A DNA stretch of 64,000 nucleotides. Source: Haplodiscus bocki. Taxonomy: Eukaryota. The stretch's first letter is position 1; every line of letters starts with the position of its first letter. Shown here piece by piece: positions 1 to 64,000 of the stretch. The notes beneath the pieces are model-generated. The model was not told the origin of the DNA. It saw only the letters and a list, made by a program, of their open reading frames with translations, and did not search any database. The position numbers and the translations under genes are program-made. The stretch lies in NCBI GenBank assembly GCA_965655095.1, contig OZ296648.1:27404001-27468000 (forward strand). The letters are read 5' to 3'.

Positions 1-2305
1 GTGCCGTGAAACTTCAAACAGCGACCAATTTCTTTCAAATACCTTTCCGGGTCAGTGAATTGCAAGTTTTTTCCTTTCTTTTTGGTTCAAAAATCACCTG
101 TAGTGAAAAAAACTCAAGATGGTCCCTCATGGAGGTTTTTGATTTTCTTTGTCATATTAGCAAAGCAAAGGCCTCTATAATTAACAATTTTGGAGTTCCT
201 CCGTGTATGCCTAACCTTCTAGTTTTTCTCAAGATCTCTCTGTGCTTAGAAATAGCCAGCTAGTTGGAAACTTGTTAAGGAAAATGAAAGTGGAAAATTT
301 CGAAACTAGTTTGTCCTAGCCTACAATAAAACCTTCATAACTATCTGAGTTATACCATCAAAGAGTGGAAAAGTTCTCCGAGACTGCATGTTGGGTACAG
401 TTTTTTGCTATGTATGTAACTGAAAAAAAACATTCGTAAAGCAAAAAGACAAAAGTTGCGAAAAAATGCTGTTTTCAGCAAAAAAAAACTTCCTTCTCAA
501 AACCCAAAAACTTCAGTTTTTTCAAAAAAATGGTATCGATTTTCCAATTCATTTGCTGGTAAAACCTTTATCAAGTCGAAGGTGAAAAGGTGATTTGAGG
601 TGAAAAGGGAGCGAAAAGTCGGCGAATATTGAAAAAAAGTTTTCACAATTCGGTAACCGATAGAGCAGTTTCGGGTAATAGCATAAAAGTTTTTTGGTCC
701 CCTGATAAAATCTTGGCAAGAATGGTTAGATAATAACTGAAATTTTTGCTTCAAAGGTATTTAGAAGGCAATCCACAAAGCAAAAAAGTGATTTTTGTTT
801 CCAAGAGAAGACGGTCAGTGAGAGCAATAGCAATATTGAGGCACTTTTTGCAGCGATGAGTTTCGAAAACGTATGGTCAGAGTAGGATAGCATATATTCT
901 CATTGTCGATACCTGCTAACTGTGTTTTTTCCTGGCTTTGGCTTGAGTCTTCCTACTATCCTTGATTGCTCATTGTGAAAAAAAGGGATCATTCTCAAAA
1001 AGTTGGTGAATTGCTAGGTCAAAAAGAAGCGGTCAAGTGACGTTCGATTTGAAATTTCATCAACTGCTTCAATCAACGAGCTTGGCGTCACTGGAAGTGG
1101 CATGTAAGAACGAATGGACCAAAAACCTGCTTCTTAACGGAAGAAATTCAATTACTGAAACTTTTTGAAGATTTTATTGCTGGCTGCAGTAGCAGTGCGA
1201 AATCTTAGTTACTGCATCTGGTAACATAGGCACCAAACGTAATATGAGCCGCTTCGGTTACACCGCTGTGTGCAGCAACCCAAGATTTTTGAGCGTTATT
1301 ACACAGTGGTTGCAACAACTGCGACTGTTTATCGGGTCACTGCCACCGTCTCTGCGATACTGCAAGTGAAAAGGTTAATGGTGATAGTAGTAAAAGTAGT
1401 GGTAATAATAGTAGTAGTAATAGCAGCAGCGGAAAATCTTTTGGGCTAGCCAAAATGATTTCACCCCGGAAGAGTGTTGTATTTTTCCTTGTCAAAATGT
1501 ATTGTCCAGATCTGCTCCTGTGGAAGCTTTGGAATACCTGTGGTGAAAAATTTTCAAGTTTCAGAAAAATTCGACGTTCGTTAGAGATGAGGATTTCATT
1601 TCGTCTGTGCTAACTGTACCAGTTACGAGCGCTTTAGCTTGAGTTTGAGGATGGCTTTGGCTGAATTTCAAACTTAAACAAAAATTTCGAACTTGTTCAG
1701 TGCAGTGCTTCATGAGTTTTTATCCTACCTGATGCAACTGCAGTCAAAACGTTTATTTGGAGAGCAATCGAACGGAATATCTGTGGAAGATCTGTATGAT
1801 CACTAACTTTAGCAGCATTGGGCTGACTCTTGATTACTAAGCGATCTACTGAGTAATAAAGTTTCGAAAGTAAGAAAGTCAACATCTTGTGACCAATTTA
1901 ACTGATTACGTAGTCAAAAAATGTTTTGGAAGGGCACATGGCAAAAAGATCAAAAATGAGCTATTCAGTGAGCCTTGAAACTCCAGACAGCGACCAATTT
2001 CTGTCAAAAACATTTCAGGGTCAGTGAATTGCAAGTTTTTTCCTTTGTTTTTGGTTCAGAAATCACCTGTAGGGAAAAAAACTCAAGATCAACTCTCATG
2101 GAGATTTTTGATTTTCTTTGCCATAATAGCAAAGCAAAGGCCTCTAAAATTAACATTTTTGGAGTTCCTCCGTGTATGCCTACCCTTCTAGCTTTTCTCA
2201 AGATCTCTCTGTGCTTAGAAATAGCCAGCTAGTTGGAAACTTGACGTGGAAAACGAAAGTAGAATATTTCGAAACTAGTTTGTCCTAGCCTACAATAAAA
2301 CCTTC

Positions 2306-2497
2306 TGTTGTGATCTTTAATACTCGACCGATAACCAGAGATAGGTAACCTCGAAGGAAACAATTACTTGCAAAGATTCAACTCACCTTATATGTATTTA
2401 TATATATTACTGGCACGAACATGTCACCGAAAACAAAAACAAACAACACTTTATATGTGATCAACCGTATCAACTAATAATAGATATAGTCACCACA
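2306..2497 (-). repeat. 3' LTR of gypsy element (LTR1)
   Basis: TGTTG...CCACA termini. Preceded on the minus strand by the PPT AAAAGAAAGAGGGCGAG (2498-2514). ATTAAA poly(A)-type signal 10 nt from the LTR end. Confidence 0.95.
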
Positions 2498-5400
2498 CTC
2501 GCCCTCTTTCTTTTGTCTTGTACGCTCGCTTCGTCGTAGTGGACGGTCAGGAATGTTTGATTGGCATGAATGCGTCTTAGCCTCGAACGGCGAAGAAGGC
2601 AACGGTTGAATACGCTCAATCTGGCTGGTATTCGGAAGTTGCAAGGTTTCTGATTCATCGATTGTCGAAAGGCTACTAGGCCCCGGAACGTCAACAGCTC
2701 TCTTCGTGACATCCGGTACTGAAGAGTCAGCATCATCAGGTACCAGTACGTCCTTCCCAGACCCTGATCTTCCATCTGTACTCTCAGCAGTAGTTCCTCT
2801 CGCGACATATTTCGTATTCACAGTATCCACGGTGTTCTTGTCCGTATATGCCACTACAGCATGGTGAGGTGACAATACTTTGACAACTCTAGCTGGTTGT
2901 ACCAACGGATCGTCCTTAGAAGTCTTGTTGAAGTTCTTCACGTATATCGGCTCGCCAGCTCTCATCCAGGCGGGCGTCAATGTAGGGCTCAAACGAGTAG
3001 TCATCTGTTCTTTCTGCAGATCGAGTGATGATCTCCTGCTGAATCCAAAGAATCGATTATGAGGTGACTCGAAACCTATAGCACGACTTCCTAATGAACG
3101 AATGTTCATCAATGCTGCTAGTAACTCTTCATCCCATAATCCAATCGGCTTGCTAGACTGTTTTAGACGTAGCTGCACAGTTCTCCAAATGATACCATTG
3201 ACACGCTCACATTGACCATTTCCGGCTGGGTTGTACGGGGTTGTTCGAGTCTTCCGGACGTTCCACCGTTCCAGAAAAGATCTGAAGTCGTGACTCTCGA
3301 ATACACTACCGCGGTCAGAGTGCACTGATTCAGGTGGACCGAATAAGATGAACAACTGGTTTAACACTTTGATCGTATTAGCCGTAGTTGCTTCTTTCAT
3401 AGCAAAGGCAAAAGGGAATCGTGAGAATTCGTCGACGACCGTCAAGAAATGACAGTTTCCACCTTTCAATGGCTTCTTAGGGCCGACAAAATCGATGGAA
3501 ATCCTTTCCCATGGAGTAGACGACGTCACTAGATGATTTACCGGTGGACGGTGAAATCGTGGCTTCAGCTCTAAACACACTTGGCACTTCTCAATGTGTT
3601 CTTTCACCTTTGACTGTAAACCTGGAATATAAGCAATCCGCTGGATGAACCTCACTGTTCGGGCAATCCCAGGATGACCCATCTTATCATGAACTTGGGA
3701 TAAAATATAGTCAATGTTTCCCGAAATAAATGGTTTCTCTAAGTCTGCATCGGCATAGGCGCATACACGGCTCATGGCATCCGCAACGGTATTCAACCTT
3801 CCTGCTCGATATTGTATATCAAAAGTATATTCCGATAAAGCAATCCTCCAGCGGCAGAGTTTGCTGTTCTTGATAGAGGACTTTGGCCTGCTATCGAAGA
3901 GGTATGAAACTCCCTGCTGGTCTGTAATAATTGTAAATTTCGACCCCAGAAGATTTTGCCTGCATTTCTGTGTGCACCAGACTATAGCGTATGCCTCCTT
4001 CTTGATGGCAGACCAATGCTTCTCTTGGTCGGATAGTTTGTGAGATACAAACGCAACAGGCCTACCCTCCTGGGAGAGAACTCCTCCGAGTGCTGTACCA
4101 GAAGCATCGGTTTCCAAGATGAACGGTTTTTGTCTATCCGGTATCCAGAGGATCGCTTTCGCAACTGCCTTCTTGATGTCATCTATGCAATCAAGAGCGT
4201 CTTTCTGCAACGGCAACGGCCATCCCTTTTGGCAATAATAGAGGTTCTGCAAATTTCGAAAACTTTGGAATCCACTTCGAATAATAGACACTAAGGCCGA
4301 CAAACCTTTCTAGTTCCTTCATGGTCGAAGGGGTTGGAAAATTTAGCAATGGCTCCCAGCGCGAACTGTCGGGACTGACCGTGCCCTGTGAAAGTGGTGT
4401 CCTAGAAACTTTAGGTCCTGTGTATTGAATTTGCACTTGGCCTTGTTCAGCACCAAGCCGAACTCTTTCGCTCTTGCTATGAACGCTTGTAAATTAGTGT
4501 CGTGCTCGGCTTTCGTCGTGCCTCCAACGACCACGTCATCGATGTCAGCTACAACACCGACCAAACCATCGATTATTCTGTCGATGGTTCTTTGGAAAGC
4601 AGGAACTCCATTCGTAACTCCAAACGCAAGGCGCGTAAACTGGTAAAGTTTCCCATTAGCTTCGAATGCCGTTAATGGCTGCTCCGCCTTCCGCAAACGC
4701 AACTGGTGGTGTGCGGATTTCAAATCAATGTATGAGTACCACTTCCAATTGCTAACCCTTGAAAGCAACTCGTCTATTACAGGAATCGGATAACCATCCG
4801 GGATAGTAAACCGATTTATAGTTGAATCGTAATCAATGCAAAGTCTCTTCTTGTGGTTAGCAGTCGTGCTAATAACCACCTGTGAGCGCCAAGGGGACTG
4901 GGATTCTTCAATAATCCCGCTTTCAGCAACTTCGATATCTCGTCTGCAATAAACAGCTTGTCTGACTCCGTCCTGAATCTGGAAGGGCAACGGACAGGAA
5001 CTGCGTCCTCCGTCAAAGTAATAATCGGGAATGGGTCAATTTTCACGAAACCAGCTGTCTCATCAGAAGACGAGTCACTACATTGACTAGCCACAATCAG
5101 AGGCGGTGCCAACCCTCCATAGTTTATCGTAAGTGACTGAATTTTCGCCAGGGCTGAGGACCAAAGGATAGCTGAGTCGCATAGCTGCTCGGCGACCAAT
5201 ACCACTTCGGAAAACGTAGTTTCCTCGACACTCATGCGAACCTTCGCTCTCTCAATGATCGCGAGTCCATTGTTCGACACTGATCTAACTTGGGATCCCT
5301 GTACCGGCTTGTATGGTATCTGCTGCTCCTTGGCAAATTTCTTGTCAACCACAGAGATGTCACTGCCGCAATCAAGCAACCATGGCTTTTGAGTACCCTT

Positions 5401-6273
5401 GATTAACACGTTCACGAATCTGCGTTCCCGCCGTTTGAAGGATAAACCCGCCACAACGTGTGAATCGTCGGATTGTCCAGCTACAGCAGCAACGTTCTTT
5501 GTAGACATGCATACAGCTTTTAGGTGACCCACACGCCCACACTTGTGGCATTTTCTTTCCTTTGCGGGACAATCAGCTTTGCCATGCAAGGTAGACGATC
5601 CGCACCAGTGACAACGACGTGTGCCACCAGATGATCCTTCCTTCTTAGCGAACTTGGATAAACCCGGTCGGTGTTTGTTGGCAGCTACAACAACTACCTC
5701 CACAGGTCCACTGGATTGCTGGGCGGCTTCCTCCACTTCCGCTGCCGAAACTGCATCGTCCAATGTAAATGCTTGTCCTTTCTGATTAGCTGCTGCGAAT
5801 CCTTTGCAAACGGCTCGTTTGGTTGTGTCTGTTTGCAGTCCTTGGCAAAAGGCGTCGCGAAGGGCCTCGTCGGAAAATGCGTTTGGAAAGTTGCAGAATT
5901 TCGCAATTTGTCGTAATTCGCTGAGAAAGTCATTCAGCGACTGGTTAGATTTCTGCTTTGTAGAATAAAGTTTCATTCTCTCGGATAAAATATTTCTGCC
6001 AGCAGAGAACTTCGATGTAACAAACTCCACGGCACCTGAATATTCGGTAATCCAAGCGTCTGTCTGCGCTTGAGTCAGGTCCGGCCATGTAACTTCGTTG
6101 TAAAACTTGGCTGCTTTGTTGCCTGCACATAGCAAGAACAAGTCCAGCGTGTCGTTGTCATTGGGCTTCGTAACTTTGATATATCGCTTGAATTGAGATA
6201 ACCAAAGATTGTAAGATTCCAAGTCGCCACCGTCGAATGTTGGAGCTTGGAGAGAAAATTTCGCCGACATCAT
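2474..6273 (-). pseudogene. Frameshifted gag-pol polyprotein, copy 1 (gag with two Cys/His knuckles, aspartic protease, RT, RNase H, integrase)
   Basis: Gag CHWCG...HGKADCPAKERKCHKCGRVGHLKAVC; protease WLLDCGSDIS; RT SPWRS, RLCIDY, IDLKSAHHQ, RLAFGVTNGVPAFQR, with DIDD in place of YxDD; RNase H ETDAS...ADAMSR; integrase H-H-C-C plus SIDF/SDRG/CERVN. Frameshifts near 4925, 4392 and 4238 split it into ORFs 4816-6273, 4343-4990, 4191-4436 and 2474-4303. Confidence 0.93.
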
Positions 6274-6279
6274 GAAAAC

Positions 6280-6293
6280 GTTCGTGCCAGTAA
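6280..6293 (-). promoter_or_regulatory. Primer-binding site complementary to the element's own LTR (also at 10270-10283)
   Basis: Minus strand reads LTR...CAACA-GT-TTACTGGCACGAAC. The exact complement lies in the LTR at 6397-6410 (also 2407-2420; one mismatch at 10387-10400). Confidence 0.8.
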
Positions 6294-6295
6294 AC

Positions 6296-6487
6296 TGTTG
6301 TGATCTTTATTACTCGAACGATAACCAGAGATAGGTAACCTCGAAGGAAACAATTACTTGCAAAGATTCAACTCACCATATATGTATTTATATATATTAC
6401 TGGCACGAACATGTCACCGAAAACAAAAACAAACAACACTTTATATGTGATCAACCGTATCAACTAATAATAGATATAGTCACCACA
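6296..6487 (-). repeat. Shared middle LTR (LTR2), recombinant of LTR1 and LTR3
   Basis: Left part matches LTR3 at 3 diagnostic sites; right part matches LTR1 at 5 diagnostic sites. Confidence 0.95.
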
Positions 6488-9400
6488 CTCGCCCTCTTTC
6501 TTTTGTCTTGTACGCTCGCTTCGTCGTAGTGGACGGTCAGGAATGTTTGATTGGCATGAATGCGTCTTAGCCTCGAACGGCGAAGAAGGCAACGGTTGAA
6601 TACGCTCAATCTGGCTGGTATTCGGAAGTTGCAAGGTTTCTGATTCATCGATTGTCGAAAGGCTACTAGGCCCCGGAACGTCAACAGCTCTCTTCGTGAC
6701 ATCCGGTACTGAAGAGTCAGCATCATCAGGTACCAGTACGTCCTTCCCAGACCCTGATCTTCCATCTGTACTCTCAGCAGTAGTTCCTCTCGCGACATAT
6801 TTCGTATTCACAGTATCCACGGTGTTCTTGTCCGTATATGCCACTACAGCATGGTGAGGTGACAATACTTTGACAACTCTAGCTGGTTGTACCAACGGAT
6901 CGTCCTTAGAAGTCTTGTTGAAGTTCTTCACGTATATCGGCTCGCCAGCTCTCATCCAGGCGGGCGTCAATGTAGGGCTCAAACGAGTAGTCATCTGTTC
7001 TTTCTGCAGATCGAGTGATGATCTCCTGCTGAATCCAAAGAATCGATTATGAGGTGACTCGAAACCTATAGCACGACTTCCTAATGAACGAATGTTCATC
7101 AATGCTGCTAGTAACTCTTCATCCCATAATCCAATCGGCTTGCTAGACTGTTTTAGACGTAGCTGCACAGTTCTCCAAATGATACCATTGACACGCTCAC
7201 ATTGACCATTTCCGGCTGGGTTGTACGGGGTTGTTCGAGTCTTCCGGACGTTCCACCGTTCCAGAAAAGATCTGAAGTCGTGACTCTCGAATACACTACC
7301 GCGGTCAGAGTGCACTGATTCAGGTGGACCGAATAAGATGAACAACTGGTTTAACACTTTGATCGTATTAGCCGTAGTTGCTTCTTTCATAGCAAAGGCA
7401 AAAGGGAATCGTGAGAATTCGTCGACGACCGTCAAGAAATGACAGTTTCCACCTTTCAATGGCTTCTTAGGGCCGACAAAATCGATGGAAATCCTTTCCC
7501 ATGGAGTAGACGACGTCACTAGATGATTTACCGGTGGACGGTGAAATCGTGGCTTCAGCTCTAAACACACTTGGCACTTCTCAATGTGTTCTTTCACCTT
7601 TGACTGTAAACCTGGAATATAAGCAATCCGCTGGATGAACCTCACTGTTCGGGCAATCCCAGGATGACCCATCTTATCATGAACTTGGGATAAAATATAG
7701 TCAATGTTTCCCGAAATAAATGGTTTCTCTAAGTCTGCATCGGCATAGGCGCATACACGGCTCATGGCATCCGCAACGGTATTCAACCTTCCTGCTCGAT
7801 ATTGTATATCAAAAGTATATTCCGATAAAGCAATCCTCCAGCGGCAGAGTTTGCTGTTCTTGATAGAGGACTTTGGCCTGCTATCGAAGAGGTATGAAAC
7901 TCCCTGCTGGTCTGTAATAATTGTAAATTTCGACCCCAGAAGATTTTGCCTGCATTTCTGTGTGCACCAGACTATAGCGTATGCCTCCTTCTTGATGGCA
8001 GACCAATGCTTCTCTTGGTCGGATAGTTTGTGAGATACAAACGCAACAGGCCTACCCTCCTGGGAGAGAACTCCTCCGAGTGCTGTACCAGAAGCATCGG
8101 TTTCCAAGATGAACGGTTTTTGTCTATCCGGTATCCAGAGGATCGCTTTCGCAACTGCCTTCTTGATGTCATCTATGCAATCAAGAGCGTCTTTCTGCAA
8201 CGGCAACGGCCATCCCTTTTGGCAATAATAGAGGTTCTGCAAATTTCGAAAACTTTGGAATCCACTTCGAATAATAGACACTAAGGCCGACAAACCTTTC
8301 TAGTTCCTTCATGGTCGAAGGGGTTGGAAAATTTAGCAATGGCTCCCAGCGCGAACTGTCGGGACTGACCGTGCCCTGTGAAAGTGGTGTCCTAGAAACT
8401 TTAGGTCCTGTGTATTGAATTTGCACTTGGCCTTGTTCAGCACCAAGCCGAACTCTTTCGCTCTTGCTATGAACGCTTGTAAATTAGTGTCGTGCTCGGC
8501 TTTCGTCGTGCCTCCAACGACCACGTCATCGATGTCAGCTACAACACCGACCAAACCATCGATTATTCTGTCGATGGTTCTTTGGAAAGCAGGAACTCCA
8601 TTCGTAACTCCAAACGCAAGGCGCGTAAACTGGTAAAGTTTCCCATTAGCTTCGAATGCCGTTAATGGCTGCTCCGCCTTCCGCAAACGCAACTGGTGGT
8701 GTGCGGATTTCAAATCAATGTATGAGTACCACTTCCAATTGCTAACCCTTGAAAGCAACTCGTCTATTACAGGAATCGGATAACCATCCGGGATAGTAAA
8801 CCGATTTATAGTTGAATCGTAATCAATGCAAAGTCTCTTCTTGTGGTTAGCAGTCGTGCTAATAACCACCTGTGAGCGCCAAGGGGACTGGGATTCTTCA
8901 ATAATCCCGCTTTCAGCAACTTCGATATCTCGTCTGCAATAAACAGCTTGTCTGACTCCGTCCTGAATCTGGAAGGGCAACGGACAGGAACTGCGTCCTC
9001 CGTCAAAGTAATAATCGGGAATGGGTCAATTTTCACGAAACCAGCTGTCTCATCAGAAGACGAGTCACTACATTGACTAGCCACAATCAGAGGCGGTGCC
9101 AACCCTCCATAGTTTATCGTAAGTGACTGAATTTTCGCCAGGGCTGAGGACCAAAGGATAGCTGAGTCGCATAGCTGCTCGGCGACCAATACCACTTCGG
9201 AAAACGTAGTTTCCTCGACACTCATGCGAACCTTCGCTCTCTCAATGATCGCGAGTCCATTGTTCGACACTGATCTAACTTGGGATCCCTGTACCGGCTT
9301 GTATGGTATCTGCTGCTCCTTGGCAAATTTCTTGTCAACCACAGAGATGTCACTGCCGCAATCAAGCAACCATGGCTTTTGAGTACCCTTGATTAACACG

Positions 9401-10263
9401 TTCACGAATCTGCGTTCCCGCCGTTTGAAGGATAAACCCGCCACAACGTGTGAATCGTCGGATTGTCCAGCTACAGCAGCAACGTTCTTTGTAGACATGC
9501 ATACAGCTTTTAGGTGACCCACACGCCCACACTTGTGGCATTTTCTTTCCTTTGCGGGACAATCAGCTTTGCCATGCAAGGTAGACGATCCGCACCAGTG
9601 ACAACGACGTGTGCCACCAGATGATCCTTCCTTCTTAGCGAACTTGGATAAACCCGGTCGGTGTTTGTTGGCAGCTACAACAACTACCTCCACAGGTCCA
9701 CTGGATTGCTGGGCGGCTTCCTCCACTTCCGCTGCCGAAACTGCATCGTCCAATGTAAATGCTTGTCCTTTCTGATTAGCTGCTGCGAATCCTTTGCAAA
9801 CGGCTCGTTTGGTTGTGTCTGTTTGCAGTCCTTGGCAAAAGGCGTCGCGAAGGGCCTCGTCGGAAAATGCGTTTGGAAAGTTGCAGAATTTCGCAATTTG
9901 TCGTAATTCGCTGAGAAAGTCATTCAGCGACTGGTTAGATTTCTGCTTTGTAGAATAAAGTTTCATTCTCTCGGATAAAATATTTCTGCCAGCAGAGAAC
10001 TTCGATGTAACAAACTCCACGGCACCTGAATATTCGGTAATCCAAGCGTCTGTCTGCGCTTGAGTCAGGTCCGGCCATGTAACTTCGTTGTAAAACTTGG
10101 CTGCTTTGTTGCCTGCACATAGCAAGAACAAGTCCAGCGTGTCGTTGTCATTGGGCTTCGTAACTTTGATATATCGCTTGAATTGAGATAACCAAAGATT
10201 GTAAGATTCCAAGTCGCCACCGTCGAATGTTGGAGCTTGGAGAGAAAATTTCGCCGACATCAT
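6464..10263 (-). pseudogene. Frameshifted gag-pol polyprotein, copy 2 (identical translations to copy 1)
   Basis: ORFs 8806-10263, 8333-8980, 8181-8426 and 6464-8293 are exact +3990 translations of copy 1, with the same frameshifts and DIDD motif. Confidence 0.93.
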
Positions 10264-10285
10264 GAAAACGTTCGTGCCAGTAAAC

Positions 10286-10477
10286 TGTTGTGATCTTTAT
10301 TACTCGAACGATAACCAGAGATAGGTAACCTCGAAGGAAACAATTACTTGCAAAGATTCAACTCACCATATATGTATTTATATATATTACTGGCACGAGC
10401 ATGTCACTGAAAACAAAAACAAACGACACTTTATATATGATCAACCGTATCAACTAATAACAGATATAGTCACCACA
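10286..10477 (-). repeat. 5' LTR of gypsy element (LTR3)
   Basis: TGTTG...CCACA termini followed by the CCTTC TSD. 8 substitutions relative to LTR1 over 192 bp. Confidence 0.95.
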
Positions 10478-13400
10478 CCTTCATAACTATCTGAATTATA
10501 CCATCAAAGAGTGAAAAAGTTCTCCGAGACTGCATGTTGGGTAAAATTTTTTGCTAAGTATGTAATTGAAAAAAAAACGTTCGGAAAGCAAAAAGACAAA
10601 AGTTGCGAAAAAATGCCGTTTCCAGCAAAAAACTTCCTTCTCAAAACCCAAAAACTTCAAATTTTTCAAAAAAAGGCATCGTTTTCTAAATCCATTTGCT
10701 GGTAAAATCATTGTCAAATCCAGGTTGAAAAGGTGATTTGAGGTGAAAAAGGAGCGAAAAATCGGCAAAATTTGAAAAAAAAATTCTCACAATTCGGTAA
10801 CTGATAGCAGTTTCGATAATAGCATAAAAACTTTTTGGTCCCCTGACAAAATCTTCGCAAGAACGGTTGGAGAATAACAGAAGTTTTTGGTTCAAAGGTT
10901 TTGAAAACAATCCGCAAAGCAAAAAACTGATTTTTGGTTCCAGGAGAAAAGAATAGGTGAGAGGAATAGCAATATTGAAGCACTTTTTGCAGCGATGAGT
11001 TTCGAAAACATATGATCGGAGTAGGATAGCATATATTCTCATTGTCGATGCTTACTGACTGGTTTTTTCCCGGCTTTGGCTAGAGTCTTCCTACTATCCT
11101 TGATTGCTCATTGTGAAAAAAAGGGGTCATTCTCAACAAGTTGGTGAATTGCTAGGTCAAAAAGAAGCGGTCAAGTGACGTTCGATTTGAAATTTCATCA
11201 ACTGCTTCAATCAACGAGCTTGGCGTCACTGGAAGTGGGATGGAGGAGCGAATGGACCAAAATTCTGCATCTTAACGGAAAAATTTCAACTACTGAAACT
11301 TATTGAAGGTTTTATTGCTGGCGGCAGTAGCAGTGCGAAATCTTAGTTACTGCATCTGGTAATATAGGCACCAAACGTAATTTGAGCCGCTTCGGTTACA
11401 CCGCTGTGTGCAGCAACCTAAAGCTTTCTGAGCGTTATTACACAGTGGTTGCAACAACTGCGACTGTTTATCGGGTCACTGCCACCGTCTCTGCGATACT
11501 GCAAGTGAAAAGGTAAATGGTGATAATAGTACTAGTAGTGGTAGTAATAGTAGTAGTAATAGCAGCAGCGGAAGGTCTTCTGGGCTACCCCAAGTGATTT
11601 CACCCCGGAAGGGTGTCGTATTTTTCTTTGTCAAAATGAATTGTCCAGATCTGCTCCTGTGGAAACTTTGGAGTACCTGTGGTGAAAAATTTTCAAGTTT
11701 CAGAAACATTCAACGTTCGTTAGAGATGAGGTTTTCGTTTCGTCTGTGCTAACTGTACCAGATACGAGCGCTTTAGCTTGAGTTTGAGGTTGGCTTTGGC
11801 TGAAATTCAAACTTGAACAAAAATCTCGAACTTGTTCAGTGCAGTGCTTCATGAGTTTTTATCCCATCTGATGCAACTGAAGTCAAAATGCTTGTTTGGA
11901 GAGCAATCGAACGGAATATCTGTGGAAGATCTGTACGATCACTAACTTTAGCAGCATCGGGCTGACTCTTGATTACTAAGCAATCTACTGAGTGAGAAAC
12001 TTTCGAAAGTAAGAAAATCAACATCTTGTAACCATTTTAACTGATTACGTAGTCAAAAAAGTGTTTTGGAAGGCCACATGGCAAAAAGATCAAAAATAGC
12101 TCTTCAGTGTGCCTTGAAACTCCACACAACGACCAATTTCTTTCAAATACCTTTCAGGGTCAGTGAATTATAAGTTTTTTCCCTTGTTTTTGGTTCAAAA
12201 ATCATCTGTAGGGAAAAAAACCCATTATGATCCCTCATGGAGATTTTTGATTTTCTTTGTCATAATAGCAAAGCAAAGGCCTCCATAATTAACATTTTTG
12301 GAGTTCCTTCGTGTATGCCTACCCTTCTAGTTTTTCTCAAGATCTCTCTGTGCTTAGAAATAGCCAGCTAGTTGGAAACTTGTTAAGGAAAACGAAAGTG
12401 GAAAATTTCGAAACTAGTTTGTCCTAGCCTACAATAAAACCTTTATAACTATCTGAGTTATACCATCAAAGAGTGGAAAAGTTCTCCGAGACTGCATGTT
12501 GGGTACAATTTTTTGCTATGTATGTAATTGAAAAAAAAAACATTCGTAAAGCAAAAAACAAAAGTTGCGAAAAAAATGCCGTTTTCAGCAAAAGATTTTC
12601 TCACAACCCAAAATCTTCAATTTTTTCAAAAAAATAGCATCGATTTGCCAATTCACTTGCTGGTAAAATCTTTGTCAAATCGAGGGTGAAAAGGTGATTT
12701 GAGGTGAAACGGGAGGGAAAAATCGGCGAATTTTGAAAAAAAAGTTCTCACAATTCGGTAACTGATAGAGCAGTTTCGATAATAGCATAAAAGTTTTTTG
12801 GTCCCCTGATAAAATCTTCGCAAGAATGTTTAGAGAATAACAGAAGTTTTTGGTTCAAAGTTGTTTTGAACAATCCGGAAAGCAAAAAAGTGATTTTTGT
12901 TTCCAGGAGAAAACGGTCAGTGAGAGGAATAGCAATATTGAATTACTTTTTGCAGCGCTGAGTTTCGAAAACGTATGGTCAGAGTAGGATGGCATATATT
13001 CTCATTGTCGATACCTGCTAACTGAGTTTATTCCTGGCTTTGGCTAGAGTCTTCCTACTATCATTGATTGCTCATTGTGAAAAAAAGGGGTCATTCTCAA
13101 CAAGCTGGTGATTTGCCAGGTCAAAAAGAAGCGGTCAAGTGACGTTCGATTTTAAATTCCATCAACTGCTTCAATCAACGAGCTTGGCGTCACTGGAAGT
13201 GGGATGGAGGAGCGAATGGACCAAAATTCTGCATCTTAACGGAAAAATTTCAACTACTGAAACTTATTGAAGATTTTATTGCTGGCGGCAGTAGCAGTGC
13301 GAAATCTTAGTTACTGCATCTGGTAATATAGGCACCAAACGTAATTTGAGCCGCTTCGGTTACACCGCTGTGTGCAGCAACCTAAAGCTTTCTGAGCGTT

Positions 13401-16400
13401 ATTACACAGTGGTTGCAACAACTGCGACTGTTTATCGGGTCACTGCCACCGTCTCTGCGATACTGCAAGTGAAAAGGTAAATGGTGATAATAGTACTAGT
13501 AGTGGTAGTAATAGTAGTAGTAATAGCAGCAGCGGAAGGTCTTCTGGGCTAGCCCAAGTGATTTCACCCCGGAAGAGTGTCGTATTTTTCTTTGTCAAAA
13601 TGAATTGTCCAGATCTGCTCCTGTGGAAACTTTGGAGTACCTGTGGTGAAAAATTTTCAAGTTTCAGAAACATTCAACGTTCGTTAGAGATAAGATTTTC
13701 GTTTCGTCTGTGCTAACTGTACCAGTTACGAGCGCTTTAGCTTGAGTTTGAGGATGGCTTTGGCTGAAATTCAAACTTGAACAAAAATCTCGAACTTGTT
13801 CAGTGCAGTGCTTCATGAGTTTTTATCCCATCTGATGCAACTGAAGTCAAAATGCTTGTTTGGAGAGCAATCGAACGGAATATCTGTGGAAGATCTGTAC
13901 GATCACTAACTTTAGCAGCATTGGGCTGACTCTTGATTACTAAGCGATATACTGAGTGAGAAAGTTTCGAAAGTAAGAAAATCAACATCTTGTGACCAAT
14001 TTAACTGATTACGTAGTCAAAAAAGTGTTTTGGAAGGCCACATGGCAAAAAGATCAAAAATAGCTCTTCAGTGTGCCTTGAAACTCCACACAACGACCAA
14101 TTTCTTTCAAATACCTTTCAGGGTCAGTGAATTATAAGTTTTTTCCCTTGTTTTTGGTTCAAAAATCATCTGTAGGGAAAAAAACCCAATATGATCCCTC
14201 ATGGAGATTTTTGATTTTCTTTGTCATAATAGCAAAGCAAAGGCCTCTATAATTAACATTTTTGGAGTTCCTTCGTGTATGCCTACCCTCTTCTAGTTTT
14301 TTTCAAGATCTCTCTGTGCTTAGAAATAGCCAGCTAGTTGGAAACTTGTTAAGGAAAACGAAAGTGGAAAATTTCGAAACTAGTTTGTCCTAGCCTACAA
14401 TAAAACCTTTATAACTATCTGAGTTATACCATCAAAGAGTGGAAAAGTTCTCCGAGACTGCATGTTGGGTACAATTTTTTGCTATGTATGTAATTGAAAA
14501 AAAAACATTCGTAAAGCAAAAAACAAAAGTTGCGAAAAAAATGCCGTTTTCAGCAAAAGATTTTCTTCTCACAACCCAAAATCTTCAATTTTTTCAAAAA
14601 AATAGCATCGATTTGCCAATTCACTTGCTGGTAAAATCTTTGTCAAATCGAGGGTGAAAAGGTGATTTGAGGTGAAACGGGAGGGAAAAATCGGCGAATT
14701 TTGAAAAAAAAGTTCTCACAATTCGGTAACTGATAGAGCAGTTTCGATAATAGCATAAAAGTTTTTTGGTCCCCTGATAAAATCTTCGCAAGAATGTTTA
14801 GAGAATAACAGAAGTTTTTGGTTCAAAGTTATTTTGAACAATCCGCAAAGCAAAAAAGTGATTTTTGTTTCCAGGAGAAAACGGTCAGTGAGAGGAATAG
14901 CAATATTGAAGCACTTTTTGCAGCGCTGAGTTTCGAAAACGTATGGTCAGAGTAGGATAGCATATATTCTCATTGTCGATACCTGCTAACTGAGTTTTTT
15001 CCTGGCTTTGGCTAGAGTCTTCCTACTATCATTGATTGCTCATTGTGAAAAAAAGGGGTCATTCTCAACAAGCTGGTGATTTGCCAGGTCAAAAAGAAGC
15101 GGTCAAGTGACGTTCGATTTTAAATTCCATCAACTGCTTCAATCAACGAGCTTGGCGTCACTGGAAGTGGGATGGAGGAGCGAATGGACCAAAATCCTGC
15201 ATCTTAACGGAAAAATTTCAACTACTGAAACTTATTGAAGATTTTATTGCTGGCGGCAGTAGCAGTGCGAAATCTTAGTTACTGCATCTGGTAATATAGG
15301 CACCAAACGTAATTTGAGCCGCTTCGGTTACACCGCTGTGTGCAGCAACTTAAAGCTTTCTGAGCGTTATTACACAGTGGTTGCAACAACTGCGACTGTT
15401 TATCGGGTCACTGCCACCGTCTCTGCGATACTGCAAGTGAAAAGGTAAATGGTGATAATAGTACTAGTAGTGGTAGTAATAGTAGTAGTAATAGCAGCAG
15501 CGGAAGGTCTTCTGGGCTAGCCCAAGTGATTTCACCCCGGAAGAGTGTCGTATTTTTCTTTGTCAAAATGAATTGTCCAGATCTGCTCCTGTGGAAACTT
15601 TGGAGTACCTGTGGTGAAAAATTTTCAAGTTTCAGAAACATTCAACGTTCGTTAGAGATAAGATTTTCGTTTCGTCTGTGCTAACTGTACCAGTTACGAG
15701 CGCTTTAGCTTGAGTTTGAGGATGGCTTTGGCTGAAATTCAAACTTGAACAAAAATCTCGAACTTGTTCAGTGCAGTGCTTCATGAGTTTTTATCCCATC
15801 TGATGCAACTGAAGTCAAAATGCTTGTTTGGAGAGCAATCGAACGGAATATCTGTGGAAGATCTGTACGATCACTAACTTTATCAACATCGGGCTGACTC
15901 TTGATTACTAAGCAATCTACTGAGTGAGAAACTTTCGAAAGTAAGAAAATCAACATCTTGTAACCATTTTAACTGATTACGTAGTCAAAAAAGTGTTTTG
16001 GAAGGCCACATGGCAAAAAGATCAAAAATAGCTCTTCAGTGTGCCTTGAAACTCCACACAACGACCAATTTCTTTCAAATACCTTTCAGGGTCAGTGAAT
16101 TATAAGTTTTTTCCCTTGTTTTTGGTTCAAAAATCATCTGTAGGGAAAAAAACCCAATATGATCCCTCATGGAGATTTTTGATTTTCTTTGTCATAATAG
16201 CAAAGCAAAGGCCTCTATAATTAACATTTTTGGAGTTCCTTCGTGTATGCCTACCCTTCTAGTTTTTCTCAAGATCTCTCTGTGCTTAGAAATAGCCAGC
16301 TAGTTGGAAACTTGTTAAGGAAAACGAAAGTGGAAAATTTCGAAACTAGTTTGTCCTAGCCTACAATAAAACCTTTATAACTATCTGAGTTATACCATCA

Positions 16401-19400
16401 AAGAGTGGAAAAGTTCTCCGAGACTGCATGTTGGGTACAATTTTTTGCTATGTATGTAATTGAAAAAAAAACATTCGTAAAGCAAAAAGACAAAAGTTGC
16501 GAAAAAAATGCCGTTTTCAGCAAAAGATTTTCTTCTCACAACCCAAAATCTTCAATTTTTTCAAAAAAATAGCATCGATTTGCCAATTCACTTGCTGGTA
16601 AAATCTTTGTCAAATCGAGGGTGAAAAGGTGATTTGAGGTGAAACGGGAGGGAAAAATCGGCGAATTTTGAAAAAAAAGTTCTCACAATTCGGTAACTGA
16701 TAGAGCAGTTTCGATAATAGCATAAAAGTTTTTTGGTCCCCTGATAAAATATTCGCAAGAATGTTTAGAGAATAACAGAAGTTTTTGGTTCAAAGTTATT
16801 TTGAACAATCCGCAAAGCAAAAAAGTGATTTTTGTTTCCAGGAGAAAACGGTCAGTGAGAGGAATAGCAATATTGAAGCACTTTTTGCAGCGCTGAGTTT
16901 CGAAAACGTATGGTCAGAGTAGGATGGCATATATTCTCATTGTCGATACCTGCTAACTGAGTTTATTCCTGGCTTTGGCTAGAGTCTTCCTACTATCATT
17001 GATTGCTCATTGTGAAAAAAAGGGGTCATTCTCAACAAGCTGGTGATTTGCCAGGTCAAAAAGAAGCGGTCAAGTGACGTTCGATTTTAAATTCCATCAA
17101 CTGCTTCAATCAACGAGCTTGGCGTCACTGGAAGTGGGATGGAGGAGCGAATGGACCAAAATTCTGCATCTTAACGGAAAAATTTCAACTACTGAAACTT
17201 ATTGAAGATTTTATTGCTGGCGGCAGTAGCAGTGCGAAATCTTAGTTACTGCATCTGGTAATATAGGCACCAAACGTAATTTGAGCCGCTTCGGTTACAC
17301 CGCTGTGTGCAGCAACCTAAAGCTTTCTGAGCGTTATTACACAGTGGTTGCAACAACTGCGACTGTTTATCGGGTCACTGCCACCGTCTCTGCGATACTG
17401 CAAGTGAAAAGGTAAATGGTGATAATAGTACTAGTAGTGGTAGTAATAGTAGTAGTAATAGCAGCAGCGGAAGGTCTTCTGGGCTAGCCCCAGTGATTTC
17501 ACCCCGGAAGAGTGTCGTATTTTTCTTTGTCAAAATGAATTGTCCAGATCTGCTCCTGTGGAAACTTTGGAGTACCTGTGGTGAAAAATTTTCAAGTTTC
17601 AGAAACATTCAACGTTCGTTAGAGATAAGATTTTCGTTTCGTCTGTGCTAACTGTACCAGTTACGAGCGCTTTAGCTTGAGTTTGAGGATGGCTTTGGCT
17701 GAAATTCAAACTTGAACAAAAATCTCGAACTTGTTCAGTGCAGTGCTTCATGAGTTTTTATCCCATCTGATGCAACTGAAGTCAAAATGCTTGTTTGGAG
17801 AGCAATCGAACGGAATATCTGTGGAAGATCTGTACGATCACTAACTTTAGCAACATCGGGCTGACTCTTGATTACTAAGCAATCTACTGAGTGAGAAACT
17901 TTCGAAAGTAAGAAAATCAACATCTTGTAACCATTTTAACTGATTACGTAGTCAAAAAAGTGTTTTGGAAGGCCACATGGCAAAAAGATCAAAAATAGCT
18001 CTTCAGTGTGCCTTGAAACTCCACACAACGACCAATTTCTTTCAAATACCTTTCAGGGTCAGTGAATTATAAGTTTTTTCCCTTGTTTTTGGTTCAAAAA
18101 TCATCTGTAGGGAAAAAAACCCAATATGATCCCTCATGGAGATTTTTGATTTTCTTTGTCATAATAGCAAAGCAAAGGCCTCTATAATTAACATTTTTGG
18201 AGTTCCTTCGTGTATGCCTACCCTTCTAGTTTTTCTCAAGATCTCTCTGTGCTTAGAAATAGCCAGCTAGTTGGAAACTTGTTAAGGAAAATGAAAGTGG
18301 AAAATTTCGAAACTAGTTTGTCCTAGCCTACAATAAAACCTTTATAACTATCTGAGTTATACCATCGAAGAGTGGAAAAGTTCTCCGAGACTGCATGTTG
18401 GGTACAATTTTTTGCTATGTATGTAATTGAAAAAAAAACATTCGTAAAGCAAAAAGACAAAAGTTGCGAAAAAAATGCCGTTTTCAGCAAAAGATTTTCT
18501 TCTCACAACCCAAAATCTTCAATTTTTTCAAAAAAATAGCATCGATTTGCCAATTCACTTGCTGGTAAAATCTTTGTCAAATCGAGGGTGAAAAGGTGAT
18601 TTGAGGTGAAACGGGAGGGAAAAATCGGCGAATTTTGAAAAAAAAGTTCTCACAATTCGGTAACTGATAGAGCAGTTTCGATAATAGCATAAAAGTTTTT
18701 TGGTCCCCTGATAAAATCTTCGCAAGAATGTTTAGAGAATAACAGAAGTTTTTGGTTCAAAGTTATTTTGAACAATCCGCAAAGCAAAAAAGTGATTTTT
18801 GTTTCCAGGAGAAAACGGTCAGTGAGAGGAATAGCAATATTGAAGCACTTTTTGCAGCGCTGAGTTTCGAAAACGTATGGTCAGAGTAGGATGGCATATA
18901 TTCTCATTGTCGATACCTGCTAACTGAGTTTTTTCCTGGCTTTGGCTAGAGTCTTCCTACTATCATTGATTGCTCATTGTGAAAAATAGGGGTCATTCTC
19001 AACAAGCTGGTGATTTGCTAGGTCAAAAAGAAGCGGTCAAGTGACGTTCGATTTGAAATTTCATCAACTGCTTCAATCAACGAGCTTGGCGTCACTGGAA
19101 GTGGGATGGAGGAGCGAATGGACCAAAATTCTGCATCTTAACGGAAAAATTTCAACTACTGAAACTTATTGAAGATTTTATTGCTGGCGGCAGTAGCAGT
19201 GCGAAATCTTAGTTACTTCATCTGGTAATATAGGCACCAAACGTAATTTGGGCCGCTTCGGTTACACCGCTGTGTGCAGCAACTTAAAGCTTTCTGAGCG
19301 TTATTACACAGTGGTTGCAACAACTGCGACTGTTTATCGGGTCACTGCCACCGTCTCTGCGATACTGCAAGTGAAAAGGTAAATGGTGATAATAGTACTA

Positions 19401-22400
19401 GTAGTGGTAGTAATAGTAGTAGTAATAGCAGCAGCGGAAGGTCTTCTGGGCTAGCCCAAGTGATTTCACCCCGGAAGAGTGTCGTATTTTTCTTTGTCAA
19501 AATGAATTGTCCAGATCTGCTCCTGTGGAAACTTTGGAGTACCTGTGGTGAAAAATTTTCAAGTTTCAGAAACATTCAACGTTCGTTAGAGATGAGGTTT
19601 TCGTTTCGTCTGTGCTAACTGTACCAGTTACGAGCGCTTTAGCTTGAGTTTGAGGATGGCTTTGGCTGAAATTCAAACTTGAACAAAAATTTCGAACCTG
19701 TTCAGTGCAGTGCTTCATGAGTTTTTATCCCATCTGATGCAACTGAAGTCAAAATGCTTGTTTGGAGATCAATCGAACGGAATATCTGTGGAAGATCTGT
19801 ACGATCACTAACTTTAGCAGCATTGGGCGGACTCTTGATTACTAAGCGATCTACTGAGTGAGAAAGTTTCGAAAGTAAGAAAATCAACATCTTGTAACCA
19901 TTTTAACTGATTACGTAGTCAAAAAATTGTTTTGGAAGGCCACATGGCAAAAAGGTCAAAAATAGCTCTTCAGTGTGCCTTGAAACTCCACACAACGACC
20001 AATTTCTTTCAAATACCTTTCAGGGTCAGTGAATTATAAGTTTTTTCCCTTGTTTTTGGTTCAAAAATCATCTGTAGGGAAAAAAACCCAATATGATCCC
20101 TCATGGAGATTTTTGATTTTCTTTGTCATAATAGCAAAGCAAAGGCCTCTATAATTAACATTTTTGGAGTTCCTTCGTGTATGCCTACCCTTCTAGTTTT
20201 TCTCAAGATCTCTCTGTGCTTAGAAATAGCCAGCTAGTTGGAAACTTGTTAAGGAAAACGAAAGTGGAAAATTTCGAAACTAGTTTGTCCTAGCCTACAA
20301 TAAAACCTTTATAACTATCTGAGTTATACCATCAAAGAGTGGAAAAGTTCTCCGAGACTGCATGTTGGGTACAATTTTTTGCTATGTATGTAATTGAAAA
20401 AAAAACATTCGTAAAGCAAAAAGACAAAAGTTGCGAAAAAAATATCGTTTTCAGCAAAAGATTTTCTTCTCAAAACCCAAAATCTTCAAATTTTTCAAAA
20501 AAACAGCATCGATTTGCCAATTCACTTGCTGGTAAAATCTTTGTCAAATCGAGGGTGAAAAGGTGATTTGAGGTGAAACGGGAGGGAAAAATCGGCGAAT
20601 TTTGAAAAAAAAGTTCTCACAATTCGGTAACTGATAGAGCAGTTTCGATAATAGCATAAAAGTTTTTTGGTCCCCTGATAAAATCTTCGCAAGAATGTTT
20701 AGAGAATAACAGAAGTTTTTGGTTCAAAGTTATTTTGAACAATCCGCAAAGCAAAAAAGTGATTTTTGTTTCCAGGAGAAAACGGTCAGTGAGAGGAATA
20801 GCAATATTGAAGCACTTTTTGCAGCGCTGAGTTTCGAAAACGTATGGTCAGAGTAGGATGGCATATATTCTCATTGTCGATACCTGCTAACTGAGTTTAT
20901 TCCTGGCTTTGGCTAGAGTCTTCCTACTATCATTGATTGCTCATTGTGAAAAATAGGGGTCATTCTCAACAAGCTGGTGATTTGCTAGGTCAAAAAGAAG
21001 CGGTCAAGTGACGTTCGATTTTAAATTCCATCAACTGCTTCAATCAACGAGCTTGGCGTCACTGGAAGTGGGATGGAGGAGCGAATGGACCAAAATCCTG
21101 CATCTTAACGGAAAAATTTCAACTACTGAAACTTATTGAAGATTTTATTGCTGGCGGCAGTAGCAGTGCGAAATCTTAGTTACTGCATCTGGTAATATAG
21201 GCACCAAACGTAATTTGAGCCGCTTCGGTTACACCGCTGTGTGCAGCAACTTAAAGCTTTCTGAGCGTTATTACACAGTGGTTGCAACAACTGCGACTGT
21301 TTATCGGGTCACTGCCACCGTCTCTGCGATACTGCAAGTGAAAAGGTAAATGGTGATAATAGTACTAGTAGTGGTAGTAATAGTAGTAGTAATAGCAGCA
21401 GCGGAAGGTCTTCTGGGCTACCCCAAGTGATTTCACCCCGGAAGAGTGTCGTATTTTTCTTTGTCAAAATGAATTGTCCAGATCTGCTCCTGTGGAAACT
21501 TTGGAGTACCTGTGGTGAAAAATTTTCAAGTTTCAGAAAAATTCGACGTTCGTTAGAGATGAGGATTTCATTTCGTCTGTGCTAACTGTACCAGTTACGA
21601 GCGCTTTAGCTTGAGTTTGAGGATGGCTTTGGCTGAATTTCAAACTTAAACAAAAATTTCGAACTTGTTCAGTGCAGTGCTTCATGAGTTTTTATCCCAT
21701 CTGATGCAACTGAAGTCAAAATGCTTGTTTGGAGAGCAATCGAACGGAATATCTGTGGAAGATCTGTACGATCACTAACTTTAGCAGCATCGGGCTGACT
21801 CTTGATTACTAAGCAATCTACTGAGTGAGAAACTTTCGAAAGTAAGAAAATCAACATCTTGTAACCATTTTAACTGATTACGTAGTCAAAAAAGTGTTTT
21901 GGAAGGCCACATGGCAAAAAGATCAAAAATAGCTCTTCAGTGTGCCTTGAAACTCCACACAACGACCAATTTCTTTCAAATACCTTTCAGGGTCAGTGAA
22001 TTATAAGTTTTTTCCCTTGTTTTTGGTTCAAAAATCATCTGTAGGGAAAAAAACCCAATATGATCCCTCATGGAGATTTTTGATTTTCTTTGTCATAATA
22101 GCAAAGCAAAGGCCTCTATAATTAACATTTTTGGAGTTCCTTCGTGTATGCCTACCCTTCTAGTTTTCCTCAAGATCTCTCTGTGCTTAGAAATAGCCAG
22201 CTAGTTGGAAACTTGTTAAGGAAAATGAAAGTGGAAAATTTCGAAACTAGTTTGTCCTAGCCTACAATAAAACCTTTATAACTATCTGAGTTATACCATC
22301 AAAGAGTGGAAAAGTTCTCCGAGACTGCATGTTGGGTACAATGTTTTGCTATGTATGTAATTGAAAAAAAAAACATTCGTAAAGCAAAAAGACAAAAGTT

Positions 22401-25400
22401 GCGAAAAAAATGCCGTTTTCAGCAAAAGATTTTCTTCTCACAACCCAAAATCTTCAATTTTTTCAAAAAATAGCATCGATTTGCCAATTCACTTGCTGGT
22501 AAAATCTTTGTCAAATCGAGGGTGAAAAGGTGATTTGAGGTGAAACGGGAGGGAAAAATCGGCGAATTTTGAAAAAAAAGTTCTCACAATTCGGTAACTG
22601 ATAGAGCAGTTTCGATAATAGCATAAAAGTTTTTTGGTCCCCTGATAAAATCTTCGCAAGAATGTTTAGAGAATAACAGAAGTTTTTGGTTCAAAGTTAT
22701 TTTGAACAATCCGCAAAGCAAAAAAGTGATTTTTGTTTCCAGGAGAAAACGGTCAGTGAGAGGAATAGCAATATTGAAGCACTTTTTGCAGCGCTGAGTT
22801 TCGAAAACGTATGGTCAGAGTAGGATAGCATATATTCTCATTGTCGATACCTGCTAACTGAGTTTTTTCCTGGCTTTGGCTAGAGTCTTCCTACTATCAT
22901 TGATTGCTCATTGTGAAAAAAAGGGGTCATTCTCAACAAGCTGGTGATTTGCCAGGTCAAAAAGAAGCGGTCAAGTGACGTTCGATTTTAAATTCCATCA
23001 ACTGCTTCAATCAACGAGCTTGGCGTCACTGGAAGTGGGATGGAGGAGCGAATGGACCAAAATCCTGCATCTTAACGGAAAAATTTCAACTACTGAAACT
23101 TATTGAAGATTTTATTGCTGGCGGCAGTAGCAGTGCGAAATCTTAGTTACTGCATCTGGTAATATAGGCACCAAACGTAATTTGAGCCGCTTCGGTTACA
23201 CCGCTGTGTGCAGCAACTTAAAGCTTTCTGAGCGTTATTACACAGTGGTTGCAACAACTGCGACTGTTTATCGGGTCACTGCCACCGTCTCTGCGATACT
23301 GCAAGTGAAAAGGTAAATGGTGATAATAGTACTAGTAGTGGTAGTAATAGTAGTAGTAATAGCAGCAGCGGAAGGTCTTCTGGGCTACCCCAAGTGATTT
23401 CACCCCGGAAGAGTGTCGTATTTTTCTTTGTCAAAATGAATTGTCCAGATCTGCTCCTGTGGAAACTTTGGAGTACCTGTGGTGAAAAATTTTCAAGTTT
23501 CAGAAACATTCAACGTTCGTTAGAGATGAGGTTTTCGTTTCGTCTGTGCTAACTGTACCAGTTACGAGCGCTTTAGCTTGAGTTTGAGGATGGCTTTGGC
23601 TGAAATTCAAACTTGAACAAAAATTTCGAACTTGTTCAGTGCAGTGCTTCATGAGTTTTTATCCCATCTGATGCAACTGAAGTCAAAATGCTTGTTTGGA
23701 GAGCAATCGAACGGAATATCTGTGGAAGATCTGTACGATCACTAACTTTAGCAGCATTGGGCTGACTCTTGATTACTAAGCGATCTACTGAGTGAGAAAG
23801 TTTCGAAAGTAAGAAAATCAACATCTTGTGACCAATTTAACTGATTACGTAGTCAAAAAAGTGTTTTGGAAGGCCACATGGCAAAAAGATCAAAAATAGC
23901 TCTTCAGTGTGCCTTGAAACTCCACACAACGACCAATTTCTTTCAAATACCTTTCAGGGTCAGTGAATTATAAGTTTTTTCCCTTGTTTTTGGTTCAAAA
24001 ATCATCTGTAGGGAAAAAAACCCAATATGATCCCTCATGGAGATTTTTGATTTTCTTTGTCATAATAGCAAAGCAAAGGCCTCTATAATTAACATTTTTG
24101 GAGTTCCTTCGTGTATGCCTACCCTTCTAGTTTTTCTCAAGATCTCTCTGTGCTTAGAAATAGCCAGCTAGTTGGAAACTTGTTAAGGAAAATGAAAGTG
24201 GAAAATTTCGAAACTAGTTTGTCCTAGCCTACAATAAAACCTTTATAACTATCTGAGTTATACCATCAAAGAGTGGAAAAGTTCTCCGAGACTGCATGTT
24301 GGGTACAATGTTTTGCTATGTATGTAATTGAAAAAAAAACATTCGTAAAGCAAAAAGACAAAAGTTGCGAAAAAAATGCCGTTTTCAGCAAAAGATTTTC
24401 TTCTCACAACCCAAAATCTTCAATTTTTTCAAAAAAATAGCATCGATTTGCCAATTCACTTGCTGGTAAAATCTTTGTCAAATCGAGGGTGAAAAGGTGA
24501 TTTGAGGTGAAACGGGAGGGAAAAATCGGCGAATTTTGAAAAAAAAGTTCTCACAATTCGGTAACTGATAGAGCAGTTTCGATAATAGCATAAAAGTTTT
24601 TTAGTCCCCTGATAAAATCTTCGCAAGAATGTTTAGAGAATAACAGAAGTTTTTGGTTCAAAGTTATTTTGAACAATCCGCAAAGCAAAAAAGTGATTTT
24701 TGTTTCCAGGAGAAAACGGTCAGTGAGAGGAATAGCAATATTGAAGCACTTTTTGCAGCGCTGAGTTTCGAAAACGTATGGTCAGAGTAGGATAGCATAT
24801 ATTCTCATTGTCGATACCTGCTAACTGAGTTTTTTCCTGGCTTTGGCTAGAGTCTTCCTACTATCATTGATTGCTCATTGTGAAAAAAAGGGGTCATTCT
24901 CAACAAGCTGGTGATTTGCCAGGTCAAAAAGAAGCGGTCAAGTGACGTTCGATTTTAAATTCCATCAACTGCTTCAATCAACGAGCTTGGCGTCACTGGA
25001 AGTGGGATGGAGGAGCGAATGGACCAAAATCCTGCATCTTAACGGAAAAATTTCAACTACTGAAACTTATTGAAGATTTTATTGCTGGCGGCAGTAGCAG
25101 TGCGAAATCTTAGTTACTGCATCTGGTAATATAGGCACCAAACGTAATTTGAGCCGCTTCGGTTACACCGCTGTGTGCAGCAACTTAAAGCTTTCTGAGC
25201 GTTATTACACAGTGGTTGCAACAACTGCGACTGTTTATCGGGTCACTGCCACCGTCTCTGCGATACTGCAAGTGAAAAGGTAAATGGTGATAATAGTACT
25301 AGTAGTGGTAGTAATAGTAGTAGTAATAGCAGCAGCGGAAGGTCTTCTGGGCTACCCCAAGTGATTTCACCCCGGAAGAGTGTCGTATTTTTCTTTGTCA

Positions 25401-28400
25401 AAATGAATTGTCCAGATCTGCTCCTGTGGAAACTTTGGAGTACCTGTGGTGAAAAATTTTCAAGTTTCAGAAACATTCAACGTTCGTTAGAGATGAGGTT
25501 TTCGTTTCGTCTGTGCTAACTGTACCAGTTACGAGCGCTTTAGCTTGAGTTTGAGGATGGCTTTGGCTGAAATTCAAACTTGAACAAAAATTTCGAACTT
25601 GTTCAGTGCAGTGCTTCATGAGTTTTTATCCCATCTGATGCAACTGAAGTCAAAATGCTTGTTTGGAGAGCAATCGAACGGAATATCTGTGGAAGATCTG
25701 TACGATCACTAACTTTAGCAGCATTGGGCTGACTCTTGATTACTAAGCGATCTACTGAGTGAGAAAGTTTCGAAAGTAAGAAAATCAACATCTTGTGACC
25801 AATTTAACTGATTACGTAGTCAAAAAAGTGTTTTGGAAGGCCACATGGCAAAAAGATCAAAAATAGCTCTTCAGTGTGCCTTGAAACTCCACACAACGAC
25901 CAATTTCTTTCAAATACCTTTCAGGGTCAGTGAATTATAAGTTTTTCCCCTTGTTTTTGGTTCAAAAATCATCTGTAGGGAAAAAAACCCAATATGATCC
26001 CTCATGGAGATTTTTGATTTTCTTTGTCATAATAGCAAAGCAAAGGCCTCTATAATTAACATTTTTGGAGTTCCTTCGTGTATGCCTACCCTTCTAGTTT
26101 TTCTCAAGATCTCTCTGTGCTTAGAAATAGCCAGCTAGTTGGAAACTTGTTAAGGAAAACGAAAGTGGAAAATTTCGAAACTAGTTTGTCCTAGCCTACA
26201 ATAAAACCTTTATAACTATCTGAGTTATACCATCAAAGAGTGGAAAAGTTCTCCGAGACTGCATGTTGGGTACAATTTTTTGCTATGTATGTAATTGAAA
26301 AAAAAACATTCGTAAAGCAAAAAGACAAAAGTTGCGAAAAAAATGCCGTTTTCAGCAAAAGATTTTCTTCTCACAACCCAAAATCTTCAATTTTTTCAAA
26401 AAAATAGCATCGATTTGCCAATTCACTTGCTGGTAAAATCTTTGTCAAATCGAGGGTGAAAAGGTGATTTGAGGTGAAACGGGAGGGAAAAATCGGCGAA
26501 TTTTGAAAAAAAAGTTCTCACAATTCGGTAACTGATAGAGCAGTTTCGATAATAGCATAAAAGTTTTTTGGTCCCCTGATAAAATCTTCGCAAGAATGTT
26601 TAGAGAATAACAGAAGTTTTTGGTTCAAAGTTATTTTGAACAATCCGCAAAGCAAAAAAGTGATTTTTGTTTCCAGGAGAAAACGGTCAGTGAGAGGAAT
26701 AGCAATATTGAAGCACTTTTTGCAGCGCTGAGTTTCGAAAACGTATGGTCAGAGTAGGATAGCATATATTCTCATTGTCGATACCTGCTAACTGAGTTTT
26801 TTCCTGGCTTTGGCTAGAGTCTTCCTACTATCATTGATTGCTCATTGTGAAAAAAAGGGGTCATTCTCAACAAGCTGGTGATTTGCCAGGTCAAAAAGAA
26901 GCGGTCAAGTGACGTTCGATTTTAAATTCCATCAACTGCTTCAATCAACGAGCTTGGCGTCACTGGAAGTGGGATGGAGGAGCGAATGGACCAAAATCCT
27001 GCATCTTAACGGAAAAATTTCAACTACTGAAACTTATTGAAGATTTTATTGCTGGCGGCAGTAGCAGTGCGAAATCTTAGTTACTGCATCTGGTAATATA
27101 GGCACCAAACGTAATTTGAGCCGCTTCGGTTACACCGCTGTGTGCAGCAACCTAAAGCTTTCTGAGCGTTATTACACAGTGGTTGCAACAACTGCGACTG
27201 TTTATCGGGTCACTGCCACCGTCTCTGCGATACTGCAAGTGAAAAGGTAAATGGTGATAATAGTACTAGTAGTGGTAGTAATAGTAGTAGTAATAGCAGC
27301 AGCGGAAGGTCTTCTGGGCTAGCCCAAGTGATTTCACCCCGGAAGAGTGTCGTATTTTTCTTTGTCAAAATGAATTGTCCAGATCTGCTCCTGTGGAAAC
27401 TTTGGAGTACCTGTGGTGAAAAATTTTCAAGTTTCAGAAACATTCAACGTTCGTTAGAGATGAGGTTTTCGTTTCGTCTGTGCTAACTGTACCAGTTACG
27501 AGCGCTTTAGCTTGAGTTTGAGGATGGCTTTGGCTGAAATTCAAACTTGAACAAAAATTTCGAACTTGTTCAGTGCAGTGCTTCATGAGTTTTTATCCCA
27601 TCTGATGCAACTGAAGTCAAAATGCTTGTTTGGAGAGCAATCGAACGGAATATCTGTGGAAGATCTGTACGATCACTAACTTTAGCAGCATTGGGCTGAC
27701 TCTTGATTACTAAGCGATCTACTGAGTGAGAAAGTTTCGAAAGTAAGAAAATCAACATCTTGTGACCAATTTAACTGATTACGTAGTCAAAAAAGTGTTT
27801 TGGAAGGCCACATGGCAAAAAGATCAAAAATAGCTCTTCAGTGTGCCTTGAAACTCCACACAACGACCAATTTCTTTCAAATACCTTTCAGGGTCAGTGA
27901 ATTATAAGTTTTTCCCCTTGTTTTTGGTTCAAAAATCATCTGTAGGGAAAAAAACCCAATATGATCCCTCATGGAGATTTTTGATTTTCTTTGTCATAAT
28001 AGCAAAGCAAAGGCCTCTATAATTAACATTTTTGGAGTTCCTTCGTGTATGCCTACCCTTCTAGTTTTTCTCAAGATCTCTCTGTGCTTAGAAATAGCCA
28101 GCTAGTTGGAAACTTGTTAAGGAAAACGAAAGTGGAAAATTTCGAAACTAGTTTGTCCTAGCCTACAATAAAACCTTTATAACTATCTGAGTTATACCAT
28201 CAAAGAGTGGAAAAGTTCTCCGAGACTGCATGTTGGGTACAATTTTTTGCTATGTATGTAATTGAAAAAAAAACATTCGTAAAGCAAAAAGACAAAAGTT
28301 GCGAAAAAAATGCCGTTTTCAGCAAAAGATTTTCTTCTCACAACCCAAAATCTTCAATTTTTTCAAAAAAATAGCATCGATTTGCCAATTCACTTGCTGG

Positions 28401-29399
28401 TAAAATCTTTGTCAAATCGAGGGTGAAAAGGTGATTTGAGGTGAAACGGGAGGGAAAAATCGGCGAATTTTGAAAAAAAAGTTCTCACAATTCGGTAACT
28501 GATAGAGCAGTTTCGATAATAGCATAAAAGTTTTTTGGTCCCCTGATAAAATCTTCGCAAGAATGTTTAGAGAATAACAGAAGTTTTTGGTTCAAAGTTA
28601 TTTTGAACAATCCGCAAAGCAAAAAAGTGATTTTTGTTTCCAGGAGAAAACGGTCAGTGAGAGGAATAGCAATATTGAAGCACTTTTTGCAGCGCTGAGT
28701 TTCGAAAACGTATGGTCAGAGTAGGATAGCATATATTCTCATTGTCGATACCTGCTAACTGAGTTTTTTCCTGGCTTTGGCTAGAGTCTTCCTACTATCA
28801 TTGATTGCTCATTGTGAAAAAAAGGGGTCATTCTCAACAAGCTGGTGATTTGCCAGGTCAAAAAGAAGCGGTCAAGTGACGTTCGATTTTAAATTCCATC
28901 AACTGCTTCAATCAACGAGCTTGGCGTCACTGGAAGTGGGATGGAGGAGCGAATGGACCAAAATCCTGCATCTTAACGGAAAAATTTCAACTACTGAAAC
29001 TTATTGAAGATTTTATTGCTGGCGGCAGTAGCAGTGCGAAATCTTAGTTACTGCATCTGGTAATATAGGCACCAAACGTAATTTGAGCCGCTTCGGTTAC
29101 ACCGCTGTGTGCAGCAACTTAAAGCTTTCTGAGCGTTATTACACAGTGGTTGCAACAACTGCGACTGTTTATCGGGTCACTGCCACCGTCTCTGCGATAC
29201 TGCAAGTGAAAAGGTAAATGGTGATAATAGTACTAGTAGTGGTAGTAATAGTAGTAGTAATAGCAGCAGCGGAAGGTCTTCTGGGCTACCCCAAGTGATT
29301 TCACCCCGGAAGAGTGTCGTATTTTTCTTTGTCAAAATGAATTGTCCAGATCTGCTCCTGTGGAAACTTTGGAGTACCTGTGCTGAAACTGCCTGTAGT

Positions 29400-31550
29400 T
29401 TTTTGTAGGAGTTGCAGTTCTGCTGCATAGACTTGATATTCGCCAAGTGTATGGAAGTTTCCATTTGTGTTTTCCCACGAAGTACTCGCATTTGACATAT
29501 GTTTGGGAAATTTTGCCACTCTCTGTCTCCATTCTTTCCATGCGACGTTAAAACACGTTGAAGACTCTCGCGGTTCGGGTAGTTTTCGTTACAAGTTCCT
29601 GGTGTTGCCAGAGGTATGATCGATCAGTTGTTTTCTCTTGCTTTGTATAATGTTCCGAATAGTGCTCAACTGGAAAAGTGTGCTGAGCTCAATGTCGTAT
29701 TGTCCACTTTGCCTTTCCACTAGGTATGGTAAGTCGTGCAGCTCCATGTAGAGTGGAACCGAAAGAATTTTACACTCGATGAGTTTGTTCCTACGGTGTA
29801 GTGCTTGTCAGTACAACCATGCAGTAGCTATCTTTTGAACTCTCTAACTTCTGCTAGGCATCAATATTCGGGAATTATGGTTGCTAGCTGTGAGTGAGGA
29901 TTGGCATTACGTATCCTGTGTAGCAGCGAAATATTCTCACGGCTGAGTAGTCGCTTTTGATTATTCTCATCATCTTTTGGAGAAGTCTGGGGGCTTTTCT
30001 CCATTTTGTTTTGCAGATTTCGTTCCTGTTGAGTTGTTTATTCGTCACGAGACCCAGAACTTTCTGTGTGTTCGGTGTTGTGGAACAATGCGACCGTAGA
30101 GTCACAATTAAGCTGCAATTGTGATTAAGCTGCACGGCGCCACGTTTATATATGCTGAGTTTCATTGAGTCATGATAGCAGCACTTTGTTTGGTGCTCGG
30201 CTGAACTGATCAGTTCAGTTTGGTTTCGACCGAAAATATTATAATCGGTCTCGTCACTGAAGCTTTCGATAAAGTTTATCGATAAGGCTAAATGTTTATC
30301 AGGAAGAGGAGAGGGACGAGAATGGATCCTTGTGGTCCTCCACTTGTAACGATCGGGGCCTGGGAAGCTGTTTCCTTCTATTACAATTTGATATCGCTCT
30401 GACAGAAAGCTATTGAGTAATTGAATTTTCTGCCTCCAATTTGAAGAGCTTTTTTCTTCAAGAGTGGAAAGTTTGGTGCAGTGTCAACAATAGAGAAGGC
30501 AGGTAAAGCACACCAAATTTGTGAATCATGCTGTCACCGTACGAGCGGTACAGGTTGGCGAAAACATAAGTAATTGGAGAACTGTTGATCTCGTTTTCCA
30601 GAACCCGTGCTGACGCTCGTGAAGGGCAGTCTGTACATGTGAGTAAACCTTAAAAGTTTTCGCTAACGAAAACTTATGAGATGTAGGTGATAGAATTGAT
30701 TGGTCTGAGAAATGTCACATCCCTCTAGTAGCCGCTTTCGAAATTATGGTATCTTTGACTTGTTTCCTACTGTTGTGGAAAGGAGCCTTTGTTGACGAAT
30801 GTTCGGAATATGAGATTTAGAGGTTCCCAAAGACAGCTTGAAGACTTTTGTAAGAAAATTTTTACAATGCGATCTGAGCCATGGGATTTATCTGTGCTGA
30901 CTGTCAATATTGTCTCTGCTTTTTGTTCCCTATTTGTGTTCCAGTTCAGGGAATGGTTTCCAAAGATAATGATTTTCTCGCATTGATCGGAGTTGAAGAC
31001 ACTAGTGAGAATGGTTTCCAAAGATGATGATTTTCTCGCATTGATCGGAGTTGAAGACACTAGTGAAGAACTCGTTGACAATCAGGAAAACTACTGTGTT
31101 CTTTACCGGAAAGACTGTTGGACCTGGTGGAACCTGTCCAAATATGTCGAGCCAAACAACGAACCGTAAAACCAAACAAAAATGTTCGCTTTTGGCTTAT
31201 TCCAGGGATACCAAATTTGAGCGTAGAAGCCATTTTTTTTGCAATTTTTAGCTGAATCGGTTATTTGTTGTGAAAATGCCTCAACATTCACTGAGTTATT
31301 AAGTCAGGACAGATTGCGCGACAATTGGACCTGTAATGTTATGGTCAGTGTGCGGTAGGTCGCGACATGGTAGAATAGGCTGGATTCCAGTTCTCTGCTT
31401 TCGTGTTTAGATAGTGTTGTGGGTTGCTAAAACGCCATGATCAATTTTTTGTATTGGTAGACTGAATCATCGATGCTGGTACGAATTTTCTTAGTAAATC
31501 CGCCACAAATTACCAACTTCTTCAGGATGTCTGAATCGAGTAGTTTTTCT
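29400..31550 (-). mobile_element. Decayed non-LTR retrotransposon (CR1/L2/Jockey-group LINE ORF2 remnant); boundaries approximate
   Basis: Minus-strand remnants in the expected order: APE-like KLVICGGF (~31495-31520); KSHGSDRI...PLNLIFRTFVNKGSFP (30767-30900); RT motif VTSGGPQGSILVPLLFLINI (30291-30350); C-terminal CYTGYVMPILTHS (~29890-29930). Many stops and frameshifts. Confidence 0.85.
30951..31066. repeat. 58-bp direct tandem duplication inside the LINE remnant
   Basis: GAATGGTTTCCAAAGATRATGATTTTCTCGCATTGATCGGAGTTGAAGACACTAGTGA occurs at 30951-31008 and 31009-31066 with one mismatch. Confidence 0.9.
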
Positions 31551-31783
31551 TTGTTCGCCACTATGGACTGAGTAAAACAAACTTTTGTATAAACAGGTAA
31601 AAGACGTCAGAATTTATGTCGAGCAAACTTTTTAGCGTACAAAATCAGTTTGTAACAGTTATTGAAACAATTAGTTGCTAATCCCTGACAACCTTTTTCT
31701 TGTTGAAGGGAATGTTCTGTTTTCATTATGTTTTCCACATTTATACCTCAATTTTTACTGTCTATCGGTAATTTTCAGAAGCA

Positions 31784-31860
31784 ATGGTCAATTCAGTTGA
31801 AATGGATCATGCTGATAGCAAGCAGCATCATCGTTGGAGCCCCTATGACATGAATGGAGG
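31784..31860 (+). CDS. PSMB1: PSMB1 coding exon 1
   Basis: MVNSVEMDHADSKQHHRWSPYDMNG(G), then donor GTTCGT at 31861 (phase 2). Confidence 0.9.
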
Positions 31861-34800
31861 GTTCGTTTTTTTCGGCTTTGAACTTTCGTCCGTGAAAGAT
31901 GAAGATTTGCTCAAGGACGGCCCTAAAGACCGTTATTCTCACTGGCTCTGCATAATTAATTGCTATATTATGGTTGCTCGCAAAAAAATTATTTCCCTAA
32001 CTAAGCAAAGAAATATATTATTGAACTTATTACTTCAATTGGCTTGGAAAATAAGTTGTTGCAATCATTTCATGTTTGAGAATGATGATTCCAAAAAACA
32101 AGTATGCATCAATTATGGGAGAACTAACCGTCGAAACAAGATCTGCAGCCCAAGATTCCCAGTTGAAACGAAGAAAAAGGGAGTCTAGGTGTTCATGGGA
32201 TTAAGATTGTGGCTCCGCTTTGCTGAGCTTTCACAGACATTTGAAGTTCCGAGTATAATCTGCGTGTAATTTGCATTTTTTTGGCCATCAATAAATCATC
32301 AGCGTGTCAGCGAATTATCGTACAATTATTGCTCACAAAAATAAATAATTGCTATAAAATGTTTTCAGGAAGTAAATGCCATGAAATGTTTTAGGCAATA
32401 AATAATTTCCATAAAAAACTACAAAATAAATTTTCAGGGCAATTTATGAACGGAATTAATTTTGCGGAGTCCTTGGTTATACTACTATATAGGGTTTTGT
32501 CGGGTCTACTATCCTTCCATAACACTTTTTTCGCGTTTTTCTTAGTTTGCTGAAGTTCAGACTATTGTTGGCAAGATATTTGCGACCAAGGATGTTCAAA
32601 ACTAGAATTTATTCAAAATATAATGCAATAAATATATTAAATATATTTATTTTCAATCTGGGAATTTAAAATGTATTTATTTATCAAAGAAATATATTTT
32701 CAGGCCATCGATCTGAGATGAATTTCCTCACGTCGACCGTCTATTGAGTCGCGCCAAGAATATTTTCCCTGATTGTGGGAAAAATTTCGACCAATGCTAC
32801 TCGAATCACCTTTGTTATTGTTTAATACCAATAACATGGGGAATCTGAATCGAAATAACGAAGTGTTCGATTGTGAAATAATTTTTTTCGGAGGGAATGT
32901 ATTAAATAAATTTATTTTTGTTTACTGAAAATTAACTATATTTATTTTCCGAGAAAATTGTAGCAAGTATTATTTTTTTGAACATCCCTGTTTGCAGCTA
33001 TATTTATTTTCCACCGATATTTCATAGATAGAAGGAAAATCGTTCTTTTCAACAATCAAGTTTTTGCAGGAAATCTGCCAATGCATGACAATCAAATTTG
33101 CTGTAAAATGCGCCTAGTTTAGTTCTTTTCTCGAAAAAAAATTTTTTTTCTTGTCAAGGTTTAGGTTTCTTCGAAAAATCGAGAAGTTTCTAGTTTCAAT
33201 GCGATTTTGCATCTTTTTCGTACATTGTTTCATTCCAATTACGGCTTTCGAATGCTTCTTCCCTAATTTGCGAAAACGAATTCCCAGCGCTTGAAGACCG
33301 CCCATACTTCTGAGCTTCAAGGCCTGTTGCTTGATCCCATGCATATGCCTTTAACTCGGGGCTGGTTCAAATTTGTTTTCGAAGTTGTTTTTCGATTTTT
33401 AGGAGCATAGTCGCAATAGCTGGGGAAGATTTTGCTGTTATTGGAAGTGATACTAGACTTTCGACTGGATATACCATCTGGACTAGAGATCAACAGAGAA
33501 TTCATCAAGTCGGAAGCAACACAGTTATTGGTCAAGTTGGCTTTCATGGTGATTGCCAATTTCTAATGAAAATTCTGAGCACTCGCAGCCGAGTTAGTGA
33601 TATTTTTTACTTTTTGCAGCATATGTAATATGCAAGAAAAATTATTCATTCAGAAGCGTCGTTCTTCTTTTATTTTTTTCAGTCCAAAATTTCCAACTCT
33701 TTTTATTCCAAAATAAATGACAGCAGTGGGGTTAGGACAACGGGGTTCTAAAGCGACAGGTCCGGGTTCGAGTCTCTGTCGTGTCAAATATCTTTATGAT
33801 TTCACAACATTTGTCAGTATTTCCATTCCAATGGTTCCCATGGCACAGCGGGTAGGACAACAGGGTTGTGAAGCGTTAGCTATGGGTTCGAATCCAAGTC
33901 TTTACTTACTTTTTTAACTTTATTAATACGACTGAAAATCGTGTTACCCCCCCCCCCCTCTTATGCCTGAAAATTTTCTATACTAGAATTTTTTTCAAAC
34001 ACAGAAGGATTACCCTACGAAGTTTTTCAGTACTGTGAGAGAAAAAGTTTCCGACAGAAAATCGTGATATCCCCCTCTTATGCATAAAACTTTTCGATAC
34101 ACGAAACTTTCTGAAACACAGAAGGGTTCCCCTACGAAGTTTTTCGGGACTGCGAGACAAAAAAATTCCGACAGAAAATCGTGATATCCCCCTCTTATGC
34201 ATAAAACTTTTCGATCCCCGAAACTTTCTGAAACACAGAAGGGTTCCTCTACGAAATGTTTCGGTGCTGTGAGACAAAAAAATTTAACGAAAAATAGTGA
34301 TACCCCCCTCTTTTGCATAAAGTTTAGAAATCAGTGGTGGAATTGATGTTTGTAAAAAATACCTCCGAAAACTAAATTCAAAACAGTAGTTTCGTTTTTA
34401 ACCGTTTGCAAAAAATGATCAAAATATTTGTTGTTGGGCGAGGCTGATCGCTAAAGTGAACCGGAATGGTCCCTGCTTAATATTTGCCTTTGTTTTGTAT
34501 TTATACGCCGCTTCCCCCAAGTTAGAGCTTGCGTCTCTGTTTACTCGTAGAATTCAAGTACTTGTTTAAATTCGAATGTTCTCTTATTTAATTCGCATCT
34601 TTTCCGCTTTTTCAAAATGGTGATCATTCGTCGCTTTTAAAATTTGTCGATTCCCAAAGCGTCGATACTGGCGAACTACTCACAGCGTCGAGATGAATAG
34701 CTAGGCCATTGTATGTTCTGGAATTTTCCACGCTTTGAATAATCTGCAGTTTTCGAGAGCCACAGTTTTTGAATATTCGAGAGCCACTTAGTTAAATATA

Positions 34801-37800
34801 TTCATCTGAGAAAAAAGCGCATGAAAGAATGCCGGAGAAGACGTATTTTGTAGACGTTGTCCGATTACCACATGTTGAAGTGCTGAAATATTCATTCAAT
34901 CATATAATCTAAGTTCGGGAAAGTTCATGCAAAGAATCAAAAGGAAAGTTCATGCGAAAAATCAAATTTGGACCCAATTGTTTTCGATATGCTGAAATTT
35001 CACCCTTTGAACTAGAATTATACCATTATTTTCGCTGATCCTTTTGAAGGCTGACTGATTTTAAGAAGTTATCCAATTTTTAGTTTGTACATGCTCCCCA
35101 CCAGTGTCAATCAAAAATAGCTAAATGCATTGGTGCAATTGCAGCTCGGGAGTGACCCGCAAACAATGTCAATATATCAAGGAAATACTATTAAAAGTTG
35201 AAACGATGCTGATCAGCAACTATTGATGTGACCACCAAATGGATTGGCCAAATCTAAGCACTACTGGACTGACCGAAAGTCACCGACGAAAGCATTGGCC
35301 AATCACGGTCTCGACAAATAACCTTTAATACCTAGCCAGATAAATCCTCATTTTGTTACAAAACATTTTCGGAGCAAACCGCATATACTGAGAAGGGGAC
35401 GGAAAATGAAATGAGGGCTACCGGGAATGTTTACTTGAAAGTTTTCATACAAATCAGTGAAGTGAAGCTTTTCTTGTCGCAATTCACCCGGCAGAAGCTG
35501 GAACAACCGATTTTACTATTTACCACATCGTAATACTTCAGGTATTTTGCAAGTGCCGAAATTCGACCCACTGAAGGTGAAAGGAAGGTTTAACAATTAT
35601 ACATCATTGCACCAGCAGTTCATGGTTTCTGTCGATGGTAACGTGAATTATTCAGACAGCCAAATTCGTTACGTGGGTCGAGGTCTCACATGGGAAGCCT
35701 TGCAGTTCTCTTTGTTCAATGCAATTCCATATTTCAAATGTCATAGCGATCGATACAATAACCGGAGATTGATTCTCAAGACTCGATTGTGTGCTGTTTT
35801 TTTGCTCACGCCCTTTCAAAAAAAGGCAGCTTCCGAGATCTGCGAATTTGTAGTCTTGACGGCGGTAGACTTTGAAGGTTGATACCGGTCCATGTGAACT
35901 TGTTCGGGTTGACTTGTTATCGCAAAAGTTAGATGCGGAATCAAGGCGACATGTTGCATTTGATTACCTTGGAAAAACACTGCGAACCTTAAAAGAACTG
36001 ACAGATATAATTAACATTACGGTTCAAGCAACGGAAGCTTCATAACCAAGCTGTTGTCGAAATGACTGCGACGAATCCAAGATCAATCATGTTCTAGAGT
36101 TTCACAGACGTTCGAATGATATCAGTCAAAAACTACAATATTTTAATGTTGCAGCAGGGAAAAGCAGCTTGCTCCGAGAACCATGATGTCCTGAGTTCCG
36201 AAAACTTTAAGGCCTCAATACCCAACGAAGAAAACTTGGTTTTTTCAGCCAAGCTGTGTTTCATTTGCTTACAGTTTGGAGACACCACCAGAGCGTGTAA
36301 ATCAGGGTCTTCTTGTTGGCTTTGCAAAGCATAGTGCAACTCCTAATCCGCATATCGACGATAAGATTAAAAAGCATTGTGACAGTATTTGGGAGACCTG
36401 TTGTTAGTAGGACTCCTTCCCACAGCGAAGGTGATCATCGCCAATTAATCCTCAAAAAGGAATCCCGAGCTCTACCCAACAGTGCTTCTCAGTTGAGTTT
36501 TATCACAGAAAACACTTCTGAAATGATTCAGCCTTTCACAATCACCCGTATCGATAATGTTATACAATATAATAACTCTAGATCACTGAAGATTCAAATA
36601 CAGATACAGAAGCACGGACTCTTAAACATTACAGCTTATTTACCACTAGCGTTCCGCAATTTTAACAGAATCCTGTATCAAAAATGCTTCCACCAGTAGT
36701 CGTAGAAGTTTGCTGATCTAAGTTTCAACGAATCCCATTGGATTGAGATGATTCTTGGTTCTGGCGTTGGAGAAGAGCTAGTCTTAGATGGCAAGTTCAT
36801 TAAACAGAATGGAGTCTTAGCTGGATAACCTCAAAAAGCATCCTGACTCCCAACACAGCAAAGCAACGATAATATTGTATCAGCAGCCCTTCTTTCCGTG
36901 GATATTTTGAGAGTGGAAGAACTCCCATCATCGAAAAGACTAAAAGCTGAGAGAGTTGCATATAAAAGACATTTCCAAGGACTGGCTGTTTTTATTTGTA
37001 CGCAGAAAGATGTTTTCTTGGAGAAACATTTGCAGTTCAACCCTTATCTCTGAAGATTATTGGAATTTTTTCATCAATTTGTAACAACTTGACCTGGTAC
37101 CTACGGATAAAATCCAGAAGCTCCACAGCTCTTAGAAAGTTGTTTTTATACCAATAAAGATGGATCCACAAAATCTGACAACAGAACATCTCCAAACCTT
37201 CATCGATGGTTGAGCTTACAATACAGTGGGATCTCTTTTGTCAGACTTCGTTTGCATCAAATAGCATGGCTTGGAGACATCTGAAAAATTGTACCTACTA
37301 TCAATTGACTCCGAGAACTTCGGCACTGGGTGCCGATATCTTTTTGTGGCGAGGTGATCCAAATCAACCCGTTACACACCATGACACTAAATTGTTGCTC
37401 CAAGAAAGATCGCCGAAATGATCAAAAACAACTTCTATTTAGTTGACTACCTCTCAGGAACAGCCTCACTTGAAGCAGCACACGACCGAATGCCACTTTG
37501 GTGTAGAGTTTCAAGCATTCGGTTTTAAACTTAGGAAATGTGATCTAGATCACAGTGATCTATTTTTGCCAATTCCACAAAAATGAAAGTGCAACAGAAA
37601 TGAAATACCTGTACCAAGACTGCATAATCTTGACTTTTGGACTGTTTTTGAAACCAAATGTAGGGTTCTTCCACTTCGGCTCAGAATTTGATCATAAAAG
37701 AATCACCACCAAAAGACTGTTGCTTTCAGATAGAGCAATGCTTTTTGATCAAGGTCATTAGCTAGGTCCAAATATATACATCACAAAACTGCTACAACAT

Positions 37801-40800
37801 CTCAGGACAAGAGGTGTATATTGGGACTAGGAATGTTCCCTCGAAGAATGCAACAAAATTAGATTTTCGCTACACCACATACGCGGCTTCAATCTTTTGA
37901 GATGCATATTACCGACCATTTTAGTGAACTTGGCTGTTTCACGCTCACAGATGCATTAAAGCAAGTGTAGGCAGACTTTTTGTACGTTAGATTCGTGATT
38001 CAATGGGTTTCGTCGCTCTGCGTTTTTAGCAGGACAGTACAAGGTCGGGCTCATCAAAACAATTTCCCTCCCAAGACTTGAGTTTTGTGGAGCTCATTTA
38101 GGAACTTAACCAAGCGGTGTTTTCGTACTGACAAGTGGCACTGATGTGAAGACATTTGCCTGAGTGGACTGAAACAGTGTTTCAGAATGGCGCGTTTCCA
38201 CAAATGCGAGATGGTAGGCAAATTTTAATGGCAAGAGAATGTCAGAAACTCAAACTTTTCAGCTAAATCACAATGCCTTTACCTGAATTCAGCCAATAAC
38301 CCGGCTAAATGCTCATCTCGTGGATTCACCATGAAAATACTGAAAGATTCGGCGCTCTTATGGAAAGGATCCACTAACCTGGCAAAAGCCGAGAATTGAT
38401 GACATCAACAGAAAATAGCAATCAGTGAAAGAAGGCTGCCAGTAGGTAATGAAAAAACTCAATCAACAACCAAGCCCACCGAGATGGTCGGAAAATCATC
38501 GCCTTCTCCAGGTCCTCGCTATTAGGAGATGGGAAGATATTGCAGCTTCGGGAAACTTTTTTCGGGTGGTTGCTCCACGATTCATCAAAAAACAGACCAT
38601 CTCGAATCTATTTGTCAGTAATCTTCCGCAAGCTGAAATCGAAGTCATTCAAGAACACGAAAAATTTTCTACAAAGCTTAGAGACTTTTGCCGAACATCT
38701 CTGCTGTACGGATAGACAGCAAAATTCACAATTTGTCACCGTGAGATGAAAAAACCAGAACCCTCCGAGTGGCTGAACGCCTGCCCTACGTATGTGTCAG
38801 GAAAATACGAAATTTCCGTCTTTGGTGGACAAAATTTGACGACTGGCTTTTCTAAGTCTGCCGCATTTCCATGAAGCACCTGTTCGTGGCTGGATGAAAT
38901 GACATTGAACTCAAGTCGAGACGAATTCTTGATACGAGGTGGAAGAACTTGGCATAGCATGTGATTATACAGCTTGTCAAATCCAGTCGAATAAAAAAAC
39001 CGTAATAGTGGATGGCCGACTTACCAACAACAAGTAACTTTGTTGAAACAACCATTTCCTTTTAAACTTGTCTGGGCCGCTCCGCTTCTCGCGAAACCTG
39101 TTGTGAAAACGTACGTCGCCACGTTTGTTTTGGGAGTAAAGGCTGTTCTTATTGTATTAATGGATTTGATTAAGGAGGAGTGCATCTCATCAATTAAACG
39201 CATTACTGCGGTTCATGAACTACCAGAGAATGTCATGAGCGAAACTTGTCGTAACTTGATGTGTGCTCGAATTGATTTGATCATGGTTCAGGGAATCTTC
39301 GCAAAATTAATCACAAAAGATCAGTGGGAAGCTTCATGCTTCAACTAGGAGTAAAATGGTGAACTTCCGCGCGCTCCACATTCTGTAGACTGTGAGAAGC
39401 CTCTCACCAGAAAAAAGAACCCCAAATACGGCGAATAGTGTGGACATTTTATTGTTTGAAGAGTTGAATACCTTGGTGGAACAAGTTGAATCAATTCTAA
39501 ATCCAAAATCATTTTTAGCTATGTCGAATGATCCCAATGATCTACAACCGATGATGCTTTGTAATTTCTCTCTCGTTGAAGTAGTCATGGATATCTGAGC
39601 ACACTACTTCAGATGAAATTTTGTCATTGTCTTATGATTTTAGCTGCTTGAAAGACTTAGGAAAGGCTAATGAATGTCGTGGTAACATTAGACAACAGGA
39701 AACGTTGGTTTTTTTCTGGCCCTAGTTTTGCTGCAAACTTATTTTTGACCGACAGGGTTAGTTCACTACCTCTCAGAATGAAAGACTTTACACTGGCATA
39801 ATGACATCAGCAGAGCTAAAATAACAACTGCAACTGGAAGCTTGATTCGACTAATAGTAAAGCCCAGAAGCGTCCTGTTGCGGCGCACAATTGCCAGTGA
39901 GTATGATGGTCAAACGCAACTCAGTAGTGTAATCCGCTTATACCGTGCACGGCTACAGCGTGTAAAGCGTACAGCCGGCTACCACCGACATGTACCGCCA
40001 TCCCGAATAAATTCGGATTAATTTACGTCGTTTATACCTACCATTACATCAGTTATAACGTACGTGTACTTTACCCTCCTTTCTTATTCCCATTACTTCG
40101 CGTTGCTTTTCATTGTCAGAACGCGTTACTTTTTCTCGATAAGAGCGCTTTATTTCTCTATCACTGGAGACAAAAATTAATTAAACTGAAACGTTCGACT
40201 TTACGTTTCAGTTTAATTCAATAAAAATGAAGACTGCTTGGGATTATGTGAAGGAATAAACAATACAAAATTGTTCCGAGAAATCTTGATGTGTGAAAGT
40301 TCCGCAGTGCTCCCTAAACAACTGAAGCTGTTTTGGCGGTGGAACTGCCAAACTTTCAACAATTCGAAGAGACGAGATTCTAAAGATATAGAACGGAATG
40401 GTGAAAAAGCTTCAAAAGTCCTGGAAGACTTTGCCAATCAAAGTGGATGATTTGGTGTTTTCCGATAGTTTTAACCAGTCTGGAGCTTCTTATAAGACAG
40501 CCGCAACAAAAACAACTCACTTTAGAAAATTTGATGAATATAATTCAATTGAGTTGAGGCTTTGAACGCGTTGTTTTTACAAACTTCGGATATAACCAAC
40601 AGAATTTTTCGTTCCGAGGTGTTTTCTATAAGCGGATATCACTGTATCTGGAGAATGTGCCTGACGGGAAAACCATGCAAAATTGTTCAGTTTTTCGAGA
40701 TGTTTTTGTCCGTCCCGATAATACCCCTTTTGATGAATATAGTTACAACCAACACACAGTTCCTTACTACTACTACCTCTACAATTTCTTAGACGCAGAT

Positions 40801-42999
40801 TTCCAGTTGACCTACACAAATTTATTGATTTATGTTTATATGACGCTACAACCAATTTTCTAACGTTCTGGAATTAAACTAGCTTTTGTGTATCAAAAAT
40901 GCCCTGAAGGATGAATTTTTCATTAAGACATACATATTAGCCCCGGCGACCCTTCTAACTTGTCATTCATTGAATTTTGATTAAACTCCAATTTATTACC
41001 TTATTTTTTCCTCAATTCGATTTTATTTCAGACTGCTCAATCAGTTTTACAACTTGAAAAATTATTAATTGAAGTAGAAGTCAACAGATCAACGTACAAG
41101 AAGATTTGATTAGTCACATTTTACTCTAGTCCGAGCATCATCACCTCGGGTCGTTTTCAGCCAGTCACAAAGATATACTTTCCGTTGCCTTGTAGAGACT
41201 TCGAGAATCCAGAAAATGAATTTTTGCATGCTTTGATACTTTAAATCAATAAATATCACCTTCGAATTTGTTCATACCGCTGTTATTGCAATGTACGTAT
41301 GTGTACGTATGTTTGGAAACATTGTAGGGAGATTTTTTGCGTTTCAATTTTTCAAGAAAGGCAAAATTGTAGACTTCGGTATGTTTTCGGAAGAATTAAA
41401 CCTCTGCAATTAACCACGCGATTTTGTTCGTCGAACCGCTAGTTCAAAAGCTATCTGTGATCTACTGGATGCTCTTTCACAGGAATAAGTGCTTGAAGTA
41501 GTGGAAGAAGCAGTAGACGGCGGTCTTTTGGTTTTCATTCGTTCCTTTGCCTCATATGTTATTCCATTTTTCCTTTCTTGTAAATTTTTGCTAACGAAAA
41601 AAATTCTGCTTGGGAATGACGTCACCTTAAGGGTTTTGAATTGTCCAGCAAAGAGTCCTTTTTCTCAAGTTTTGGCTTTTCATTTTTGTTCTGTCTTTTC
41701 CTCCTACCGCAATTGAATGTTTAATGTGGATCATTTCGTTCTGAAGCAAACCTATTTGAATTTTTATTAAATTTTTCATGATGCAAAATATTAACTATCA
41801 AAATTCCTTATTGATAGTTTCCTTTTCTGTGCTCCACTGGAGCCTATTGTTCTTGGAACGTATGACTACACAAGGTATTAACTTGTTTTGTTTTTTTTTT
41901 CGAAAACACCCCGTAAACGATATAAAATTAGGGAAACGGGGTAAACCGATCAGAGAAGAGTATGTGCAATTTTGAAAGATTATAATATAGTGGCAAACTT
42001 ATCGCTGCATGTCTAAATTTGACAGGTAATAGTCAGTATTTGAGACTGGCTCCTGAAAACATGAGTATATTTCATTTAGATGTACGAGTTCGACCATGGT
42101 AAGAAATTGGATACACCTGCGACGGCATCCTTGGTTTCGAAGATGTTATATTCCCGCAGATTTTTCCCCTTGTATGTGTATAACTTAGTTGTGGGATGTG
42201 AGAAAGATCCTGAAACTGGAAATTACCGAGGACTTGTGTACGGATACGACCCAGTTGGCTGTTATGCTTTGGAGCCCTATGGTGCTTACGGAAGTGCGGG
42301 ACCTCTTCTGCAACCTTTACTGGATAATCAAGTATGGATTGTTGCAACTTTATTCTGACCAATACCCTTGGTTTTGAAAGCGGCTTCTTTTCATAATTTT
42401 TCGTATTCACGCGGCTTCCTTGCGTACTTGTTGTTATTTGTTTAAATCGGCGCTTTACTTTCAATAATTTAAAGGGGCTTTACTTTCTCTTTTCGACCAC
42501 CAAATTTTTAAGACTGCAGTTTTGCTTCAATATGCCCAAAATAATCCAGTAGATAAAGAACGTACCAAAGACAAAAGAAGTTTGTCATCCCTTCTGCATA
42601 TACAATTTAAAAAATACCAAAATTTTCCTTGTTACCTCCTTTTCATTTTGTCTTGTACCTCAAGTTTAAGTTCGGGACGTCTGAAGATTTTTTCAAGGAA
42701 TGTAGTCTCTGAGCTCCTTTGCATAAAATGCTATCAGAATAAATCTCCGTTATCGGTTTTTGATCGATTGAAGTATGAATGGTAATCGAGAATCTTTGTT
42801 AATTTGTTTCTAGATAGGCTACAAAAACATGGAGAACCCTAAACGACTTCCTTTGACTAAGGAAAGAGCTGTGTCTTTAATTAAGGATGTGTTCATCTCA
42901 GCAGCGGAACGAGATATTTACAGTGGAGATAAAGCACATGTAGTTGTTGTTGACCAGAATGGCATCCACGAAGACTTCATGCCTTTGAGGCGCGACTGA
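31784..42999 (+). CDS. PSMB1: Proteasome subunit beta type-1 (20S beta6), 4 coding exons, 234 aa
   Basis: Exons 31784-31860, 33403-33592, 42080-42331 and 42814-42999, all with GT-AG introns and consistent phase (705 nt). Protein: ...[30 protein letters not shown]...GFHGDC...LYSRRFFPLYVYN...YDPVG...LLQPLLDNQIGYKN...KDVFISAAERDIYSGD...LRRD*, matching hallmark PSMB1 motifs. Confidence 0.96.
32587..32990. mobile_element. Non-autonomous hAT-like DNA transposon (MITE), 404 bp, in PSMB1 intron 1
   Basis: 15-bp terminal inverted repeats CAAGGATGTTCAAAA / TTTTGAACATCCCTG (14/15). Flanking 8-mers TTTGCGAC and TTTGCAGC (6/8) fit a decayed 8-bp TSD. AT-rich, non-coding interior. Confidence 0.7.
33403..33592 (+). 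CDS. PSMB1: PSMB1 coding exon 2 (not in the ORF track)
   Basis: TTTTTAG acceptor; [63 protein letters not shown]; donor GTTAGT at 33593. Confidence 0.93.
33716..33900 (+). other. Two tandem tRNA-derived (SINE-head-like) sequences, probably tRNA-His related; not functional tRNAs
   Basis: Two copies 120 bp apart share TAGGACAAC.GGGTT.T.AAGCG...GGGTTCGA.TC. The second has A-box TGGCACAGCGG, B-box GGTTCGAATCC and GTTGTG in the anticodon region. Stems do not pair properly. Confidence 0.6.
33935..34320. repeat. ~117-bp minisatellite, ~3.3 copies
   Basis: Unit AAAATCGTGATATCCCCCTCTTATGCATAAAACTTTTCGAT...GAAACACAGAAGGGTTCCCCTACGAAG...GAGACAAAAAAATTCCGACAG starts at 33935, 34058, 34175 and ~34291. 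Confidence 0.92.
35500..39865 (+). mobile_element. Highly decayed BEL/Pao LTR retrotransposon internal region in PSMB1 intron 2; boundaries approximate
   Basis: Collinear remnants: gag LQVPKFD...FMVSV (35547); zinc knuckle LCFICLQ...CKSGSSCWLC (~36255-36330); protease RALPNSASQLSFITE (~36465); RNase H KTISLPRLEFCGAHL (38056-38100) and NPAKCSSRG (~38298); MADLP (~39011); integrase FEELNTLVEQVESILNP...DPNDLQP (~39455-39550); terminal ITTATGSLIRLIVK (~39820-39862). These are BEL/Pao-typical motifs. Confidence 0.88.
42080..42331 (+). CDS. PSMB1: PSMB1 coding exon 3
   Basis: TTTAG acceptor; MYEFDHGKK...LYSRRFFPLYVYN...LQPLLDNQ; donor GTATGG at 42332. Confidence 0.95.
42814..42999 (+). CDS. PSMB1: PSMB1 coding exon 4
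   Basis: TTTCTAG acceptor; IGYKNMENPKRLPLTKERAVSLIKDVFISAAERDIYSGDKAHVVVVDQNGIHEDFMPLRRD-TGA. Confidence 0.95.
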   Translation: MGYKNMENPKRLPLTKERAVSLIKDVFISAAERDIYSGDKAHVVVVDQNGIHEDFMPLRRD

Positions 43000-44014
43000 T
43001 TCTATGATGTCCAAAGAAGCTTATGGAAGAGTTGCGCAAGTTATGCACCTGGAAAGACAGTGAGCCGGCTCCTCGAGTTTAATGCTGGTAGCAGTGTATT
43101 AAAAGTTAACGCTTCTTGAATGTATGTTGAAATTTTGAACTGATCTTGGTTTGGATAAACAAAAAGTTTAGATAAATATCCTGCTTGTGATCCCAATTTA
43201 TGATTGAAACCATCCGTTTTTTAATGAATCGTGTAACTGGAAATTCCAAGGAATGCATGTACACCGGTCAGAGCGGTTAAGTGCTGGAGCAATGCCGACC
43301 GCATGTACTAAGGGTTTTTTTCAAGCAGAGGGTGGCAAAATGACGTTACCTTGATTGTGTACTGGTTTTGAAACACAACATCAACTGGTCGGTTTTCTAA
43401 CTGGTTTGTCATTCGCCAATATTAAATTTTGGGTGCAAAAAATGTGATTTTTTTCAGGAGTGCCGTTTAAATAACAAGTGTCCCAATTTTTCGATTCTGA
43501 AAAGAATGGGAGCATATACTTCTCATTTAGAGACGTCTCGAGAGATTCTTCGTTATAACCATCCAATTCATATTCTCAAATTTCTTTTTCGGTTACTGGC
43601 TTTCTCGAACATTCTGCGATTGCAAAATCATGTGATGTTGTGTTGAAGTGTTCACGCTGACGTCTTTCGATTTTGCGCGAGACCAAATTTGTATGCTTTG
43701 TATAACTTCGTCTTTGAAAAGACCGATCTGATTGGAATCTCGTGACTCGGTTATAAAATGTGGTTGAATATTATCTGTCATAGTTTATACTTGTCATACA
43801 AATGTTCTTATTTGCTAACAGAGGGGTTCATGTTTTACTTCTGTACGCATTGCGTTCCTGTGCAAATGTTCTTGACAAAAAATGTTCGCTGCTGTCCGCG
43901 TGTTGCCATGGAAACAACCGAGTGACGGTCTTTGCTCTTTTATTACATGTAAGAAGTCTAGCATGTACGCTTACGCTGTAGTTCTCTATTCATTTTGGTT
44001 TGTTCTCGATTGAA

Positions 44015-44133
44015 TGACGTAACGCTCGATTTAGAAGTATGACGCTCGTTTCAATCGTAGCCAATCCGATTGCAGCATGACACGAAGTTACGAGTCTGCG
44101 GTATAAATACGACGTTTGAAATTTGAATCATTT
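44015..44133 (+). promoter_or_regulatory. Polyubiquitin core promoter (CRE-like, CCAAT, TATA, Inr)
   Basis: TGACGTAA at 44015, CCAAT at 44061, TATAAATA at 44102, and Inr-like TCATTT with A at 44130 (28 nt from the TATA). Probable 73-nt 5'UTR intron at 44234-44306 (GTGAAT...CTAAT-TTTCAG). Confidence 0.65.
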
Positions 44134-44299
44134 AGCTGTAAAGTCGCATCAGAAATCACTCGCATTCAACAAAATTAGAAATTCCGTCTTTTATTCATCC
44201 ACAACTTCATAATTTTACCGGGTTTTACGAAAGGTGAATATTCACTTTAATCTGAATAATTTCAAATAAAATTTCAACGAGTTAAACTGTCTACACTAA

Positions 44300-45946
<1,647 letters not shown>

Positions 45947-47949
45947 TGATTGTAGGGAATTCTCATCAGTAACAGTAGTGCAATTATATTCAATGCTGTT
46001 TTATTCTAGTTCGTTTGATTCAATTGAGAGGCAAATAAAAATGTTCATTTCAACCCATATTTTCCCAAAAGTGCCGAGTTTGACAATCAGCTCCAAGGCT
46101 TCAGCGTTAGAACAAACGGGGCACTTTCCAGTAGAGCCCCACAATGTAATCCTAAGTAAATCATGGAATCAATCTTAGAGCGGCTTATGGAATGACCAGC
46201 TTTTGCTTTCTCAATTGAAATGAAACAAAGACCTGCAAAATCTCAGCGACAATTTTTGTAAGTTCCAGGTAGTGATTTGTTCTATTGCGGTGCCAGCTGA
46301 CATTTGCGCTGCAATATCACACTGTGAGCAAAGATGTCGAAGTCAACGCAATTGAATAAACCAGGAATCTTGTGCAAATTTGCTCGTTAACGATGAACCG
46401 AAAAAATACTGTCGAAAACTTTATGAATGTAAGCGTTGTTTGAGGTTGCCCGCCAATTAGGATACGAGATCATAAGTTGTGCTCGCGAATTGGACATTAC
46501 AAATAACCGAATTCAAAATATTTTCATTCTGTATTAGAAAACCAATCTAGATCAAGTATCAAAATCTTGGTTATTTCAAACAACGAAGAGCTTGTGAAAG
46601 CTTTCCGTTCTTTAATCGGACGATCTTTGTTTATGGAAGGAATTTGATCTGCAGTGTTGATTAGTTGAAATTACCAACTGCACAAGAACAATTCTGGCTG
46701 CCAGACAACTTTCCTGTTCGAGAACTCGTAAGTTTTTAGGCAGAAAGAACAGGCAATTCGAAGTCACTATCGTCGGGTCAGCCACTTTCTGATGACGGCA
46801 AATGTCAACACCAAACTTCGGTGTCAACCTGTGTGCGTGCTTACTCCAACTACATCTTCGGTCTCATTCCCATCGGTGTACTCAACGATTAGATTCTAGT
46901 TTTCATTGTCAAGACATTGTTCTGTATGTGGAGCTGGTGAACCTTGAGGGAGTTTTATCGACGGAGGAAACAAACAAGCAAGTATAGAAACGGAAGAATT
47001 TTTTCAAAGTCAGTTCTCAAGAGGAGCAAGAGTTAAACCATTTTTCGCATTAACGGTATCACAGGAGGTGGGTGAACTTGTTCGACTGATGGCTTAGGTT
47101 TCGGAGTTCGGTCGCGCGATAGGCGTGATCAAGAGACTTATGGAAGAAGCAATAAATCCCACAACTCATTGACTCGTTTGCAAAAATTTCGCAAGGTGAT
47201 AACGCAAGTCCGGCAAAAAAAGTGTTGGTTGTATCTATACTACATGTCAGCTATGATGCAAACTTGACGCAATCGATCTACATAGGCACAAATTGACAAT
47301 TTTTCAAAACTGCTAAGTCCATCAATTTTATTGTGTTTTGAGCGACGTTATACAGGATATCTTAAAAATGGGAGCGAATATCATTTTTTTCAGTTGAAAA
47401 CTGGTATTTATTTGATCACTCGACTATCAAATCCAACCTATATTGGAATTCATCTTTGTTAATTATCCTATCTATACGAATAGTTACGTTCGTGGTCTGT
47501 GCTGTTGAAATATAGCATTGCTTTGAATCCAGACGAACTCGGACGATGTTCAATTGGTTGTTACCTAGAGAACAAGATTGTAGAACTGAGTGCTTAAAAT
47601 AGCAATCGGTTTGAAACCAATATCTTGAAAATTGACGTTAGCATCAACTGGTTTTGATGCTGAGAGTGACCACTCATGCAGTTCAAGTTACTCGTCAGTC
47701 CATTCCCTTGAAGCTAAACTTATTGTGCATGGCTCCCGTCAATTGAAAACTGTTTTTGCCACACAGAGTAGAACTGAACAATTGAAAATAGCAAGGGATG
47801 TTTTCCGAAGATTTTTTCTGGTTCAATTAATAACTTTAAATGTTTCTGTATTTTCTGTCACTACAAACGGCCATGTAGTGTGGCTCCAGATTCCGTTCTG
47901 AACTTACCTTTGTCTTTCTACTAGTTCAAAACTCCTACTACTTTAAAAG

Positions 47950-48450
47950 AGATAGATTTAGTTATTGATGGAATAGTTAATGATAATGTCTTTGAAAAAT
48001 CAGACACTGAAATAAACATGTGATAATATAGAAGAACTAAAATAACCTCAAGAATATGAAGATGGAGGAATATTTATACTAGATGATACTAGATACTAGA
48101 TGAAAAAGAAATGAATGATCCGCGAGTAACAGCGATGTCCAAAAGACCGAGACATAATATTTTATCTATTTTTATAAGCAGCCAAGATTACTATGAATTA
48201 CGATAGAGATCGACCCAAGCTAAAGGAGGTATCTACCGCATCTTCAAACCAAACAATTTCAGAGATATTCAAAATCTCTATCAACATAAAACTTCCATGG
48301 TTATGACACTGAACGAATTCAAACACTCAACTAGTAGTTGTTGGGATAAAAAATATCAACCAGTTAAAATTGATATGACAAAAGATAAAAACACAGGTTC
48401 TTTTAGAGTAAGTTCAAATTCAATAACCATACCAGATAGCTCTCTTTTTG
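47950..48450 (+). pseudogene. First copy of the packaging-ATPase fragment (frameshifted, internal stops)
   Basis: Same motifs (GGIFILDD, KRPRHNILSIFISSQDYYEL), broken by an indel near 48015, a small GATACTA duplication at ~48085-48100 and in-frame stops. Confidence 0.7.
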
Positions 48451-51400
48451 AAATTATCGAAGAAGCAATAAGTCACACCACTCATTGACTTGTTTGAAAA
48501 TCTTTCAAAAAATTTAGCAAGGTGCTATCGCAAGTCCGCCAAGAAATGTGCTGGTTGTATCTATACTACATGTAAGCTATGATGCAAACTTAACTCAATT
48601 AATCTACATAGGCACAAAATGACAACAATTTTTTTATCAAAACTGCTAAGTCCATCAAATTTACTTTGTGTTTTGAGCGACATTATATAAGATATCTTAA
48701 AAATGGGAGCGAATATCATTTTTTCAGTTGAAAACTGGTATTTATTTGATCACTCGACTATCAAATCCAACCTATATTGGCATTCATCTTTGTTGTTTAT
48801 CCTATCTATACGAATAGTTACGTTCGTGGTCTGTGCTGTTGAAATATAGCATTGCTTTGAATCCAGACGAACTCCGACGATGTTTAAATGTTTGTTACTT
48901 AGAGAACAAGATTGTAAAACTGAGTTTAAAAAAAGCAATCGGTTTCAAACCAATATCTCGAAAACTGACATTAGCATCAAGTGGTTTTGATGCTGAGGGT
49001 GACCCCTCATGCAGTTCAAGTTACTCGTCAGTCCATTCCCTTGAAGCTAAACTTATTAAGCATGGCTCCCGTCAATTGAAAACTGTTTTTGCCCCACAGA
49101 GTGGAAATGAACAATTGAAAATAGCAAGGGATATTTTCCGAAGATTTTTTCTGGTTCAATTATTGACTTTAAGTGTTTCTGTAATTTCTGTCACTACAAA
49201 CGGCCATGTAGTGTGGCTCCAAATTCCGGTCTAAACTTACCGTTGTCTTTCTACTAGTTCAAAAGTCCTACTACTTTAAAAGAGATAGATTTAGTTATTG
49301 ATGGAATAGTTTATGATAATGTCTTTGAAAAATCAGACACTGAAATAGGAACATGTGATGATATAGAAGAACTAAAATAACCTCAAGAAGATGAAGATGG
49401 AGGAATATTAATACTAGATGATCTCAATGAAAACGAAGTGAATGATCCGCGAGTAACAGCGATGTTCAAAAGACCGAGACATAAAATTTCATCTATTTTT
49501 AAAAGCAGCCAAGATTACTATGAATTACGAAAGAGATCGACCCAAGCTAATGGAGGTATCTACCGCATCTTCAAACCAAACATTTTCAGAGATATTAAAA
49601 ATCTCTATCAACATAAAACTTCCATGGATATGACACTGAACGAATTCAAACACTCAACAAGTAGCTGTTGGGATGAAAAATATCAACCATTTACAATTGA
49701 TATGACAAAAGATAAAAACACAGGTTTTTTTAGATTAAGTTTAAATTCAACATTCATACCAGATAGCTCTCTTTTTTAAATTATCGAAGAAGCAATAAGT
49801 CCCACCACTCATTGACTCGTTTGAAAAAATTTCAAAAATTTTAGCAAGGTGCTATCGCAAGTCCGCCAAAAAATGTGCTGGTTGTATCTATACTACATGT
49901 AAGCTATGATGAAAACTTAACTCAATTGATCTACATAGGCACAAAATGAAAACAATTTTTTTATCAAAACTGCTAAGTCCATCAAATTTACTTTGTGTTT
50001 TGAGCGACATTATATAAGATATCTTGAAAATGGGAGCGAATATCATTTTTTCAGTTGAAAACTGGTATTTAATTGATCACTCGACTATCAAATCCAACCT
50101 ATATTGGCATTCATCCTTGTTAATCATCCTATCTATACGAATAGTTACGTTCGTGGTCTGTGCTGTTAAAATATAGCATTGCTTTGAATCCAGACGAACT
50201 CGGACGATGTTCAATTGGTTGTTACCTAGAGAACAAGATTGTAGAACTGAGTGCTTAAAAAAGAAATCGGTTTCAAACCAATATCTCGAAAATTGACGTT
50301 AGCATCAACTGGTTTTGATGCTGAGGGTGACCACTCATGCAGTTCAAGTTACTCGTCAGTCCATTCCCTTGAAGCTAAACTTATTGTGCATGGCTCCCGT
50401 CAATTGAAAACTGTTTTTGCCACACAGAGTAGAACTGAACAATTGAAAATAGCAAGGGATGTTTTCCGAAGAATTTTTCTGGTTCAATTATTAACTTCAA
50501 GTGTTTCTGTAATTTCTGTCACTACAAACGGCCATGTAGTGTGGCTCCAAATTCCGGTCTGAACTTACCGTTGTCTTTCTACTAGTTCAAAAGTCCTACT
50601 ACTTTAAAAGAGATAGATTTAGTTATTGATGGAATAGTTTATGATAATGTCTTTGAAAAATCAGACACTGAAATAGGAACATGTGATGATATAGAAGAAC
50701 TAAAATAACCTCAAGAAGATGAAGATGGAGGAATATTAATACTAGATGATCTCAATGAAAACGAAGTGAATGATCCGCGAGTAACAGCGATGTTCAAAAG
50801 ACCGAGACATAAAATTTCATCTATTTTTAAAAGCAGCCAAGATTACTATGAATTACGAAAGAGATCGACCCAAGCTAATGGAGGTATCTACCGCATCTTC
50901 AAACCAAACATTTTCAGAGATATTAAAAATCTCTATCAACATAAAACTTCCATGGATATGACACTGAACGAATTCAAACACTCAACAAGTAGCTGTTGGG
51001 ATGAAAAATATCAACCATTTACAATTGATATGACAAAAGATAAAAACACAGGTTTTTTTAGATTAAGTTTAAATTCAACATTCATACCAGATAGCTCTCT
51101 TTTTTAAATTATCGAAGAAGCAATAAGTCCCACCACTCATTGACTCGTTTGAAAAAATTTCAAAAATTTTAGCAAGGTGCTATCGCAAGTCCGCCAAAAA
51201 ATGTGCTGGTTGTATCTATACTACATGTAAGCTATGATGCAAACTTAACTCAATTGATCTACATAGGCACAAAATGACAACAATTTTTTTTATCAAAACT
51301 GCTAAGTCCATCAAATTTACTTTGTGTTTTGAGCGACATTATATAAGATATCTTAAAAATGGGAGCGAATATCATTTTTTCAGTTGAAAACTGGTATTTA

Positions 51401-54400
51401 TTTGATCACTCGACTATCAAATCCAACCTATATTGGCATTCATCTTTGTTAATCATCCTATCTATACGAATAGTTACGTTCGTGGTCTGTGCTGTTGAAA
51501 TATAGCATTGCTTTGAATCCAGACGAACTCCGACGATGTTTAAATGTTTGTTACTTAGAGAACAAGATTGTAAAACTGAGTGCTTAAAAAAGCAATCGGT
51601 TTCAAACCAATATCTCGAAAACTGACATTAGCATCAAGTGGTTTTGATGCTGAGGGTGACCCCTCATGCAGTTCAAGTTACTCGTCAGTCCATTCCCTTG
51701 AAGCTAAACTTATTAGGCATGGCTCCCGTCAATTGAAAACTGTTTTTGCCACACAGAGTGGAAATGAACAATTGAAAATAGCAAGGGATATTTTCCGAAG
51801 AATTTTTCTGGTTCAATTATTGACTTTAAGTGTTTCTGTAATTTCTGTCACTACAAACGGCCATGTAGTGTGGCTCCAAATTCCGGTCTAAACTTACCGT
51901 TGTCTTTCTACTAGTTCCAAAGTTCTACTACTTTAAAAGAGGTAGATTCAGTTATTGATGGAATAGTTAATGATAATGTCTTGGATAAATCAGACACTGA
52001 AATAGAAACATGTGATAATATAGAAGGACTAAAATAACCTCAAAAACATGAAGATGGAGGAATATTTATACTAGATGATCTCAATGAAAAAGAAGTGAAT
52101 GATCCGCGAGTAACAGCGATGTTCAAAAGACCGAGACATAAAATTTCACCTTTTTTTAAAAGCAGCCAAGATTACTATGAATTACGAAAGAGATCGACCC
52201 AAGCTAAAAGAGGTATGTACCGCATCTTCAATCCAAACAATTTCAGAGATATTCAAAATCTCTATCAACATAAAACTTCCATGGATATGACACTGAACGA
52301 ATTCAAACACTCAACAAGTAGCTGTTGGGATGAAAAATATCAGCCATTTACAATTGACATGACAAAAGATAAAAACACAGGTTCTTTAGATTAAGTTTAA
52401 ATTCAACATTCATACCAGATAGCTCTCTTTTTTAAATTATCGAAGAAGCAATAAGTCCCACCACTCATTGACTCGTTTGAAAAAATTTCAAAAATTTTAG
52501 CAAGGTGCTATCGCAAGTCCGCCAAAAAATGTGCTGGTTGTATCTATATTACATGTAAGCTATGATGCAAACTTAACTCAATTGCTCTACATAGGCACAA
52601 AATGACAACAATTTTTTTATCAAAACTGCTAAGTCCATCAAATTTACTTTGTGTTTTGAGCGACATTATATAAGATATCTTGAAAATGGGAGCGAATATC
52701 ATTTTTTCAGTTGAAAACTGGTATTTAATTGATCACTCGACTATCAAATCCAACCTATATTGGCATTCATCTTTGTTAATCATCCTATCTATACGAATAG
52801 TTACGTTCGTGGTCTGTGCTGTTGAAATATAGCATTGCTTTGAATCCAGACGAACTCCGACGATGTTTAAATGTTTGTTACTTAGAGAACAAGATTGTAA
52901 AACTGAGTGCTTAAAAAAGCAATCGGTTTCAAACCAATATCTCGAAAACTGACATTAGCATCAAGTGGTTTTGATGCTGAGGGTGACCCCTCATGCAGTT
53001 CAAGTTACTCGTCAGTCCATTCCCTTGAAGCTAAACTTATTAGGCATGGCTCCCGTCAATTGAAAACTGTTTTTGCCACACAGAGTGGAAATGAACAATT
53101 GAAAATAGCAAGGGATATTTTCCGAAGAATTTTTCTGGTTCAATTATTGACTTTAAGTGTTTCTGTAATTTCTGTCACTACAAACGGCCATGTAGTGTGG
53201 CTCCAAATTCCGGTCTAAACTTACCGTTGTCTTTCTACTAGTTCCAAAGTTCTACTACTTTAAAAGAGGTAGATTCAGTTATTGATGGAATAGTTAATGA
53301 TAATGTCTTGGATAAATCAGACACTGAAATAGAAACATGTGATAATATAGAAGGACTAAAATAACCTCAAAAACATGAAGATGGAGGAATATTTATACTA
53401 GATGATCTCAATGAAAAAGAAGTGAATGATCCGCGAGTAACAGCGATGTTCAAAAGACCGAGACATAAAATTTCACCTTTTTTTAAAAGCAGCCAAGATT
53501 ACTATGAATTACGAAAGAGATCGACCCAAGCTAAAAGAGGTATGTACCGCATCTTCAATCCAAACAATTTCAGAGATATTCAAAATCTCTATCAACATAA
53601 AACTTCCATGGATATGACACTGAACGAATTCAAACACTCAACAAGTAGCTGTTGGGATGAAAAATATCAGCCATTTACAATTGACATGACAAAAGATAAA
53701 AACACAGGTTCTTTAGATTAAGTTTAAATTCAACATTCATACCAGATAGCTCTCTTTTTTAAATTATCGAAGAAGCAATAAGTCCCACCACTCATTGACT
53801 CGTTTGAAAAAATTTCAAAAATTTTAGCAAGGTGCTATCGCAAGTCCGCCAAAAAATGTGCTGGTTGTATCTATATTACATGTAAGCTATGATGCAAACT
53901 TAACTCAATTGCTCTACATAGGCACAAAATGACAACAATTTTTTTATCAAAACTGCTAAGTCCATCAAATTTACTTTGTGTTTTGAGCGACATTATATAA
54001 GATATCTTGAAAATGGGAGCGAATATCATTTTTTCAGTTGAAAACTGGTATTTAATTGATCACTCGACTATCAAATCCAACCTATATTGGCATTCATCAT
54101 TGTTAATCATCCTATCTATACGAATAGTTACGTTCGTGGTCTGTGCTGTTAAAATATAGCATTGCTTTGAATCCAGACGAACTCGGACGATGTTCAATTG
54201 GTTGTTACCTAGAGAACAAGATTGTAGAACTGAGTGCTTAAAAAAGAAATCGGTTTCAAACCAATATCTCGAAAATTGACGTTAGCATCAACTGGTTTTG
54301 ATGCTGAGGGTGACCACTCATGCAGTTCAAGTTACTCGTCAGTCCATTCCCTTGAAGCTAAACTTATTGTGCATGGCTCCCGTCAATTGAAAACTGTTTT

Positions 54401-55896
54401 TGCCACACAGAGTAGAACTGAACAATTGAAAATAGCAAGGGATGTTTTCCGAAGAATTTTTCTGGTTCAATTATTAACTTCAAGTGTTTCTGTAATTTCT
54501 GTCACTACAAACGGCCATGTAGTGTGGCTCCAAATTCCGGTCTGAACTTACCGTTGTCTTTCTACTAGTTCAAAAGTCCTACTACTTTAAAAGAGATAGA
54601 TTTAGTTATTGATGGAATAGTTTATGATAATGTCTTTGAAAAATCAGACACTGAAATAGGAACATGTGATGATATAGAAGAACTAAAATAACCTCAAGAA
54701 GATGAAGATGGAGGAATATTAATACTAGATGATCTCAATGAAAACGAAGTGAATGATCCGCGAGTAACAGCGATGTTCAAAAGACCGAGACATAAAACTT
54801 CATCTATTTTTAAAAGCAGCCAAGATTACTATGAATTACGAAAGAGATCGACCCAAGCTAATGGAGGTATCTACCGCATCTTCAAACCAAACATTTTCAG
54901 AGATATTAAAAATCTCTATCAACATAAAACTTCCATGGATATGACACTGAACGAATTCAAACACTCAACAAGTAGCTGTTGGGATGAAAAATATCAACCA
55001 TTTACAATTGATATGACAAAAGATAAAAACACAGGTTCTTTTAGATTAAGTTTAAATTCAACATTCATACCAGATAGCTCTCTTTTTTAAATTATCGAAG
55101 AAGCAATAAGTCCCACCACTCATTGACTCGTTTGAAAAAATTTCAAAAATTTTAGCAAGGTGCTATCGCAAGTCCGCCAAAAAATGTGCTGGTTGTATCT
55201 ATACTACATGTAAGCTATGATGCAAACTTAACTCAATTGATCTACATAGGCACAAAATGACAACAATTTTTTTATCAAAACTGCTAAGTCCATCAAATTT
55301 ACTTTGTGTTTTGAGCGACATTATATAAGATATCTTAAAAATGGGAGCGAATATCATTTTTTCAGTTGAAAACTGGTATTTATTTGATCACTCGACTATC
55401 AAATCCAACCTATATTGGCATTCATCTTTGTTAATCATCCTATCTATACGAATAGTTACGTTCGTGGTCTGTGCTGTTGAAATATAGCATTGCTTTGAAT
55501 CCAGACGAACTCCGACGATGTTTAAATGTTTGTTACTTAGAGAACAAGATTGTAAAACTGAGTGCTTAAAAAAGCAATCGGTTTCAAACCAATATCTCGA
55601 AAACTGACATTAGCATCAAGTGGTTTTGATGCTGAGGGTGACCACTCATGCAGTTCAAGTTACTCGTCAGTCCATTCCCTTGAAGCTAAACTTATTGTGC
55701 ATGGCTCCCGTCAATTGAAAACTGTTTTTGCCACACAGAGTAGAACTGAACAATTGAAAATAGCAAGGGATGTTTTCCGAAGAATTTTTCTGGTTCAATT
55801 ATTAACTTCAAGTGTTTCTGTAATTTCTGTCACTACAAACGGCCATGTAGTGTGGCTCCAAATTCCGGTCTGAACTTACCGTTGTCTTTCTACTAG

Positions 55897-56454
55897 TTCA
55901 AAAGTCCTACTACTTTAAAAGAGATAGATTTAGTTATTGATGGAATAGTTAATGATAATGTCTTTGAAAAATCAGACACTGAAATAGGAACATGTGATGA
56001 TATAGAAGAACTAAAAAAACCTCAAGAAGATGAAGATGGAGGAATATTAATACTAGATGATCTCAATGAAAACGAAGTGAATGATCCGCGAGTAACAGCG
56101 ATGTTCAAAAGACCGAGACATAAAATTTCATCTATTTTTAAAAGCAGCCAAGATTACTATGAATTACGAAAGAGATCGACCCAAGCTAATGGAGGTATCT
56201 ACCGCATCTTCAAACCAAACATTTTCAGAGATATTAAAAATCTCTATCAACATAAAACTTCCATGGATATGACACTGAACGAATTCAAACACTCAACTCG
56301 TAGTTGTTGGGATAAAAAATATCAACCATTTACAATTGATATGACAAAAGATGAAAACACAGGTTCTTTTAGATTAAGTTCAAATTCAATATTCATACCA
56401 GATAGCTCTCTTTTTGAAATTATCGAAGAAGCAATAAGTCCCACCACTCGTTGA
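55897..56454 (+). pseudogene. N-terminally truncated A32-like/FtsK-HerA packaging ATPase fragment (Polinton/Maverick-adintovirus type); longest open copy of a fragment found in every 1,327-bp unit
   Basis: Open frame EIDLVIDGIVNDNVFEKSDTEIGTCDDIEELKKPQEDEDGGILILDDLNENEVNDPRVTAMFKRPRHKISSIFKSSQDYYELRKRSTQANGGIYRIFK. It has Walker B hhhDD, the RH-x-x-x-S-hhh-x-Q motif and the downstream R/AN region typical of these ATPases. No Walker A. Family recognised from motifs only. Confidence 0.78.
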
Positions 56455-59400
56455 CTCGTTTGAAAAAATTTCAAAAAATTTAGCAAGGTGCTATCGCAAG
56501 TCCGCCAAAAAATGTGCTGGTTGTATCTATACTACATGTAAGCTATGATGCAAACTTAACTCAATTGATCTACATAGGCACAAAATGACAACAATTTTTT
56601 TATCAAAACTGCTAAGTCCATCAAATTTCCTTTGTGTTTTGAGCGACATTATATAAGATATCTTAAAAATGGGAGCGAATATCATTTTTTCAGTTGAAAA
56701 CTGTTATTTAATTGATCACTCGACTATCAAATCCAACCTATATTGGCATTAATCTTTGTTAATCATCCTATCTATACGAATAGTTACGTTCGTGGTCTGT
56801 GCTGTTAAAATATAGCATTGCTTATAATCCAGACGAACTCCGACGATGTTTAATTGGTTGTTACCTAGAGAACAAGACTGTAAAACTGAGTGCTTAAAAA
56901 AGCTATCGGTTTCAAACCAATATCTCGAAAATTGACGTTAGCATCAAGTGGTTTTGATGCTGAGGGTGACCACTCATGCAGTTCAAGTTACTCCTCAGTC
57001 CATTCCCTTGAAGCTAATTTTATTGTGTATGGCTCCCGTCAATTGAAAACTGTTTTTGCCACACAGAGTGGAACTGAACAATTGAAAGTAGCAAGGGATG
57101 TTTTCCGAAGAATTTTTCTGGTTCAATTATTGACTTTAAATGTTTCTGTAATTTCTGTCACTACAAACGGCCATGTAGTGTGGCTCCAAATTCCGGTCTA
57201 AAGTTACCGTTGTCTTTCTACTAGTTCAAAATTTCTACTACTTTAAAAAAGATAGATTTAATTTTTGATGGAAAAATTAATGATAATGTCCTTGAAAAAA
57301 CAGACACTGAAATAGAAATATGTGATAATATAGAAGAACTAAAATAACCTCAAGAATATGAAGATGGAGGAATATTTATACTAGATGATCTCAATGAAAA
57401 AGAAATGAATGATCCGCGAGTAACAGCGATGTTCAAAAGACCGAGACATAATATTTTAGCTATTTTTATAAGCAGCCAAGCTTACTTTGAATTACGAAAG
57501 GGATCGACCCAATCTAATGGAGGTATCTACCGCATCTTCAAACCAAACAATATCAGAGATATTCAAAATCTCTATCAACATAAAACTTCCATGGATATGA
57601 CACTGAATGAATTCAAATGCTCAACTAGTAGTTGTTGGGATAAAAAATATCAACCATTTACAATTGATATGACAAAAGATAAAAACAAAGATTCTTTTAG
57701 ATTAAGTTTAAATTCAATATTCATACCAGATAGCTCGCTTTTCTAAATTATCGAAGAAGCAATAAGTCCCACCACTCATTGACTCGTTTGAAAATATTTC
57801 AAAAAATTTAGCAAGGTGCTATCGCAAGTCCGCCAAAAAATGTGCTGGTTGTATCTATACTACATGTAAGCTATGATGCAAACTTAACTCAATTGATCTA
57901 CATAGGCACAAAATGACAACAATTTTTTTATCAAAACTGATAAGTCCATCAAATATACTTTGTGTTTTGAGCGACATTATATAAGATATCTTAAAATTGG
58001 AGCAAATATCATTTTTTCAGTTGAAAACTGGTACTTATTTGATCACTCGACTATCAAATCCAACCTATATTGGAATTCATTTTTGTTAATCATCCTATCT
58101 AAACGAAAAGTTTTGTTCATGGTCTCTGCTGTTGAAATATAGCATTGCTTTGAATCCAGACGAATTCCGACGATGTTTAATTGGTTGTTACCTAGAGAAC
58201 AGGATTGTGAAACTGAGTGCTTAAAAAAGCAATCGGTTTCAAACCAATATCTCGAAAATTGCCGTTAGCATCAACTGGTTTAGATGCTGAGGGTGACCAC
58301 TCATGCAGTTCAAGTTACTCGTCAGTCCATTCCCTTGAAGCTAAACTTATTGTGCATGGCTCCCGTCAATTGAAATCTGTTTTTGCCACACAGTGGAACT
58401 GAACAATTGCAAATAGCAAGGGATGTTTTCCGAAGAATTTCTCTGGTTCAAATATTGACTTTAAGTGTTTTTCTAACTTCTGTCACTACAAACGGCCATG
58501 TAGTGTGGCTCCAAAATCCGGTCTAAACTTACCGTTGTCTTTCTACTAGTTCAAAATTTGTACTACTTTAAAAGAGATAGATTCAGTTAATGATGGAATA
58601 GTTAATGATAATGTCTTTGAAAAATCAGACACTGAAATAAAAGCATGTGATAATATAGAAGAACTAAAAAACCTCAAAAATATGAAGATGGAGGAATATT
58701 TATACTAGATGATCTCAATGAAAAAGAAATGAATGATCCGCGAGTAACAGCGATGTTCAAAAGACCGAGACATAATATTTTATCTATTTTTATAAGCAAC
58801 CAAGCTTACTATGAATTACGAAAGAGATCGACCCAAGCTAATGGACGTATCTACCGCATCTTCAAACCAATCAATTTCAGAGATGTTCAAAATCTCTATC
58901 AACATAAAAGTTCCATGGATATGACATTGAACGAATTCAAATACTCAACTTGTAGTTGTTGGGATAAAAAATATCAACCATTTACAATTGATGTGACAAG
59001 ATATAAAAACACAGGTTCTTATAGATTAAGTTCAAATTCAATATTCATAGCAGATAGCTCTCTTTTTTAAATTATCGAAGAAGCAATCAGTCCCACCACT
59101 CACTGACTCGTTTGAAGGAATTTCAAAAAATTTAGCAAGGTGCTATCTCAAGTCCGCCAAAAAATGTGCTGGTTGTATCTTTACTACATGTAAGCTATGA
59201 TGCAAACTTAACTCAATTGATCTACATAGGCACAAATTGACAATAATTTTTGTATCAAAACTGCTAAGTACATCAAATTTACTTTCTGTTTTGAGCGACA
59301 TTATATAGGATGTCCTAAAATTGGGAGCAAATATCATTTTTTCAGTTGAAAACTGTTACTTATTTGATCACTCGACTATCAAATCCAACCTATATTGGAA

Positions 59401-62400
59401 TTCATCTTTGTTAACTATCCTATCTATACGAAAAGTTACGTTCATGGTCTGTGCTGTTGAAAAATAGCATTGCTTATAATCCAGACGAACTCCGACGATG
59501 TTTAATTGGTTGTTACCTAGAGAACAAGATTGTAAAACTGAGTGCTTAAAATAGCAATCGGTTTGAAACCAATATCTCGAAAATTGACGTTAGCATCAAC
59601 TGGTTTTGATGCTGAGGGTGACCACTCATGCAGATCAAGTTACTCGTCAGTCCATTCCCTTGAAGCTAAACTTATTGTGCATGGCTCCTGTCAATTTAAA
59701 ACTGTTTTTGCCACACAGAGTGGAACTGAACAATTGAAAATAGTAAAGGATGTTTTCCGAAGAAGTTTTCTGGTTCAATTATTGACTTTAAGTGTTTCTG
59801 TAATTTCTGTCACCACAAACGGCCATGTAGTGTGGCTCCAAAATCCGGTCTAAACTTACCGTTGTCTTTCTACTAATTCAAAATTTGTACTACTTTAAAA
59901 GAGATAGATTTAGTTTTTGATGGAATAGTTAATGATATTGTCTTTGAAAAATCAGACACTGAAATAGAAACATATGATAATATAGAAGAACTAAAAAACC
60001 TCAAGAATATGAAGATGGAGGAATATTTTTACTAGATGATCTAAATGAAAAAGAAATGAATGATCCGTGAGTAACAGCGATGTTCAAAAGACCGAGACAT
60101 AATCTTTTATCTATTTTTATAAGCAACCAAGCTTACTATGAATTACGAAAGAGATCGACCCAAGCTAATGGAGGTATCTACCGCATCTTCAAACCAATCA
60201 ATTTCAGAGATTTTTAAAATCTCTATCAACATAAAAGTTCCATGGATATGACATTGAACGAATTCAAATACTCAAGTTGTAGTTGTTGGGATAAAAAATA
60301 TCAACCATTTACAATTGATATGACAAGATATAAAAACACAGGTTCTTATAGATTAAGTTCAAGTTCAATATTCATACCAGATAGCTCTCTTTTTTAAATT
60401 ATCGAAGAAGCAATAAGTCCCACCACTCATTGACTCGTTTGAAGAAATTTAAAAAATTTAGCATGGTGCTATCTCAAGTCCGCCAAAAAATGTGCTGGTT
60501 GTATCTTTACTACATGTAAGCTATGATGCAAACTTAACTCAATTGATCTACATAGGCACAAATTGACAATAATTTTTGTATTAAAACTGCTAAGTACATC
60601 AAATTTACTTTCTGTTTTGAGCGACATTATATAGGATATCTTAAAATTGGGAGCAAATATCATTTTTTCAGTTGAAACCTGGTACTTATTTGATCACTCG
60701 ACTATCAAATCCAACCTATATTGGAATTCATCTTTGTTAACTATCCTATCTATACGAAAAGTTACGTTCATGGTCTGTGCTGTTGAAATATAGCATTGCT
60801 TATAATCCAGACGAACTCCGACGATGTTTAATTGGTTGTTACCTAGAGAACAAGATTGTAAACCTGAGTGCTTAAAATAGCAATCGGTTTGAAACCAATA
60901 TCTCGAAAATTGACGTTAGCATCAACTGGTTTTGTTGCTGAGGGTGACCACTCATGCAGATCAAGTTACTCGTCAGTCCATTCCCTTGGAGCTAAACTTA
61001 TTGTGCATGGCTCCTGTCAATTTAAAACTGTTTTTGCCACACAGAGTGGAACTGAACAATTGAAAATAGCAAGGGATGTTTTCCGAAGAAGTTTTCTGGT
61101 TCAATTATTGACTTTAAGTGTTTCTGTAGTTTCTGTCACCACAAACGGCCATGTAGTGTGGCTCCAAATTCAGGTCTATACTTACCGTTGTCTTTCTACT
61201 AGTTCAAAATTTCTACTATTTTAAAAGAGATAGTTTTAGTTATTGATGGAATAGTTAATGATAATGTCTTTGAAAAATCAGACACTGAAATAGAAGCATG
61301 TGATAATATAGATGAATTAAAATAACCTCAAGAATATGAAGATGGAGGAAATTTATTCTAGATGAACTCAATGGAAAAGAAATGAATGATCCTCGAGTAA
61401 CAGCGATGTTCAAAAGACCGAGACATAATAATTTATCTATTTTTATAAGCAGCCAAGATTACTATGAATTACAAAAGAGATCGACCCAAGCTAATGGAGG
61501 TATCTACCGCATATTCAAACCAAACAATTTCAGAGATATTCGAAATCTCTATCAACATAAAACTTCCATGGATATGACACTGAACGAATTCAAATAATCA
61601 ACTAGTAGTTGTTGGGATTAAAAATATCAACCATTTACAATTGTTATGACAAAAGATAAAAACACAGGTTCTTTTAAAATAAGTTTAAATTCAATTTTCA
61701 TACCAGATAGCTCTCCTTTTTGACTTATTGAAGAAGCAATAATTCCCACCACTCATTGACTGGTTTGAAAATATTTCAAAAATATCAACAAGGAGCCATC
61801 GCAAGTCCGTTAAAAAATGTGCTGGTTGTATCTATACTACATGTAAGCTATAATGCAAACTTAACTCAATTGATCTACATAGGCACAAATTGACAATAAT
61901 TTTTGTATTAAAACTGCTAAGTACATCAAATTTACTTTCTGTTTTGAGCGACATTATATAGGATATCTTAAAATTGGGAGCAAATATCATTTTTTCAGTT
62001 GAAACCTGGTACTTATTTGATCACTCGACTATCAAATCCAACCTATATTGGAATTCATCTTTGTTAATTATCCTATCTATACGAAAAGTTACGTTCATGG
62101 TCTGTGCTGTTGAAATATAGCATTGCTTATAATCCAGACGAACTCCGACGATGTTTAATTGGTTGTTACCTAGAGAACAAGATTGTAAACCTGAGTGCTT
62201 AAAATAGCAATCGGTTTGAAACCAATATCTCGAAAATTGACGTTAGCATCAACTGGTTTTGTTGCTGAGGGTGACCACTCATGCAGATCAAGTTACTCGT
62301 CAGTCCATTCCCTTGGAGCTAAACTTATTGTGCATGGCTCCTGTCAATTTAAAACTGTTTTTGCCACACAGAGTGGAACTGAACAATTGAAAATAGCAAG

Positions 62401-64000
62401 GGATGTTTTCCGAAGAAGTTTTCTGGTTCAATTATTGACTTTAAGTGTTTCTGTAGTTTCTGTCACCACAAACGGCCATGTAGTGTGGCTCCAAATTCAG
62501 GTCTATACTTACCGTTGTCTTTCTACTAGTTCAAAATTTCTACTATTTTAAAAGAGATAGTTTTAGTTATTGATGGAATAGTTAATGATAATGTCTTTGA
62601 AAAATCAGACACTGAAATAGAAGCATGTGATAATATAGATGAATTAAAATAACCTCAAGAATATGAAGATGGAGGAAATTTATTCTAGATGAACTCAATG
62701 GAAAAGAAATGAATGATCCTCGAGTAACAGCGATGTTCAAAAGACCGAGACATAATAACTTATCTATTTTTATAAGCAGCCAAGATTACTATGAATTACA
62801 AAAGAGATCGACCCAAGCTAATGGAGGTATCTACCGCATATTCAAACCAAACAATTTCAGAGATATTCGAAATCTCTATCAACATAAAACTTCCATGGAT
62901 ATGACACTGAACGAATTCAAATAATCAACCAGTAGTTGTTGGGATTAAAAATATCAACCATTTACAATTGTTATGACAGAAGATAAAAACACAGGTTCTT
63001 TTAGAATAAGTTTAAATTCAATTTTCATACCAGATAGCTCTCCTTTTTGACTTATTGAAGAAGCAATAATTCCCACCACTCATTGACTGGTTTGAAAATA
63101 TTTCAAAAATATCAACAAGGAGCCATCGCAAGTCCGTTAAAAAATGTGCTGGTTGTATCTATACTACATGTAAGCTATAATGCAAACTTAACTCAATTGA
63201 TCTACATTGGCACAAAATGATAACAATTTTTTTAACAAAACTGCTAAGTCCATCAAATTTACTTTGTGTTTTGAGCGACATTATATAGGATATCTTGAAA
63301 TTGGGAGCAAATATCGTTTTTTCAGTTGAAAACTGGTACTTATTTGATCACTCGTTTATCAAATCCAACCTATATTGGAATTCATCTTTGTTAATCATCC
63401 TATCTATACGAAAAGTTACGTTCGTGGTCTGTGCTGTTGAAACATAGCATTGCTTCGAAACCAGACGAACTCCGACGATGTTTAATCGGTTGTTAACTAA
63501 AACACAAGATTGTAAAACTGAGTGCTTAAAAAAGCAATCGGTTTCAAACCAATATCTCGAGAATTGATGTTAGCATCAACTGGTTTTGATGCTGAGGGTG
63601 CCCACTCATGCAGTTCAAGTTACTCGCCAGTCCATTACCTTGAAGCTAATTTTATTGTGCATGGCTCCCGTCAATTGAAAACTGTTTTTGCCACACAGAG
63701 TGGAACTGAACAATTGAAAATAGCAAGGGATGTTTTCCGAAGAATTTTTCTGGTTCAATTATTGACTTTAAGTGTTTCTGTAATTTCTGTCACTACAAAC
63801 GGCGATGTAGTGTGGCTCCAAATTCCGGTCTAAACTTACCGTTGTCTTTCTACTAGTTCAAAATTTCTACTACTTTAAAAGAGATAGATTTAGTTATTGA
63901 TGGAATAGTTAATGATAATGTCTTTGAAAAATCATACACTGAAATAGAAACAAGTGATAAAATAGAAGAACTAAAATAACCTCAAGAATATGAAGATGGA

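What the first reader, a model, noticed from the sequence alone, without database searches (positions are those of the whole stretch)
6280..6445. Gypsy element appears to prime reverse transcription on its own RNA (Tf1-style self-priming) although it looks Mag-like, not chromoviral
Seen: on the element strand the LTR end CAACA is followed by a 2-nt spacer (GT) and TTACTGGCACGAAC. A perfect 14-nt complement, GTTCGTGCCAGTAA, lies inside the LTR (6397-6410) and extends to 16 nt with one G:U pair. It starts 33-35 nt downstream of a TATAAA (6440-6445, minus), at a CA initiator-like dinucleotide. TGG is 6 nt from the LTR, and I recognise no tRNA 3' end there. AATAAA sits only 10 nt from the LTR end, and the gag ATG is 22 nt after the LTR. 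Established: S. pombe Tf1 and related chromoviral elements use the first nucleotides of their own transcript, released by RNase H, as primer; a 2-nt LTR-PBS spacer is the usual integrase-processed overhang. Inference: the transcript's 5' end folds back onto the PBS and serves as primer. The gag (two knuckles, CPAK..C..C...GH...VC) is Mag-like and the integrase has no visible chromodomain, so this may be a separate, very compact (4.2 kb) self-priming animal lineage. Self-primed animal gypsy families may already be catalogued, so novelty must be checked.
Basis: partly seen in the sequence, partly recalled or inferred. Interest (0 to 1): 0.82.

Follow-up and report, generated by a model that had tools for sequence, protein, structure and literature searches.

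The report
Spliced leader inside a retrotransposon's self-primer
This jumping gene pairs its DNA-copying start site with its own RNA instead of a tRNA, and seven damaged copies in the genome preserve a mirror image of that RNA end with the host's spliced leader attached, so it likely primes its own copying with a leader-capped piece of its own message, predicted to be cut off by its own enzyme.

Summary
The primer site (6280-6293) pairs over 14 nt with the element's own LTR (6397-6410); no tRNA fits. Seven aberrant copies (3 of 19 LTR-primer-site junctions in this family, 4 of 51 in a sister family with a different primer site) carry, 2 nt after the LTR, an antisense copy of LTR sequence that starts at a U-rich CAG splice acceptor, followed by the host spliced leader: full length in six, 26 nt in one. 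The leader matches a published acoel leader and 5S-linked leader genes in this genome. These fossils mark both primer ends: leader plus 20 nt here, leader plus 10 nt in the sister family. All 16 relatives from metagenomes with two correctly oriented LTRs also pair with themselves, with different letters. The group is sister to a tRNA-Ser-primed family and has no chromodomain; no Tf1, Mag or Cigr reference could be placed in the tree. No RNA data were available. This scan noted self-priming in animal gypsy elements before, and a leader-matching primer site in a euglenid element. My ten paper searches found no report of a leader-containing primer.

The parts
2306..10477 (-). Tandem gypsy element, LTR-internal-LTR-internal-LTR (period 3990), inserted in a 1967-bp tandem repeat
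10478..10482 (-). 5-bp target-site duplication, outer 5' side (GAAGG)
2301..2305 (-). 5-bp target-site duplication, outer 3' side (GAAGG)
10286..10477 (-). 5' LTR (192 nt); splice acceptor present (AG at 10407-10408); one mismatch in the paired motif (10399)
6296..6487 (-). Middle LTR (the one in the finding); upstream part like the 3' LTR, downstream part like the 5' LTR
2306..2497 (-). 3' LTR
6488..6504 (-). Polypurine tract before the middle LTR
   Evidence: sequence
6440..6445 (-). TATAAA; too close to the acceptor to make the precursor that is trans-spliced (inferred); role unknown
6417..6438 (-). U-rich tract and 3' splice acceptor position used for spliced-leader addition; acceptor altered in this LTR at 6418
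6397..6416 (-). Element-encoded 20-nt body of the primer; 6397-6410 pairs with the primer site; cut inferred between 6397 and 6396
6377..6396 (-). Predicted small A/U hairpin directly after the inferred cut; weak on its own (11% of shuffles as good)
6294..6295 (-). 2-nt spacer between LTR end and primer site
6280..6293 (-). Primer-binding site, complementary to the element's own LTR (to 6278 with one G:U)
10270..10283 (-). Primer-binding site of the upstream copy
4816..6273 (-). gag (two zinc knuckles) and protease; frame leaves the polyprotein near the start of RT
4343..5035 (-). Reverse transcriptase core, in a second frame
2474..4309 (-). RNase H and integrase, in a third frame; no chromodomain match

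Best explanation
The element's primer site pairs with its own LTR rather than a tRNA, and aberrant genomic copies carry an antisense copy of the host spliced leader joined at an LTR splice acceptor, so the element likely primes reverse transcription with a leader-capped fragment of its own RNA, predicted to be cut free by its own RNase H. Steps: (1) inferred: transcription starts upstream of the acceptor, in U3 or by read-through. (2) Shown at DNA level by the fossils: the 32-nt leader is joined at the acceptor (6416). (3) Shown by complementarity and covariation: the RNA can fold back so that nt 7-20 after the acceptor pair with the site 2 nt past the LTR. (4) Inferred from Tf1: a cut after nt 20 gives a capped primer of about 52 nt (about 42 nt in the sister family); the cut also removes the leader from the template, so it never enters the LTR. 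(5) Inferred from Tf1 and Ty3: the primer stays on the minus strand and the first plus-strand product copies it to the cap. Normal copies come from a plus strand without that tail. In 7 of 70 junctions the tail was joined into the element and the product was integrated.
For: Seven fossils in two families. Each begins exactly at the primer-site start, switches from LTR sequence to leader exactly at the acceptor, and six run to the leader's first nucleotide with 0-1 mismatches in 32; the seventh has 26 nt of leader and then rejoins the LTR end. All seven rejoin at different places. Five have perfect 5-bp target duplications, one has 4 of 5, one lacks its 3' end. One fossil (L031) shares a private substitution with its own LTR, so it was copied from that element's RNA. 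The extra stretch equals the leader reported for the acoel S. roscoffensis (PMC9911081 methods passage) and the exon of a tandem array with a GTAAGT donor and linked 5S rRNA genes in this genome. Two family-A fossil junctions also stand in separately assembled contigs of public runs (one study, possibly the same source). In the sister family all 47 normal primer sites continue for 2 nt as the complement of the leader, not of the genomic LTR. Acceptor CAG in 30 of 35 and 41 of 41 LTRs. No tRNA: 43 of 45 genomic matches of the 14-mer lie in the element, and a tRNA-3'-end pattern gives 3 hits, none a tRNA; the same kind of pattern finds 268 tRNA-Ser matches for the neighbouring family. Across 14 families 163 of 168 pair cells are Watson-Crick, with 2-4 pair types at each of positions 3-12.
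Against: No RNA, cDNA or enzyme evidence: the cut, the enzyme and cis-priming are inferred. The fossils could also form if a plus strand ending in the primer site annealed to an uncut leader-capped RNA and ran to its cap, so they prove a leader-capped RNA and its pairing, not that it is the only primer. In family A only 14-16 of about 52 primer nucleotides pair, unlike the fully paired 11-mer of Tf1. No two-sided change lies inside the 14-nt core within family A; its departures (7 of 16 normal junctions, 1-2 positions each) are one-sided. The LTR of the finding has an altered acceptor and both internal copies are frame-broken, so this locus is not itself a working example. A TATAAA lies 24-29 nt before the acceptor in family A. 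The covariation table was anchored by best pairing, so it leans towards pairing; the independent controls are the shuffles and the non-reversed scan.
Confidence: 0.72

Rival explanations
1. One reading: a TATA-started, unspliced RNA beginning at about 6410-6415 supplies a short Tf1-like primer. Leader-capped RNAs serve as mRNA and enter the fossils only by mis-annealing of the plus strand.
For: TATAAA at 6440-6445 in family A; the normal primer site pairs over only 14-16 nt; a short primer would leave no distinctive fossil. In C. elegans Cer1 the leader goes onto a subgenomic RNA and not the genomic RNA (PMC3315495 passages).
Against: All 7 aberrant junctions carry the leader and none ends short of it or runs into U3. 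The sister family has no TATA-like box 25-35 nt before its motif, its pairing stops at the acceptor AG, and its normal primer site matches the leader for 2 further nt in 47 of 47.
Confidence: 0.12
2. The primer is the same leader-capped fragment, but it is made by a host nuclease, a small-RNA-guided cut or early 3'-end formation, or comes from a second RNA molecule, and not by the element's RNase H acting on the folded RNA.
For: The fossils fix the primer's ends but not the enzyme. The primer ends in AA in 14 of 14 families, often inside an AATAAA-like hexamer, which could reflect host processing.
Against: The end sits at a fixed place relative to the duplex in families whose sequences differ. 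RNase H cleavage at the duplex end is established for Tf1 (PMC7175516 passage).
Confidence: 0.12
3. A host tRNA, tRNA half or other small RNA primes the element, and the LTR complement is incidental.
For: TGG occurs 6 nt from the LTR; edited or intron-split RNAs would escape my pattern searches.
Against: (no host gene holds the complement; positive control); primer sites differ between families while self-pairing is kept; the fossils copy element RNA, not a tRNA.
Confidence: 0.03

Closest known systems
Tf1/Tf2 of Schizosaccharomyces pombe and the Tf1/sushi group (self-primed Ty3/gypsy chromoviruses)
   Same: Primer site next to the LTR complementary to the element's own RNA 5' region; no tRNA; the primer is copied into a single-stranded tail on the cDNA (PMC7175516, PMC5341516, PMC11042837: passages).
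   Different: The Tf1 primer is the first 11 transcribed nt, fully paired. Here the 5' end is made by trans-splicing and the primer is about 52 or 42 nt, most of it host leader and unpaired. No chromodomain; two-knuckle Gag in one ORF with pol; nearest tested neighbour is tRNA-Ser-primed.
Predicted self-priming plant lineages Tcn1 (gypsy) and TAR (copia)
   Same: Inferred from a complement of 10 nt or more between primer site and LTR (PMC6317226 passages).
   Different: Plants, other lineages; the passages I saw mention no splicing and no primer fossils.
Mag lineage, including Cigr-1 (listed under Mag in the supplement of PMC6238403)
   Same: Compact element, short LTRs, 5-bp target duplication, two zinc knuckles, no chromodomain, wide animal range. 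That Cigr-1 is about 4.2 kb with one ORF is recalled, not seen in a call.
   Different: Mag clades are tRNA-primed as I recall. No reference sequence was available, so membership is open.
C. elegans Cer1
   Same: A gypsy element whose RNA receives the host spliced leader (PMC3315495 passages).
   Different: Only a spliced subgenomic RNA is leader-capped; the genomic RNA is not, and priming is assigned to tRNA-Pro.
Ty3 plus-strand recycling
   Same: A first plus-strand product copies part of the primer and is displaced; a later one without it is transferred (PMC5371799 passages). This offers a route round the long primer tail.
   Different: tRNA-iMet primer; recycling is not shown for this element.

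Membership tests
Ty3/gypsy LTR retrotransposon | TG...CA LTRs, polypurine tract, target duplication, domain order PR-RT-RH-IN | tested here: met
Self-primed LTR elements (mechanism) | Primer site within 0-5 nt of the LTR, complementary over 10 nt or more to the LTR | tested here: met
   14 nt, 0 of 5000 shuffles; at least 12 of 14 pairs in 16 of 16 normal family-A junctions
Self-primed LTR elements (mechanism) | No host tRNA complementary to the primer site | tested here: met
   control
Self-primed LTR elements (mechanism) | Pairing kept through changes on both sides | tested here: met
   between families and L150 against L151/L165/L181; not inside the family-A core
Self-primed LTR elements (mechanism) | Primer released by the element's RNase H | not testable with these tools
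   inferred from Tf1
Tf1-type priming (strict) | Primer is the first ~11 transcribed nucleotides, fully paired | tested here: not met
   fossils show leader plus 20 nt or leader plus 10 nt
Tf1/sushi chromoviruses | Chromodomain or Tf2-type SH3 at the integrase end | tested here: not met
   no such Pfam match in the window, family A, family B or four metagenome polyproteins
Tf1/sushi chromoviruses | RT/RH groups with Tf1/sushi | tested here: inconclusive
   no Tf1 or sushi row available; group is sister to a tRNA-Ser family at 42% identity, 100/99; Ty3 RT scores 218 bits by phmmer, the tRNA-Ser family 298-340 bits by tblastn, different programs
Mag lineage | Two Gag zinc knuckles, no chromodomain, 5-bp target duplication (features recalled) | tested here: met
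Mag lineage | RT/RH groups with Mag, SURL, Gulliver or Cigr-1 references | not testable with these tools
   no reference sequences; supplements of PMC6238403 and PMC8556966 gave names only, three files not searched
Spliced-leader trans-splicing substrate | Host has leader RNA genes (exon, GT donor, array) | tested here: met
Spliced-leader trans-splicing substrate | Leader joined at a U-rich YAG acceptor in element RNA | tested here: met
   at DNA level in 7 fossils
Spliced-leader trans-splicing substrate | Junction seen in RNA reads | not testable with these tools
   no RNA run served

The most novel reading that the evidence does not exclude
A widespread non-chromoviral clade of animal gypsy elements evolved self-priming independently of Tf1, and in this acoel host it has handed the definition of its primer to the spliceosome: the host spliced leader forms most of a capped 42-52-nt primer, which frees the element from needing an exact transcription start and removes the leader from the template. 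The genome keeps direct DNA casts of that primer.
Probability: 0.6. Interest if true: 0.86.

Novelty: new variant of a known kind. Interest (0 to 1): 0.78.

Why it matters
Self-priming has been shown by experiment only in fission-yeast elements and is otherwise inferred from a short complement. Here the genome itself records both ends of the primer, in two families and seven separate events. It shows a new primer class, part host and part element, whose making depends on trans-splicing. It suggests how LTR elements cope with hosts that replace mRNA 5' ends: a cut behind the leader keeps it out of the LTR. It gives a general method: search for antisense leader or 5'-end copies after a 5' LTR to read a primer without bench work. 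It also implies that pipelines which demand a tRNA site misjudge a clade with relatives in insects, crustaceans, molluscs, cnidarians, flukes and rays.

Tried and rejected
No RNA holder listed; the four runs behave as DNA contigs, so nothing follows about expression. A leader-gene pattern with a canonical Sm site found nothing; the simpler donor pattern found the array. My first reading of the fossil boundary as an initiator-type start (notes 1-2) was dropped once the leader was identified. A genome-wide pattern for other leader-primer fossils gave 45 hits; of the 30 fetched only the six of families A and B had a matching LTR motif, one more (L242) was a chance 10-nt hit, and 15 were not fetched. 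Viral contigs gave one distant hit. A hairpin after the cut is visible in many families but beats 95% of shuffles in only 4 of 18 rows: weak. Pairing of the leader with the LTR end (12 nt in A and B) is nearly matched by non-acoel relatives (up to 10 Watson-Crick pairs), so it is not used. AATAAA near the LTR end is not conserved. In one search the automatic end-finder failed on the window stretch and mis-set L192 (5 nt; 12 nt with the right end), L128 and L131. A tblastn meant to place the frame breaks printed nothing; they are taken. Rfam has no family for the LTR or the leader gene. Cigr-1 membership could not be tested. The primary Tf1 papers PMC1563812 and PMC1369541 are not held.

Full report
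Locus. The finding lies in the middle LTR of an LTR-internal-LTR-internal-LTR tandem on the minus strand (2306-10477, period 3990, LTRs 192 nt), with one 5-bp target duplication at the outer ends, inside a 1967-bp tandem repeat. The two internal regions are identical and each is split over three frames: gag-protease, RT, RNase H-integrase. Other family copies hold frames of 1033 and 1096 aa across these places, and the sister family has one 1263-aa ORF, so the family plan is a single gag-pol ORF.

Observation. The primer site 6280-6293 is the perfect complement of 6397-6410; 0 of 5000 shuffles reach 14 nt, and the stretch folds with z -4.2. A search with the LTR and leader region gave 36 matches in the genome. 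Of 19 LTR-primer-site junctions in family A, 16 are normal: 9 pair at 14 of 14 positions, 6 at 13, 1 at 12. The AATAAA near the LTR end is absent from all 32 LTRs of other copies.

No tRNA. The 14-mer occurs 45 times in 1.5 Gb; 43 lie in the element and the other two hold no tRNA (control pattern 7 hits). A tRNA-3'-end pattern for the TGG reading gives 3 hits, none a tRNA (control 7). The same approach for the neighbouring family C finds 268 hits (control 0), and the one locus scanned holds tRNA-Ser genes.

The fossils. Three family-A copies (L031, L032, L033) read: 5' LTR, 2-nt spacer, the antisense of 20 LTR nucleotides, then about 32 nt foreign to the element, then internal sequence from positions 1608, 2682 and 3906. 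The foreign stretch is the antisense of the spliced leader reported for the acoel Symsagittifera roscoffensis (PMC9911081: methods passage and supplement legend seen, figure not visible). In this genome it has 1369 matches with at most one mismatch; 689 exact matches are followed by GT, and nearly all of the first 100 listed beyond a few scattered ones lie in a tandem array with a GTAAGT donor, a stem and linked 5S rRNA genes. The host is therefore likely an acoel. The switch from LTR to leader falls exactly at a U-rich tract and CAG, present in 30 of 35 family-A LTRs. L031 shares a private substitution between its LTR and its antisense copy.

Sister family B (62% RT identity, LTR 170 nt, 4276 bp) has an unrelated primer site that pairs over 12 nt with its own LTR and stops at the AG of its own acceptor (41 of 41 LTRs). 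Four of its 51 junctions are leader fossils with a 10-nt body. Three rejoin at 1282, 3421 and 2442 (inverted). The fourth (L283) has 26 nt of leader, returns to the LTR end and repeats the normal primer site. Six of the seven fossils end at the leader's first nucleotide with 0-1 mismatches in 32. Five have perfect target duplications, one has 4 of 5, and one has no 3' LTR in the 9.8 kb fetched. All 47 normal family-B sites continue for 2 nt as the complement of the leader and not of the genomic LTR; alone this is a 1-in-16 coincidence. Two family-A fossil junctions are also seen in contigs of public runs (one study, not independent of the assembly for certain).

Wider group. Protein relatives at 40-48% are named from moths, a damselfly, hemipterans, a copepod, a prawn, a spider, mussels, a snail, cnidarians, a fluke, a nematode and a ray; their LTRs were not examined. 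Of 80 metagenome loci (the best 80 of 528), 16 have two correctly oriented LTRs around the ORF, and all 16 have an 11-17-nt complement in at least one LTR. Of 14 put through shuffles, 13 were matched by at most 1 of 300; the fourteenth had a mis-set end. Eight tRNA-primed controls from this genome gave 4-7 nt, the chance level. A blind scan of all 80 loci hit 26, 20 of them at this kind of junction and the rest at unrelated inverted repeats, against 2 loci for the non-reversed control. Over 14 families 163 of 168 pair cells are Watson-Crick, positions 1-2 are always AA, and positions 3-12 show 2-4 pair types each (anchored by best pairing). In several relatives the pairing runs 4-7 nt past the nearest AG into genomic sequence, which fits a primer that begins at a transcription start; trans-splicing is shown only for A and B.

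Tree. On 408 RT-RH columns (57 rows; L129, L138, L191 and L204 dropped as too short) the 24 self-complementary rows lie on one side of a branch (98/93), with the 19 database proteins inside it, and join the tRNA-Ser family C at 100/99. The program warns that long branches meet, the root is a midpoint, and no Tf1, sushi, Mag or Cigr row was available. Independent origin from Tf1 is therefore likely (no chromodomain, tRNA-primed sister) but not shown.

Mechanism. Shown in DNA: a leader-capped element RNA existed, joined at the LTR acceptor; its first 52 (A) or 42 (B) nucleotides were copied in antisense from a point 2 nt past the LTR to the cap. Inferred: this fragment is the primer, cut at the end of the duplex, by RNase H as in Tf1 (PMC7175516, PMC5341516: passages); it stays on the minus strand and is copied, as about half of Tf1 cDNA keeps a primer copy (PMC11042837: passages); normal products avoid the tail, perhaps as in Ty3 recycling (PMC5371799: passages). 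The main rival keeps self-priming but uses a short TATA-started RNA and explains the fossils by mis-annealing to leader-capped mRNA.

Literature. Ten full-text searches listed no paper on a spliced-leader-containing primer or on self-priming in non-chromoviral animal gypsy elements; I saw listings and abstract openings for most hits. Passages read: PMC6317226, PMC6934838, PMC6238403 (plus supplement rows), PMC8556966 (supplement rows only; three files not searched), PMC3601003, PMC3670739, PMC3315495, PMC4558846 and those cited above. Butler 2001, Lin and Levin 1997 and Atwood-Moore 2006 were seen as titles only. Repbase, Dfam, GyDB and most subscription journals could not be searched, so clade-level self-priming may already be noted there. 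Earlier notes of this scan report self-priming in animal gypsy elements of other genomes, splice-built primers in BEL/Pao elements and a leader-matching primer site in a euglenid mini-element; they are unchecked AI notes, consulted after my reading was formed, and none was found for this genome.

Verdict. Self-priming about 0.95; a leader-capped fragment as the main primer about 0.84; the full model with the element's own RNase H 0.72. New variant of a known kind; interest 0.78.

Noticed in passing
G000:C9 from 72.47 Mb (L120, L121): Large tandem array of spliced-leader RNA genes alternating with 5S rRNA genes, unit 1.7-2.6 kb.
   Followed up: partly
L073, L074, L077, L080, L091 and other loci: Several hundred scattered leader copies head a few repeated families; some are followed by a shared stretch and a PHD-like Cys-rich ORF start, as in LINE ORF1 (recalled). 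They look like retroposed trans-spliced RNAs, some with a second captured leader-bearing fragment in front.
   Followed up: partly
window 6296-6487: The middle LTR matches the 3' LTR at five diagnostic sites down to 6409 and the 5' LTR at three sites from 6378 on. The switch brackets the inferred cut (6397/6396), as a reverse-transcribed LTR would; unequal crossing-over in that 31-nt interval fits too.
   Followed up: partly
window 6371-6377 (minus): A consensus 5' splice donor (GGTGAGT) sits 20 nt after the inferred cut in most family-A LTRs; role unknown.
   Followed up: no
LTR ends of families A and B against the leader: Leader nt 6-17 can pair over 12 nt with the LTR end plus spacer in both families; relatives from other hosts reach up to 10 Watson-Crick pairs, so it may be chance likeness to the integrase site.
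   Followed up: partly
L159:1-140 and L140:2850-3010: Two metagenome relatives have a TAG 12 nt before the primer end; L159 has a TACTAAC branch-point motif and a pyrimidine tract before it and its pairing stops at the AG: candidate second case of a splice-defined primer.
   Followed up: partly
G000:C1 26.32-26.52 Mb (L279-L282): Dense array of tRNA-Ser genes; their 3' end matches the primer site of gypsy families C and D.
   Followed up: partly
window 1-2304 and 10477-29388; 47135-64000: Two long tandem arrays (units about 1967 bp and 1327 bp); the element interrupts the first.
   Followed up: no
L260 (C5:43.374 Mb), L052, L164: Rearranged copies: a truncated-LTR/gag duplication, and two elements with a large inverted internal segment.
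   Followed up: partly
L122:540-620 (C2:125456337): The first ~25 nt of a family-A LTR are followed directly by a sense leader copy heading another repeat, 4 kb upstream of a full family-A element; probably an insertion into an LTR fragment.
   Followed up: no

Follow-up and report, generated by a model that had tools for sequence, protein, structure and literature searches.

A tandem array of host DNA and a Polinton packaging-ATPase fragment, probably a functionless satellite that arose beside a local Polinton insertion

Satellite DNA arises by tandem amplification of whole transposable elements or of parts of them, and unequal crossover and non-allelic recombination expand it (PMC9659126); that review describes repetitive non-coding parts of elements (TIRs, LTRs) as the commoner source, and its available text makes no mention of Polintons. 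Satellites derived from Polintons are nevertheless already known from published descriptions, as LmiSat34-299 of Locusta migratoria is homologous to Polinton coding sequence (PMC4935994) and CgiSat52 of Crassostrea gigas has a 1656-bp monomer labelled DNA/Polinton (PMC8268682). Polintons themselves, according to the available accounts, are recognized by their size, inverted repeats, 6-bp duplications, (AGT)2 ends, integrase, capsid and ATPase (PMC10748475, PMC8097293), and 96% of the vertebrate copies are described as degraded fossils (PMC8097293). What is new in the locus described here is a 30-bp Polinton terminus beside an array of this kind, and we consider it probable that the array is a functionless satellite, born of rearrangements at one end of a Polinton formerly inserted next to a block of host DNA.

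The window, the whole stretch of 64,000 nucleotides that was analysed, is G000:C1:27404001-27468000 of a 1.5-Gb genome. Self-BLAST of the window revealed head-to-tail repeats from 47138 to its end, in which a host part of ~800 bp (A) alternates with an ATPase fragment (B). The portion inside the window (47138..64000, plus strand, as for all features placed within the window below) has a period of ~1327 bp and comprises 12 whole units, the thirteenth A and the start of the thirteenth B; successive units begin at intervals of 1316-1328 bp, and identity among the 12 complete ones is 92.3-99.7%. The right end of the array was located outside the window, at window-equivalent 70494 (G000:C1:27474494), where the final copy is an A (L023:6690-7494). 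The full array has the form A(BA)17, with 18 A and 17 B copies over ~23.4 kb. An earlier note, made from the letters of this stretch, had described a ~1.3-kb tandem array expanded at least 12-fold; self-BLAST and unit spacing bear out the array and its expansion, and the number of copies is corrected to 17 B and 18 A. A genome search with A gave 18 matches, all of them inside C1:27451157-27474491, and a search with B found 17 matches of 92-100% identity inside the array, followed by dispersed ones at 77-81%. The head-to-tail monomers with homology to a transposable element are those expected of a TE-derived satellite, and a single small array of 23 kb at one locus falls short of the long arrays or several loci of a mature satellite.

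An assembly artefact is an unlikely explanation of the array, because its junctions are bridged by contigs of public sequencing runs: all four runs have contigs across the left junction, three of the four listed have them across the right junction, and the second public sample has them across a B|A junction. The four runs come from one study with at most two samples, which are possibly the assembly's own source. In the second sample's run the depth of A relative to the flank is ~7-fold, and no contig listed for it spans the right junction; the three runs of the other sample give ~17-20-fold. These values are contig depths rather than copy numbers, and they hint at individual variation in the copy number of the array as a lead only. 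No RNA run was listed among the public datasets with matching contigs, an outcome that carries no information on expression.

By similarity, B is a piece of a Polinton A32-type packaging ATPase that covers residues 78-243. The frame at 55897-56451 is 68% identical (113/166) over those residues to a 243-aa ATPase of the same genome, and Pox_A32 was matched by all three full-length ATPases from this genome that were searched, including the 243-aa protein (E 1.4e-12 to 5.6e-9). The B fragment alone had no match in Pfam at E<=1 and nothing significant in PHROG and PDB, and in the ESM Atlas clusters that score highest with it (0.97) Pox_A32 is assigned to 11-23% of the members. The identity of B rests on its full-length relatives because the fragment alone gave no significant match; the profile comparison that the earlier note had proposed for the frame at 55897-56454 thus succeeded for the relatives but not for the fragment, and together with the 68% match it upholds the note's reading of a Polinton/virus-type packaging ATPase. 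The note had placed the fragment in the C-terminal half of the protein, which is correct as to the end but not the extent, since residues 78-243 amount to two-thirds of it. The 77 N-terminal residues are missing, and the Walker A pattern G-x4-GK[ST], which had been reported as lacking, is absent from all six frames of the array. The motifs quoted from the array are present in it, but they are a composite and none occurs in all 17 B copies (ILDDL in 13/17, FKRPRH in 15/17, LSIFISSQDYYEL in 3/17 and IFIPDSS in 6/17). As the note had also proposed, the fragment ends at about its own stop at the unit junction, where the ATPase stop region abuts the start of A.

Related full-length elements, a search for which had been suggested, were found in the genome as two Polintons of ~18 kb with integrase and capsid. 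They belong to a family of hundreds of dispersed Polintons, which have integrase and capsid, inverted repeats of ~400 bp and target-site duplications of 6 bp. An exact search of the genome with a 32-base Walker-B pattern gave 332 matches (control 0), and 5 of the 11 ATPase loci that were fetched contain the pattern, which suggests that the ATPase copies number at least several hundred; the 12,669 ATPase candidates returned by the genome search are not a copy number. The two elements read end to end measure ~18.2-18.4 kb and carry inverted repeats of 397 and 439 bp (97% and 96% identical), and additional inverted-repeat pairs lie 18-20 kb apart, all within the 13-25 kb and the 100-1500-bp repeats of Polintons. 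Both elements have 6-bp duplications and AGTAGT ends, in keeping with the usual 5-8-bp target-site duplications and (AGT)2/(ACT)2 ends, both yield an integrase match (rve, E 7.3e-13 and 5.5e-12), and a double jelly-roll major capsid (PF21738, E 2.3e-16) accompanies the A32-type ATPase. An open reading frame that is a candidate protein-primed DNA polymerase B had no match in Pfam, PHROG or PDB and resembles polymerase in ESM Atlas only (score 0.98; 30/30 matches in DNA_pol_B_2 clusters, with the family on 24-35% of members). The adenain protease candidate matched Peptidase_C5 only at E 0.13, the candidate minor capsid frame matched no capsid family, and a pattern search of IMG/VR gave two matches, neither of which was confirmed. 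Over the ATPase segment, the elements share a mean identity of 83.3% with each other, versus 78.6% between B and the elements.

In contrast to a functional A32/FtsK-HerA ATPase, which carries Walker A and Walker B in one open frame, 16 of the 17 B copies are disrupted ahead of Walker B, which occupies codons 44-48. Of the 17 copies, 14 have a stop at codon 33, in agreement with the note's statement that a stop usually lies upstream of this motif; two further copies have a 1-bp deletion ahead of Walker B, and one copy is open. The first ATPase fragment, B1 (47949..48453), has stops at codons 33 and 84 and two indels. The sole copy open over the whole fragment is B7 (55921..56419), which covers ATPase residues 78-243 and has no Walker A; it sits inside a clade of broken copies, and its open frame is therefore likely secondary.

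The other part of the unit is single-copy host DNA outside the array, as is the 1.1-kb left flank. The first copy, A1 (47138..47921), is joined to this flank, which matches the genome once (itself), and the continuity that the earlier note saw between the first copy's non-ATPase part and a unique flank is confirmed. A1 has no Pfam or Rfam match and no copies beyond the array. Queries with A were negative in Pfam (six frames), in Rfam and in two protein-level searches of the genome. An LTR or other dispersed repeat was ruled out by the absence of copies beyond the array in DNA and protein searches, and a receptor-like or other host exon was rejected in view of no six-frame Pfam match, no paralogue and no Rfam match. 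The genome DNA search omitted the query's own copies in the case of the window's second array and can thus miss repeats, so the case for A being unique draws on the protein searches and the low contig depth as well, the summed depth of public-run contigs over A being on the order of the array copy number and far below that over B.

We also weighed whether the unit might have been amplified for a product, either a truncated ATPase that would act as a dominant-negative restriction factor or a peptide of the 103-codon open frame in A (55562..55873 in copy 7). The 185-codon open frame of one B copy would favour this, and the A frame is free of stops in 16/18 copies, with a frame of such length arising in 85/2000 shuffles of A. 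However, nearly all B copies are interrupted before they reach Walker B, and their dN/dS is not below 1: it is 1.63 among the B copies versus 0.17 among 11 dispersed elements, and a second count, by a method that is biased upward, gave 1.66 (bootstrap 1.03-3.05). The A frame likewise shows no sign of purifying selection, with a dN/dS of 2.2 (1.3-5.5) and two observed stops against ~3 expected from a stop share of 4.6%. One copy is frameshifted, neither Pfam nor the genome beyond the array yielded a relative, and we read the frame as a product of chance. Amplification for a coding function is consequently an extremely improbable explanation, one that the substitution pattern already largely refutes. 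The low dN/dS among the dispersed elements points to past purifying selection on the Polinton family.

The history of the copies is consistent with neutral decay. In a tree with the 11 dispersed loci, the 17 B copies come out together as a single clade (100/100) whose base is open, and neighbouring copies cluster: B2-7, B9-10, B11-12 and B13-16 each group together, as expected from local homogenisation. The star-like base of this tree of B copies is equally compatible with a rolling-circle burst and with serial unequal exchange. The trees of A and B are partly discordant, as expected from crossovers within units. At 14/243 columns that are invariant among the elements, at least 15 of the 17 B copies differ from them (8.4% per copy overall), and these shared differences, together with the shared stop at codon 33, indicate that much of the decay preceded amplification. 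A and B vary to a similar extent (214/802 columns, 26.7%, versus 130/499, 26.1%). Changes at third positions of B are mildly deficient (p=0.02 uncorrected; phase test p=0.054), a deficit to which a dN/dS above 1 rather than about 1 can apparently be traced and which is opposite to the effect of protein-level constraint. Variable sites fall on 60/249 (24%) of the element-invariant positions of B and on 70/250 (28%) of the others (Fisher p=0.36), and by these measures B shows no constraint.

This pattern bears on the proposal, raised in the earlier note, that a captured viral piece was kept as a memory locus. TE fragments in clusters supply piRNA pathways in animals, and the array could similarly be transcribed, perhaps as a dual-strand cluster, perhaps through transcription that continues from a polyubiquitin gene lying 1.2 kb upstream of it, to yield piRNAs or siRNAs against resident Polintons, its copy number having been selected for dose. 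The potential target family is abundant, the inverted repeats of some members are 96-97% identical, and of the 79-80 26-mers sampled from each of four B copies, 20-23 match one of 11 dispersed loci with no more than two mismatches. Yet the figure is higher for a dispersed element set against the other 10 (41/79 26-mers), a comparison that covers 11 of hundreds of elements, and the sequence was not found to be kept similar to its target, as would be expected of a piRNA/siRNA source: B is not better conserved than A, and element-invariant sites are not significantly spared. Moreover, ~60% of each unit is non-viral, and 17 scraps would contribute little beside hundreds of longer copies. Because B and the polyubiquitin gene have the same orientation, read-through would be expected to give the sense strand of B. 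A small-RNA memory function is thus very unlikely in our judgement. The same low probability attaches to a variant in which a host block with a promoter or processing signal and an ATPase scrap, amplified 17-fold, would supply guides against Polintons with young members, as a memory locus observed soon after its origin in a local insertion. The hundreds of fuller and better-matching copies and the unprotected element-invariant sites weaken the memory claim of the note, and the piece more likely comes from a decayed local Polinton; its other suggestion, that of neutral satellite birth, fits the data.

The junctions of the array and the sequence past its right end are informative as to its origin. 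The A|B junction (47914..47948) contains an imperfect 17-bp tandem duplication of the last bases of A, which is found at all 17 internal A|B junctions and is missing after the last A. At the B|A junction (48445..48465) the ATPase stop region passes into the start of A with an overlap of ~3-4 bases. The overlap at the A|B junction is of 2 bases, or of an imperfect 6, in AT-rich DNA, and the repair pathway is therefore not identifiable from overlaps so short and AT-rich. The recognizable Polinton content of the units is the ATPase fragment; the array itself has no paired termini, polymerase, integrase or capsid, which agrees with the note as regards polB, integrase and capsid. Its statement that no TIR is present is true inside the window but not just past the right end of the array, where a 30-bp remnant of a Polinton terminus (window-equivalent 70513-70542; L023:7513-7542) matches natural termini at 26/30 positions, with no partner found. 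This terminus begins 18 bases after the point at which the last A diverges from the units. Among the three termini (>=24/30) present in 113 kb it scores highest, the maximum in 20 shuffles being 22/30, and from the density of termini we estimate the chance of finding one within 20 bases and in the same orientation at ~3 in 10,000. Directly past the remnant lies a truncated gypsy gag fragment, and the 30 bases are missing from all four gypsy relatives. The two other termini in the 113 kb bound a separate Polinton remnant of 10.3 kb, located 8.6 kb to the right, which was considered as the donor and discarded, as it has its own two termini and its own 6-bp duplication and is not linked to the array. 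No ATPase was found in eight neighbouring 10-kb loci, and no far end of a donor with a matching 6-bp duplication within ~42 kb to the right. In the two full-length elements, the position equivalent to B lies 3.5-4.7 kb inside the terminus and the ATPase points away from that terminus, as B does.

The presence of a Polinton terminus 18 bases past the last A favours a local donor, and most likely B derives from a Polinton inserted at the site of the array rather than from a distant virus. It is conceivable, though we think it unlikely, that B was instead copied from a Polinton elsewhere during break repair, either by templated insertion with duplication of A or by rolling-circle amplification of a circle of A and B, and that the terminus at the right end is an unrelated insertion. 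Candidate donors would be plentiful, given the hundreds indicated by the Walker-B pattern, and the short overlaps at both junction types and the star-like base of the B tree would suit such routes. However, a distant donor requires that a second Polinton landed ~18 bases from the A|B boundary in a unit of 1327 bp, and no close donor was found, the best dispersed ATPases being 79-82% identical to B among the best 40 of 3887 candidates scored. The array begins and ends with A, an observation counted in favour of a local origin; counted against it is the loss of the donor, such that B cannot be matched to it.

For the local origin we infer the following course of events. First, a Polinton would have landed just after A, ATPase end first, and then decayed. 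Second, the stretch between the start of A and the ATPase stop would have been duplicated in tandem, creating the B|A junction. Third, a deletion in the first copy could have fused the end of A to the middle of the ATPase, giving the A|B junction with its local 17-bp duplication and leaving the arrangement A-B-A-terminus; the second and third steps may have been one template-switching event. Fourth, the two copies of A would have served as direct repeats for unequal crossing-over, which could have raised the number of B copies to 17. Finally, a later deletion would have stripped away the donor except for 30 bp, along with part of the gypsy element. Tandem duplication is routine in this genome, as is shown by a second array in the window, with a 1967-bp unit, and by the closely spaced ATPase pairs checked elsewhere, 7-10 kb apart, all three of which are tandem duplications. 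Among the first 100 of the 332 pattern matches listed, ATPase clusters with a spacing below 5 kb are confined to the array.

As a neutral array the locus matters little in itself, although it would be a tidy case of a kilobase-scale satellite that starts at a transposon-host junction, and it serves as a warning that viral motifs in tandem arrays are to be expected where Polintons number in the hundreds and tandem duplication is frequent. Of more use than the array is a by-product of the analysis, namely an abundant and diverse Polinton family with ~83% identity between copies over the ATPase segment. If small RNAs from the array did act on Polintons, it would be a testable memory locus that arose from a local insertion. 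Our literature search, which covered few subscription papers, found neither a chimeric host/Polinton-ATPase array nor a Polinton small-RNA array. Endogenous viral elements that produce piRNAs are known chiefly from mosquitoes. Like them, the present locus has a piece of viral sequence set in repeat-rich animal DNA, but it differs in that it contains one fragment of a resident and abundant family rather than pieces of varied exogenous viruses, and in that its sequence shows no constraint.

The dispersed family shares the Polinton/Maverick features set out in the available descriptions (PMC10748475, PMC8097293), whereas the array consists of two-thirds of one gene with the adjoining 30 bp of one terminus. 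In contrast to the TE-derived repeats emphasized in the accessible text of PMC9659126, the source of the array is coding sequence. The satellites of locust and oyster, as far as they are described (PMC4935994, PMC8268682), resemble it in being tandem monomers homologous to a Polinton; compared with those descriptions of LmiSat34-299 and CgiSat52, the array is a single locus of 17 units, is a chimera of host and Polinton DNA, and has ends and a donor terminus that can be read.

The variable columns of the main tandem array were compared by codon phase in both parts of its unit, the ~800-bp host part (A) and the Polinton ATPase fragment (B), across window positions 47138-64000 and the stretch carrying the array's right end (L023). 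In B, one of the three phases held fewer variable columns (53/46/31; p within 0.05-0.11), and in two stretches of A one phase was likewise poorer (29/28/15 and 52/51/34; each p 0.05-0.11). The low-variability phase was not common to B and the two A stretches, variable columns were flat across phases when A was taken whole (p = 0.22), and no open frame accounts for the pattern.

The main array lies ~1.2 kb downstream of the end of a polyubiquitin gene (window 44315-45940, plus strand), whose introns fall within its monomers. A gene for a proteasome beta subunit has exons at about 31770-42360 of the window, also on the plus strand (Pfam Proteasome, E 4.4e-12 and 1e-6), and within this gene region is a 117-bp tandem repeat of 3.2 copies (33954-34321). 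A second, single-locus tandem array covers window positions 1-29388 and starts at contig position G000:C1:27402161 (L070:8161); its 1967-bp unit is present in ~12 copies of 92-99% identity and is matched elsewhere in the genome by short stretches only. Inside it lies a minus-strand gypsy retrotransposon (window 2306-10477) in the order LTR-internal-LTR-internal-LTR, with two copies 99.8% identical, LTRs of ~190 bp with TG...CA ends, a 5-bp target duplication and, in both copies, a gag-pol spread across three frames.

At window-equivalent 79161-89439 (L024:6161 to L025:6439) there is a decayed 10.3-kb Polinton which retains both termini, a 6-bp target duplication and polymerase-like and integrase remnants; an ATPase was not found in it. 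The Polinton terminal repeat (L028:1-330) is internally palindromic, bases 1-108 returning inverted at about 221-330. Polinton ATPases also lie within 7-10-kb tandem duplications, 96-99% identical, at three further loci of this genome (L102-L103, L104-L106 and L107-L109).
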